The notes under the pieces were generated by a model. It made no database searches, was not told where the DNA came from, and saw nothing but the letters and a program-made list of their open reading frames with translations. Made by a program: the position numbers and the translations under genes. Below, one piece after another: positions 1-64,000 of a stretch of DNA of 64,000 nt. Position 1 is the stretch's first letter, and every line of letters begins with the position of its first letter. Source of the DNA: Takakia lepidozioides (Eukaryota; Plantae; Bryophyta); assembly GCA_030704615.1 (NCBI GenBank), contig CM060732.1, positions 7,626,001 through 7,690,000 on the forward strand, read 5' to 3'.

Positions 1-55
1 AAGGGTACCCCACAGAACCTGTAAAAGCGTTAAAGTCCCAAGCAGCCCTCTAACA
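1..55 (-). repeat. 3' LTR (start only) of the Gypsy element
   Basis: Minus strand begins TGTTAGAGGGC directly after the PPT; matches the 5' LTR start TGCTAGAGGGC at 11764. Confidence 0.92.
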
Positions 56-73
56 TTTATCCCTCCCCCTCTC
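56..73 (-). other. Polypurine tract
   Basis: GAGAGGGGGAGGGATAAA on the minus strand abutting the LTR TG. Confidence 0.88.
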
Positions 74-97
74 AAAAAGTCGTGTCCTCACGGTTTA

Positions 98-3000
98 TTA
101 TTTAGGATTAGCAAACCTTTGTGATCGAACACCCTTCTGACGGTGAGAGTCTCGTGAAGGACTCCGTGTGCGAGCCCGAGTCTTGTCACTGGTTGACGGA
201 GATGATTGAGCACTACCCGGAAATGTCAGTCCCTCCTTTGCCTGATAACGAGGTAACCTCTCAGGCATAGGAGACCCCCGTCGTTTCTTCTTTGCCATCT
301 GAATTGCATAGTCCTCTGCCATGTCAAAAGAGTCCGCTGAAGAAACAATAGTATCAGAATCTTTGTCGCCCCTCAGGTGTTTTAACGGCCGAACTTTAAG
401 TGGAATCCTCTGTGGCATACAATGTTGTCCAACCATATCTGGAAGTTTAAATTGCACAACTTGTTGCAAGCGCTGGCGTGCAAAATTAGTGAACGTCCTG
501 AACTCCTTATTTGTACAGGTAAGAGGTGTGCCAATGACTTGGGAACAGTGCAAGTATTTCCATGCCTCATGTCCCTTAAAGAAAATATCGTCAGGGCCGA
601 ATTTCTATGTTGTCAAATTGTTCCAGGCCTAATGAAACCATGAACGAAGTTGGGAATCTTTTTGCATCATAACTTTTGCTTCATATAGGTACATATGAGG
701 TGGCACTGAAGGTAAGACCCAATGATCCCCACTGGAATAACTCAGAAATCGCGATTGCATCTTCTGCTGCTCAATGTGATAACGTGCCAGAAAACAAGCA
801 GCATAGTATAATCCACAGCCCATGACAATACTTGCTACCTCCTTAGTCTTAGTATAAATGTACCCATGTACAACTTGGAAGGCAATTAATTCCTTCAACA
901 TGGTACTTGCTTCAAACCAGTACCTCGCAAAGTGATGATCCTCAATGGGTCGATTGTTCGGAAGAACCTTAGTCCTAGTTGCCACTGGCAGCCAAATGCG
1001 CATGATCTGGTAGTAATGTGCCAACGTCTGTGGAGGACTAAATTCCTTCCAAGCCAAATCCAACACAATGGGAATTTGGTTGAAGGGCATAATCATAGCC
1101 CGACTGTACTCCCGTGTAGCAGGAGTCTTAGGTGGGTTAAAAGCAGCATCCCCCCATACCTCAGGCTGTGGTGTGGCTGTAGTAACAACAGGGTCAGCTA
1201 CCTGCACAGTCACTTGTTGTGGTATTGGTAGCACTGGCCCTTCTACCACTGGCATCTCCTGCACCCCTTGCGAAGAAGAAGACTGAAAAATTAGAGTTCT
1301 GGCCTGTAAATAAGTAGCCATCAGCTGCTCCTCAGGTACAAAGACTCTCTTGTCAATATTTGAACTCAGGTCATCCACCTGAGTCTGCAGGCCTTCTACA
1401 TCCTCCTGTAGCTCCGCTATCCTACTATAGACATTGTCTATAGTAGTTGTGGCAATGTTCTGCACCTGCAGTCTGAGCTCATTCATCTCGCCCTGGGTGA
1501 GCTTCCGTGGTGCTTTGCCTTCCACCGGCCCTTGTGCTAACCAGACCTGCATAAGGTGGTTATCCACCAAGTTGTGTGTGGCACCCCTGAGAGTCTGCTC
1601 TTCTATGAGACTGTACACATCTAACTGCTGCTGTAAAGCCTCCATGCGCTTCGCATGAGGTTCAACCAAACTCGCATAGGCAGCAGCCAGATTATTGGCT
1701 TCCTTCCAAGCCTTGTTAGCCACAGATGGTTCATTTCTATTTACCATGACCGTTTGTTGCAACTCCAGGATGTACCTCTCTTGGTCAGCTTCAACCTGTC
1801 TGTATTGCTTGAAAGTATTCTCATTGCGACAGATTGTATTCTTCATATCAACAATGAGTTTCGCCTGCTCGACTGTCTCTGCCTCTGCCTTCATACATCT
1901 CTCCCCTTGTCTGTTAACTTCTAATGCAGTTTGCTCAAGAGTAGTTGTGAGTGTAGCACATTGTATGGTCATCCTCTCATGTACTGCGTGCAACTCTGTA
2001 TGTAGTGCATTCACTTCTTGCAACTTGCCCTCATGCTTCACCTGCATTTGGTATAACTGTTGTTTATGTGCTTCGTGCAACTGGTCCTGCGCGAGGCCTG
2101 CTTCAATCAAATGTTTCTGGGCCAACTGCAAAGCAGCTTTTGTATCCTCTAACTCTTGCTGTAACTTGAGATTGACCTCCTCATCGACCTTGTTTGCACA
2201 CTCAGTGGCAAGTCGAGCCTCAAACTCCTTTCTGAGCTCCTCCCTCAAAGCTGCCAATTGGGTAGATGGAACATGAGATTTCACATAAGTGCCCAACAAA
2301 TTAAGTGTCATGCTTATGGAACTCATAAGCATGGCCTGCTGAGGGTCATCATGGTGAGCTTGCTGTTGTTCTCCCTGATCCTCAACAGTGTGATGCCTCA
2401 CGAACCATTCAGGCCATTGCCCCACCAGATTTTCTTCCTGAACCACCTCATCCGCCACAGGTGCTGCAGTGTCTTGATATTCTACCCTTGGTACCTCCGT
2501 CACAGGTGTGGGTATTACATGCACAGCAGGGTTTCCCCTGGACAACCCCTGCACCTCTGGAATCACTGTTTCCCTTACCAAGCCAGAATTTTCATAGAGA
2601 AGGTCACCCTTCTCAATTTCGGCCACGACCTGCTCTGTAGTGGGAATGTCCAACCTTTCTCCTTCCAGAGCAATTGGGGGTGATGCCACAACATATACTA
2701 ACTGTGCAACAGAGTCAATTGGTTGTGGTGGCTGTGGTATCGAAGTGACTTCCTCTTCCCTCTCTGAAGGCCCTGCTTCCAATAATAGCAGCTCTCTGTG
2801 CTGTTGTGCCCCATCCTGCACAAGAGCTTGGGAAACATTATCGTGCGGTTTCCGTGAAGCCAGTGGATCCGCCACTACAGTCTTACCCCGCCTCTGTCTC
2901 TTAGACTGGTGTTGCACTGCCAGTCCACCCTCACTGTGTGAAGAGCCTTGCTCTTCAATTGCAGTGGTTTCTGCCTCAAACACTCCCATCTCCTTACGTT

Positions 3001-3853
3001 CCCGAGTATCAAGTATGCAAGAATCAAGAATTATTTGGGCAATGACTGGACCGGACACAATGATCGGAGACTTAGCAGCAGTGCCCTGTAACCTCTTCAT
3101 CTCGTCCACCAATCCGTTGTACATTAACTCCGCCCAAGCGACATCCTCTCCCCTCAAAGCTTTCAGGATCTCCTTTGTGAATGACCTGCTCAAATACTGT
3201 TGGTTCTGTTTCATGGCAAACAGAACGTTCAAGATTTGGCCAACTTCCCTTAGCCCTGGGTACTCGGCTTTGGTACAAGCAAAACCTTGAGTTTTAAATA
3301 AACTCCCTTCTTGGAACAAATTCCCTATCTGCAATCTTGTCCTGTGCTCATCCACATCCACATGTCCTGATGGCAAATCAAACAATTGCTGCAGGTACTG
3401 GGGAGTAATTTCTATATCTACTCCCCTCACCTGAGTAACTCCTGTCCGAGGCTCAAAGTTCTAAAGAAATTGTATCATGAACTGCCGATGATGCAAGGAC
3501 CAGTCCTTGCGTAGCAGTCCCTCCAATCGCAGCTCCTTCAGTAGCTGCACCGCCTGTGGTGTACCAATCGTTTGCTTCTGTAAGATTGTGGTGCTCTTCA
3601 CCCTGATATCCTCCATTCCTCTCACTCTCTTCATTCTAGACAAACAGAAAGGTTTTTGTTGTAACAACTGAAGAAACGTCTGTAGGGCACAAAGCATAAA
3701 AGTATGGTTGGCACTGAATGCATTAATGGGCCCACAATTAGTTGCTGTACCGGGTAGGTACTTTGACGGCCAATTTTGTCTTCCTTCTTGATGACACTCG
3801 TTCTTGCAATTCATGACTGGCTGTGTATCTCGCCCTGGCGTCCACGTGTCCAT
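98..3853 (-). pseudogene. Large extra ORF downstream of pol (~1250 codons; Athila-ORF/env-like N-terminal domain plus long coiled coil), broken by three in-frame TAG stops
   Basis: ORFs 3461-3853, 629-3430 and 98-553 share one frame and are separated only by TAG codons (3461, 629, ~605). The N-terminal W..HHRQFMIQFL*NF...VRGVDIEITPQYLQQLFDLP resembles the plant-transposon (Transposase_32/Athila) domain. The central region is a Q/E/L-rich coiled coil. Confidence 0.7.
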
Positions 3854-3871
3854 TTCTAAACCTGCCTCCGT

Positions 3872-6800
3872 CTACTTTTCCGCCGGCCACTCTCCGGATG
3901 TTAACCCACGTCCACCTGTCACTGATCCTATGGACTGTGTAACCCCGGTAGGCTGTGTTGAGCTGTGATAGGCTGTGTGGCACTGTGATGGGTTGTGATA
4001 GGCTGCGTCACGCTGTGATGGGCTGTGATAGGCTGTGTGACACTGTGATGGGCTTTGATAGGCTGTGTGACACTGTGATGGGCTGTGATAGGCTGTGTCA
4101 CATTGTGATGGGCTGTGATAGGCTGTGTCACACTTGTACTGCCCGCCCTGGTCATATACGCTCGGCTTAGCGACAAGTGCTCCATACTCCGTTGGTATCA
4201 CTGGCGCAGCCCGTGACTGCTTTTGCGTTTCAACATGCAAATCGTGCTGCAATGGTTTGTCATGGATACCACTGTACCCCTTCAACTTATTGGCATTGAC
4301 TCTTCCCAGCATCTCTTTGTTAATGGTTTGTAACATGGCGGTGTTGTTATCATACATCTTCTGTATGACATAAGGTCCTTTCCATGGTGATTTAAGCTTA
4401 GAAGCTTTAATCTTCCCCTTCTTCTGCAACCAGAGAACCAAATCTCCCGTCTTAAAAGTCTTTAATTTGCCTTCATCAAACTGTTCCTTCCTCTTCATCT
4501 GAATTCTGGTCATGTTATCAGCTGCATCAGCACGTACTTCTTCCACATGGTATAATTCATGTTTCCTGACCTTAATTGAATCTTCCAATTCCATTCTCTT
4601 TCCCCATTCAGTTCTCATGGTAGGTAACAAGAATTCCACTGGAAGTAAAGCTTCCATACCATAAACTAATTGGAATGGTGTATACTTAGTGGTGACTTTA
4701 TATGAAGTCCTGTATGACCACAAAGCTGTCAGCAGCTTTGTATCCCAATCCGTTCTGTTTGCATTGACTATCTTAGCCAAGATAGTACATAGTATTTTGT
4801 TGGTAGCCTCTGCCTGCCCATTACCCTGTGGGTAATACGTTGTACTCTTCCTATGCACAATCATGAACTCTTTAGTCAATAGTTCAATGGTCTCATTAAT
4901 GAAGTGACTTCCCTGGTCACTGATAAATTCCAAGGGACAGCCAAATCGTGTAAGTATGTTCTCATACAGGAACCTTGCTGTGGACTTGGCTGTGTTGTCC
5001 CTCAGAGCTTTAGCTTCCACCCACTTCGTAGTATAATCAGTGGCTGTAATTATATACTTGTTCTGTGTATTCTTGGCCGGTGGGTTAATTGGTCCAACAA
5101 AGTCTAGTCCCCATTTCTGAAATGGTTCAGTAGGCATCGTAGGATGCAAAGCCATCTTCCCAGATCTCTGCAAAGGTCCTAGCCTCTGACATTCATCACA
5201 ACTCTGACAATACTTGTGTACATCTTGAACAAAGTAGGCCACCAGTAACCTGCAAGTAGTATCTTCCTACTGGTAGTCTCTTCTCCAAAATGACCTCCAG
5301 CCACTCCTTTATGAACTTCCTCCAAAACTTTATTTACTTCATGGTGGTACAAGCATCGTTTAAGTACTCCATCAGGTCCTAGCTTATACATTCTGCCCCC
5401 TACCATAGTATAAGGTAAAGCCTTGATAGCGATTCTCTTCCTCTGCTCCTTACCATAACTAGGTGGGCACTGACCATGAGTAAGGTAGTATCTGATTGGC
5501 CACTGCCAATCTAACCATTCATCTGCACTTCCTTGCACCTCCATTGCAAATAAACTCGCATCAGGTAATTGGTCGTCTACTCCTGTGGCGGGCTCTCCTG
5601 TTGTTAGGCGTGACAAATGATCTGCCACAAGATGCAAACGGCCAGGCTTGTAAACAACTTCGAACTCAAACTCGTGCAAGATTATTAACCACCTTGCTAT
5701 CCTTCCACTTATCAAAGGTTTGTTCACCAGATATATCAGAGCCTGGTGATCCACATAAAACATAAACTTTCTTCCCAATAGGTAATGCCTGAATTTCTTG
5801 ACTGCATAAATCATTGCCAGTGCTTCTCTTTCAGTTGTGCTATAGTTCCTTTCAGCACTGTTCATCAACCTGCTAGCATAGTACACAGGTGAATCTATAT
5901 TTCCTGTAACATTTTGGGCTAACACCGCTCCCAACGCTTCTCCTGAGGCATCACAGTGAACATGAAATACTACATGCCAGTGAGGGTTAATCAGCACAGG
6001 TGTAGTTGTTACTGACAATGTAAGTTCCTCAAAAGCCTGTTGACATTCAGCTGTCCATGCAAACACTGCATCTTTCTTCAGAAGCTTGCTCAATGGTGCT
6101 GCTATCTGTGCATACCTTTTGACAAATCTTCTGTAATAACTGGTTTGTCCAAGGAATCTCCTTAGACTCTTAACATTTACTGGTGGTGGAGAGGCTTTAA
6201 TGGCCTCTGTCTTCTGGGATCCACAAGAAGTCCCCTCTTACACACAATGTGTCCCAAAAGCACCCCTGAGTTCACACAGAAAGTACACTTCTCTGGATTC
6301 AGGCCCAGACCTCTCATCCTGCATCTGGCCAAACATAACTCCAATTTATGCAAGTGCTCATTCTTAGAGCTGTACACACTGAAATCATCCAAGAACACCT
6401 GCATGAAATCATCCAGATACTCATGAAAAGATTCACTTATCACTCTCTGAAAGGTTGCTGGTGCATTACAAAGTCCAAAAGGCATGACTTTGTATGCATA
6501 AGCACCCCAGTCTGTGATGAAAGTTGTCTTTCCCTGGTCTTCTTCTGCCACTTGCACTTGATTATAACCACTGAAGCCATCCATGAATGAGTACATCTCA
6601 TGGCCTGCCACAGTGTCCAATACCGCTTCTGTGAATGGCAAAGGAAAATGATCTTTCTTTGTGCAAGCATTCAACTTCTTATAGTTCACACAAACTCTCA
6701 GTTTACCATTCTTCTTGGGAACTATCACAATGGGTGACAACCAAGTTGTATACTCTATCGGGTATATAAACTTAGCCTCAGCCAACTTCTTGATCTCTTC

Positions 6801-8017
6801 TCCAACCTTCTGTGCATAGTTGGGATTCATTCTGTACCTTGCCTGTTTGATTGGTACTGACCCTGGTTCCAGTTCAATCTTATGCTGACAGATCTCAGGT
6901 GGTATCCCTTTTAGATCCTCGTAGCTCCAAGCAAATACATCTCTGTATTTGATGAACAAACTCTTAGCTTCTTCAAAGAATTCTGGCTCCAAATCAGCCC
7001 CTACCTTCACCATCCTCGGTTCCTCTTCAGTTCCCACATTCACTTCTCTCACCTGCTCATCAGCTGTGATTGTCCAACCAGTCACCACTTCATCCTGTAA
7101 ACTCACAGTGGCTGGTTCCTCTAGGATTTCCATTTCTCCTTCTCTTTCTTCATAAAAATGTGGTGGGTAACTGCTTATTTCACCTTCAATTGGTGTTGCT
7201 GTCACTACACCACAGCAGATACCTTTTAAACAACTTAGGCCTTCCAGCTGCATCTCTGCAACCTGCTCCCACTCTGGGTGTGCAGCGAACAGGGTAGCTT
7301 CCTGCTCCTCATCCAGTCCTCCCCTCCAGTCATACTCCCTGACCCCTCGAGGTCTTCTCGTAGCAGGTAATCTACTAGATTTCTTAGTGGTAATTTGTAT
7401 CTTGTGCATCCCATTATGCACAGTTAGTAACTGGGAATTCCAGTCATGGAATACCCTGGCCTGTTTCAGCCACGGACGTCCCAACAATAAGGAGTAAGCT
7501 TCCATGACTTCATCCATTTTAACACAGTTACTGTGATCATAAAGATCATCTTTTGAATCTGTATCTTAACTCCTCTTATCAATCCCAATGGCTGTACACT
7601 TCTTTGATCTGCCATTGTTACTGTAAATGGGGCTGGTTTCATGTTACTTAGACCAAGCTTCTGCCTTAATTGGTCTGTCATGATATTCACTCCAGAGCCT
7701 CCATCTATCAGTACATCAGTTAGTTCTGTGCTTCCAATTCTCAATTGGATTACTGGCATAGAATCATCAAAGTCCATGACTGTTTCTCGCCCTTCCGGCT
7801 TCACATTATAACTGGTCACCTTGCTGTTCAGGTCTGTGTTTCCTGTCACATGGGCAATTCGATTGATTGCTTGATACAGCCTGTGTCTACAATAAGGTGC
7901 CACAGCCAATAGCTGTCCAATGGTAATCTCTGCTTTGGTTTGGCATATTACTTCAGCCAAAGTCCCTTCATTACTCTGCATGTCTGCAGCTTCTTTCTTC
8001 CTTTCATCCTCACTCAT
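3872..8017 (-). pseudogene. pol: pol (aspartic protease, RT, RNase H, integrase), frameshifted
   Basis: PR VLIDGGSGVNIM (7466-8017); RT LRVCVNYKKLN...DGFSGYNQ...FLDD (6177-7517); RH HCDASG...YYASR...EREALA (5179-6093); IN GGH...CQSCDEC, WGLDFVGP, ISDQGSHF, NGQAE, WKGPY (3872-5242). Confidence 0.95.
3951..4132. repeat. 30-bp tandem repeat (about 6 units) built from 10-bp GGCTGTG-type subunits
   Basis: Unit cactgtgatg-ggctgtgata-ggctgtgtga; translates as CxTAYHSPSQ repeats at the integrase C-terminus. Confidence 0.9.
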
Positions 8018-8074
8018 TCTCCATCAGAATCAGAGGAATCTGCCATAGGAATATCAGTACTCTTCTGCATTTCC

Positions 8075-10258
8075 TTATGGTATCTGCCACTTCTTGTGCA
8101 GTTCTTTCTCATCTCTCCAAGCCTCATCATCTTCAGGCACATCACTGCCATCTTCATTATCATCATCTTCCTCAACTACTGGAGGTATTAGTTTGGCTTT
8201 GCTTCTCGTTACTATCATTGTACTTACTTCTGGTACAACACATGGCCTAACCATGTGAGCTGCCACCACTGGGCCCTCATTCACAGGAGCTCTCATCTCA
8301 TTCTGGTGTCTAATCCAGAATGAACAGGCTGCCTTGCGATGTCCTGCCTGATTACAATAGTAACACAGTTCTTCACCATTGGGTCCTCGCCCTTGGTCTG
8401 CTCTAGGATTATTTCTGTAATCCTGATTCCCTGGCTGGTAATTCCCCCTTGGATTACCCTGATAGTTGCCTCTGGAATTTCCTTGGTAATTCCCTCTTAA
8501 TTACCTCTCCCTTCCATGCCATTGTTATAACCACCAGGCCTACCATAGTGGTCCTGATCACTGTTTCTTCTTGGCTGGGGCTGCACTTGATGCACCCTTA
8601 CTTGCCTAGGTTCTCTTGCAGCTGTCCTTCTGTTGTAGTAACAATTCTCAGTAGAATGGTTATCCATTTTACAGATAGTACAATGTTTCTCCTTCATGTG
8701 GCATTCAGTGGTGGTATGGCCTTCATTCTGGCACTTTGCACACCAAACACCCTTCCTCCAATGTGTTGCAGCCTCTGTGGCATACTTCTTCAAGATTTCT
8801 TCTAATCTTTTCTCATAGTTATCCCTCTTCAACTTCTCCTTCCTCTTACTCTTCCTTTTCAGCTCTTGCTCTTCTTCCTCATCTGACTCATCCTCAGAGT
8901 CCTCATCATCCCTTTTCTCTCTCTGAGCATTCCCAATTGCTCAATTTTGTTCCCTGTTTCAAATGCCTCCTCCACTGTATTATGGGGTAACATATCCACT
9001 TTCTTTGCAACTCTGGTCTTAGTCCACTCACAAACCAAGTCTTCTGTAAACCTGGTGCTGGTACAGCAGCCAACTTTTTCATCATCAATTCCATTTTTTC
9101 CATATACTCCTCAACAGTTTCATGCTTCTTTTGCTTTAAATGTTGTAAACTTCCATACACTTCATCCTCAGTTTTACTTGTCCTGAACCTATTTCGGAAT
9201 GCTGTATTCAAGCCATTCCAGGTTAGGAAATGATTATCAGGGAATCTTGCATACCATTCACTTGCTTTCTTGATAAGTGAACAAGGAAACAATCTCATCT
9301 TGGCATCATCGCCATTCTCATTGTTCACAATACACATGTGCTCAAATTGGCTAATGTGTACATCGGGATCCCCTTTTCCTGAATATATTGGAAAAGGTGG
9401 TTTTGCCCGTGTTGGTTGTAACGCCATCTGTGGCCCTACCCTCTGCTCACTGATAGATGCTGGCCCCCTTGCTGGTGCTGGTCCTTGAGGACCTGTTGTA
9501 GTTGTGGTGGATCTTCCACCAAGTGGTGGCCCCTGAGCACTCCCTGCTACTGGCCCCACGATATTCACAGTATTCCCAGCTCCAGTTGCACTACTTCCCA
9601 CACTCCCTGTCCCCCCAGAGCCAGATCCAGGCTGCCCGCCTGATCCCCCTGAGCCGACACCTTCGTTGGCCTGTGATCCAAGTGCTCCACTTGATCCAGG
9701 TCCAACGGGTTGGGATGTCCTGGTTGTAGTCTCAACCTCAGCTGTTGGGTCTACTTCTTCATACTCTTCCTCTTCCAATTTCTTCTCTCTGTTTTCATCC
9801 TCCAAGTTCTGCCCTTGGGTTTCTTCTTCACTCATGTAACTCAACTGCAATGGTGTTGGAGAGTCTGAACTCTCCGTTGGCTCTGCCACATCCTCTCCTC
9901 CTTCTTCACCTTCCGTTTCAGAAACTGGAGTTCCTGCTTTTGGTGTTCCATGCCAACTCTTATCAAAGATTTCTGTCAAATCTTTTATCCAGGGATGTAC
10001 CTCAGATCTTTCACCTCGTGGTTGATCTTCTTCCCGTACCAATTCCCTTAATCTTTCTTGCAAAGAAAAAGAAGGAGTGGCATCCAACTCTAGTTCTTCC
10101 GGTATGGGTGATGTACTCTCTGATCTTAATGGTGTGAGAGGTCCAGATGATTCCCCTATGTCTATTCCTCTCTCCCAAAGATATGGATAATTAGCTTTCA
10201 GATAACTTTCTTTTTTTGCTGAATATCTCTGGAGTCTAGCTTCTCTTTCATCACTCAT
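8075..10258 (-). pseudogene. gag: gag with three CCHC zinc knuckles, frameshifted
   Basis: Retrotransposon gag core (YSGKGDPDVHI...LFPCSL...A.EWY...LKQKKHETVEEY...FVSGLRPE); knuckles CAKCQNEGHTTTEC, CTICKMDNHSTENC, CYYCNQAGHRKAAC. Confidence 0.9.
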
Positions 10259-10279
10259 GTCCCATGTCTTTCATTTCTT

Positions 10280-11011
10280 TTAATGTGGCAATAACCAAAA
10301 CTCTCTTCTGTAGTATCTCTCGTATATGCCTGGGTTTCTTTCAAGCTTCAATGCACCCTTGGCTATACTAGAAGTCTCCGTTACCATATAACCATATGGC
10401 AAACAAGTCTGGAAAGCTGTTCTTGGTGTGAGTTTGATCCACAGAATATCCTTTGGAATCCAATTCTTTACCAGTACAAGCTCTTTATGCATATGAGTAT
10501 AAACATTCATCTTCTTTTCCTCCAAGCCTTCAAACTCTACTCGCTTAATGGATAGCAATGCTATCACATAAACTAGTGTTGGTAACCAACGTGCTCTTCC
10601 TTTACAGGCCACCTGATAAATCTTTATCACTCCTTTCTCCAGACCCCACTCAGGGTCAGCATCATGCACTCTCTTAAGAATGTTTTCTTTACAACCGTCT
10701 GGCAATTCCAAGAATCTCTGAAAGAATCGTTTGGACAATCTTTCCTTTTCAGTTTCACAGGGAATTTGATTCACATCAAATTCTTTAATTCTCCAACCAG
10801 CATGATCCCACCAAATGCCTGTCACATCTGGTTGTTCATAACCCAGTTCCCCAGTATGGTCGCCAAATGTCGAGCGGCTTTTACTCACCCATCCCTTCGC
10901 TATCCGAGGTGGAAACTCCAAGATAGAAGAGTTGGATATCTCTAAGCACTCAGTCTGCTCAGTACAATCAGTCATGACCTGCAGTTTGTGAATCATGGTT
11001 GTGCTTCCCAT
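10280..11011 (-). CDS. Extra ORF upstream of gag, unknown function (243 aa)
   Basis: Open ATG-initiated ORF between the PBS region and gag, on the same strand; protein-like composition. Confidence 0.6.
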   Translation of the reverse strand: MGSTTMIHKLQVMTDCTEQTECLEISNSSILEFPPRIAKGWVSKSRSTFGDHTGELGYEQPDVTGIWWDHAGWRIKEFDVNQIPCETEKERLSKRFFQRFLELPDGCKENILKRVHDADPEWGLEKGVIKIYQVACKGRARWLPTLVYVIALLSIKRVEFEGLEEKKMNVYTHMHKELVLVKNWIPKDILWIKLTPRTAFQTCLPYGYMVTETSSIAKGALKLERNPGIYERYYRREFWLLPH

Positions 11012-11176
11012 TTGTATTCCTTCTTGCCTTCATGTTATCAATTTACCTTATCTGATACTGAAGCATCAGATTGCTTCAGTATCTTCTTAGTTCCAGTTAA
11101 TCAAACATTCATTTCACAGCTTCACTCATGTCTCTCTACACAGTGTGTTTGTATCGAATAAGTATCAGATTATGAT

Positions 11177-11194
11177 TTATCAGGTACTAGACCA
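11177..11194 (-). other. Putative primer-binding site (tRNA unassigned)
   Basis: TGGTCTAGTACCTG lies 1 nt after the LTR-terminal TGACA; only partial resemblance to a tRNA-Tyr 3' end. Confidence 0.45.
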
Positions 11195-11195
11195 A

Positions 11196-11764
11196 TGTCA
11201 AAGTGACTCTAATCCGCCCTACAGTATCACTACAGCTCTGCATGAAATAAACCTCCATCAAGTCATCATCTCCTCTTCTATGTAATCGTCATCCCTGTGC
11301 TCCAAGATCGTGCCCTCCGTCTGACCTTTCCCCTGATGTCTAAGTAGTGATCTAAGAAGCCCCCCCAGAAGTCCCCGCTCTTCGCTTTATCTACCTACAA
11401 GCTGTTCTAACTGCCTTGCTAACTAACCGTCACCCCTGTACCGTGACAACTGTGCAAAACTGCGTTGGGCTGTGACTGGCAGTGATTGGCTGTGACGACT
11501 GTGACGGGCTGTGACGGCTGTGTCGGGCTGTGACTGGCTGTGTCGGCTGTATCGGGCTGTTTCGGGCTGTGTTGACTGTGGCGGCTGTGTAAAGCTGTGG
11601 CGGGCTGTGTCGGGCTGTGTAACGCTGTGGCGGGCTGTGTAACCCCCCCCCCTAAAGCCTGCTGCTGTCACCCCTAAGGCTCCTGTTGATCTCAGTCTGT
11701 GTAAAAATTAAGGGTACCCCACAGAACCTGTAAAAGCGTTAAAGTCCCAAGCAGCCCTCTAGCA
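11196..11764 (-). repeat. 5' LTR (~569 bp, TG...CA)
   Basis: Starts TGCTAG at 11764 (matches the 3' LTR) and ends TGACA at 11196, next to the TGG of the PBS. Confidence 0.75.
11467..11640. repeat. 10-bp periodic GGGCTGTGTC-type array in U3
   Basis: Successive degenerate decamers (gggctgtgac, ggctgtgtc, gggctgtttc, gggctgtggc). Confidence 0.85.
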
Positions 11765-13036
11765 CTTACCCTTGCTTTTGGTTCTTGATGACCACTTCTA
11801 CATGTTTTGGAGTTAAGACACACAAGGGACTTCATAGAAAATAAAATCTCTACTGAAAGCTCTGGCTGTTTTCAACAAAGGTATAGGGCTGCAGCTATAA
11901 CTCTGGCTGCATGGAAACTAGGCTCTGAAATGAAACATCATGGCCTGGCTCGGAAGATAGACCTTGTCTGATAACAAACATTCTTCAAGGCTCTCATATC
12001 ACCGTGATTTCATTGCATGATAGGGGACAGAGGTTTCTGAGTTCCTTTCTTTAACTGGCAGAGCTTTTTATGAGGCTTGCTCATTCATTTGCAATGCTAT
12101 GATACCTTCAGGCTGGCTGTTTTTTTAGGAAGGCGACTTATTCAAAAACTGGAGTCTAAAACAATAACCTTTCGACAAGTAGCCTAGCATGACAGTTTTA
12201 AATACTCTTTCATGGCCTAAACCTGGTCATGATACACCTTGCTAGGTGTAGAGATATTCGCACTTAGATAAAACTAAGCAAGAGAGACACTTGTTGCTTG
12301 AAGGGCTTGGTTCTGGAGATTATCTCCAGACCTGCAAATCTGGTTTCTGAAATGAAGGTACAATCTGCAAGTATAGGGGAATTTTTTATTAAACCATGGT
12401 GCTTTCATGATATGATTGACCTGGAATTCTGAGTTATTTATTTTTTACCCTGGCAGAGCTGTTTATGAGGCCCCGGAATACCAATCCAGGCTTGCATATG
12501 CCTGAAAAAACTCAGCCCCGTTTCTACTATATGAATCTTGCATGTGTCTTAGCACTGATAGAGGTTTCAAGCCAACACAGGATGCCTTTTTAGGAAGATG
12601 AATGGCTCAAGAACTAGATTATGTAAGGCTTGACCCATGTCAACAAAAAATGAGGAATCATTATGTCAACAGGCAAATGCTTAAGACATGTATGGCTTGT
12701 TGTTTCAATTGCAATTTAAAGTACTATGTGCTTGGCTCTCAAGATTTATCTCCAGACCTACAATCTGGTTTTTGAAATGATGTTACAATCGGCAAGTATG
12801 GTGGTGATCGTTGTATGTCAAACTATGGTGCTTTCATAATATGATTGACCAAGAATCCCACCCTCCCACCCTGTTTTTTTCAGATACCCTGAAATGTAAT
12901 GGGATATTCAAATGAGATGGTAAACATGGAAGTGGTTATTAGATGGTGCCCTGTAAAGGGCTGTTTTGTCTTTCAATGATAATGACCTTAGTGGTCTTGT
13001 CCATGTGTTGACATGACATGTATATCTTCCCTCTCT
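11765..13036 (+). repeat. Copy 1 of a ~1.27 kb direct duplication
   Basis: Near-identical to 15202-16466 (offset ~3.43 kb). Confidence 0.93.
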
Positions 13037-13840
13037 TTATCTGATCAGTGTACTTGGTGGTTTTTGTATACACCATCTACTCTTCTCCTTTCCTGTTTCA
13101 CCTTCTCATTCTGATGTACTGACAATATTTTTTGAGGAGCCTTGCAGGCAGATAGGCAGCAAACACATTCCAAACTGGAATGATGAACTGAAAGCCTTGG
13201 GGTATGAATCCCCCTTGGCCAGGTATGATCTTCTCCAGCAATAGTATGGTTGATTGATTGGGTATGAAAAGTAAGGCATCCTTTGATGATACCTGAAATA
13301 AGCATAGAGCATCTAAAGGACTTCTGAATGCCGATATTATGAGCTAAGCCCTGGTAAGACAACTTACGGGAATATGTGTACACCTTATACATGATCCGGT
13401 CAATGCACACTACTTTTGTTAGCTAGTCTCTTGTAGCCGATGCCTTATATCAGAATCAGATACCTTATGATTGAGTGACTACCAAGTCCTTTGATCAAGT
13501 GCTTCTATACTTCTCTTAGATATGGCTTCGCTCCTTGTGGCACCATAAAAAAATACCCAACTCTAATCTGTTGCTAGAAGATGTTTTGTCTATATCACAG
13601 GCCTGGTACTACAGACCTGAGCTGCTGCTGTATCTTGACAAGGTTCCTTGAACGAGGTTCCTTCCCTAGCCTGTTCCTCCCTGTGCGAGAGCTTATTTGA
13701 GAAACTGAAAGGTATTTTCTAAAAACTTGTACCTATCCAGAGCTAAGTATACCACTGAACTCTCTGTTCTTTTCTCGTTATACTATACCAGTCTTGCTAT
13801 GATACACTTTATGCCAATGTTTCATTCATGACCGGAGGAA

Positions 13841-14031
13841 GAGAGGATGTAGGATTCTACTCCCTTGGATAATATAATCTAAGGATAGAACTACATGGAA
13901 GAGGGGAAACCTTATGAGAAGGGGTCTGGTATGCACTCCCTTACGGGGTGAGTGCATACCACACTCCATCCGTAAGGTTCTGCCATGCCAGGGGATTGGC
14001 TGGTGGGTCCCTCTCTCTCTCTCTCTCTCTC
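13841..14031 (+). ncRNA. Structured RNA module homologous to the Penelope-like element 3' UTR, followed by (CT)n
   Basis: Stem TGGTATGCACTC(13927-13938)/GAGTGCATACCA(13950-13961) and flanking hairpins match the reverse complement of 18462-18630; (CT)10 at 14011-14030. Confidence 0.65.
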
Positions 14032-14097
14032 CCTCTCCCTCTATAACTCTTTGGATTTCATCTGGCCTTAACCTTTTTAATTCTGGTTATTTGGTTG

Positions 14098-14482
14098 TTC
14101 ATCCCAATTCCCTTTTCATCCAAAACTGGATGAATTTTTTGAAGGATGATGACGCTTACTCTGCATTTTTTGGTTTTTCATCCTAATCTCCTTTCTCATC
14201 CAAATCTGGATGAAATTATTAGGATGATGACCCTTACTGTGCATAAATCTTGGTTTATCATTTGTTTTCTTTTTTTTCATCCAAACGGGATGAATTCCAT
14301 GAATGATGGTGACCTATTTTAATCCAGGAGAGAGTAATTTTACCATCATTTATTATAAATGATGGCAGTTATTAAACTTGAGCCTATACCCTAACCCTAA
14401 AAGTTACCTTTTTAATGGATGTCATCCATTGACAAGTGCATCTCCTGCTAGAATGCGACTTTTCATCCCCCCTGGATGAAAA
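14098..14482. repeat. Degenerate ~80-bp repeats carrying TTCATCC-N6-7-GGATGAA hairpins
   Basis: Palindromic motif near 14116, 14196, 14277 and 14462. Confidence 0.6.
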
Positions 14483-15201
14483 ATCGGGGATCTGTGCCCT
14501 AAGCAGGTCGACACCTTTCACAGCACAGAGCTCGTGCTTCAGGGATCCTTGATGATGCGTCGTGTAAATCTGCTCCCCAACTGCTGCATGGTACCCGTGA
14601 TGGCTGGCTCTTGGGATGCGCATTGGCGGTTATGCAGATTCTTCTCTGGCAGGTGACAAAGCGATGATTGTTTTGCTCCGACCCTCATGGTTCTTTTTAA
14701 TTGCAGCGGCGCTTTTACTCCTCGTTGGGAAGTACTCTACCCCTATTTATCTACAGGTTACATATGGCTCTTTCACTTTGTATGAGCTCTTCTCTATCTA
14801 TGAACCCTTCTGCTGTGATTGTGTTCTGTTGGAGACGATCTGTTGGACGCCATGGCGCAGGGCATACCGCAAACACTCAAGATCTTTTGAGGTTACCCTT
14901 GCTTGAATTGTGATCTGTACATGCTTTAGAATTCAGCACTGACATGGATAGCAACTGTGAAGACCTGCCACTCACCTGATGCATCCTCACTAACACACAT
15001 CTTTATGTGGTGGTTTTTGGGATGGGCACAGGTGAGGGTCTTCACTTGTCTTGAATTCTTGAAGCTTGCAGAGTCTGATTCTTGCATAAGGGATTGCTGC
15101 TACCGCCTGAAGCTGCTGATGCCAGTTGCTGTTTCAAATCTGCCACCTTGCTGCCTCAAAACGGCTTCAAGTCGGCTGTAATGAGGATCACCTTCTTACT
15201 C

Positions 15202-16466
15202 CTTACCCTTGCTTTTGGTTCTTGATGGTTCTGATGTTTTGGAGTTAAGACACACAAGGGACTTCATAGAAAACAAAATCTCTACTGAAGGCTCTGGTTG
15301 TTTTCAACACAGGTATAGGGCTGCAGCTATAACTCTGGCCGCATGGAAACTAGGCTCTGAAATGAAACATCATGGCCTGGCTCGGAAGATAGACCTTGTC
15401 TGATAGCAAACATTCTTCAAGGCTCTCATATCACCGTGATTTCATTGCATGATAGGGGACAGAGGTTTCTGAGTTCCTTTCTTTAACTGGCAGAGCTTTT
15501 TATGAGGCTTGTCATTCATTTGCAATGCTATTGTACCTTCAGGCTGGCTGTTTTTTTAGGAAGGCGACTTATTCAAAAACTGGATTCTAAAACAATAACC
15601 TTTCGACAAGTAGCCTAGCATGACAGTTTTAAATACTCTTTCATGGCCTAAACCTGGTCATGATACACCTTGCTAGGTGTAGAGATATTCGTACTTAGAT
15701 AAAACTAAGCAAGAAAGACACTTGTTGCTTGAAGGGCTTGGTTCTGGAGATTATCTCCATACCTGCAAATCTGGTTTCTGAAATGAAGGTACAATCTGCA
15801 AGTATAGGGGAATTTTTTATTAAACCATGGTGCTTTCATGATATGATTGACCTGGAATTCTGAGTTATTCATTTTTTACCCTGGCAGAGCTGTTTATGAG
15901 GCCCCGGAATACCAATCCAGGCTTGCATATGCCTGAAAAAACTCAGCCCCGTTTCTACTATATGAATCTTGCATGTGTCTTGGCACTGATAGAGGTTTCA
16001 AGCCAACACAGGATGCCTTTTTAGGAAGATGAATGGCTCAAGAACTAGATTATGTAAGGCTTGACCCATGTCAACAAAAAATGAGGAATCATTATGTCAA
16101 CAGGCAAATGCTTAAGACATGTATGGCTTGTTGTTTCAATTGCAATTTAAAGTACAATGTGCTTGGCTCTCAAGATTTATCTCCAGACCTGCAATCTGGT
16201 TTTTGAAATGATGTTACAATCGGCAAGTATGGTGGTGATCGTTGTATGTCAAACTATGGTGCTTTCATAATATGATTGACCAAGAATCCCACCCTCCCAC
16301 CCTGTTTTTTTCAGATACCCTGAAATGTAATGGGATATTCAAATGAGATGGTAAACATGGAAGTGGTTGTTAGATGGTGCCCCGTAAAGGGCTGCATTGT
16401 CTTTCAATGACAATGACCTTAGTGGTCTTGTCCATGTCTTGACATGACATGTATATCTTCCCTCTC
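15202..16466 (+). repeat. Copy 2 of a ~1.27 kb direct duplication
   Basis: Near-identical to 11765-13036; ends in (CT)n. Confidence 0.93.
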
Positions 16467-16592
16467 TCTCTCTCTCTCTCTCTCTGTCTTTTGTCACTCC
16501 CCCAAGAAAAAAAATGCAGAGAGGGAGAGAGGGGGCAGAAGACAGGGGGCAGAAGAGAGAGAGAGAGAGAGGCGGAGAGAGGGGAGAGAGAC
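16462..16592. repeat. (CT)n followed by (GA)n-rich microsatellite
   Basis: Direct reading. Confidence 0.9.
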
Positions 16593-18742
16593 AGGGCTTG
16601 TCTTGACAAGTATATTCAAGGACCAGTCTTCTCCAGATCTGGTCTTTGCAATTTTAGGACAAAAAACAACTTTGAAAAAGCACTATCACTAGTTTTATCA
16701 GTGCTGTGATTTCATTATGACCAAATCTTTGTCAACAATCATGTTCAGTTCTTTCTAAGAGCTTAACATCCTCCTTAATCCACGCCCATGAGAGATGGGT
16801 GGGTGGGTGGGATGTTTTATCAATTATAACACAGATCAAACATTCTTATGTACATCAGCCTTTTTATTAGTTTGCTTTCCTGCTAGGTATTTTGCCATAC
16901 CCATTCTAAGAGTCTAACACCCCCCTTACTTCCCAAAAGAGGGTGGGTGGGTGGTTGTTTGGGCACTTAGAATGTCACTCAGGGCAGATTCCTAAAAAAT
17001 GTATTAGATACAAAGGTCTCTGGCAACTTATAAAGTTACCATCTATCCTAGGAATCTGAAAAAACAGCAGCATACATCAGATAAAATGGCCAAAGGTAGC
17101 TTATCTCCAGTAAAGCTACACTTCTTCAAGAATCTGAAAAGCAGCAACCTCCATGAACTTTCAATTCATTGCTGCTGGAGGTTAGACAAAAACATGTGTT
17201 GCATGCATTTTAAAAGCGGTAATCAACTTAGAATGTAAATCAGAGCAGCTTCCTAACCCTTGTACATCTTTGCAAAGGTAGGATCAGGCTATCTGAAGTC
17301 CAAAGCAATCTCAGCTTTTACCCTCCTCTGACATGTAGAACAGCAAGGTGATTGTTGCTACACCTTACAGTGCTATCTCTACAGTGTGTCAGCCATTTCA
17401 AAATTGTTGCAAACTTTTTGCCATAGACAGACTATTAGGTATCGTGCTTTCTCATTTCTAAGAGCCTAGAACCAAGAACCACCCATAAGGCACCCAAAGA
17501 TGGTAGGCGGGTTGATTTTTTGGCGCTTAGCATGTTCCTCAAAGCAGTTTCCTAATACCTGTCCTGTACTAAGAAAAATACAGCAGCCACAGTGCCAAGC
17601 TATCTGCATTCAACAGGGCTACTAGCTGACAGTAAAATCTGAGATATCAAGCAATGACATGACAGTAGTTACGGAGACATTATACTGTCTGAGAACAGCA
17701 GCTCATATCCTCTGTCATTCAGGTCTGAAGTATTGAGCATGCAAAACACTAGAACCAGGCCTGGGTTTCTACTTCCCTTAAAAAGCCTTTCAATCCAAAG
17801 CCTGCCCTCACATGGTGGGCTCGAGTCACCCTTGCTTCCTGCAACATGTGGCAGCATCCTTCCTTTCCTCATCTTTGTATAGAGTAGCTTAACGTATCAT
17901 GAAAATCACAGCACCCTTACCTATGCCCGTCCCAAGAACCCACCACAAAGGTGCCAGTTAGTGAGGATGCATCAGGTATCATGTGCGTGCTTGCTATCGC
18001 TGTCAAACATGCTATGGAAAGCAAACAAAGATGTGTGCAACCACTACAATCTTTAAGACTTGTGGAAGCAACGCAGCTTGAGCCATTTGATCCCACTCGC
18101 GATACGCAGCAGAAAAAAACAGGTAATGCGAGTAAGGGAGAGAAATTGCTCCTGTTATAGCCATGGCAATCATCTTAGGTTTTCTAGGAGTAAATGCTGC
18201 TGGCAGGAATGAGGAGCGCCAAGGTGTAATTCGCCGTCTTCTATAATCAAAACACCATGCAGGTGTCTCCTCCCGCAGTTCCCAAAGAGCTGCATTGCTG
18301 TGAGATGATGCCTGGAACCCTAAAATCTAGAAGGTTGCTTGTGGGCATGGATGGATGCTTAATTTGCATCCAGATTCCATTCGTCCTTTCAGATTTAATA
18401 TATCAGTTAATCGCAGAATTTGAATGAAAATTCCCCAGGATTTAGAGAGAGAGAGAGAGAGCCCACCATCCAACCCCTGGTATGGTAGCTCCCTTTGCAG
18501 GGTGAGTGTGGTATGCACTCACCCCGAAAGGGAGTGCATACCAGACTCAATCACTGCATAAAATCAACTCTCTTCCCTACTATGTAGCTTGAACTTTTGT
18601 ATATAGTTCAAATGACCCTACATTCTCTCAAATACCTGTTATGATTTTAGTTCAGGAGTTACCTTCTAGTGTTTTAGTCAACTCCTCAATCTCATAGAAC
18701 AGGTCCGGGAAGGAATTTCCAGTAAGGAATCTGATCATAAGG

Positions 18743-21100
18743 TTAAAAGATCTTATATGGGTTAAAGCCATTCTTTACCAAGGCTTTACCTAAGATCTTT
18801 AATTCTTCCAGGGCAAAAAAGAAGTTACTGGAAAGGTACAAAATCGGAAGTGCTTGAGAACAGACCACATTGTATGACTGCTTTACAGGTATGTTTGAAA
18901 AGCATTGAATATACTGTGTATAAGGGCAAGGAAGTTTCCTTCTCTTGTCAAATTTCTTGAAAGAGAATTCCCCAGTGACATGATTAGTAATTGACAAGTG
19001 GAGGTTCATGAAACATACCTCACTGCCAAGCTCAGAGTCATGTGGGGCTGTATGGATGATATCAGGTTGAATTTCCACAACATTCAAGGGGTAAATCCAC
19101 CATGGATTTTCCATATCCCTTGTGGATGAAGGATCCAGAAACTGGCATGCCCTTCCGACATTGACCCAGCATAGATCGTCAATATAACGAAAAACATAAC
19201 GGAATCTGGCCATCAAAGCCGTTTGTCCAAGTTTCGCTAATCTTTGGATAAACTTGATTTCATAAGAGAGGAAGTAGATATTACACCATAGTGGAGAGCA
19301 TGAAAATCCCATTGGGATACCAGAAATCTGCTTCCACACTCTGTCACCCAGACAGATGTAGCAATGGTGCATAAGCCAAAGGTGCAGATTGACTAACCTT
19401 TGTTCAGAAGGTCTTATCCGAGTTCCTCCTTTAGGTGCAGCAGGCCCCCATCTTGCATTTCCAAAAGTATTCTTTGCTGGGTTGTATTTAACCCACAGTA
19501 GGTGTGAACTCCTCGTATGTTGTGTGTGGTATTGCTGAAAGGCAATTTTAACCACAAACTGTAGGGCATCCCCAAGATTGTCTTCTCCTGAAAGTGGGAT
19601 ATTCTCATAACACCTCGTGATATCAGCGACAAAAATGTCATGAATCCTCTCAGGTAAGTTCAAGGTGAAGTCCATGATTGAGTCAATGATCCAGTACATA
19701 GATGTGGCAACTTTCATGAGTCTACCATATGTATCAGTTCTGGTTTTGACCCACATTTTGATCAGGAGTAACACTTGTAAAAAAGCTTGAGTAAGCAACT
19801 GATCCAGCAAACTGAAAATGCTATTATGGGCATTCGCAATCCATCTGTACTTTTTCTTATGGAGCTTGTATGTACCCATAAGGTATGGTAGCTTTTGAGA
19901 TTGTACAGGGATTTCAGGGAGAATCTCTTGCAGCTGCAATAGCAAGTCATTGATCACCAAGGAAGGTGGAGACCATACCTGCCCTGTTACGCATGGTAGA
20001 AAGTCTTTTCTCATCAATCTTTGGTAGGCCTGCAATCTGATGTGCCTTATGCATAGAAAGCACACATTATTGTTGGCTTTATCTAGCCCAGAAATGAAAA
20101 GATGTGACTGGATCCACGTCAGTTCATCCTTGACATTTGATTGAGCTAAAGGGTTACCTTCATCTCTTTTGAAACAGGAGTGTTTATGTCCAGCCCGTTG
20201 TTTGAGGGTCATCCAACAGTTATCCTTTATCCGCTGCATAGCCACTTGTTTCCAAGAAGCTTGTGGATCCACTCTCAGGAGATCACAACAGTCATCAAAA
20301 GCAGTTGACACCACTGTAACTACCTCCTTCAAAACTGTTTTCCTTAAGGGAATGTGGTTCAAACCTTGCTGCATCATGGCTTTCAGCCTAGGATGTCTGA
20401 TCAGATTTAAATCCATAGATCTGACATGAGAAACATGTTTAGTTCCCTGCAAATGGAATTCCAGAGCCGTTTCTATATCCAAAAAAATTCTGAATCTGGG
20501 TAGTCGTTGACATGCACACTCAGAGACTGAAAAAACTTCCTTATCAAAGAAAAAATCCCTAAACACAGTAGCAGGTCTATAGAGCTCTGAACCACAATGT
20601 TCATGATATTTCCAGCCAAAGATCAAGTCATCTACTTTGGAACTTAACTCAGTTTGTTCCACAAAATCCGAGGCATCTTTGATTAGTTTTTTTGTATTCA
20701 CCCATTCCATAGCCCTGTTAGGGTAGAGCATATGGATGTATCCAGCCGGGGCAGGGCCCTCAGTCACTTTCAGGAATTTCCTTCCATGGCCATGGGTTTC
20801 CACTGTTCTTGTTTTTTCCTCAACTTCAGGTACAACATCTGCAAGAAAGTCCAGAACACATACCATGTGGTGGTTAGATTCCTCCCCAATTTGCAAAGTC
20901 ACGTCGCTTAATGGGAGAAGCAACTTGGATCCGTGAATTGACATGGTTAGATGATGAGCTCCCAATGTTAACAGTAGGGCCTGATGCCTCCGTGGAGCTG
21001 GAAGGAGTTCTTGGAGAGGGTAATCTGCCAAAATACGATCCCATCCCTCTGCCTCTTTGTCCTCTTCCTGCAGGAGGCGTTCCTCTTCATCTGGTAGCAC
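18743..21100 (-). CDS. Penelope-like reverse transcriptase (open 785-aa frame)
   Basis: CxC linker (SECACQ...HVRSMDLNLIRHPRLKAMMQQGLNHIP), DKANNN, KLHK..YRWI, ADITRCYENIP, QISGIPMGFSCSPLWCNIYFLSYE, FRYIDD, and a thumb ending L.KNGF. Confidence 0.88.
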   Translation of the reverse strand: MLPDEEERLLQEEDKEAEGWDRILADYPLQELLPAPRRHQALLLTLGAHHLTMSIHGSKLLLPLSDVTLQIGEESNHHMVCVLDFLADVVPEVEEKTRTVETHGHGRKFLKVTEGPAPAGYIHMLYPNRAMEWVNTKKLIKDASDFVEQTELSSKVDDLIFGWKYHEHCGSELYRPATVFRDFFFDKEVFSVSECACQRLPRFRIFLDIETALEFHLQGTKHVSHVRSMDLNLIRHPRLKAMMQQGLNHIPLRKTVLKEVVTVVSTAFDDCCDLLRVDPQASWKQVAMQRIKDNCWMTLKQRAGHKHSCFKRDEGNPLAQSNVKDELTWIQSHLFISGLDKANNNVCFLCIRHIRLQAYQRLMRKDFLPCVTGQVWSPPSLVINDLLLQLQEILPEIPVQSQKLPYLMGTYKLHKKKYRWIANAHNSIFSLLDQLLTQAFLQVLLLIKMWVKTRTDTYGRLMKVATSMYWIIDSIMDFTLNLPERIHDIFVADITRCYENIPLSGEDNLGDALQFVVKIAFQQYHTQHTRSSHLLWVKYNPAKNTFGNARWGPAAPKGGTRIRPSEQRLVNLHLWLMHHCYICLGDRVWKQISGIPMGFSCSPLWCNIYFLSYEIKFIQRLAKLGQTALMARFRYVFRYIDDLCWVNVGRACQFLDPSSTRDMENPWWIYPLNVVEIQPDIIHTAPHDSELGSEVCFMNLHLSITNHVTGEFSFKKFDKRRKLPCPYTQYIQCFSNIPVKQSYNVVCSQALPILYLSSNFFFALEELKILGKALVKNGFNPYKIF

Positions 21101-22325
21101 CTCTTCCTCTAGTTCCTCCTGAAGATGATCTAGAGTTGGGATTCTCTTGTCTCTGTCTTTTAGCCGGTAACTTGGGAAGGCTATCAGTGAAGCTCCCTGG
21201 TTTAATCAGCTTCTCAATATACCTGGGTCCTTTTGCATCCCCCAAGTCAGCCAATAATTTAGCTTGAGGGTTGTCAGCATATTCCTTTACAGCCCTCATC
21301 ATCATTTCTCTGGTAAACAGAAATGTGATTTGAGCCATAATAGCAGGTCTGGCCACCTTTAGAAGCCAGAACATAAAGCTCTGAAACTTCCCTTTCATGG
21401 AAGGATACTGCTGGTCAGGAAGTAACACACCCAGGTGGTTCAGCATATACCAAATCACTTGATCGAACCATGCCACACTGCCTTGACATCCACTTTTGGC
21501 CCGAGGGTTGCAATTGCAACGAAAATAAGGCCTGTGCCAATTGAATAACTGACTCTTATGATTTTTGGACCTAATCATGCCAGTAGGCATCTCATTCTTG
21601 GTCCTGATCGAAATCCCATCAGCATTCTCACAATGTTTATGGTAGAAGGTCCTCATAGGCCATGCTACAGCAAGGTTAATCTTTTTCAGGTGTTGTATCC
21701 CAAGCACAGCATCATCCTCACATTTCTTGTATTCAGCGTAAATAAGGTTACCCCACTTACTCCACATTTATGCTGAAATCGGAGCTAGTAGATTGAGGTT
21801 GGACTGTGAGTGCCACATCATGTGGTCTTTCTGTGCCAGATCCAACTCCACAGCCCTTGGTGGGCATCCAGGTACAAATGGCAGAAAGCCAGGAGTAGCC
21901 CCTGCAATGGTACTTTGTTCCATCTGAGATTGATCAATCTGGTCACAGAACTCCAGAAATCCAGATTGGTCAGCATCATCAAGCGTGTCCACTCCTAAAA
22001 AGGTCAAGTTGGGGTCAGTGGTGTCTGTTTCAATGACCTTACCACCGATAGAGGACTGAGATAGTCCTTCATCATCATCTTCTGGGTTAGCAGCTCTCAC
22101 AGCGGTTTCTAACTTCACAGCCGTCAATTTCCAAGAGTCTTCATCCTCTTGATCTGTTCTCAAGGTCTCAGCCAGATCTCTGTGGTAATTTTGGATCCTT
22201 TGCAGATAGTTTCCATTCTTGTAGGCACATAAAGCAAGAATCATCCAATCTTCCAAAGCCAGGGTATCCAATAACAGGGTAGGATTCTCACCCGTGTTTT
22301 GACCTTCCACAATGGCATCAGTCAC
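21087..22325 (-). pseudogene. ORF1 of the Penelope-like element (~412 codons, one in-frame TAA)
   Basis: ORFs 21768-22325 and 21087-21767 abut in the same frame; acidic N-half, Cys/His-containing middle, basic RGRG tail overlapping the RT frame. Confidence 0.6.
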
Positions 22326-22450
22326 CCCTCTCGTGCCCTTTCCATCTACACTCTTCGCCCCTTTTCCCTGTCTCTGTTCTTCTTATGCTCGAACCTGAGA
22401 GGGATGGAGTGCGTGCACCAGAGAGGAGACATCGTCGCAAGCTGTGAAAA

Positions 22451-24500
22451 TTGTACTTCGGACGTAGGCCAATGCCGAAGGGGAGGAAGCAGATGCGTCT
22501 ACAGGAGGAGATTGCCAACTCGCAGCATCAGGCCACGCAGGCAACCCAGCCACCAGTGAGAGCTCCGTGCTATCCGGATTCGCCAGCTGATCGAGCACCG
22601 AAAACCCCCTCATTTTTCTTCTGCAATTCTTAGACTGTATGCTAGGAGACTTGAATGCAGAAAATGTTTGCATGCCTAACCGGAAAGGTGGACGTGCTGG
22701 AGGGATCGCAAGAATCCGAAGAGCCGCAGGCAGAGTCCGTGGAGCTAGCTGCAGCACGCACACCCAGCCGATCCACGAGCACGGGTCTTCCTGTCGGGCC
22801 TAGCCCTGTGCGTTTCAAGGACGCGGCTTCGAAGGGCAAGTCTTTGCAGTTCAAAGCCCCAGAGAGCGACTCGCGTTCAAAGGTCATGGAGAATCGCCAG
22901 CAGGGGTCTAGCCCTTCTCCAGCAAAGACGAAGAAGAAGCAGCACGTCGTTCAACTTGTTTCTGAACCGGACCAGGCCGTTTCCTCCCCACCCAGGCGAA
23001 TGAAACAGATTCAATTGCAGCAGACACCTTCACCTGCAAGAATGAGGAAGCAGAAGGCAATCAGGGGGAGGGCGGAGTAGTCTCCCGCAAAACCGATTCC
23101 ACGAGCTGAAGCCCAGTTCCTGCTTGATTTCCAGCCTGGTGATGTTGGGGGCGTCTCTGCTGCAGCGAAGGCAATGGGATCGACCGATTTCGTCGATCTG
23201 GTAGCGGAGGAGGGTGTTGCCGCTCAACGTTCGCAGCAAGACCTGACCACCGTTGAGGAAGATCTTCATAATACTGCAGGCCCGGAGGAGGCCTCTGCAA
23301 TTGCAAACTTGCCCGCAAAGATTCCCTAAAGTGCAGCTCCAGTTGGGGATGCTCCAGCTGCTCAGCCCCTACCGCCACCAGCAGAAATGTTTCTGGAGGA
23401 ATTCCAAAGTGCAGCGGATACAATGTTGGAGGAGACACACAGTAGCATTGGCAGAGTTCTTGGCAGCAGGGTATTCCAGCGGACTCTTCGAATCCCACTT
23501 TGTCGCATGGTCTCCCTTCCCATCGTCAGGCAGACACTTCCCGGAGATGTGGATAAGCTCAAGTTCGCATTTCGAGAAGGGTACCGTCTAGGTTCGCCAG
23601 CCTTCTACGTTTCCCTTGAGAATGAGGACGGCGAATCTCGTGGACCCACTACGGATGAATTGTCAACATGGGATACCCACTGGCACACTCGCAACGACGA
23701 ATTCAAGGCAACGCTGAAGGGTGATCCAGACTTCGGCCATATGTCGGGTAAAATGTTCTTTGTGTGGGACGAGAATCACCGACTTCTTGCCTGGTGGGAG
23801 TACATCAAGCAGAACCATGCCAAGCACATTGGCTGGCATTACATGGTGGAGTGTGTCATCCTCAAGGTGAAGGCGGCAGACTCCTCCCTGCTCAAGAATG
23901 CCATGGCGGACCTCAACTCGTAAGATACTCATACCCTCCCAAGCACGTTCGAAATGCGGTGCCGCATTTCGGTTTCCAATTTGTTTTGTTTCCGTGCTTT
24001 CGTGAACTGGAGAGTGTGCCTTGCAGGGTCACTGAAAATGCGTACGTGCATACCCACATGGCACATATGCTGTACAGGGTGAGGAAAACTGGTCACTGAT
24101 CCGCACATGTTTGCGGAAATGCTGGAGCTCGAGCTCATTCAGAAAGCCGTGGCAAAAACTGACCGGACATGGTATCGTCTCACTATGGATGGAATGGTGG
24201 AGGTGATATACGAAGTAAGTCGTCCTCCCATTTCCCTCTGCTCATCCTTCCCCAATTTTCAGTAATTTTTCCACATGAATCGAATGTAACGCTTCTGCAT
24301 GTTTTTGTTGGCAGTCAAACATCAAGCTGGATTTGGCCCATGCCAAACGCTTCTTCATGGAAAGTGAGGGGCAGGTCAAAACGTTGCAGTCATTGACTGA
24401 GCACTTGAAGGAAGCCGGGGTCAAGTCCAGAACGAAATATAAATCAAAGCTTCTGAAGCTGGTGGCCATTGCAGATCCGGCACTTGAAAGGACTTCATCC
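22451..24500 (+). pseudogene. Spliced ParB/Sulfiredoxin-like domain protein
   Basis: One frame over 22451-23919 with several stops. RIPLCRMVSLPIVRQTLPGDVDKLKFAFREG and MFFVWDENHRLLAW match the ParB-N pattern (DGxHRxxA, here G>E). GT-AG introns at 23920-24026 and 24215-24314. Confidence 0.65.
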
Positions 24501-25482
24501 CCGAGATTGCAAAACACTATTCTCGGGCCATGCAGCCGACCATGCAGTTGGAGAAATTGCATCACCTCTCAACGGCATGTGTTGAGGCGAAATAGAAGTT
24601 GAGGTTTCAATGCACTGAAGTTCTTTCCTAGCAATAGCCACTCTTCTTCCTGCTCTTGACATTGGATCGGAAATGGCAGACACGGTGGCTATCAATCTGG
24701 AATGCATTGGAGAGTATAAGGACAATGTGGTCTTTTCCACTCGAAGTTTCCGACCCTGCAGTGGATGTGTGGCTCAACCGCATGACTTGGTGGTTCCAAG
24801 TAATTCAAGGTACTTCCCCAGATTTGCTTTTCTGAAATGAATTCCCTGAACTGCTACGTGACAATGCATGTGGGAATCGCAGGTAATGATGAATGCGAAA
24901 GAGCAAGTCGTAATGCATACAAATTCGTTCGGCTTGTACGTCAAATGGGATGGAACACAGACATTGGAAGACTACGTGACACGTTTCAGATGTGCGTACA
25001 AGGACAACCTCTTCGCCAGGGAGCTGCAGACAGCAAGAAGAAGCGTGGAGTTTACACATCAGGAGGAAGCGGGAAAAACTGCAATGTGAATTGTTTACAG
25101 GTGAAGCCCAGCTGTCCTTGTATGCGAAGCCTGGTGAGGTTAGCTATTTCATGAGCATGAGCGGCATGAGCGGAGTAGCAAGACAATCGGTTTTCATGAG
25201 CAGAAGTACAAATTTTAGAAATAAAAAACATTAAAAAAACATTATTTTTAATGGAATGTGTCAGGAAAAAAAAAAAAAAAAAAAAAAACCAATATAATAT
25301 TCATTGTTTGAAGTAAAAATTGTAGTTTGGAGAGCCGTGCTCATGATATTTCGTCTTCCGCTCATGTGAATTCCGAGCGACATCTGCAAAAATGGCGCCG
25401 AATTTCGCGGCTATAGGTCCCAACATGGCAGGTGTGTAAGCCCAAAATTTGGAAATGTGGCGCCGAATTTCGGTACATGATG

Positions 25483-27143
25483 TCAGGGATTGCACAGATG
25501 TTGGGCAGTTCTTGGGCCATGTAACTGGAGATTCGACGCCATTTTCTCAGACATCGGACTTGCGGTACTCGACGAGACCTCCTCGGGCAACATCACGGGA
25601 CCACGAGGGAGCGTGCGAATATTCTTGTCAGCTCGCCATGAATCCTCTTCTCCGCCAGGTACCTCGTCAAGTCTTCGTCTCACTGGACGGGTGTGAACAT
25701 CTCATTTCAAGTGTTGGCCACTTTGAAGCAATGGCGTGCCCCGAAGGCCCTCTCGCAAGGCTGCCGCCCACTTGCGAGGATTCTTCGATCTGGAGGCAGT
25801 CTGCATCAGCATTTCCTGCCTGTCTGGCCCCAAGCCCCACTGTTTCCCTTTCAAGAACTCGTTGTACCTGCATTGCTGCATAATTGACCTCACAATGTCC
25901 TCCGTTGTGGCAGTGAGGATGTCCACCAGATGCGCCGCAGAGGAGGCACGCCAGGAAGAATGTACTGATTCGGCCATGTTTGTTGTCGGCATGTCGGTGT
26001 CGGAGTCGAGACACATTTCCTGCACATGCGCATGTTCAGGTTACAAACAAATTACAAATAATGAGTAGCTAGCATAATATTCAACGGGACGCAAATTTGT
26101 CCAACTCACCTCCCGCATATAGTCGCCAAACTGGAGGAAACGATAATGCCACCATGCTAGCCAACTGACCATTGCTCCCTCGTCTGATTTCTTTATAGCA
26201 CCTGACGTTGTCCACCAAGCCCGTATACATGCAAACTTTGTCTCTGCATCATCCAAGGTGGGAGCACACTTCCACGCAAGATACATGGAACGGTGCTCCT
26301 CTCTGAAATCTGGCGCCACGAGCCTGGTTGTGTACTGCGACAAGCTCTGCAAAAAATGGAACCCACAAGATCTCTCCTTGCTTTTCATCGGAGCATTGGG
26401 GTCTTCCCCGTACACCCTTCGGATGGTAGCCCAATTTGCTTGTGCTTGTCCGCCATGAAACCACGAAAATTGGGAGGGGGAAATCCTGCCCTGGCCATCT
26501 GTTCGTTTATTCCCTGCCAAAGAAGCATCTTCGATTGTGTGTCCTCTCCTTTCATCTCACAAATAACAATTGTCATTAACATCCTGCAGTGGGTGTCGTA
26601 GACATGTGCACCCATTGTCACCCACTGGTGATTTGTAATTCGCTTGATATGGTCGAACATGGCCTAACTGTTTGACAAGTCCCCACTCGTCATCCGGTGG
26701 ACCAGTTCGACGCCGCTGCCAGGCCCACACGTTGACATTTTGAATACGAAACAGCGATCTACCTCAGTCCCTTGTCCTGGAAATCTACTTCCATGAATGT
26801 AGTCATATCCACATCGTCGCGTCACCTCCAGAATGGAGTGCATATCCGAGCCACGCCCAATTCTCTGTTTGCAGGAGACAATGTGGTTTCGGACATTCGG
26901 TGAACAAACGTGGAACACCGACTCCAGCAATGCCTCCATTTCCTTTTCATCGAGAGGAACTCTGTCGGAGCCGTCTTCCGACATAATTCTGGCCAATGCC
27001 ATCTTATGGGCAGCCTGCAGCTGTATCTGTTTGGGTTTGGCACCAGGTCTCAACTGAACCTCCTCTTGAACGAGCTGCTCTGCCTCGTGGGCAGCCTCCC
27101 GCGAGTTACCCCTCGTCAATTTGTGACAATGGGAACCAACGTG
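25483..27143 (-). pseudogene. MULE DDE transposase, 5'-truncated
   Basis: HVGSHCH zinc-finger remnant, MFDH (D1), FMAD (D2), CGFH (CxxH), WLAWW, TTNMAESVH (E); intron at ~26024-26110. Confidence 0.8.
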
Positions 27144-27144
27144 T

Positions 27145-28560
27145 CGGATGAAGTCGTCTCAGGGGGATAGGCCGACACCTGGCCGATTGGGAATATCCCT
27201 CGGATGGAAAAACGGCGCCGAATTTCCATTAGAGACCGTTCGGATGAAGTTGTCTCGGGGGGAGAGGCCGACACCTGGCCGACAGAGAACATCCCACGGA
27301 TGGAAAAATGGCGCCGAATTTCAATACGAGGCCCGTCAGATGAAGTCGTCTTGGAGGAGAGGCCGACACCTGGCCGACAGAGAACATCCCTCGGATGGAA
27401 AAACGGCGCCGAATCTCCAATGAGGCCGTTCGGATGAAGTTGTCTCGGGGGTAAAGGCCGACACCTGGCCTACAGAGAATATCCCCCGGATGGCAAAACG
27501 GCGCCGAATTTCCATCCGAGGCCGTTCGGATGAAGTTGTATCGGGGGGAGAGGCCGACACCTGGCCGACAGAGAACATTCCCCGGGATGGAAAAACGGCG
27601 CCGAATTTCCATCCGAGGCCGTTCGGATGAAGTCGTCTCGGGGGGAGAGGCCGACACCTGGCCGACAGAGAATATCCATCGGATGGAAAAATGGCGCCGA
27701 ATTTCCATCCGAGGCCGTTCAGATGAAATCGTCTCGTGGGGCGAGGACGACACCTGCCGGACAGAGAACATCCCTCGGATGGAAAAACGGCGCCGAATTT
27801 CCATCCGAGGCCGTTCGGATGAAGTCGTCTCGGGGGGAGAGGCCGACACCTGGCCGACAAAGAACATCCATCGCATGGAAAAACAGCGCCGAATTTCCAT
27901 ACGAGGCCCGTCGGATGAAGTCGTCTCGGGGGGAGAGGCCGACACCTGGCCGACAGAGAATATCCCCCGGATGGAAAAACGGCGCCGAATTTCCATCCGA
28001 GGCCGTTCGGATGAAGTCGTCTTGTGGGGAGAGGACAACACCTGGCCGACATAGAACATCCCTCGGATGGAAAAACGGCGCCGAATTTCCATCCGAGGCC
28101 GTTTGGATGAAGTCGTCTCGGGGGAGAGGCCGACACCTGGCCGACAGAGAACATCCCCGGATGGAAAAACGGCGCCGAATTTCCATCCGAGGCCGTTCGG
28201 ATGAAGTCGTCTCGGGGGGAGAGGCGGACACCTGGCCGACAGAGAACATTCCCCGGATGGAAAAACGGCGCCGAATTTCCATTCAAGGCCCGTCGGATGA
28301 AGTCGTCTCGGGGGGAGAGGCCGACACCTGGCCGACAGAGAACATCCCCCGGATGGAAAAAACGGCGCCGAATTTCAGGACGAGGCCCGTCGGATGAAGT
28401 CGTCTCGGGGGGAGAGGCCGACATCTAGCCGACAGAGAACATCCCTCGAATGGAAAAACGGCGCCGTATTTCCATCCAAGGCCGCACGGATGGAGTCGTC
28501 TCGGGGGGAGTGGCCGAAAGAGATCATTTGCAGGATGGAAAAACGGCGCCGAATATCCGT
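27145..28560. repeat. 96-bp tandem satellite (about 14-15 units), each with a CGGCGCCG-centred hairpin
   Basis: Unit cggatgaagtcgtctcggggggagaggccgacacctggccgacagagaacatccctcggatggaaaaacggcgccgaatttccatccgaggccgtt; unit starts at 27241 and 27337. Confidence 0.95.
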
Positions 28561-28704
28561 CAACAGACGCCCGTATCGACCCTTCATCAACAATTTTGAT
28601 TCGTTTTTCGCCTTTTTTTGTCTAATCAGTCACTCAACTTAGAGTTTTTCGCCTGCGGTCCACTTTTTGGCACGTTATGCCCACCAATGTCGTCCGGTAG
28701 AGAC

Positions 28705-29125
28705 AAATTCGGTGCCGGATTTCCATCCATGAGGTGGACCGATTTACTTGCAGGATGGAAAATTCGGCGCCGGTTTTCCATCCTGGAGCGCTCCGGTTTA
28801 CATGCAAGATGGAAATTCGGCGCCGGTTTTCCATCCTGCAGCCCTCCGGTTCACCTGCAGGATGGAAATTTGGCACCGGTTTTCCATCCGGCCGCGATCC
28901 CGCTTGCCTGCAGGATGGAAATTCGGCGCCGGTTTTCCATCCTGCAGCGCTCCGGTTTACCTGCTGAATGGAAATTCGGCGCTGGTTTTCCATCCGGCTG
29001 CTTTGGATGAGAACGTCTCGGGCGGAGGGAGGGCCACGGTGCGTCCCACTTCATCCGCTGAATGGAAATTCGGCGCCGTTTGTTTCCATCCAGCGGGCTG
29101 TTGATGAAGTCTCGGGGGGAGGGCG
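28705..29125. repeat. ~53-bp tandem array with the same hairpin, core in inverted orientation
   Basis: Repeated ggatggaaattcggcgccggttttccatcc. Confidence 0.85.
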
Positions 29126-29594
29126 GGCCAAGTGGCGCCTGTGGGCGACCTCCATACCTACATTTAAGGGCGGTGTTGCGCATTAAATGTCCTCCGCCGT
29201 CTGTTTTGAACCGGACGTTCCACACGGATACCGCGCTTGCTTCCCGGATACGCCTTCGACACCTGATGTGACGGGTGGATGAAGTTCCATTCGAGGCATG
29301 TACGCACGCATTCTGCGGGAGATTTTTTCTTTTACTCGGACTTATGCCGCGTGGAGAAGGGCGTGGCTCTCTTGAGAGAAACCCCACATCTAGACCGCGT
29401 CGCAAACTGAAGCCTTTGTACTACGGGCGGCAATGCGGCAATGCCGACCAGCCGAACGGCAACAAAGCGGCAACGCGCCTTCTATACAGGTACATACGCA
29501 TTGCCTTTCTTTGATCCGTGGCCATTGTAGTCCCTACATTTCCAGGATGTAAGTTGCCTTATGTGGCGCATGAAAATTAGTTGTGAAGCCCCTA

Positions 29595-29900
29595 GAAAAA
29601 TGGCGCCGAATTTCTTGTTTCCGGCCATGGGGCGGATGGCTAAGCCCCGGGGGTGGCTGGCACAGTTTGGAAATTCGGCGCCATTTTTCCAGTTCCGGGC
29701 CCAGTCAGTTCTGGGACTTAACCATTTTCGGACCCTGTACTGGAAAAATGGCGCCACTTTTCCAGTACAGGGTCCGAAAATGGCTAAGTCCCTGGGGCGG
29801 ATGCCACATATTCTGGAAATTCAGCGACATTTTTCCAGTTCCGAGCCCAGACAGATCTGGGACTTAGCCATTTTCGGACCCAGTCTGGAAAAATGGATGT
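29595..29900. repeat. Degenerate inverted and direct repeats with the GGCGCC palindrome core
   Basis: gaaaaatggcgccgaatttc, ggaaattcggcgccattttt, and the long inverted repeat ggaccctgtactggaaaaa...ttttccagtacagggtcc. Confidence 0.75.
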
Positions 29901-29974
29901 GATTTTCTATCTGTGTTTTTTGAAAGTAGGTACTGTAAGTTCTCCCTATTGGAGAAAGGTCATCTGTCCTTCTA

Positions 29975-30606
29975 GCCGCCATTCTTCCTCGCATGGAGGA
30001 ACCCTGGAGCTGACTCCATGTACACTGACGTTATCGTGAAGGAGTGGCATCTGGAGCATTTGCGTGACTGCCCTTGGTATGTGGACCTTCCGCCCGGCTC
30101 ACTTGACTCATCCGAGTTCCAATTGAAGCTGGATGCGGAGGCCCGACCAAACCGAGCTCCGCTGGGTCCAAAGGAAGCGAAAGCGCTTGTCAAGTCCAGG
30201 AAAGCGGCAGAGCTTGCTTAGGCAGGTATTCAGGAGAAATTGAATGAGAAGAATAAAGGACAAATGAAAAGGACACGGAAACAGGGGAGTAAAGTAACCC
30301 CCAAAAAACAGAAAACCACCGGGGCACCAGAGGCGGCGCAGGAGGGGCCCCAAGGGAATGACTCCGATGACAACTTTGTGCAAGGTCCTGCGACTGCTGC
30401 TGCTGCTACCAAGTCACCAGTCGTCCGGGTTTCCAAGTCAGTTCGGACTGGGACTGGCTGTGCCAAGAAGTTGGCATTTGAGGGCGAGCCTACACGGCGG
30501 TATTCGGCGGTGACGTTTCCGCAAAGGCCAAAGTTAGAATCCCCAACTATCATCCAATGCGTCAATGAGAGCTTTCTTGATGCTTTGGCTGCCAGGGCGA
30601 AGAAGG
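29975..30606 (+). pseudogene. 5' part of the amino-MTase-like cargo gene (interrupted by the retrotransposon at 30607)
   Basis: PPFFLAW...LRDCPWY...CVNESFLDALAARAKK continues in frame as VAHNKSLEELKGK after the second TSD copy (42434-42437). Confidence 0.7.
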
Positions 30607-30956
30607 TGTCAAGTTAAATAAGCACGGTGTGAAACTAACTAGAATAAAGCTAGTTATTTGTATTTAACACTTGGATTTAGGTCAAGTGTTAAATCAGGTG
30701 TCAAGTTTAGTTTGACATCTGAACCGTCTTATCTTCACGAGAGCGTCAATCGCGCAGCTCATCTCTCTCGAGTTGAGCCTGCGTGACCGAGCTCCTTCAT
30801 CGTTTAGAACTGAGTGTGCTTATGATGGGAGGATAGGTTGATGTGGGGTGGAGTCCCCATAGCTTGGGGTGCCCCTGGCTCGACTATTATCTTAAAGAGT
30901 GATAGCGATGGATTTCATGTTTCTTGTGTGAACAGTGTGTTCTTAGCTTTCTATCA
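30607..30956 (+). repeat. Terminal repeat A1 (350 bp, TG...CA)
   Basis: Two mismatches to 41998-42347 by eye. Confidence 0.95.
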
Positions 30957-30970
30957 CTCGAGAGAGATGA
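30956..30970 (+). other. Self-priming-type PBS
   Basis: ACTCGAGAGAGATGA is the exact reverse complement of 30759-30773 inside A1; no TGG tRNA-type PBS is present. Confidence 0.7.
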
Positions 30971-33900
30971 CCTCTTACCTGTGAGTGCAAGGTAGGAGTT
31001 GAGGGTTAGCACTTGTGGTTTTTGTTTTGAAAATGAGAGAGAGACCAGTCTCTCAATTCGCCTTCCATACACTTGAGAACCCATGGCATGGCTCAGAGAC
31101 AGCGGGTCTGAAGTGAGGTCATTATGGTCTGACGACTCTCTGTCACAAACGGCAGAGATGCAAACTTACTGAACTCAATTAGAGATATGTTAAGATATTT
31201 GATTGCGATGGGGTAGGTCACAAATGGAGAAGTGATATTAGGTTACATTCAGAAGGGGAGAAAAAGGTGAAGGATTTGATAGCAAAGATATGAGCGCACA
31301 TCGTGAGGCAGTACGCAGGCTGGTGGGGTGCATGGGTGAAGGATGCCAGAGCTGCGTAGTGGAGCGCGCCAACCCCGCTCTCCACCACAGGTGCCAGCAG
31401 TAGCTGCTGCATACCCTGAGGCCGCGGCGCACAGTTGGTTCAACACAGGAGGTTGCTCCAGTGCGAGATCGTGTCAGAACGCGCGCTGCAAAGAGGCAGT
31501 GGTTGTTGTGACTAGGGTTGGGAGTCGAGGTAAGGGTACTGGGAGTGGGCGTGTCGCAAAGCAGACTCGGAATACAAAGGCTGTTGCTCAACCCAGGGCA
31601 GCCCCTGCACCAAAGCAGAGGGACTTAGGGAGGGCCAAGCAAGTTTCATCCAGATCTCACTCCTCGGAGCAGCGGCGGTCTCAAGATCATTGTATTGCTG
31701 AAGACGAAGTTGAAGCAGACTTAGATCTAGAGGAGAATAGAGCAGAGGAGTAGCAGGGGAGAAGTGTGACGCAGGCTTTCAACGCTGTCGGTGCCCATCA
31801 GCTTGCGAATTGCTGCCTCGGCCTTTGCTTGTGGAAGCAGTGCTGGTGTGAATGGGGGCTGCTAAGTGCTTTTACTGCAGGAATCTGAAGCATTTAATGC
31901 CTATGGTGAGGCCTTACGAAGATTTTGCAGCCTGATTCCAGGCCTAATTGCCATGTGCATTGGCGGCTATGTCTTCACACTGGAAATGTGGCTGGAATTG
32001 AATGAATCCAGGGTGTTTTGATGCTTCTGGACCTGCACATTGAGGGCTATGCAGCCTGGCATCTGAAATTTAGGCCTGATTACCAGGCTTTTCATGTGCA
32101 AGTGCGGCTGGTTTCCCTTACTTTTGGACTGGATCCCCAGATGTAAGGGAGCTAGTGATGAAGCCATTCCAGCTCCTCCTGATGCTGAGTCGACTGATGA
32201 AGAAGAGGCTGTGGGCAGCCCTGCTCCTTCCACTTGCTTCCTGGTTCTCTGCAGCTCCATTCGGTGGTTCCACTCTCCCACACCGAACCAAGGGCTAGCG
32301 AAATAGAGGCAGCGGCTGGGAAGGGCTGAGCAGAACCAGGAGCTGGTAGGAGCTGATGGGCATCTCTGCTGCATGGTTTTGGAGATTGACGAGCATGCAA
32401 GCTCATGTGCAACCCTTTGATCAGGTATTGGACCAAAACTTGCGATGGACTGAGTGCCCACCCTGGATGGCCTGTTTGGCATCCATAATTGTTTCCCCTG
32501 CGAGATATGAAGCCAATGTTGTAGGGGCTTACTGGCATGACCAAATTGTGGATCGACAAAAGGGCTCGGAAATCAGCTACATGAACTAAGAATTCACCGC
32601 TACTTGACTACGCTTTCTGTTCACGATACCAGTGCCTTATGCAATGAGATCCGGTTTACTGGAGGACGAGGGGATTGCTACTGTCTGTCCTACACAGTAA
32701 GCAGCCATTGTGTTTGTAAGAGCATGACACTAGAAAATGGCTGTGGATGAAAGATGTTTGGTATTCACCTCCAATCTGAGGTGAGTCCTTCCACAAATTC
32801 ATGACCTGCATGGGAAGGTCTTTGTGATGTGGGGCGAGCTGGGCCTGCTGGTACAAATGGGTCTTTTTGTTGCTAGAAAGGAAGCATGCAGTCGCTGTCT
32901 GGGCACTCCGACAAAAGACCCAGTGACTCCTCAACCTTAACAAGACCCAATCCTTCAAAAAGCACTAGCTCCACAATTGGGTGGGCAGCTGGTTGATGAG
33001 ATGAGAAGTAGCAATGTTCTCCTCATACTCGGTACACTGCAGCCTGCACGCATGGAGACGAACTCTGTAACCGCGTCCTGTGCTCCCATTTGTCAGGGAG
33101 GGAAGCTGAGTGCATGGCATTAGGGTGTGCAGTGGAAGGGGTAGATCGATCGCACCGAGCATGGTCTGTGGTTTGCAGAGTGGGAGAAGACAATGTTTGG
33201 TGTGTAGAAGAGGAGAGTAATGGTGGTCTGCCCAGATTCCTGTTGGCATTGGTGAGGTGTGCTTCCACTGTAAGGGCGCCGCCCGCTGCGGAGGATATGC
33301 CGATGGCAGCTGGTGGTGGTTGTGATGTCAGGGCCCCCATAGAGCCCGGCTGCGGTGAATGGAGCAGCGAATGGGGCAGCAGTGAATGGGAGTTCAAGTA
33401 GAGCCAGCGGCTGGAGAGCATGAGAGTGGGAGACTGTGGACTCACCAGGTGACACTTGGTGTATGAGCGGGATATGAGCTGAAGGGGCCCAGCTCAACTA
33501 CACGAGACCGCTCGGTCTATGTTACAATCCAGAACTTGAGGGCAGCCTGTGCCAACTCCATGTAAAGGCTTACACACAATCAGTGATAGCAGATCTGTTG
33601 TTGCCACCTTGAAAAATCAGCACGCATGAAGGGCTGTAAGCGTTCTTGATCAAGCTAGTTAGCTCTGGTGCTTTCCGGGGTTGCATTGTAATGCTTGCTT
33701 TTGTTGGGAATATTGGTGCAAAGGATTAAGGCTCGGCATAGCTACGGATCTCGACTGGAGGAGAGCAGGTCACTGGTAACCAAGAGCTGTGGGGGGTGCA
33801 TTTGTAAACACAACTGAATCCTAGGAATTATAGGGCACGTGGCCAGGGAACCTAGGAAACCATATAGACTTAGGGAACCGGGAACCAGTTACCAGATATT

Positions 33901-34214
33901 TTGGGTGTAACTTTAAATTTTTTAATTTGAAAACCTTTAAAAAAAAAGGGGGGCGGGGGGGCTTTTGATCTAATTTAAATGATTTAAAGCCAAATTGGTC
34001 ATATCTTTGTCAAATGGACTCTGTTTGACTCAGTTCTTGAGGGGATAGCTGCAGAAAGGGAAATCTACCTATCTCGACCCGGTTTTAGTTTTTGGGACTC
34101 TGCTAAAAATCTATGGAATTTTTAGAGTGTGAGTGTGCCATGAAAGATCCACAATTCTGTTTCTAGAACCTGTTCTGGTCTACATGAGAGATAAATCTGG
34201 GATGTACTCCTTGT

Positions 34215-34971
34215 ATGGCTGGGGGAAATGAGGACGTCATTGAAGGGCAGGTCTCTTCTCTTAGCATGTGCACACAAGGGGACAGGATTTATGTTTCCCA
34301 AGGAACTCAGATTGATTTGAGTGGAGAACAGTTGGACGAGTTGATTGCATACTGGGAGTCGGGCATTAGCAGTGGACAACAAACTGCTGTAGTTGGCGTT
34401 GAGGGCCTCAATATTGCTTTGGACCGTCAGAACTCTGTTGGAGCCAGCAGTTCTGCAGCTGTAGGTGAAATACCAAAGTGGGTGAAAGCTAGGCTTGGAA
34501 CACACCCAAAGACAGCCCCGGGGACCAAGGTGTTCAACCACAAGGCTGTGGGTGTACTGGAGCAGAGGAGCAGGAGCTACACAAGTTTGTGCAATCAGAC
34601 ATGGTTGCAGCTGGACTCACTCTGCACAAGGCAACCATGAGCGGGGGTTCATTAGCAATGACAAGTTTGTTTTGCTTGAGGGAGATGCAGTCATTCGCAA
34701 TGAGGACACCAACCCTCAACAAAGCTTTCGAGTTGAGAGACTATCAGCCCTACCTTTGTTTTCTTTAGTGTTCAGTGAGCGGGAGATAGGGGAGTATTGT
34801 TCTGTCTCTACCTGGCAGAAAGAAGAGGAGGGTTGGGTAGAGCAAGCTACTGTAGCTTGGGACAAGGTTAGTGGCAGGTTTCTGGACATAGATATATCTC
34901 CTACACCTTACCATCATGCAGAGCGAGGCACTTTGAGAAGTCTGGCAGTTGATAGCATAGATCAGGATTAG
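34215..34971 (+). pseudogene. Extra ORF upstream of gag, unknown function, one frameshift
   Basis: Overlapping ORFs 34215-34640 and 34495-34971 join into one protein-like reading. Confidence 0.45.
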
Positions 34972-35469
34972 ATCTTGCTTGGTCGGGCTTCTATTCTTCC
35001 CCTCCATCTCTGTACTATTTTCATTACCTTGTACTTGTAGTTGCCAAAGCCTCTGTTGGTGGAGGCCAGTCAGTCCGGGGTTTTGGGCTGGGATATTCTG
35101 CAGGTCAGCACTGCAGATGGATTTTGGTGTGGGGGTGATGTTTTGATTTCTTGTGTTGGATCCCCCCCAACACCTGCATGCTTGATTGTGCGCCATGTTG
35201 GTTTTGTGTGGGCGCTTGCTTTCATAGGGAGGCCGGATTTGATCACCGGTCAATCCTATAGTATGCTGTCGTGGTGAGCTTGGAGTGATGACCAGCAAGA
35301 CCACCAGTTTTTCTTCTATGGTGAGACTAGGTTGATGACCAGCCCCATAGGAGTCTTTGCGGTGGATGAAGGTGCAGGTGCCCTGAGCCACTGGGATATG
35401 ACCCTTAAACTGCAACAGGTGCCTACCCGTGTCACTATTAGAATTAGTAATAGAGCCTTATAATATCAC

Positions 35470-37121
35470 GTGGGGGAGGTGCACATTGTGAGTGTCATCA
35501 CGGAGTTACCCAGGGGTTCTAAGGGGAGTACGGCTACAGGCAGTAGCAGTGAGAGTGGGTTCACCAGACGAGGTGTTCGTTTCAGACCACCTTCACCTCC
35601 ACCCTCACTAGTGCAGAGTCAGATACAGACTCGGAGGCTTCATCAACAGGTGTGCAGTTTCATTCGCCATTGTTGTGGGACGACATGGAGGAGATGTATG
35701 GAGCTACCAAGGGGCCTCGTAGGTACTCTGGAGCTGTGGGCACAATCGAGTTGGATGACTTTATCCAGGAGTTCGACAGCTGTTCTTTGCAGCAGATGCG
35801 CAATCCACAGCTATTCACCCCATTCATGTGGGAGGGACTGTTCCAGCATTTGGAAGGCCCGCCTATGGACGATTACCACGAGTTCAGGCGAGGACATGAA
35901 GCAGAAATTGAGGAGTGGACGATGTATTGGTCACCTGACTACGTCTCCATTACTCGAGGCACGATGCGACCAGTAGCTGCATCAGTACCAATATCTCCCA
36001 CTGCCAGCACTAGTAGTGGAGCAAGTAGTGCCGGTACTTCTGCAGGTGGTACCAGTTCAAAAGGTGCTACTACTCCTCCTGCCACGACTACAACACATGT
36101 GCCTAGATTCACCCGGTGGTGGAGTTCTTCCAGGAGTTGCGGAGGAACTACCAAGGTGTACGGACAGAGAAGCTGCTTTGCAAGACTTCCAGCGCAAACC
36201 CAGTGAGAGCCTGCGAGAGACGAACACTCGTATGAGGCGCTTGATAAGTGTGACCCAAGGGGTTACTGAAGCTCAGGCAATCCAGTTTTGGTATGGAATT
36301 CTGGACAAGGAGCTCAAGAGAAGGGTGCGAGATGCAACCCTGTTACACAAGCAGCCCAACCCACATTAGCAGATGTTGTTTTTTGCTGGCTGAGCGGATT
36401 GAGCTCAACATGGTGGAAGAGCGAGTTGTTACCATTGGATTTGGCAAGGACATGCCTGCACAAGGCGCTTGCCAGCCCACAGGCACAAAGACTGCCCAAG
36501 CAAGTTTCCCCAACCCAAGTTCCATGGAGCTTACAGGGGACCTCAGGTGCAGAGGCCAGTAGCATCTTTTGCAAGCCAACAACAACCAGGGGTGATATGT
36601 TGGACATGTGGAGGACCCCATGTCAAGAGAGATTGCCCAGAGAGTGGCAAAAGGCCGGCACAAGCACAGCCTACACAGTTTGTGGGCATTGTGGCAAGTA
36701 TGGGCATGGAGATGCCCAGTGTTATGACTTGCATCCTGAGTTGCGCCCAGGCCAGTTCCAAGGGAACATGGGGGGGCGAGGTGGACCAGCCCAGAGAGGA
36801 CGAGGTCGCCAGGCACGAGGCGCAGGCCAAGGGCAAGCGCAACATGGCCAAGGACGCGGAGGTCAGGGTGTTGACCAAGGCATGGCCAACCGGCTTCAGC
36901 AGCTAGAGCAGAGGCTCGCTGCCATGGCTATAGCTCAGGTGGTACCGGCTCCCAGGCAGGATGGTCCACCTCCTGCGCCTGAGGGAGGAGATATGGGAGG
37001 CATGGGATTCATGTGCGGAGCAGCACTACCACTAGTGCAAGTGGAGTCTGCTGCAGCCGTGACTCGAGGAGCAGCACGAGTTCCTGAGCCACGAGGTGCA
37101 GAGGTGGAATTGGATCCATAG
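35470..37121 (+). pseudogene. gag: gag, frameshifted, two zinc knuckles
   Basis: YSGAVGTIELDDFI...LEGP, LQDFQRKPSESLRE...FWYGILDKEL; CWTCGGPHVKRDC and CGHCGKYGHGDAQC. Confidence 0.8.
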
Positions 37122-37579
37122 CGTGGGGAGGCAAGCCGTCAGGCGAGGCTTCCTCAGTCATTCACATTGGCGGAGACTATGTCGACGCCATCCATGGCAC
37201 CTAGTTCTCGCCCGACTGTTACCGAGGCGGAGGTTACTATGCCATTGGGGAGAGCTACACGTGCAGCACTGACACCTGCTACCAAGGCTAGTGCAGCCGG
37301 TGTGTTGTTGGGGGCAACCACCTCTGTGTGTCAAGCCCCATTGTTCTCGGCAACCATGATTGCGACGTCGGGGGTAAGACCAGCTGCAGTGTTCAGACTA
37401 GCAGCAACACTCTGTGAGAGTGGGGAGGTCACTTCATCTTCTGCGGAGTTAGTGGAAGGTGTAGTGGCAGAGGGATCCTCGGATTTGAGGGTCAAGACTG
37501 CCACGGCTGCGCCATGGCAAGCTGCAGCTGCCAGGTTGACGGAGCTGCCAGCTAGGCCAACCTTTGAGCGCGCCATGGT

Positions 37580-38030
37580 GACACCTGGAGTTGTCTTGTT
37601 AGACAACCAGGATGGCATTTTCACTTTGAGTGGACCGGCAGGCAAGAAGTACCAGCCACTACGGGTCTTGTTGGACTCGAGAGCTCAGCCACTGATGTTG
37701 GGCAGAGCTGCTATTGCAGGTTTGGGCATCATGGAGGCGGATATGGAGCCTTGTAATTTCCAGATACAGACATCTCTGGGAGGATCAGAGCAGGCTCGGG
37801 GCATGACACGGCGTGAGTTGGCCATTGGACTACAGCCGGATCATCCTACAGATGGCTCAGTGATGCGAGCCAAGGCCATTGTGACAGACGCGGTCTCGTA
37901 CGATGTCCTGGTTGGTGGGGCAATGTTGTACCCCATGGGCTTCACCCTGGATTTTTGGGAGGAGTCAGCTTCCTATAGGCCTGGATGGCAGTCAGGGGAT
38001 GGTCGACGTGCACAGCTCCCTGTGACATTC
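37580..38030 (+). pseudogene. Aspartic protease domain
   Basis: RVLLDSRAQPLMLG (DSG>DSR) and YDVLVGG flap/C-terminal motif. Confidence 0.75.
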
Positions 38031-38384
38031 ATTGGGGGTATTGCGGCTGCCCAGCAGGGCAAGATGCCAACACTAGCCGCCTTTACGGCTGCAGTTAGTT
38101 GGCCTGGAGAGTTGCTGGCAGGCAATGCCCATGCAAAGGATGTGCCACCTCCAGCAGAGCAGGATGACATGCATGGTACGGCGGAGTTGCCTGCCATGGT
38201 TGCTCACACTCCATTGTGGGGTACGGGCAAAGATTTGCAGCAGGCTGCTGATGGACGGGTGCAACAAGCCTGGGTGGACGCTTTCGTACCGTCAGGAGAG
38301 GAGGAAAGTGCGGTGATTACACCAGGACCACCTCAGTTGTCGCCATTGGACACTACACCTCTTGTGTGGCAGTGCCCGGATGAA

Positions 38385-39340
38385 GGCATATGCCTTTTGG
38401 ACTTGTTTGGCGGGATCAGCACTGGATTGGCTGCAGTGCTGCAGGCAGGTATACGAGTTCAACGTTACCTGTATGTGGAGAGGGATGAGACTGCACGACG
38501 CGTCTCACTGCGCAATGTTGCTCAGTTGGTACAACAGTACCCTGATTTGTTGCCAGTGTCTGCAGTTCGTGGATACCAACAAGCCTTGCCAGCAGACATT
38601 TCGTTGCTGGGGGCGCAGATTTGGAGCAGGTTGGCTCCATTGATCTGGTAGTGGCAGGTTGGCCCTCCCAAGGGCATTCATCAGCCGGGCATGGCAATGG
38701 ATTGCGAGACTCAAGGACAGGTCTGTTTTGGGAGATGGTGCGGGTTTTGCACCACTTTCAGCTTCATCAAGCTGTATCTCCAGCATACATCTTGGAGAAT
38801 GTGCCACTGATGGGCGATTCTCGGGCCAGGGTGATGGCCAGTGTGCATCAAGTCCGGTCGTGGCTTGGGTCAGCAGTGTTCTGGATGCAGCTGCAGTGGG
38901 GTCACGGGCTCATCGTCCACGGCTATGGTGGACTAACTTGATGCCATCCGCACTGCTCAAGCGTGCATTTGATGGGGTGCAGCGGCCAGCACACCTCACA
39001 GTGGATAGCATTTTGGACACAGGGAGGCAGTCTCAACGTGTGAGACACAATTACCGTTCGCCTTTGGCAGTGGTCAACAGGGTGGGTCAACCACGAGCAT
39101 TACCTACACTGCTCAGCTTCCCAGGATCCCATGCTTTTTGGGATGGTGGACCTGGCCTCTTGTGGGATAGCCAGTTGCAACAATTAGTGGAGCCCAATGC
39201 TAACGAGCGCGAGCGGGCGATGGGTTTTTCCACTGGGACCACGGCGGTGCCTTCTCTTTCTGAGGCATCACGTCGTCAGGTGTTGGGGCAAGCAATGGAT
39301 CTCAATTGCTTGACCTGCATTATCAGCTTGGCTATGGCTG
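38385..39340 (+). pseudogene. DNMT3-like DNA (cytosine-5) methyltransferase domain inside pol
   Basis: Motif I LLDLFGGIS, II YVERD, III ADI, IV DLVVAGWPSQ (PCQ>PSQ), VI YILENV, VIII HRPRLWWTNL, IX ERERAMGF, X RRQVLGQAM; two frameshifts. Confidence 0.9.
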
Positions 39341-39756
39341 AGCAACGTAGAGTACGGAGTGCACTTCCCTTGACAGTCTCTCTGCCTACCGAGACGGTAC
39401 AGGCAGCGAGTGGGGGCGAGCCGGTGAGGACCACGGGGTGTAGACATCCATGGCACACGTGGGAGGTGCTCGAGGTTCAGAGGGAGTTGGCAGCCAAGGC
39501 AGCTGTGATGGATGAGGTAGGGGATTCTTCTCGGGTTGATGAGGTCCTCAAGGATGAGATGATGGGGCAGGATGAGGCCCTGTCATTGACTGAGCAGGCA
39601 GGGAGCACTGCTCAAGAGGTTGCAGCATAGCAATCACGGGACGCGTCTTCTACCTCTAAGCCTGCTGGACTCAAGGTTGCAGTCACGGAGGACAACTGGG
39701 AGCCTGATGTTGGACCTATAGTCACCAGAGGAGAGAGACAACGTATATGGCGGTTC

Positions 39757-40290
39757 TTGAGGGCTTACAGGAACTGCTTTGCCTTCAGTTTGAAGGACTT
39801 ACAAGCACTGAAGGGTCAAGAGATTCGCATTGAATTGGCTACTGACACGCCAATCTTTCGGAGACCCTATAGATACAGTGACATGGAGAGGTCCTTGATT
39901 CAGATGAGATCTCAGGACCTTTGGGAGGCTGGTTTGGTGGAGCTATCTGGGGGAGAGTATGCTTCAGCCACAGTGATGCCAGCCAAGAAGGATGTCTATG
40001 GCAATTGGACGGAGAGACGTATGTGCGGTGATTACCGGCCTGTAAATCGTCAGACCAAGTCTGATAGGTATGCCATGCCAACACCAGAGGAGATCTTTGA
40101 TGCCATTGGGCATGCCAAGGTCTTTAGCACGTTGGATTTACGATCCGGATATCACCAGTTGCCGATCAAAGAGGCGGATAAGCAAAAGACGGCATTCTGG
40201 GGATCAATGGAGCACGAGGGGAAGGATTGCCTATACCAGTGGCGTTCTTACCATTTGGGCTTAAAAACGCTCCTGCTGAGTTTCAAAGAG
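39757..40290 (+). pseudogene. RT N-terminal half (truncated after motif B)
   Basis: [52 protein letters not shown], then an abrupt jump to integrase. Confidence 0.88.
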
Positions 40291-41111
40291 CACTTCTTGG
40301 GATCATCCTGAGGCCGATGGCTTGGCGCAGAGAGTTGTTCAGACAGTAAAGAGGGGTTTGCGCAAGTATGGCTTGCAGAAGGGACACCTAGGAGATTAGG
40401 ACCTTCAGTTACCCTGGTTAGCCATGGGCTACAGGTTCATCAAGCAAGCATCACTTGCCTCCTTCTCACCATACTTTCTTCTCTTTGGCCGAGAGCCGGA
40501 TTTGCCTACATCCATTCGCAGAGAAGCTGCTACAGTTCTTAACCTTGACGATCCGGACGTGTGGGCACGTGCATGTGAGCAGCGTGCAGAGTTGTTCAAG
40601 AAAGTAATGCCCATGGCTTTCAAAAACCTTGTCATTGCACAACATCGTGATACGTTGAGGTATGCTACCATACGTGGTGGGGGCTATCGTCCTGGGGTTC
40701 GGAGATTCAACCCTGGTGACTATGTCTATCTGCAGCAGACTACTCCTACGACCTTGGATGTGACTGCAGGACGTGTTATTTTGAGGGTTCGAGAGGTCTT
40801 GCCCTCAGGCGTCTTGGTCTTGGAGGGTCGGGATGGCATAACTTGGAAGGACCATGTGCGTAATGTGTGCGCCATGTCACCTTCCGAATGTCGATGGCAG
40901 GATTGACCCAAACCTGGCAGTGGTATCTGCAAGTTTGAGATGCATGTTGTGTGGGTCTGCTAAAGGGGCAGCCACCATGCTGGTGTGTGATCGATGCTCT
41001 AGAGGTTGGCATATGGGATGTTTGACTCCACCTCTTGAGATGGTTCCGGATGGGGATTGGTTATGTTCACATTGCATTGGAGTGGGAATGGATACAACCA
41101 TGGAAGGCTAA
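40291..41111 (+). pseudogene. Integrase C-terminal part plus PHD finger
   Basis: HPEADGLA.RVVQTVK, FSPYFLLFGREP, FNPGDYVYL; CMLC...MLVCDRCSRGWHMGCLTPPL..VPDGDWLCSHC (C4HC3). Confidence 0.88.
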
Positions 41112-41331
41112 CAAGAAACGCAAGGCCCAACTACTAGGAGACCTTGAACACACGAGGTCCTGGCTCAAGTTCACAGATTGCAAGACGGCGACTAACGATG
41201 GGGCTACTCTTGTACCCGGCCTCTTGGTCTATAGAGTTTGAGTACAATAGGGACAGTGATAGAGGACTTAGTACGGCTGTGGCTATTACATCTTGTAGCT
41301 ATCTGGAGGTAGAGGGACCTATCCACCAGCT

Positions 41332-41341
41332 AGGGGGGCGA
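41332..41341 (+). other. Polypurine tract preceding repeat B1
   Basis: AGGGGGGCGA followed by T-TGTGGCAG. Confidence 0.65.
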
Positions 41342-41424
41342 TTGTGGCAGACTACTTTATTGTGCATATATGTGTGGTGTGGTTTGGACAACAATGTAGT
41401 TGTGTAGCGATACGTATGCGCACG
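41342..41424 (+). repeat. Repeat B1 (~83 bp)
   Basis: One mismatch to 42348-42430. Confidence 0.9.
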
Positions 41425-41997
41425 GGTGGGCCTGTCGGCGCCTGTGGCTGACCTCCATACCTACGATATTTAATGGCGCAGTTGTGCATTAAATGTTCTC
41501 TACCGTCGATTTGAACCGGATGTTCCACAAGGATTCCGCGCTTGCTTCCCGGATACGCCTTCAACACCTGATGTGATGCTTGGCTGAAATTCCATTCCAG
41601 GCATGTACGCACACATACCTCGGGAGATATTTTCTTTTGTTGGGACTTATGCCGCGTGGAGAAGGGCGTGGCTCTCGTGAGAGAAACCCCACACCCAGAC
41701 CACGGCGGAAGCTGAAGCCTTTGTACTACGGGCGGCGTCCAACCTCTCGCATGGCCAAACTGAAGCTCCAGCAGGAGATCCCATTGTCTTGCTCACAGCC
41801 CACGCCAACTGAAGCCGAGCACTCTCAGGCAAGCCTCTTCCTCTTTCGCTTTGTGTAACAGGTGCGGTCTTCCTCGCTTTTTTTTTGTTTGTTTTGGCAT
41901 CTTCAGCCTGGCAGTCCTAGAAGTGCATGGTTGCACCGCAAAAGCACGAGTTGGTGAGATGAATGATCAAGGTCAGAGGGGTTAGAAAGGAGCCAGC

Positions 41998-42347
41998 TGT
42001 CAAGTTAAATAAGCACAGTGTGAAACTAACTAGAATAAAGCTAGTTATTTGTATTTAACACTTGGATTTAGGTCAAGTGTTAAATCAGGTGTCAAGTTTA
42101 GTTTGACACCTGAACCGTCTTATCTTCACGAGAGCGTCAATCGCGCAGCTCATCTCTCTCGAGTTGAGCCTGCGTGACCGAGCTCCTTCATCGTTTAGAA
42201 CTGAGTGTGCTTATGATGGGAGGATAGGTTGATGTGGGGTGGAGTCCCCATAGCTTGGGGTGCCCCTGGCTCGACTATTATCTTAAAGAGTGATAGCGAT
42301 GGATTTCATGTTTCTTGTGTGAACAGTGTGTTCTTAGCTTTCTATCA
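41998..42347 (+). repeat. Terminal repeat A2
   Basis: Copy of 30607-30956. Confidence 0.95.
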
Positions 42348-42433
42348 TTGTGGCAGACTACTTTATTGTGCATATATGTGTGGTGTGGTTTGGACAACGA
42401 TGTAGTTGTGTAGCGATACGTATGCGCACGACA
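42348..42433 (+). repeat. Repeat B2, right end of the insertion
   Basis: Copy of B1 ending in CACGACA, followed by the TSD AAGG. Confidence 0.9.
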
Positions 42434-44268
42434 AAGGTGGCACACAACAAGTCTCTGGAGGAGCTGAAGGGGAAAGCCAAGAAGAGGGCTGCTGCTACAG
42501 AGCCTAAAGACACCCCTGGTTTGGAAGCCATGATGGAATTCTTCACGGCTGTGAGCACGGATTGCAAGAGCACTCGGGGGGGGGGGGGGGGGGGGGGATG
42601 AATAGATTCTGGATGGGGAGCTGGATGGGACCCACCTGGAACAGGTTACGGAGGACTACTAGAGAGAGCGGGTTTGGGCTGGCGGGGATGCTCCTGGATG
42701 ACGGTGGATGTATGGTGGTCCTTGCCATAAGAGGGAAGACCACAGAGAATGTTGTGGCAAGTGGACACCAAAGTGTCACCCCGGTCCTCCTGAAAAAATG
42801 GTTCTGCATCAATACGCAGGGGTTGCGAACAGAGGGCCAGAGTGTAAGTTATCAATCTATTGCATTCACTTCATATTGTGGTGTATCTAAACTAGACCCT
42901 GGAGTGGATCCCTCTTTTGTTGGATGTGCAGACATTGGTGTTTGAGGCATATTGTTTTGTGAAGAGAGGGTCTACGTTCAAATTCCGCAATGACGGTCGT
43001 ATTGTTGATGCCGCTGTGGACCCTGTTACCTACGATGTCCTCTACAACTATGTGCCCCAATCCAGTATGCCGAAGGACACAAAGACAGGCAAACCGTGGC
43101 GGTACAGCCGTCCAGTGTGTGAATGAGAGTTTCTTGGCGGCTTTGGATGGACGGGCAGCCAAGTTGGCAGACATGAAGACCATGGAGGGTCTGAAGGGCA
43201 GAGCACTGAAGAAGGCGGCTGCTGAAGAGCCTTCCGACACCCCTGGGTTTCTGAAGATGGTCTCGTTCTTTGAGAGGGTGTGTGCAGACAAGGATTGCAG
43301 GAGGGGCGGAAATGCCACCGAGTGGTCTTGCGATATGATCATCTTGGATATTCTGGACGGAGAGCCTGTGGAAGGACTGCAAGCTTTGCCATCTTGGAAC
43401 AGGTACTCCGAGGACTTTTGGAAAAAAGGATTTGGGCTCGCCCGCATGGTGTTGGACGACAGAGGCTGTGTGGTTGTCCTGGCGAGCAGAGGCAAAAACA
43501 CGCAGATAGGAATTGCGAAGTGGACCCGCAAGAGCGCCGTCCCAATTCTGAAGAAGAAGTGGACGTGCATCAACACATTGGGCCTTCGGTTGGAAGGGAA
43601 GAAGGTAATTACGACATTGGCACTCGTCCTTTCATTTTCTTAGGAGTTTTGAAATGCGGTGCCGCATTCGATTTCTAATCGTTCCCCACTGTGTATGCAG
43701 ACGAAGCAGTTCGATGCATACTGCTTTGTGAAGGAGAACTCCACCTTTGCTTTCCGGAAGGAGGGATTGTTGGTTGACCCGAACTGCGACCCCATCGATT
43801 ATGACGTCCTGTTCAACAACGTTCCCACGGAACTTCTCCCTCATAGCCTCACTTCAACTAAACCTTTGCGATATTCATGGACTCGGAGCCATGCCTTCAT
43901 TCAGACAATTATGGAGACATGCACTGACGTGGAGGGCACAGTGCTCGACCTCATCTGTGGTAGGTATGCAGAATCTTGTTCTATGTTGTTCTGCAAATTC
44001 TCGTTATGCTTTAAGTTCGCAACATCTGAAGGGCCATGTCATAATGTGTGGATGGCATTGTAACAGGTGCCTCAATGTGGGCTGGGCGGTTTTCCGACCG
44101 GCACCCTCTTTGCCTACGAGGAGGACACATCCGTTCTGGGGATCCCATTTGGAAGGGCTGCAACGGAATGTGAAGGCCCCATCGAAAGCCAAAGACTCCT
44201 CGGATTCGTTGGAGTTGGAGGAAGAGACAGTGGACATTGATGCCGAGGAGAACCCGGAATACGAGTGA
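42434..44268 (+). pseudogene. Tandemly duplicated beta-class (N6-adenine/N4-cytosine) DNA methyltransferase-like domains, spliced
   Basis: Two paralogous modules with introns at equivalent positions (42844-42931; 43605-43700). The second module reads CDMIILDILDG (motif IV position), FGLARMVLDDRGCVVV, RSHAFIQTIMETCTDVEGTVLDLICG (X/I), and after an intron GASMWAG...DRH..FAYEED (I/II; needs frameshift correction). Confidence 0.6.
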
Positions 44269-46003
44269 GTGCAAACATTGTAAGTTTGCAAAGCCTTCTG
44301 GGTGATTTTTTGTCAAACGCATTTCCGGACTGTGGTTCTCATTGGTCTCGTTGGTGATTGTTATGTGCAAGATTCCAGGATCCGGGTCGAAACATGTAGG
44401 GCCTACACTTCCTGCCAGGAAGAATGTCCCGTTCTTTGCGAGGGGCGACTTCATGACAAGCCCGGTGAAGGACTACTCCCTTCCTAGTTATGCAGCTAAA
44501 CTCGCAAATACAGCGATTAGACGATGTGAGAATCCCAGTAAAGTAGAGCAGATTTTGGAGAGGGCTAGGGAGGACAGAAGGATAAGGAAAGAGTTGGCAA
44601 CAGCTGAGACAGGTAGACGGGTGCGAAAGTTCATATGTGATTCAGCGGATGATAGCGATGCAGACAGGGAGGACGACGAGCCAACGGAGGTGAGATGGTC
44701 GGTTCCGCAAGGTGAAGATGGGATTTTCGAAAGCCTGGCCAACGAGCAGTCCGCTGGAGATGAGAAAGGCAATGACGGGGTGGAGGCGAAGCAGACAGTC
44801 AAGGACATGACGAATAGTGATGATTTTCAAGATTAATAAATTTTAATGAACTCTCTGTACATTTAAATTCTATTCCAGAGTATATAAAGGAAATTCTCCC
44901 CGTCCTTCATGTCCCCTCTACTCGGTTTGAGCAATTGAAATTCGGGAATGAGCACAGAATTATAATGAGGCGTGAGGCCAAACAGAGAATTGTGAAAGGC
45001 AGAGTAGGCAAGTTCGTCGTAGAATCCGCGTCCGAGAGCGAGGGGGATGATGAGGACAGCTCAGCACCCAGGTGGACAGTTCCGGCTGGTGAGGATGGTA
45101 TTTTTGAGGGGAGGGCTTCTCAGAGTAACAGCGGTAGCGGCAGTGCAGGTTCGGAGGCAGGTGGAAGGCAGCCATCCTTGCATGAGGCGGGGATGCATCG
45201 GACAGTGATCGCGGATCCTCACCATAGCAAAGTCTCATTTGGATCCTTTTGTTGTACAGTTCTGAAACACTTAATGAAAATATTGACGATTTCAAAAATC
45301 ATTGTGTTCAGACTGCATGTCCGATTCCCTACATTTCTTCCGACAACCTAAATGTATAATAAAAGCAGAAGAGACGCAAACTTAAGTAAAGAACCCTACA
45401 AGTAAATTATGCACACCAGCGAGCCTTCAAGCCATGAAAACCCTGCCGTTTCTAACATTCCTATTAGGAATTTCTGCGTCGAAATAGCCCAGTGTGCGCC
45501 TTCATAATATGGGCCTTATAAAATTCCTGGAAGGAATTACTGCACCAAAATATCACGATGGAAGCCTTCAGCACAAGGCACTTCAGCACATTCCACTAGG
45601 GTATTTCGGCGCCGAAATAGCCCGCTCTGCGCCATAAAATACCGCAGTATATCACATTTTAAGAGGAGATTTCGGCGCCGAAATACCACTTTAGCACACT
45701 GCTCTTGGGAATTTCGGCGCCAAAATACCAAGGTCGGTGTTTTTAGGACAGCGGTGGTTTTAGCACAATTTCTTCCCGTAATGTCGTGACACCTTCTCTG
45801 TCGAGCCCCTTCAAGCCCCACTCATTTTCGATCATCTGTGTGGGTAGCCGTTGCTGGCCAATGGGGGCACGTATTGCCGTTGCCCTAGAGAAGATCACCT
45901 GATAAGGTTTTCCGCATTGGGTTTTCTATGTTTGCATCTCCTTCTTTAAAAACAACAGTGATTACTTGTCCCTCTCCATTCCTGGTGGGCGCACACTTCC
46001 TCA

Positions 46004-46630
46004 ATGCCGCCCTGCGTAAGTGCATTCTGCATTCGACGGAGCGGGATTCGAGGATCGCGATTGCGTGAGCCGGTGATGGGAGACATTATGCTGGAGTTGG
46101 ATTTCACTGAAGGTACACGCAGGGTGACGAGTTTCCGAGCACTTCTGTGGGATTCTCTTTGGGTGAGGCCTGCCAGTGGACAACAGTGGATAATTGTTGT
46201 GCGAGATAGACCTGGAAGACGGAATGTTCGTCTCTTCATCATGAGATGTTGCTGCGGCGAGTTCTGGAGGTCTTACTACCATAACTATACTGCACCTCCA
46301 CAGTATTTGCTCCCGGATAGGGCTCTTGAGTTGCTCACTCACTCTTCTGGGCCAGGGAATATATTGTTGACACTAAGGGAGAATCGGAACAGGTTTGTCC
46401 TAGATGTTTGCGAATTTCACGACGTTGTGGAGGAGGTCCCAATAGGAGGCCTCCAATATCTGCATGTTTTCACGAACGTGACCTCTATAGATATCTTGTA
46501 TCTTTATGTTCGCCATCTTAATCCAGAAAACGGCAATGCGCAGTGGACAAGTACCGCACTACTCCTAATTCTGGACCTGTGGTTCGACGACTCAGTGGTT
46601 CGTGTTGTGAATGTCAACGCAGCAGCATAG
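46004..46630 (+). CDS. Unknown protein (208 aa), cargo of the MULE-like element
   Basis: Intact ATG-initiated ORF; no recognisable motif. Confidence 0.4.
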   Translation: MPPCVSAFCIRRSGIRGSRLREPVMGDIMLELDFTEGTRRVTSFRALLWDSLWVRPASGQQWIIVVRDRPGRRNVRLFIMRCCCGEFWRSYYHNYTAPPQYLLPDRALELLTHSSGPGNILLTLRENRNRFVLDVCEFHDVVEEVPIGGLQYLHVFTNVTSIDILYLYVRHLNPENGNAQWTSTALLLILDLWFDDSVVRVVNVNAAA

Positions 46631-49600
46631 CACGGTAAGGATCATTGTGAAGGGTGATTGGAGGGCACAGGCTCCGAGATATGGTAGTTCCACAGGTTTC
46701 TTATGCCGCAGTGGTATTTCTGATGATGGAAGCTCGGAGTAGTCGCTGTACAAAATAAAAACTTGTGGTTGCCTGATGTTTTTATTTCGAGCGTCATATC
46801 AATGTGGGCTTGATGTTGAGTTGAATGGGGTTTGCAAGTTCAACTGTCGTCTGACCCTGATGAATGTTTACCTTTCAGCACAATGGCTTGTGAGGGGCTA
46901 CAATTTTGTGTCTCTTTCCTGTCCTGCACAATATTTTACAGTGGTGACGTGGAATAACGGCGCCGAAATACCTCATTCCGCATCCTGGACCAGGAGAAAT
47001 AGACCCTATTACCGAGGTAAGAGGACATAACACCGTCAATAAAGGCACGAAAAATTCCAATTCCGCGGATGCCCGCTCATGAGCTCATAGGCTCATAGGC
47101 TCATGGGCTCATGGGCTCATGAAATAGTAAACCTCTCCCGAACCTAACCTGGAAGTGGTTCGGCAAACAGGTCCGGGCGATTCGGTGACGTTCAGCAAAA
47201 CTTGCTCACTGCTCATGGATTTTTAGCCCCCCCCGATGCGAAAGGGCCCCGCATACGGAGGTACGAACTTCGGACTCACTTCCAGAGGTAGTCAAAAATT
47301 CTTGATGTTCAACCAGACCTCCGTGCCTGCCTAACTTCCTTCCGTTTCCGATTTGCCTGCCGTTCATACCGTTTCCTTGCTTTGACAATGTTATACTTTG
47401 CGAGCTCCAACAAACGCTCGCGTTTCTTCCAAGCACCGCTGCTGCCGCCTGTTCCTCACCGTCTTGGGCGCCCCAACTTGTCGGCACCAGAGGTGCTTTT
47501 CCATAGACCAATATGAAAGGGGAAACTCCCGTTGCGGAGTGTTCTATGTTATTATAACATAACTTTGCCGCATCCAAGTGCTCCACCCAGTCCGATTTGT
47601 CTGCCGACACATAATTCCGCAAGATCTGCTTCACCACGGAGTTCACTCTTTCCGTTTGGCCGTCCGTTGTAGGTCGGAAGGCCGTGCTCATCTTGAGCCA
47701 CGTCCTCATCTTCTTCCAAAGTGCCCTCCAAAATTTACTTGTAAACTTTGGATCGCGATCCGAGACAATATCCTTCGGGAGTCCATGATGCTTGAAGACG
47801 TAGACGAAGTAAAGTCGCCCCGTCTCCTATGCCGTTCCGTCTCCTTGGTGGGGATAAAATGGCCCATTTTATATAAATAGATAAATATTATTTGAAGTAA
47901 CCATGCCTAGATACATGACGCGTGATCACAATCCTCTGAGATTTCCACCACCACCATGATTGCATCGAATCCTTTTGACAGCGGCAAAGCAGTCATGAAA
48001 TCCATCGAGACACTTTCCCAAGACCCTTCTGGAATCCGCAAAGGTTGTAACAGCCCCGCTTGCCTTTTGTATTCGCTCCGGTTTTGCTGGCATGTGGTGC
48101 ATGTCTTGACATACTCCTCGGCCTCCTCCCTTAGTTTGGGCCAAAAATACTCTTTCTTCAAGAGTGCCGCAGTGCGTTGGCTCTGCCGTGGCCTGCAAGC
48201 GGGCCATCATGGCATTCTCTCAAAAGACCATCTTTGAGCCCTCTTTTCGGCACGTAGAGGCGCTTTTGCTTGTACCGGAGCAATCCTTTATGCAAGAGGA
48301 ACTGCGACTTAACCCCCAGCCTCTAGTCCCGCAATATCAACTTTGCGAACTCATCCTTCCGATAGGCCTTCCGAATTTTCCACTGCAACTCCGTCTCGCC
48401 CTCGTACACCAACATGAGTTGCTACTTTCTACTCAGAGCATCGGCCACCACATTGTCTCGTCCCGGTTTGTACTGGATACCCACGTCGAACACTGCCAAA
48501 GTGTCTTGCCACCTAATTAGTTTTGGGGACAACTTAGGCTGTGTGGCAAAATACTTCACCGTGACATTGTCCGTGAACACCTTCACCAGTTTGGAACCAA
48601 CATAGTGGCGCCAAAGCTCAAGGCAATGCACCACCTCCATCATTTCTTTCTCATGCGTGGGCCACCGTCGCTCCACTTCATTCAATTTCTTACTTTCGTA
48701 AGCCACTGGACGTCCATCCTGCATCAGCACACCCCCAATGGCGAAGTCTGATGCATCCGTGTGAATTTCGAATGGACGGTCGAACTCCGGGATCTTCAAG
48801 ACTGGAGCTTCCGCCATCAGCTGCTTCAACTCGGCAAAAGCTTGGCCACAAAAATTATTTCATACCCATACCTTGGACTTACATAGAAGGTCTGACAGCG
48901 GCCCCGCGATCTTGACAAAATTTCTCACATACTTTCGGTAATAGGAGGCGAAAGAATCGCACTCCCGGGACCAAAGTCGGAGGTTCCCAGTCCAAGATCG
49001 CCCTCACCTTTCTATCATCCATTTTGATCCCATCCTATGTAATCGCATGCCCTAAGAACTCCACTTTTGTGACCCCGAATTCGCACTTTGAAGCTTTGGT
49101 ATACAGCTTCCCTTCCCGCAATTTCTGTAACACCCTTTTGAGGTGCTCCAGGTGCTCTTCCTTTGTTCTTGAGTACACCAAGATGTTGTCGATGTACACG
49201 ATCACAAAGTCATCCAATCACTCCTGAAAGAGGCAATTCATCAGGGTGCTAAAGGTTGCTAGCGCGTTGGTAAGCCCAAAAGGCATTACCAAAAATTTGT
49301 ACGAACCATACCTTGTCCCGCAAGCTGTCTTTTCCTCATCTCCTTCCGCTATCCGGATCTGGTGGTAACTTGAGCGTAAATCAATCCGGCTGAAATACTT
49401 TGCTCCTGCCAACCGATCAAAGAGGTCGTCGATCCTTGGCAAAGGGTACCGGTTTTTTATAGTCACCTTATTCAGAGCCCTGTAATTGACACACATCCGC
49501 AGCGTCTCATCCTTCTTATCTGAGAATACAACCGAGGCTCCGTAAGGTGATTTACTCGGCCGGATGTACCCCTTTGCCATTAGATCCTTCAGTTGGGCTT

Positions 49601-51526
49601 TCAGCTCGACCAACTCTCTGTGGCTCAACCGGTAGGGTGCCTTGGCAGGCGGCTCCGATCCCGACATCACCTCTATCTTGTGGCTAAGTCCTCTTCGCGG
49701 TGGCAAGCCGCTTGGTATATCCTCCGGCATCACATCCTGGTATTTCTCCAGGATCATGTTGATCCAATCTGGGCTCGGCTCCCTATCGACTTCTCCTTCC
49801 ACTTGTCTCACGTAAAGCAAAAACAGGGCTTGTGGGGCTCCTCCATGACCCACTCCTTTGCTGTCAGCAGGTTTATTCGCCCTCCCACTCAATTGGGCAT
49901 TTCCGACACCCGTAAAACTTCGCCACCATCCCCACACGGTAGCGTGACTATTCTCTTGCGGCCATCTATGACCGATCCGGATTTGCTCAAAAATGTCATC
50001 CCCAAAATGAGATCCACTCCATTGATCTCGCAAATGGTGAAGTTCTCACGTCCCTCCCAACTCCCCAGCTGAAGAGGAACATCGAACGCCACCCTCATCG
50101 CCAATTGCGGTTCTTCTTTGGCAGAACGTACTTCAATAGAAGCCCCCACATCACTTGTCGGGAGGCCCAGCTTCCGTGCCGTTGCCGGTGTCATGAAGGA
50201 GTGCGACGCTCCTGTGTCCAACAACAACGACACGTTAGTTCCGTAAATTATCCCGCACACGAACATTAGCTGATTCCCTTTACGCAAAGCTCATGTTTCC
50301 TGATACAACTCATAAGAGTAGTTGCCTACCTTGCAAGTCCTAGCGATCACCGCCTCCACCAAGCGGCTGATGGATTCTTTGGACAGCTCCGTGGTCGCCC
50401 GAGTCATGTTCAACTATTGAGGTTTCAGGCACTTCTTGGCCATGTGCCCGGGCTCCCCGCAATTAAAGCACACCCCATCAAATGTCGTCTTCTGTCCGCC
50501 ATGAGCCGACGCACCTGATTTTTCTTTCGGAGCACCAGGTGCCACCTTGATGTGCGAGGGACCTCCCTTTGATTTCCATGCGCCATTGTCGCCGCGTGGC
50601 CTATCACACTTCTTTTCCGGTCGGAAGGAGTCACCCTCTCGCCGGACCTTCTTGTGGTTCAGCTCTGTACGGCCTGTCTTCTGCTTCTGCCTCTAGGGAC
50701 ATCCGAGAAGCATTCAGCCCTTTCAATTGCTTCATTCAAAGTCTTAGGTGGCCTCTCCAACTTCTGCCTGACCCACGGGGCCAGTCCCGCCACAAAGTTG
50801 AAGACCATTTCTGGTTCCGCCATATCTGCGACTTCGAGCAATAGCACATTGAAAGCCTGGACATATCCCCAAATGTCATCTGTTTGCTTCAAGTTCCTCA
50901 TCTTGTCCCGGGTGAGCCAGGACACGTTGAGGGGCACAAACTATCTTTTCATAAGTTCCTTGAACCTACTCCAGCTCAAGGTTTATGGGTTTGGCCCTTG
51001 GTCATGAAGGCGCTTCTGCCACCATTGTTGAGCATAGCCCCTTAAATAGGTGGGAGCCACTTCCACCCGATCCTCGTCACTCAACTTGGCCGCCCGGAAG
51101 TACTGCTCCAACTCCAAGACCCAGGTGTTGAGTGCCTTCCAATTTTGGACGAAGGTGTCGGGTTCCTTAGGCTTCACCTTAAACTTTGCCTTAGTGGAAG
51201 TGGCATTAGCCGCCCTCATCACGTCTTTCAACGTCCCGCCAAACTGCGCCAACAACCCTTCCCAAAAGGCTGCTGGCATGGGAGACATCTATTGGTCTGG
51301 CAGAGCCTCTGGGAAGTCCTTGGGCTCTGACTCTCCAGATCCTCCCGTTCTCGAGCGGCCTCGCTTTCAGAAGCATAAATCGCCTCTTCCATTTGCCGCT
51401 TCGGTGACACGTCGCCCCCACCGGGCTCACCAAGATCATCGTCTTTCGGTCAGTTCCGCTTTCGCTTTGTCTTGCCCGACCCCATGGTGAGGCCGATCTC
51501 AAGGACGATCGCGTCCTAAACTCTAA

Positions 51527-51538
51527 GCTCTGATACCA
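51527..51538 (-). other. PBS complementary to tRNA-iMet
   Basis: TGGTATCAGAGC. Confidence 0.92.
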
Positions 51539-51540
51539 AG

Positions 51541-52240
51541 TGTCGCGCACCTCACTTTGGTAAGCTCCCCTTCAAGTCATAGTGACTCGCTTTGATGCGC
51601 GCGCCTAACTCCCAAATTGGCCGCCGGGCCAACTCGGAGCTTCGGCTGCTCACCAGGGCATAACGATCCCCCTCACACTCCCACACCACCCTCGACCTGT
51701 TGGGCTCAGTGGAAATTCCCTTTGGCAGATGGCATCCAGAACAGCTCCCCACACCTTGGTCGCTTTCTGGCCCGCACGCTTACTCACTAGTTTTTGGTCA
51801 CCAACGGGCTTGCACCGTTGTCGGGGTTACTACTCCCTATATATACTTCTGTGGGTGTCCACGGGGGTTCCACAAGTAGCCAAGTCCAAATCTGGTGCAC
51901 CACCACTTAGACCCTCGATTGTCCCTGTGTCGCGGTGAGTCTTGGCCCACCCACGCCCCCAATGGACCGTGGTGAGTCCCAAGACTCCCCACGACTCCCA
52001 CCACAAGGCCTCATGGTGAGCCACCCCCACTACGACTCCCTACGCTACCACCACCCCTCGTGGCCCCACCACCGCCACCGGTTTGAAGGGCTCCACCTAG
52101 TGAGTGCCTCCGCCTCCTCGAGTGCCTTCGGCACTCCAGGGTGCTTCAGCCCCCTTTCCTATTTGCTGCCACTGCCCCCACTACAGGGGCAACCCCTCTT
52201 GTGTCCCAACCCCCCGCCCTTAAGGCAAAGGACCGCGACA
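51541..52240 (-). repeat. 5' LTR (700 bp, TGTCGCG...CGCGACA)
   Basis: Inverted termini; homologous to 53128-53862. Confidence 0.9.
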
Positions 52241-52309
52241 ATTTGGTCTCCTGTCAATAGGAGGCAACGAAGAAATCCATAAAAATCATCCGGGAGGGGG
52301 GGGATGCAG

Positions 52310-53862
52310 TCGTTCAAAGTCTTGGGTGGCTTCTCCTCCAACTTCCGCCTGGCCCATGGGGCCAATCCCGCAAAATTGAAGACCACTTCTGGTTCTGCCA
52401 TGTCCGCGACTTCGAGCAACAACACATTGAAAGCCTGGACATATCCCCGAATGTCATCTGTTTGCTTCAAATTCCTCATCTTGTCCCGGGCGAGCCAGGA
52501 CGCGTTGAGGGGCACAAACTGTCTCTTCATCAATTCCTTGAACCCACTCCAGCTCAAGGTTTCCGGGCTTGGACCTCGGTTGTGAAGGCGTTTCTGCCAC
52601 CATTGTTGAGCATAGCCCCTCAAATAGGTGGGAGCCACTTCCACCCGATCCTCGTCACTCAACTTGGCCGCCCGGAAGTACTGCTCTAGCTCCAAGAGCC
52701 AGGTGTTGAGTGCCTTCCGATTTCGGACGCCCTCGAAGGTGCCGGGTTCCTTAGGCTTCATCTTAAACTTCGCCTTAGTGGAAGTGGCATTAGCCGCCTT
52801 CAACACGTCTTTCAATGTCCCGCCAAACTGCGCCAGCAACCCTTCCCAAAAGGCTGCCGGCATGGGGGGCATCTGTTGGTTTGTCGGAGCTCTCAAGGAT
52901 TCCTCAGGCTCCGACTCCTCAGATTCCTCCCGCTCTTGCGCGGCCTCATTTTCAGAAGCATGCATCGCTTCCTCAAACGGCCGCCTCGTCGGTGACACGT
53001 CGCCCCCATCGGGCTCACCAGGGTCATCATCTTTTGGGCCGTTCCGCTTTCGCTTTGGCTTGCCCGACCCCATGATGAGGCCAATCCCAAGGACGATCGC
53101 GTACTGAACTCTAGGCTCTGATACCAAGTCGCGCACCTCACCTCACTTCGGTAAGCTCCCCTTCAAGTCATAGTTACTCACTTTGATGCGCGCGCCTGAC
53201 TCCCAACCTGGCCGCTGGGCCAACTCGAAGCTTCGGCTGCTCACCGGGACATAACGGTCCCCCTTCGCTCTCCCGAAAGACCCTCCACCTATTTGGGCCT
53301 AGTGGAATTCCCTTTGGTAGATGGCAGTCCGGAACAGCTCCCCACTCTTTGGTCGCTTTCCGCTCGCTTGCTTACTCACTAGTTTTTGGACACCAACGGG
53401 CTTGCACCGTTCTCGGGGTTACTACTCCCCTATATATACTTCTGTAGCTGTCCGCGGGGGTTTCACAACCAACCATGCCATTTTATGGCGAACCACCACG
53501 AAGACCCTCGACCCCGGTGGTGAGTCGCGGTGAGTCTTGGCCCTCTCACGACCCCCCATTGGGCCGTGATGAGTCCCAAGACTCCCCACAACTCCCACCA
53601 CGAGGTCTCCACCCTATGTGAGTCCTATGCCACCCCCACTAAGACCCGCTAAGCTACCACCACCCCTTGTGGAGCCACCCCCACCGCAACCCGGTGTGCA
53701 GGGCTCCACCTAGTGAGCGCCTCCGCCTCCTTGAGTGCCTTGGACACTCAAGGGTGCTTCAGCCAGCCCCCCTACCTATCGCTGCCGCTGCCCCCACCAC
53801 AGGGGCAGCCCCTCATGTGTCCCGACCCCCCCCCCCCCCCCTCAAGGCAAAGGGCCGCGACA
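52310..53862 (-). mobile_element. 5' LTR, PBS and gag 5' half of a second Galadriel-like chromovirus (inverted segment)
   Basis: LTR 53128-53862; PBS TGGTATCAGAGC at 53115-53126; gag ends at PPKTLN. Confidence 0.88.
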
Positions 53863-55793
53863 TTGTGTGAACTATAAAAAGATGAATGCTTGTACAAAGA
53901 AAGATCCCTTTCCCTTGCCATTTATAGAAGCTGTATTGGACATTGTGGTAGGCCATGAGATGTGCTCATTCATGGATGGCTTCAGTTATAACCAAGTGCA
54001 AGTGGCAGAATAAGACCAGGGAAAGACAGTTTTCATCACAGACTGGGGTGCTTATGCATACAAAGTCATGTCTTTTGGACTTTGTAATGCACCAGCAACT
54101 TTTCAGAGTGTGATAAGTGAATCCTTCCATGAGTATTTGGATGATTTCATGCAAGTGTTCTTAGATGACTTCAGTGTGTACAGCTCTAAGAATGAGCACT
54201 TGCAGAAGTTGGAATTATGTTTGGCCAAATGCAGGATGAGAGGTCTTGGTCTGAATCCGGAAAAGTGTACTTTCTGTGTGAACTCAGGGGTACTACTGGG
54301 ACACATTGTGTGTAAGAAGGGACTGCTTGTGGATCCTAGAAAGACAGAGGCTATTAAAGTCTCACCACCACCAAGTAACGTTAAGGGTCTAAGGAGGTTC
54401 CTTGGACAAACTACTTATTATAGAAGGTTTGTCAGGCGGTATGCACAGATGGCAGCTCCATTGAGCAAGCTTTTGAAGAAGGATGCAGTGTTTGCATGGA
54501 CAGCTGAATGTCAACAGGCATTTGAGGCCCTTACATTGTCAGTAATAACTACACCTGTGCTGATTAACCCGCATTGGCATGTAGTATTTCATGTACACTG
54601 TGATGCCTCAGGAGAAGCATTGGGAGCTGTGTTAGCCCAAAATGTCACAGGAAACATAGATTCACCTGTGTACTATGCTAGCAGATTGTTGAACAGTGCT
54701 GAGATGAACTATAGCACTATTGAAAGATAAGCTTTGGCAATGATTTATGTAGTCAAGAAATTCAGGCATTACCTATTGGGAAGGAAGTTTATGTTTTATG
54801 TGGATCATCAGGCTTTGATTTATCTGGTGAACAAGCCTTTGATAAGTGGTAGGATAGCGAGATGGTTAATAATCTTGCACGAGTTTGAATTCGAAGTTGT
54901 TTACAAGCCTGGCCGTTTGCATCTTGTGGCAGATCACTTGTCACGCCTTCAACAGGAGAGTACCACCATGAAGTAAATAAAGTTTTGGAAGAAGTTCATA
55001 AAGGAGTGGCTGGAGGACATTTTGGAGATGAGACTACCAGTAGGAAAATACTACTTGCAGGTTACTGGTGGCCTACTTTGTTCAAGGATGTACATAAGTA
55101 TTGCAAGAGTTGTGATGAGTGTCAGAGGCTAGGACCTTTGCAAAGATCTGGGAAGATGGCTTTGCATCCTACGATGCCTACTGAACCATTTCAGAAATGG
55201 GGATTAGAATTTGTTGGACCAATTAATCCACCAGCCAGGAATACACAGAACAAGTATATAATCACAGCCACTTATTATACTACAAAGTGGGTGGAAGCTA
55301 AGGCTCTGAGGGACAACACAACTAAGTCCACAACAAGGTTCATGTATTAGAACATACTCACAAGATTGGCTGTCCCCTGGAATTTATCAGTGACCAGGGA
55401 AGTCACTTCATTAATAAGACAATCGAATTATTAACTAAAGAGTTCATGATTGTGCACAGGAAGAGTACAACCTATTACCCACAGGGCAATGGGCAGGCAG
55501 AGGCCACCAACAAAATACTATGCACTATCTTGGCTAAGATAGTCAATGCAAACACAACGGATTGGGATACAAAGCTGTTGACAGCTTTGTGGTCATACAA
55601 GACTTCATATAAAGTCACCACCAAGTATACACCATTCCAATTAGTTTATGGTATGGAAGCTTTACTTCCAGTGGAATTTTTATTACCTACCATGAAAACT
55701 GAATGGGGAAGGAGAATGGAATTGGATGATTCAATTAAAGTCAGGAAACATGAATTATATCATGTGGAAGAAGTACGTGCTGATGCAGCAGAT
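53863..55793 (+). pseudogene. pol: RT-RH-IN fragment of the same family as element 1-11764
   Basis: Protein nearly identical to 4.5-6.7 kb (CVNYKK...VEEVRADAAD), with stops and an internal deletion at ~54960. Confidence 0.92.
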
Positions 55794-58700
55794 ATTGAGA
55801 GGGCTGAATGTTTCTCAGATGTTCCTAGGGGTGAAAGACAAGGCCGTACGGAGCTGAACCACAAGAAGATTCGGCGGGAAGGTGACTCCTCCCGACCGGA
55901 AAAGAAGTGGGATAGGCCACGCGGCAAAAATGGCACGTGGAAATCAAAGGGAGGTCCTTCACACGTCAAGGCGGCACCCGGTGCTTCAAAAGGAAAAGCG
56001 GGTGGAGCGGCTTATGGCGGACGGAAGGCAACCTTTGATGGAGTGTGTTTCAATTGCGGGGAGCCCGGGCACATGGCCAAGAAGTGCACAAAACCTCGAC
56101 AATTGAATATGACTCGGGCAACCACGGAGCTGTCGGAAGATACCATCAGTCGCTTGGTGGAAGCGGTGGTCGCCAGGACTTGCAAGGTAGGCAAATTTTC
56201 TTGTGAGTTGTATCAGGAAACTGGCGCCTTACGAAAAGGGAGTCAGTTATTGTTCGTGGATGGGATAATATCCGGAACTAATGTGTCGTTGTTGGTGGAC
56301 ACAGGAGCGTCGCACTCCTTCATGAGACCGGCAACGGCACAAAAGCTGGGACTCCCGACAAGTGACGTGGGGGCCTCTATTGAGGTGCGTTCTGCCAAAG
56401 GAGAACCACAGTTGGCGACAAGGTTGGCAATTGATGTTCCTCTTCAACTGGGGAGTTGGGAGGGACGTGAGAACTTCACCATCTGCGAGATCGATGGAGT
56501 GGATCTCATTTTGGGGATGACCTTTTTGAGCAAATCCGGAGCGGTCATAGATGGCCGCAAGAGAGTAGTCACGCTGCCATGTGGGAATGGTGGCGAGGTT
56601 TACGAGTGTCAGAAACGCCCAAATCCGTGGGAGGGCGAATAAACCTTCTGTCAGCAAGGGAGTGGGCCGTGGAGGAGACACACGAATCCCAGTTTTTGCT
56701 TTACATTAGAGAAGTGAAGGGAGAAGGCAATGGGGAGCCGAGCCCAAATTGGATCAAGGGGATTTTGGAGAAATACCAGGATGTGATGCCGGAGGATTTA
56801 CCAAGCGGCTTGCCACCGCGAAGAGGAGTTGACCACAAGATTGAGGTGATACCGGGAACGGAACCGCCTGCCAAGGCACCCTACCGGTTAAGCCACAGGG
56901 AGTTGGTCGAGCTGAAGACTCAGCTCAAGGATCTAATGTCAAAGGGGTACATCCGGCCGAGTAAGTCACCTTACGGAGCCCCGGTGCTATTCGCACACAA
57001 GAAGGATGGGACGCTGCGGATGTGTGTCGATTACAGGGCTCTGAATAAGGTGACTATCAAAAACCGGTACCTTTTGCCAAGGATCGACGACCTCTTCGAT
57101 CGGTTGGCAGGAGCGAAGTATTTCAGCCGGATCGACTTGCGCTCCGGCTATCATCAAATTCAGGTGGCGGAAGGAGATGAGGAGAAGACCGCGTGCAGGA
57201 CAAGGTATGGTTCATATGAGTTCTTGGTGATGCCTTTTGGGCTCACCAATGCACCAGCGACATTTAGCACGCTGATGAACAGCCTTTTCCAGGAGTGGTT
57301 GGATGACTTTGTGATCGTGTACATCGACGACATCTTGGTGTACTCGAAAACAAAGGAGGAGCACCTGGAGCACCTCAAAAGGGTGTTCCAAAAATTGCGA
57401 GAAGGGAAGCTGTATGCCAAAGCTTCAAAGTGCGAATTCGGGGTCACAAAGTGGATTTCGTGGGGCATGTGATTACACAGGATGAGATCAAAATGGATGA
57501 CAGAAAGGTGAGGGCGATCTTGGATTGGGAGCCTCCGACTTCGGTCCCGGGAGTGCGATCCTTCCTAGGACTCGCCTCCTATTACCGGAAGTATGTGAGA
57601 AATTTTGCCAAGATCGCGGGGCCGCTATCGGACCTTCTGTGTAAATCTAAAGTCTGGGCATGGAACACCTTTTCTGGCCAAGCTTTTGCTGAATTGAAGC
57701 AGCGGATGGCGGAAGCTCCAGTCTTGAAAATCCCGGAGTTCGATCGTCCATTTGAGATTCATACAGATGCGTCGGACTTCGCGATTGGGGGTGTACTTAT
57801 GCAAGATGGACGTCCAGTGGCTTACGAAAGTAAGAAACTGAATGAAGTGGAGCGACGGTGGCCGACGCACACGAAAAAAGATGAAGGCGGTGGTGCATTG
57901 CCTTGAGCTTTGGCGCCACTATGTTGGTTCCAACCCAGTGAAGTGTTCACGGACAATGTCACAATGAAGTATTTTGCCACGCAGCCCAAGTTGTCCCCAA
58001 AACAACTTAGGTGGCAAGATACTTTGGCGGTGTTCGACGTGGATATCCAGTACAAACCGGGACGGGACAATGTGGTGGCCGATGCTTTAAGTAGAAAGCA
58101 GCAGCTCTTGTTGGTGTACAAGGGCGAGTCGGCACTCCAAAGGAAGATCCGGAAGGCTTGCCAGAAGGATGAGCTGGCGAAGTCCGTGATGCAGGACTTG
58201 AGGATGGGGGTTAAATCGCAGTTCCACTTGCAAAATGGACTGCTCCGGTATAAGCAAAAACGTCTCTACGTGCCAAAGGGAGGGATCAGAGATAGCCTCT
58301 TGAGAGAATGTCATGATAGCCCGCTTGCGGGCCACGGCGGAGCCAAGCGCACTGCGGCACTCTTGAAGAAAGGGTATTTCTGCCCCAAACTGAGGGAGGA
58401 GGTAGAGGAGTATGTCAAGACATGCACCACATGCCAACAAAACCGGAGCGAGTACAAAAAGCAAGCGGGGCTGTTACAACCCTTGCCGATTCCAGAGGGG
58501 ACTTGGGAAAGCGTCTCGATGGATTTCATGACTGCTATGCCGCTGTCAAAAGGATTCGATGCAATCATGGTGGTGGTGGATAGGTTCAGTAAAATGGGCC
58601 ATTTCATCTCCACCAAGGAGACGGCAACGGCGCAGGAGACAGGGGCGACTTTACTTCGCCCACGTCTTAAAGCATCATGGAGTCCCGAAGGATATTGTCT

Positions 58701-60502
58701 CGGATCGCGATCCAAAGTTTACGAGTAAATTTTGGAGGACACTTTGGAAGAAGATGGGGACGAGGCTGAAGATGAGCACCGCCTTCCGACCTACGACGGA
58801 CGGCCAAACGGAAAGAGTGAATTCCGTAGTGAAGCAATTCTTGCGGAATTACGTGTCGGCAGACCAATCAGACTGGATGGAACACTTAGACGCGGCAGAG
58901 TTCTGTTATAATAACACAGAACACTCCACAACGGGAGTTTCCCTTTCGTATTGGTCTATGGAAAAGCACCTCTAGTGCCGACAAGTTGGGCCGCCCAGGA
59001 CGTTGAGGAACCGGAAGCGGCGGTACTGGAAGAACGCGAGCGTTTGTTGAAGCTCGCAAAGTACAATATTGCCAAAGCTAGGAAACGGTATGAAAGGCAG
59101 GCGAATCGGAAGCGGAGGGAAGTGAAGTTTGAGGCAGGCACAGAGGTCTGGTTGAACATCAAGAATTTCCGACTACCTCCGGAAGTGAGTCCGAAGTTCG
59201 TACCTCCGTATGCGGGACCCTTTCGCATTCGGAAGGTTATGAATGAGGATGTGTATGAATTGGAGCTGCCGGCAAATAGCAAGGTGCACCCAGTATTCCA
59301 TGTCTCCCTTTTGAAGCCTTACTTCAAAGATGAAGCGCGTCCGAATCGGCATCAAGTGTTGCGTCCGCCACCTATGCTGTTGGATCATGAAAATGAACCT
59401 GAGTACGAGGTGGAGGCAATACTTAAGTCGAGGAGGTTCAGGAACCGAGAAACGGAGTATCTCGTCAAATGGAAGGGCTATCATCATGTGGAGGCATCTT
59501 GGGTGCGTGCCTCAGAAATGGGAAACACATCCGAGGCGGTTGCAGCTTTCGAAGGGCGACCTCAAAAGCGGAAGAAGCGTTGATGGGGACATCAACCTTG
59601 GAGCGTGGGGGAGGAAATGCATGCTTAGCCCGGCTTAGCTAGCTTAGGAATCCGATTGCAAAAACTTGTATTGTACAAAACGTGCTATAAATGAAATGGA
59701 TTCCAAATGTTGTGCGTCCTATTTTGTTTGGAATGGTGATGCATGTTTATGGTTGGCTAGTGTGTAGAATGCATGCTAGCTTATAAAAGTGGGAGAGGTA
59801 AATTGGGTTAATCGTGTGTTTGCGTAGTGCCGAAATCGGTGACCCCCATCCAAGGGGCAAGGAAACTTGCGCCTTCTTTGGGAGTTCACGTGCTAGTGCG
59901 CACCTGGCGCGTGCGCATACTATAACTGCGCTACCGAGGGGGTTGCCTTATAGTGCGGGCTAACGCGGAAGCTACGTGCTTCCGTTCACGTACTATAATC
60001 GTGTAGCCTCGGGACGAAGTCGTAGTGCGGCTTCGGCGTGTTCCCGTACCTCAGGCCAGCATTCCAAGGCGGACCCAATTGTAGTGATTGGGGCGCACGG
60101 TTGGTTCAAGGTTATCTTCCTAGTCAAAGAGGGTTCCAGGGAACCCTTGCTCAAGATGATGCCAAAAGCGGCATCATGAGCGGTCGCAAGCAATGTTGTT
60201 GCAGTAAGGCGATTCGATCCTTGGGGAGGATCGTTCCTTGGCCTTAAAGTAGGCCAAGAAGAGTGCACTGGGAGGAGCTTGAGAGGCTCCACCCTTGGCC
60301 GGGACTTGGAGGAAGCCGGCCGAACTAGCTAGTGGAGAGTAGAGTCAAGTGTGGGGTTTGGTTCTTTGCCATGGGACGCCATGGTGCGGAAACAAACTCC
60401 TTGATGTGGGACGCCACAACTTGGATGTTCGTTTCTACAAAATGGACAAGTCGATGAGGACATCGACTCCCTGTTGGTAGGGGTGTGTGTCGCGGCCCTT
60501 TG
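55794..60502 (+). mobile_element. Remainder of the Galadriel-like chromovirus: gag 3' half, PR, RT, RH, IN, chromodomain, 3' UTR, PPT, LTR start
   Basis: CFNCGEPGHMAKKC; VDTGASHSF; YIDD; SVSMDF; YAGPF; chromodomain EYEVEAIL..R...EYLVKWKGY....SW; LTR start TGTCGCGGCCCTTTG at 60488 after GGTAGGGGTG. Confidence 0.92.
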
Positions 60503-60519
60503 GTAATGTCCTCTAGCGA

Positions 60520-61130
60520 AGTCCGCTGGAAGACTCACTTGCGCAAGTACGCTGCAAGGTCAGTCTGCTCGGGTGTGCTGCCAGCAACGTCTGGATAAGT
60601 TTGCTGCCGGTCTCCTAAGGGTAAGTCCACTGGCAGGCCAGTCCGCCGGAGGGGACTGTTCGCAAGCAGTCCGTTGCAAGACTCACGTGCGCCAGTCTGC
60701 TGCGACCTCAGTCTGGTCCAGCAAGTCCGCTGGCAGGCAGGTCCGCCAGAGGGACTGTTCGCAAGCAGTCCGCTACAAGACTCACGTGCGCCAGTCTACT
60801 ACGACCTCAGTCTGGTCGAGCAAGTCCGCTCGCAGGCGAGTCCGTCGGATGAGACTGTTCGCAAGCAGTCCGCTGCAAGACTCACGTGCGCCACTCTGCT
60901 GCGACCTCAGTCTGGTCCAGCAAGTCCGCTGGTAGGCAGGTCTGCTGGAGGGGACTGTTTGCAAGCAGTCCGCTGCAAGACTCACGTGCGCCAGTCTGCT
61001 GCGACCTCACTCTAGTCCGCTGGTAGGCGAGTCCGCCGGAGGGGCTATTTGGAAGTCTGCTGGCAATCCAGTCCGGTCGGGATGCCCTCTGGCCAAGTCC
61101 GTTGCAAGACTCACTTACGAAAGTCCGCTG
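60520..61130. repeat. ~100-bp tandem repeat (4-5 units) of GTCCGC/GTCTGC subunits
   Basis: Unit starts near 60626, 60725, 60824, 60924 and 61016. Confidence 0.85.
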
Positions 61131-61343
61131 CGAGGTCAGCATGGTCAGGTCTGCTGGCGGTGTCGTGAGGGCACACTCATGGCAGGTCAGAGTGGGCGAG
61201 TCTGCTGCCTGAATCCGTTTGGAACAGACGGGCAGACCAGTCAACTAGACAGTCTATTGGGTTAGTGCCCAAATCCACCGGCCAAGTCCTCTTTGAAGTC
61301 TCTCATGTGGGCATGTGTACTTTGCAGGGCTGTTTTTTGAGGA

Positions 61344-62486
61344 GTGCTAATTTTCCTGTGCCTTTGGCATGTCCGGCGGGCTTGGGTGAAGCAATTATGC
61401 GCGAAAACCAAAGATCCTATCATTGCCGCAAACTTGCTGAAAGATATGGGAGACCTCATGTACTGTAGAGGTGGACCAATCAATCCCAAAGAAGGTCTTG
61501 CATGGGTAGCAACAATGCTCCGATGCATGAGAAAGAAATATCCGAATGGGCATGAATTTCTGGACTACATCGATAAGGAATGGTGTCCTAAAATAGCAAT
61601 GTGGTGTACAGTAGCTCGCCATGTTCCGCATGCCACTCAAGACACCAATGCTAGCATTGAGGCATACCGTGGAAATTTGAAGGCAAGACTGAGGATGGGG
61701 AAAGGCAAAATGACTGGGCGTAGAGTGGATTGGCTCATATGGGAACTCACAAGCCGTGTGCTAACACACTACTGATATGCAATTCACCTGAAGACACACG
61801 GATTCATAAGGAATGACAAACAGGAGAAGTACATGTCCAGTTCTGTGCTTGCGGCACGCGATATCCTAGCTTGCAATGTCACTCTTCCGTTCCATCCTGG
61901 GCAATCAGCCTATGTTCTAAGCACCAATCACCCAAACACAATTTACATTGTTTACAACCCCGGATGCGAATGGGCTTCTTGCACTTGCCCATGGGCAATG
62001 AAGGGCAATTTGTGCAAGCATCAAGTCCGAGTCCTGAAGTTGCTTCATCCACACTTGCAGGATGGACTCATAGTGCGCGCTTGTGGCACGGCGCTGGGAA
62101 CCATTCATGGAGGATTGCATAATGTGTCTAGGGTTCATGCAAGTGTCGGCGACAAAGAGGGTTTGGGAAATGCAACAGAGGGCCCTTCCACAGATGACTT
62201 CCCCTATGATGCGGAGCCTGTCCTCGTACCATCCTCCATGGATGAAGAATTTGCAGACATACTTCGCATTGTTAGGGACGACAAATACCTGCAGAAACAT
62301 GTGTTGTCTTCTCTTCGTATCTGTAGGGGGCAGCTTGTTGATATTCTCGCCAAGAGTGCTGCAGGAATGTTGTACCAAAGTTGCAAGCGAAGAAATTGTC
62401 ATTTGCCCCCCGAACGACTCGTTAAACCTTTCAACCAATTTTCAATCATGAATCATTTAATAGGGGAACAATTGGTTCACCCTTAG
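61344..62486 (+). pseudogene. MULE transposase C-terminal half with SWIM zinc finger
   Basis: FLCLWHVRRAW (CxxH), DTNASIEAY (catalytic E), RRVDWLI, SCTCPWAMKGNLCKH (SWIM); one in-frame stop. Confidence 0.85.
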
Positions 62487-62772
62487 AACCATTTTAGATT
62501 GACCTCATACTTGTCCGGTAACTTAAAGAGGGCATGTATAACACACTCCCAAAGTTTCAAATCAATCTAAAATCATTTGGCAAGGGAACGATTGGTTCAC
62601 CCATTGACCCGGTGTACACTGTCACTCTTCAAGATTCGTGGGTGTGGTGATTGATTATCCCATATGATGGACCGAGGTGCCATGGCCAAGTAACAAACCA
62701 TTAAAACATTATGGTACGAGACAAACACAATTGAAAACAACATTTATTCAAACATGATGTACACTCAGAGGT

Positions 62773-64000
62773 CTACAAGTTTCTATCCATCCTCCAGCAA
62801 TTTTTGGGCTCAGGCCAATTGAATAGCCCCATCATGAAACGCTTCACAACATTTTCTAGTTTGTACTGCAACTCTACTGTGTCTACACACAAGTTTTCCA
62901 GAGCGGAAGCAAAACAGGTTCCAATAGACATATCGTTGAACAAACTTGCATCGAACGTGTTACCCCCATTTATTGCCTGGGCTATCTTCCCAATTGCAAA
63001 GGTCTCTGATGGCACGGTTAGAGGGGGCCTACGAGGTGTGCCATCCGACTGGTTGTTGGCTACATTATGAACAATTGCAATTTCAGGTGCAATCCATCAT
63101 CTATGTGCGAGAGTCTTTATCATCTTGTCTCTGCTCTAAAAAATGTACAACGTGGTTTTTGGGTCATCCATCGTGGAGGCCATCCCCCAATCGCATACCC
63201 CGATGTACACATCTTCAGACCCTTGTGGAAAATGCAACAAGATGTTGTCGGGGGACATGTCATTGTGCAAGAGATGATGATTATGGACGTTGAGCATGAT
63301 GTGCAAAAACGCCCATGCCAATTGGGTGCGATTCTGTCGGAATCCGAACCAGTTGGTTGACCTCCTGCATTTCTTGCTCCGTCCCCCGTCGTTCCATTAA
63401 CTCCCTGTTATCCCGATCATTCCCCCTTTTCCTGTCAATACTCAACCATGATCGTTTGGTCCCCCCATTCCACCAATGTGTGTAACCTTCATTTCGACGT
63501 GGATGCAACGCAAAATACTTTATGATGCCGAAATGATGGAACTTTACAGCCAACGCCTCATTATTATGTTGGACTTTGGCAAGCTCAGCATTTGTTTCCC
63601 TGGGCGTTTTCCCTGCTAGCTCCCAAGATGGAGGAATGAATTGATCCCCAACAATTCTAACCCTCCGAATTGTACCATACCCTCCCTATTTGGGCGCGTC
63701 GAGTTGTTGTACCTGTACGTTTGTGTATATGTATCTCACGTTCAATGTCGCATCCGCGGACGAGGACCCTGCCTTCCATGGGAGTGGTTTTGTACGTCGT
63801 TTGGCGTGGGCCTTTGCCATGTCAGACCACCAATCCACTCCATCCAGTCCTCCATCCATTTCGTGAACTGGAACTTCGTCCTGTCCTCCTCCCATTCATC
63901 CCCGGCCAAAACCTCCCTCATTCTCATCTCCATATTGTGCTGGAATCTAAGGAACCCCTCATTCCCATGTCGGACATACAAAAGATTCAAACGCATTATG
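62773..64000 (-). pseudogene. Protein kinase (non-RD, HND-type), degenerate; 5' end outside the window
   Basis: GGYGTIRRV (Gly loop), LAGK, LLHNDMSPDNILL, CDWG, WIAPE, SETFAIG; stops and frameshifts. Confidence 0.82.

Follow-up and report, generated by a model that had tools for sequence, protein, structure and literature searches.

A conserved RNA module with two alternative folds precedes the pyrimidine repeat in PLE-X-type elements and in a non-autonomous partner family

The stretch of Takakia lepidozioides DNA analysed here (64,000 nucleotides, hereafter the window) holds two neighbouring elements that face each other and have an RNA-forming segment in common: copy A of a non-coding family on the plus strand and an RT-coding element, B, on the minus strand. 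Copy A consists of a non-coding body (13037-14007), an internal (CT)n tract (14008-14042) placed between the module and the pseudo-LTR, and a downstream pseudo-LTR (14043-16467), in which there is an acceptor-like hairpin (14960-15045) and whose last stretch, a short CT tract (16456-16467), runs into the target (CT)n. A further copy of the pseudo-LTR lies upstream (11772-13036), also with a short CT tract at its end (13025-13036), its left side being cut by the LTR of a gypsy-type element (1-11771, minus strand) that inserted into it. This latter element has gag, RT and integrase matches and includes a 933-aa frame (629-3430) for which no Pfam match was found. Copy A is flanked by two stretches (11765-13042 and 15202-16473) that are 97.5% identical and, based on this, the unit is composed of pseudo-LTR, 970-bp body, module, (CT)n, pseudo-LTR, short CT tract and target (CT)n. 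Inside the pseudo-LTR there is an 80-bp tandem repeat (2.6 copies, 14090-14294) with CATCC/GGATG palindromes.

The sequence-only reading of this locus had suspected that copy A is a non-autonomous partner, and this is supported: profile searches recovered no RT or ORF1 remnant from the family A unit. In a DNA run from the same species, the bins of the copy A body reach summed contig depths of 43,000-252,000, against ~60 for the unique contig of B's RT, which indicates a high-copy family (the summed depth itself being no copy number). One contig of another DNA run spans the module, the repeat and the start of the pseudo-LTR. One DNA contig lacks 13405-13922 and picks up again where the module core starts (its short side being only 26 letters), which hints at a variant devoid of helix i, described below.

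Element B (18463-22330, minus strand) is dead, has two ORFs and is an endonuclease-less element of PLE-X type. Its RT frame (18743-21100) contains the CxC, DKA, GIPMG and YIDD motifs and stops earlier than the frames of its relatives, which match RVT_1 weakly; the CxC and DK(A) motifs mark the RT as PLE-type. ORF1 (21087-22325) is 5'-truncated and in two pieces, with a CxC-X6-C motif (found in 21087-21767, as well as in the ORF1 of the relative L020). Downstream of the coding part come the module (18462-18549, with its G arm at 18475-18462), the internal (CT)n tract (18444-18461) and 1.85 kb of sequence ending at a CT tract, probably the pseudo-LTR of B (16592-18443), all on the minus strand; the latter has an acceptor-like hairpin (17977-17913) in common with family A and a CT-rich tract at its end. 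At 18319-18515, the depth in DNA run X1 is ~50 times that of B's RT, with other sequences following the (CT)n, and on the strength of this the B-type module is carried by more families in the same species. The two elements lie, with their 3' ends facing, at a (CT)n and a (GA)n tract (16459-16591) separated by ~60 bp, having entered these from opposite sides.

Judged by their sequence, these elements fit the PLE-X type (Chlamys clade) of Craig et al. 2021 (PMC8557442), with which they share the lack of GIY-YIG, the CxC motif before the RT, an upstream CxC-X(1-8)-C motif, the occurrence in early-diverging plants and the pseudo-LTRs. No GIY-YIG or other endonuclease domain gave a Pfam match in B or in the intact relatives L001, L020 and L021, and the pseudo-LTR or partial tandem structure known from PLEs is present. 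The PLE-X families described there carry canonical hammerheads, and those of Selaginella target 28S rDNA; in contrast, the elements analysed here have the module in place of a hammerhead core and lie at pyrimidine microsatellite sites. A scan for the hammerhead core over 11700-22500 and 11 relatives returned a single isolated match, and Rfam returned none. Since there is no canonical hammerhead, the elements are relatives of PLE-X and not members of the described families. In a FastTree phylogeny the window RT is placed, with an unsure position, on a long branch near families of the CT class described below.

The common segment comprises 13841-14031 in copy A and 18444-18630 (minus strand) in copy B, which match at 84% over 107 nt (E 4e-24). 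The four-hairpin fold that had been proposed for both copies is real, and far better than that of shuffled sequences (z -7.46 for A and z -5.06 for B, with 0 of 200 shuffles as good). The additional claim that this fold is kept despite sequence divergence was not confirmed: 42 of the 43 nucleotides at 13924-13966 are identical and, most of the common sequence being plain identity, the A/B pair alone offers little covariation. The individual hairpins fared differently. Helix i (13847-13896) does exist, with ATGTAG at 13847-13852, CTACAT at 13891-13896 and an inner hairpin, but it is common to A and B only, is weak in copy B (z -0.8) and is absent from the relatives. The 12-bp stem (13927-13938 with 13950-13961) is perfect and has a TACG loop (TTCG in the partner copy); nevertheless, its UNCG character is not conserved, both loops being closed by U-G rather than C-G and the 12 relatives having other loops (TATAT, for example). 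As for the GTAA/GCAA hairpin, the letters are there but helix iii does not form in copy A, where it scores z +0.4 alone and is missing from the MFE structure. The tetraloops, UNCG and GNRA, are hence ruled out as a conserved feature by the U-G closure and by the loops of the relatives. The CTRCCA/TGGTGG stem, followed directly by (CT)n, is seen in the sequence as described. The four-hairpin fold is just one of two conserved folds, the second of which the earlier reading lacked.

The RT has over 120 relatives (42-51% identity); searches by protein or motif located loci that yielded 12 further RT families with a 3' region, making 14 families together with copies A and B. In 14/14 families the module, whose conserved length is ~90 letters, has a single occurrence per element, downstream of the RT and immediately followed by a pyrimidine repeat, in agreement with the earlier expectations that it adjoins such a repeat and is linked to a PLE RT. 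Ten families have a CT repeat, two have CTT and two have T, and the repeat class covaries with a purine tract upstream of the module and with the tract proposed for priming, at the distal end of the pseudo-LTR. In nine of the ten CT families GA runs of 5-9 nt are found 5' of the module, as are GAA runs of 8-9 in the CTT families and A runs of 5 and 7 in the T families, the background frequencies being 4% for GA runs of 6 or more, 1% for GAA runs of 8 or more and 1.5% for A runs of 7 or more. This purine tract closes the module in most predicted folds; in copy A, GAGAGG (13841-13846) can pair with the start of (CT)n in the MFE structure, and a second purine tract lies at 13897-13907. A motif scan of metagenomes gave 13 matches, 3 of them true and all with RT and repeat; the remaining ten are chance matches, the rest of the module being absent. 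No relatives were found in viral and bacterial collections, the module matched nothing in Rfam at gathering and E-value thresholds, a literature search recovered no description of it and a PDB search came back empty. We thus regard the module as a real, clade-wide and uncatalogued RNA present in the non-autonomous partner of a PLE-X-type element, and very probably as a cis module of PLE-X (Chlamys-clade) elements that this partner shares. Beside one of the related elements lies a Replitron HUH fragment (L001:9000-9230), and elsewhere in the window there are tandem arrays of 96-bp (27144-28517), 53-bp (28705-28995) and 100-bp (60623-61018) units, the first two with a GGCGCC-centred palindrome in each.

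The second fold becomes apparent from the two regions formerly taken as tetraloops, which are reverse complements of each other (13939-13946 with 13970-13977 in copy A) and whose counterparts in copy B changed in step. In each of the 14 families, loop and downstream segment pair better than shuffled sequences do (z -2.5 to -5.9); of the 5040 permutations of seven representative families, the cognate assignment scores highest. Additionally, RNAalifold pairs strand b with the 5' strand of the last hairpin. In copy A, strands a and b occupy 13921-13934, and b (TCTGGTATG) is the switching strand, for which two conserved and mutually exclusive partners were shown. In fold I, b pairs with b-prime (13950-13961, the 12-bp stem mentioned above), the segment complementary to the stem loop (13962-13979, formerly the GUAA hairpin) pairs with 13909-13918, and b-double-prime (13984-13992, CATGCCAGG) pairs with the G arm (13993-14007). 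In fold II, the predicted partner of b is b-double-prime, and CCTTACGG (13939-13946, within the long-stem loop region 13939-13949) pairs with 13970-13977. In the predicted structures, the G arm is thereby locked within a hairpin in fold I and becomes free, directly 5' of the repeat, in fold II. Because the linkers are too short for coexistence, the two folds are alternatives; a simple pseudoknot between the stem loop and the downstream segment was discarded for the same kind of reason (linkers of 0-2 nt).

The b helix of fold II has 105 of 112 cells paired in a single ungapped register, with compensatory change in four of its eight columns, against 34-66/112 cells in slid registers. These pair counts are anchored, a MAFFT alignment setting A and B one column off register and inflating the counts. 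Fold II was predicted from 10 CT-class sequences, and the four families outside this set conform to it (at least 22 of 32 cells, two of the families with a bulge). The b helix of fold I is conserved too, with bulges (4/5040 permutations), its register being less strict than that of fold II. Both folds show compensatory changes across families; given that the families share ancestry, these fold figures are not probabilities and the counts are not independent events. The computed energies of the two folds lie within -8 to +4 kcal/mol of each other in 13 of the 14 families, and copy A favours fold I by 8.5-17 kcal/mol. Removal of the repeat as a trigger for fold II is unsupported, the balance between folds not being shifted by it (8/14 families). 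On these predictions, both folds are probably used. One could argue that fold II, or the G runs, are by-products without a role, left by an old inverted duplication and by the pairing of fold I, since b-double-prime repeats b-prime in direct orientation, and the loop is an inverted copy of its partner. However, loop and partner changed together among A, B and distant families and the register of fold II is the stricter one, and we consider this account highly improbable.

The G arm follows the pattern GG-N(1-3)-GG-N(1-5)-GG-N-GGG in 14/14 families (GG-N-GG-N-GG-N-GGG in copy A), its loops being variable and G-free. In each of 12 loci the pattern is found once per sense strand, exactly at the module end; in the window there are five occurrences on both strands together, two of them at the module. 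Pairing in fold I accounts for some of the G conservation, not for the terminal GGG. In most families the fold II prediction includes a two-tier RNA quadruplex, quadruplexes of this size being marginal and their ViennaRNA energies rough, and we put the chances of the G arm actually forming one at about even. Protein binding could also be the cause of the G conservation. In this line, the module may be a recognition or packaging signal for the RT or the ORF1 protein, RT recognition being the central idea of the sequence-only reading; it would perhaps also constitute the RNA 3' end and a template-jump acceptor, with the left junction arising from the RNA 5' end or from plain annealing at the repeat. 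The non-autonomous family retains the module with all coding sequence gone, as would be expected from such a signal, and the invariant C-Y-A-R-G-G-G and the G runs suit sequence-specific binding; non-autonomous Chlamys elements likewise share 3' ends with autonomous ones (PMC8557442). Nevertheless, a signal of this type has no need for two conserved alternative folds, and the one PLE tested needs RNA at the pLTR-ORF junction and not after the RT (PMC11167929). As sole explanation we find it unlikely, and as a second role it is compatible with the explanation by RT stopping that we develop below.

The right junction is visible in seven insertions (L001, L020, L021, L025, L033 and both window copies). 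In these, a further 1.2-2.4 kb of the element follows the repeat, and a short internal tract of the same repeat class joins the flank; the upstream copy has this tract as well, immediately ahead of ORF1 or the body. The module is thus the end of the element body and not, as the sequence-only reading had it, the 3' end of the insertion, and the same junctions rule out the adjacent (CT)n as the priming site. On the other side, the left junctions of L020, L021, L025 and L006 start at the repeat and exclude the module. Taken together, the positions of the left and right junctions make the (CT)n beside the module the end of the cDNA and not its start, a reading based on four left junctions, of which L021 is the base-precise one: there, the copy of an imperfect T tract extends up to 1-2 nt from the last G, and the flank next to it is non-repetitive. 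A solo pseudo-LTR also lies between two (TTC)n tracts (L020:1737-3842), beside a full element, with a right target tract of 417 bp.

Just before the priming CT tract, each of the two pseudo-LTRs, of A and of B, has a pair of small hairpins of the TGTC/GACA type (16410-16455 on the plus strand, z -3.5, and 16650-16597 on the minus strand, z -1.5), which are a candidate signal for RT initiation; relatives have a GGGATGTA motif near the same place. All pseudo-LTRs examined contain, in addition, a long conserved hairpin with CTAAC and a downstream CAG/GT or TAG/GT (14960-15045 on the plus strand, 17977-17913 on the minus strand), which looks like an intron branch point and acceptor.

Based on these observations, we propose, with a probability of roughly 0.45, that the module is a cis-acting two-state RNA of microsatellite-targeting, endonuclease-less PLE-X elements, acting as a pause or stop switch for the RT and thereby setting the cDNA end. 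It is located between the element body and the internal pyrimidine repeat that precedes the pseudo-LTR. The primer for the RT would be a purine-rich DNA 3' end that has annealed to the short pyrimidine tract with which the pseudo-LTR ends. The RT would then copy the pseudo-LTR and the (CU)n tract and so reach the module. With fold I, it would read through into the body; with fold II, the G arm, probably as a quadruplex on a long helix, would stall it. The stalled cDNA, ending in (AG)n, could then anneal to the target (CT)n and produce the other junction without any nuclease coded by the element. The two folds would fit these needs because the RT must pass the module in order to copy the body, yet insertions also end there. 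RT stopping as the function of the module is held more tentatively, all folding being computed and similar junctions being expected also from annealing at the repeat without a stop signal. The wider formulation is rather doubtful: that an uncatalogued, ancient switch from helix to quadruplex gates a telomerase-related RT between read-through and stop, with both junctions made by microsatellite annealing and the target (CT, CTT or T) set by exchangeable tracts.

The G arm lies directly 5' of the downstream repeat unit, the left end beginning just after it, and a polypurine-tract-like role can also be conceived, in which an RNA remnant primes second-strand DNA and, as happens in LTR elements, thereby defines where the terminal repeat starts on the left. 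The loops of the G arm hold pyrimidines, however, and PLE RTs are not known to have RNase H, for which reason such priming would need a host enzyme; we deem it very unlikely. Slightly less probable still is a telomerase-RNA-like module, in which the RT would copy (CU)n repeatedly, with the fold acting as a bound, and lengthen the microsatellites. A boundary 5' of a repeat template and a competition between quadruplex and helix do recall human telomerase RNA (PMC3351167), and long repeats exist at junctions (the 417 bp in L020), but such long tracts may stem from the host or from slippage, L021 shows its imperfect T tract copied once, base for base, and Rfam gave no telomerase RNA match. The earlier suggestion of a telomerase-RNA-type template is not sustained for the same reason, and also because the module is a cis part of the mobile RNA and not a separate trans RNA with a template/pseudoknot domain.

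Comparison with known systems places the proposed switch in context. The closest in layout is the 3' end of Terminon/Athena elements (PMC6431247), where an endonuclease-less PLE also has a conserved RNA fold directly 5' of a target-complementary repeat; in that case a hammerhead provides the fold and exposes the neighbouring repeat, which primes at telomeres, whereas the module has an unrelated fold, the repeat next to it marks the opposite junction and priming would occur 1.2-2.4 kb away. This likeness of position raises the possibility of a self-cleaving ribozyme or processing site in replacement of the hammerhead. Such a site would cut tandem transcripts immediately 3' of the G arm, giving unit RNAs that start at the repeat, with the two folds as off and on states. 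The left junction at the module edge agrees with it, as does the lack of a hammerhead core in elements whose described PLE-X counterparts have one (PMC8557442). Against it, no Rfam ribozyme matched even at E 5, few unpaired non-G bases are invariant, and the HDV-like order of strands comes without P3, P4 and the invariant catalytic C, which rules out an HDV-like fold; we hold cleavage to be quite improbable. Non-autonomous Chlamys elements such as MRC1 resemble family A in being non-coding, forming pLTRs and having 3' sequence in common with autonomous families, and the available description (PMC8557442) mentions no structured two-state signal for them. Poseidon PAc of Anolis (PMC11167929), for which internal initiation near the pLTR-ORF junction was demonstrated in vitro, has insertions that end at an internal site near the pLTR-body junction; it differs in having an endonuclease and a hammerhead and in starting without target homology, the elements described here ending at a repeat-matched tract. 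Finally, the 5' G-quadruplex and P1 boundary of human telomerase RNA (PMC3351167) provide a quadruplex/helix competition just 5' of the repeat template of a related RT, an analogy without sequence or Rfam match, in which the roles differ, since here the element acts in cis and the quadruplex, not the helix, would be the boundary.

Craig et al. 2021 (PMC8557442) left open how PLE-X elements, lacking an endonuclease, insert at sites other than telomeres. For this question the module offers one short RNA whose alternative helices are named, with a candidate quadruplex and a site at which stopping is predicted. If the proposed mechanism is true, the module would amount to a naturally occurring RNA switch for an RT related to telomerase, functionally comparable with the telomerase template boundary, and the choice of target would be set by RNA across three repeat classes.
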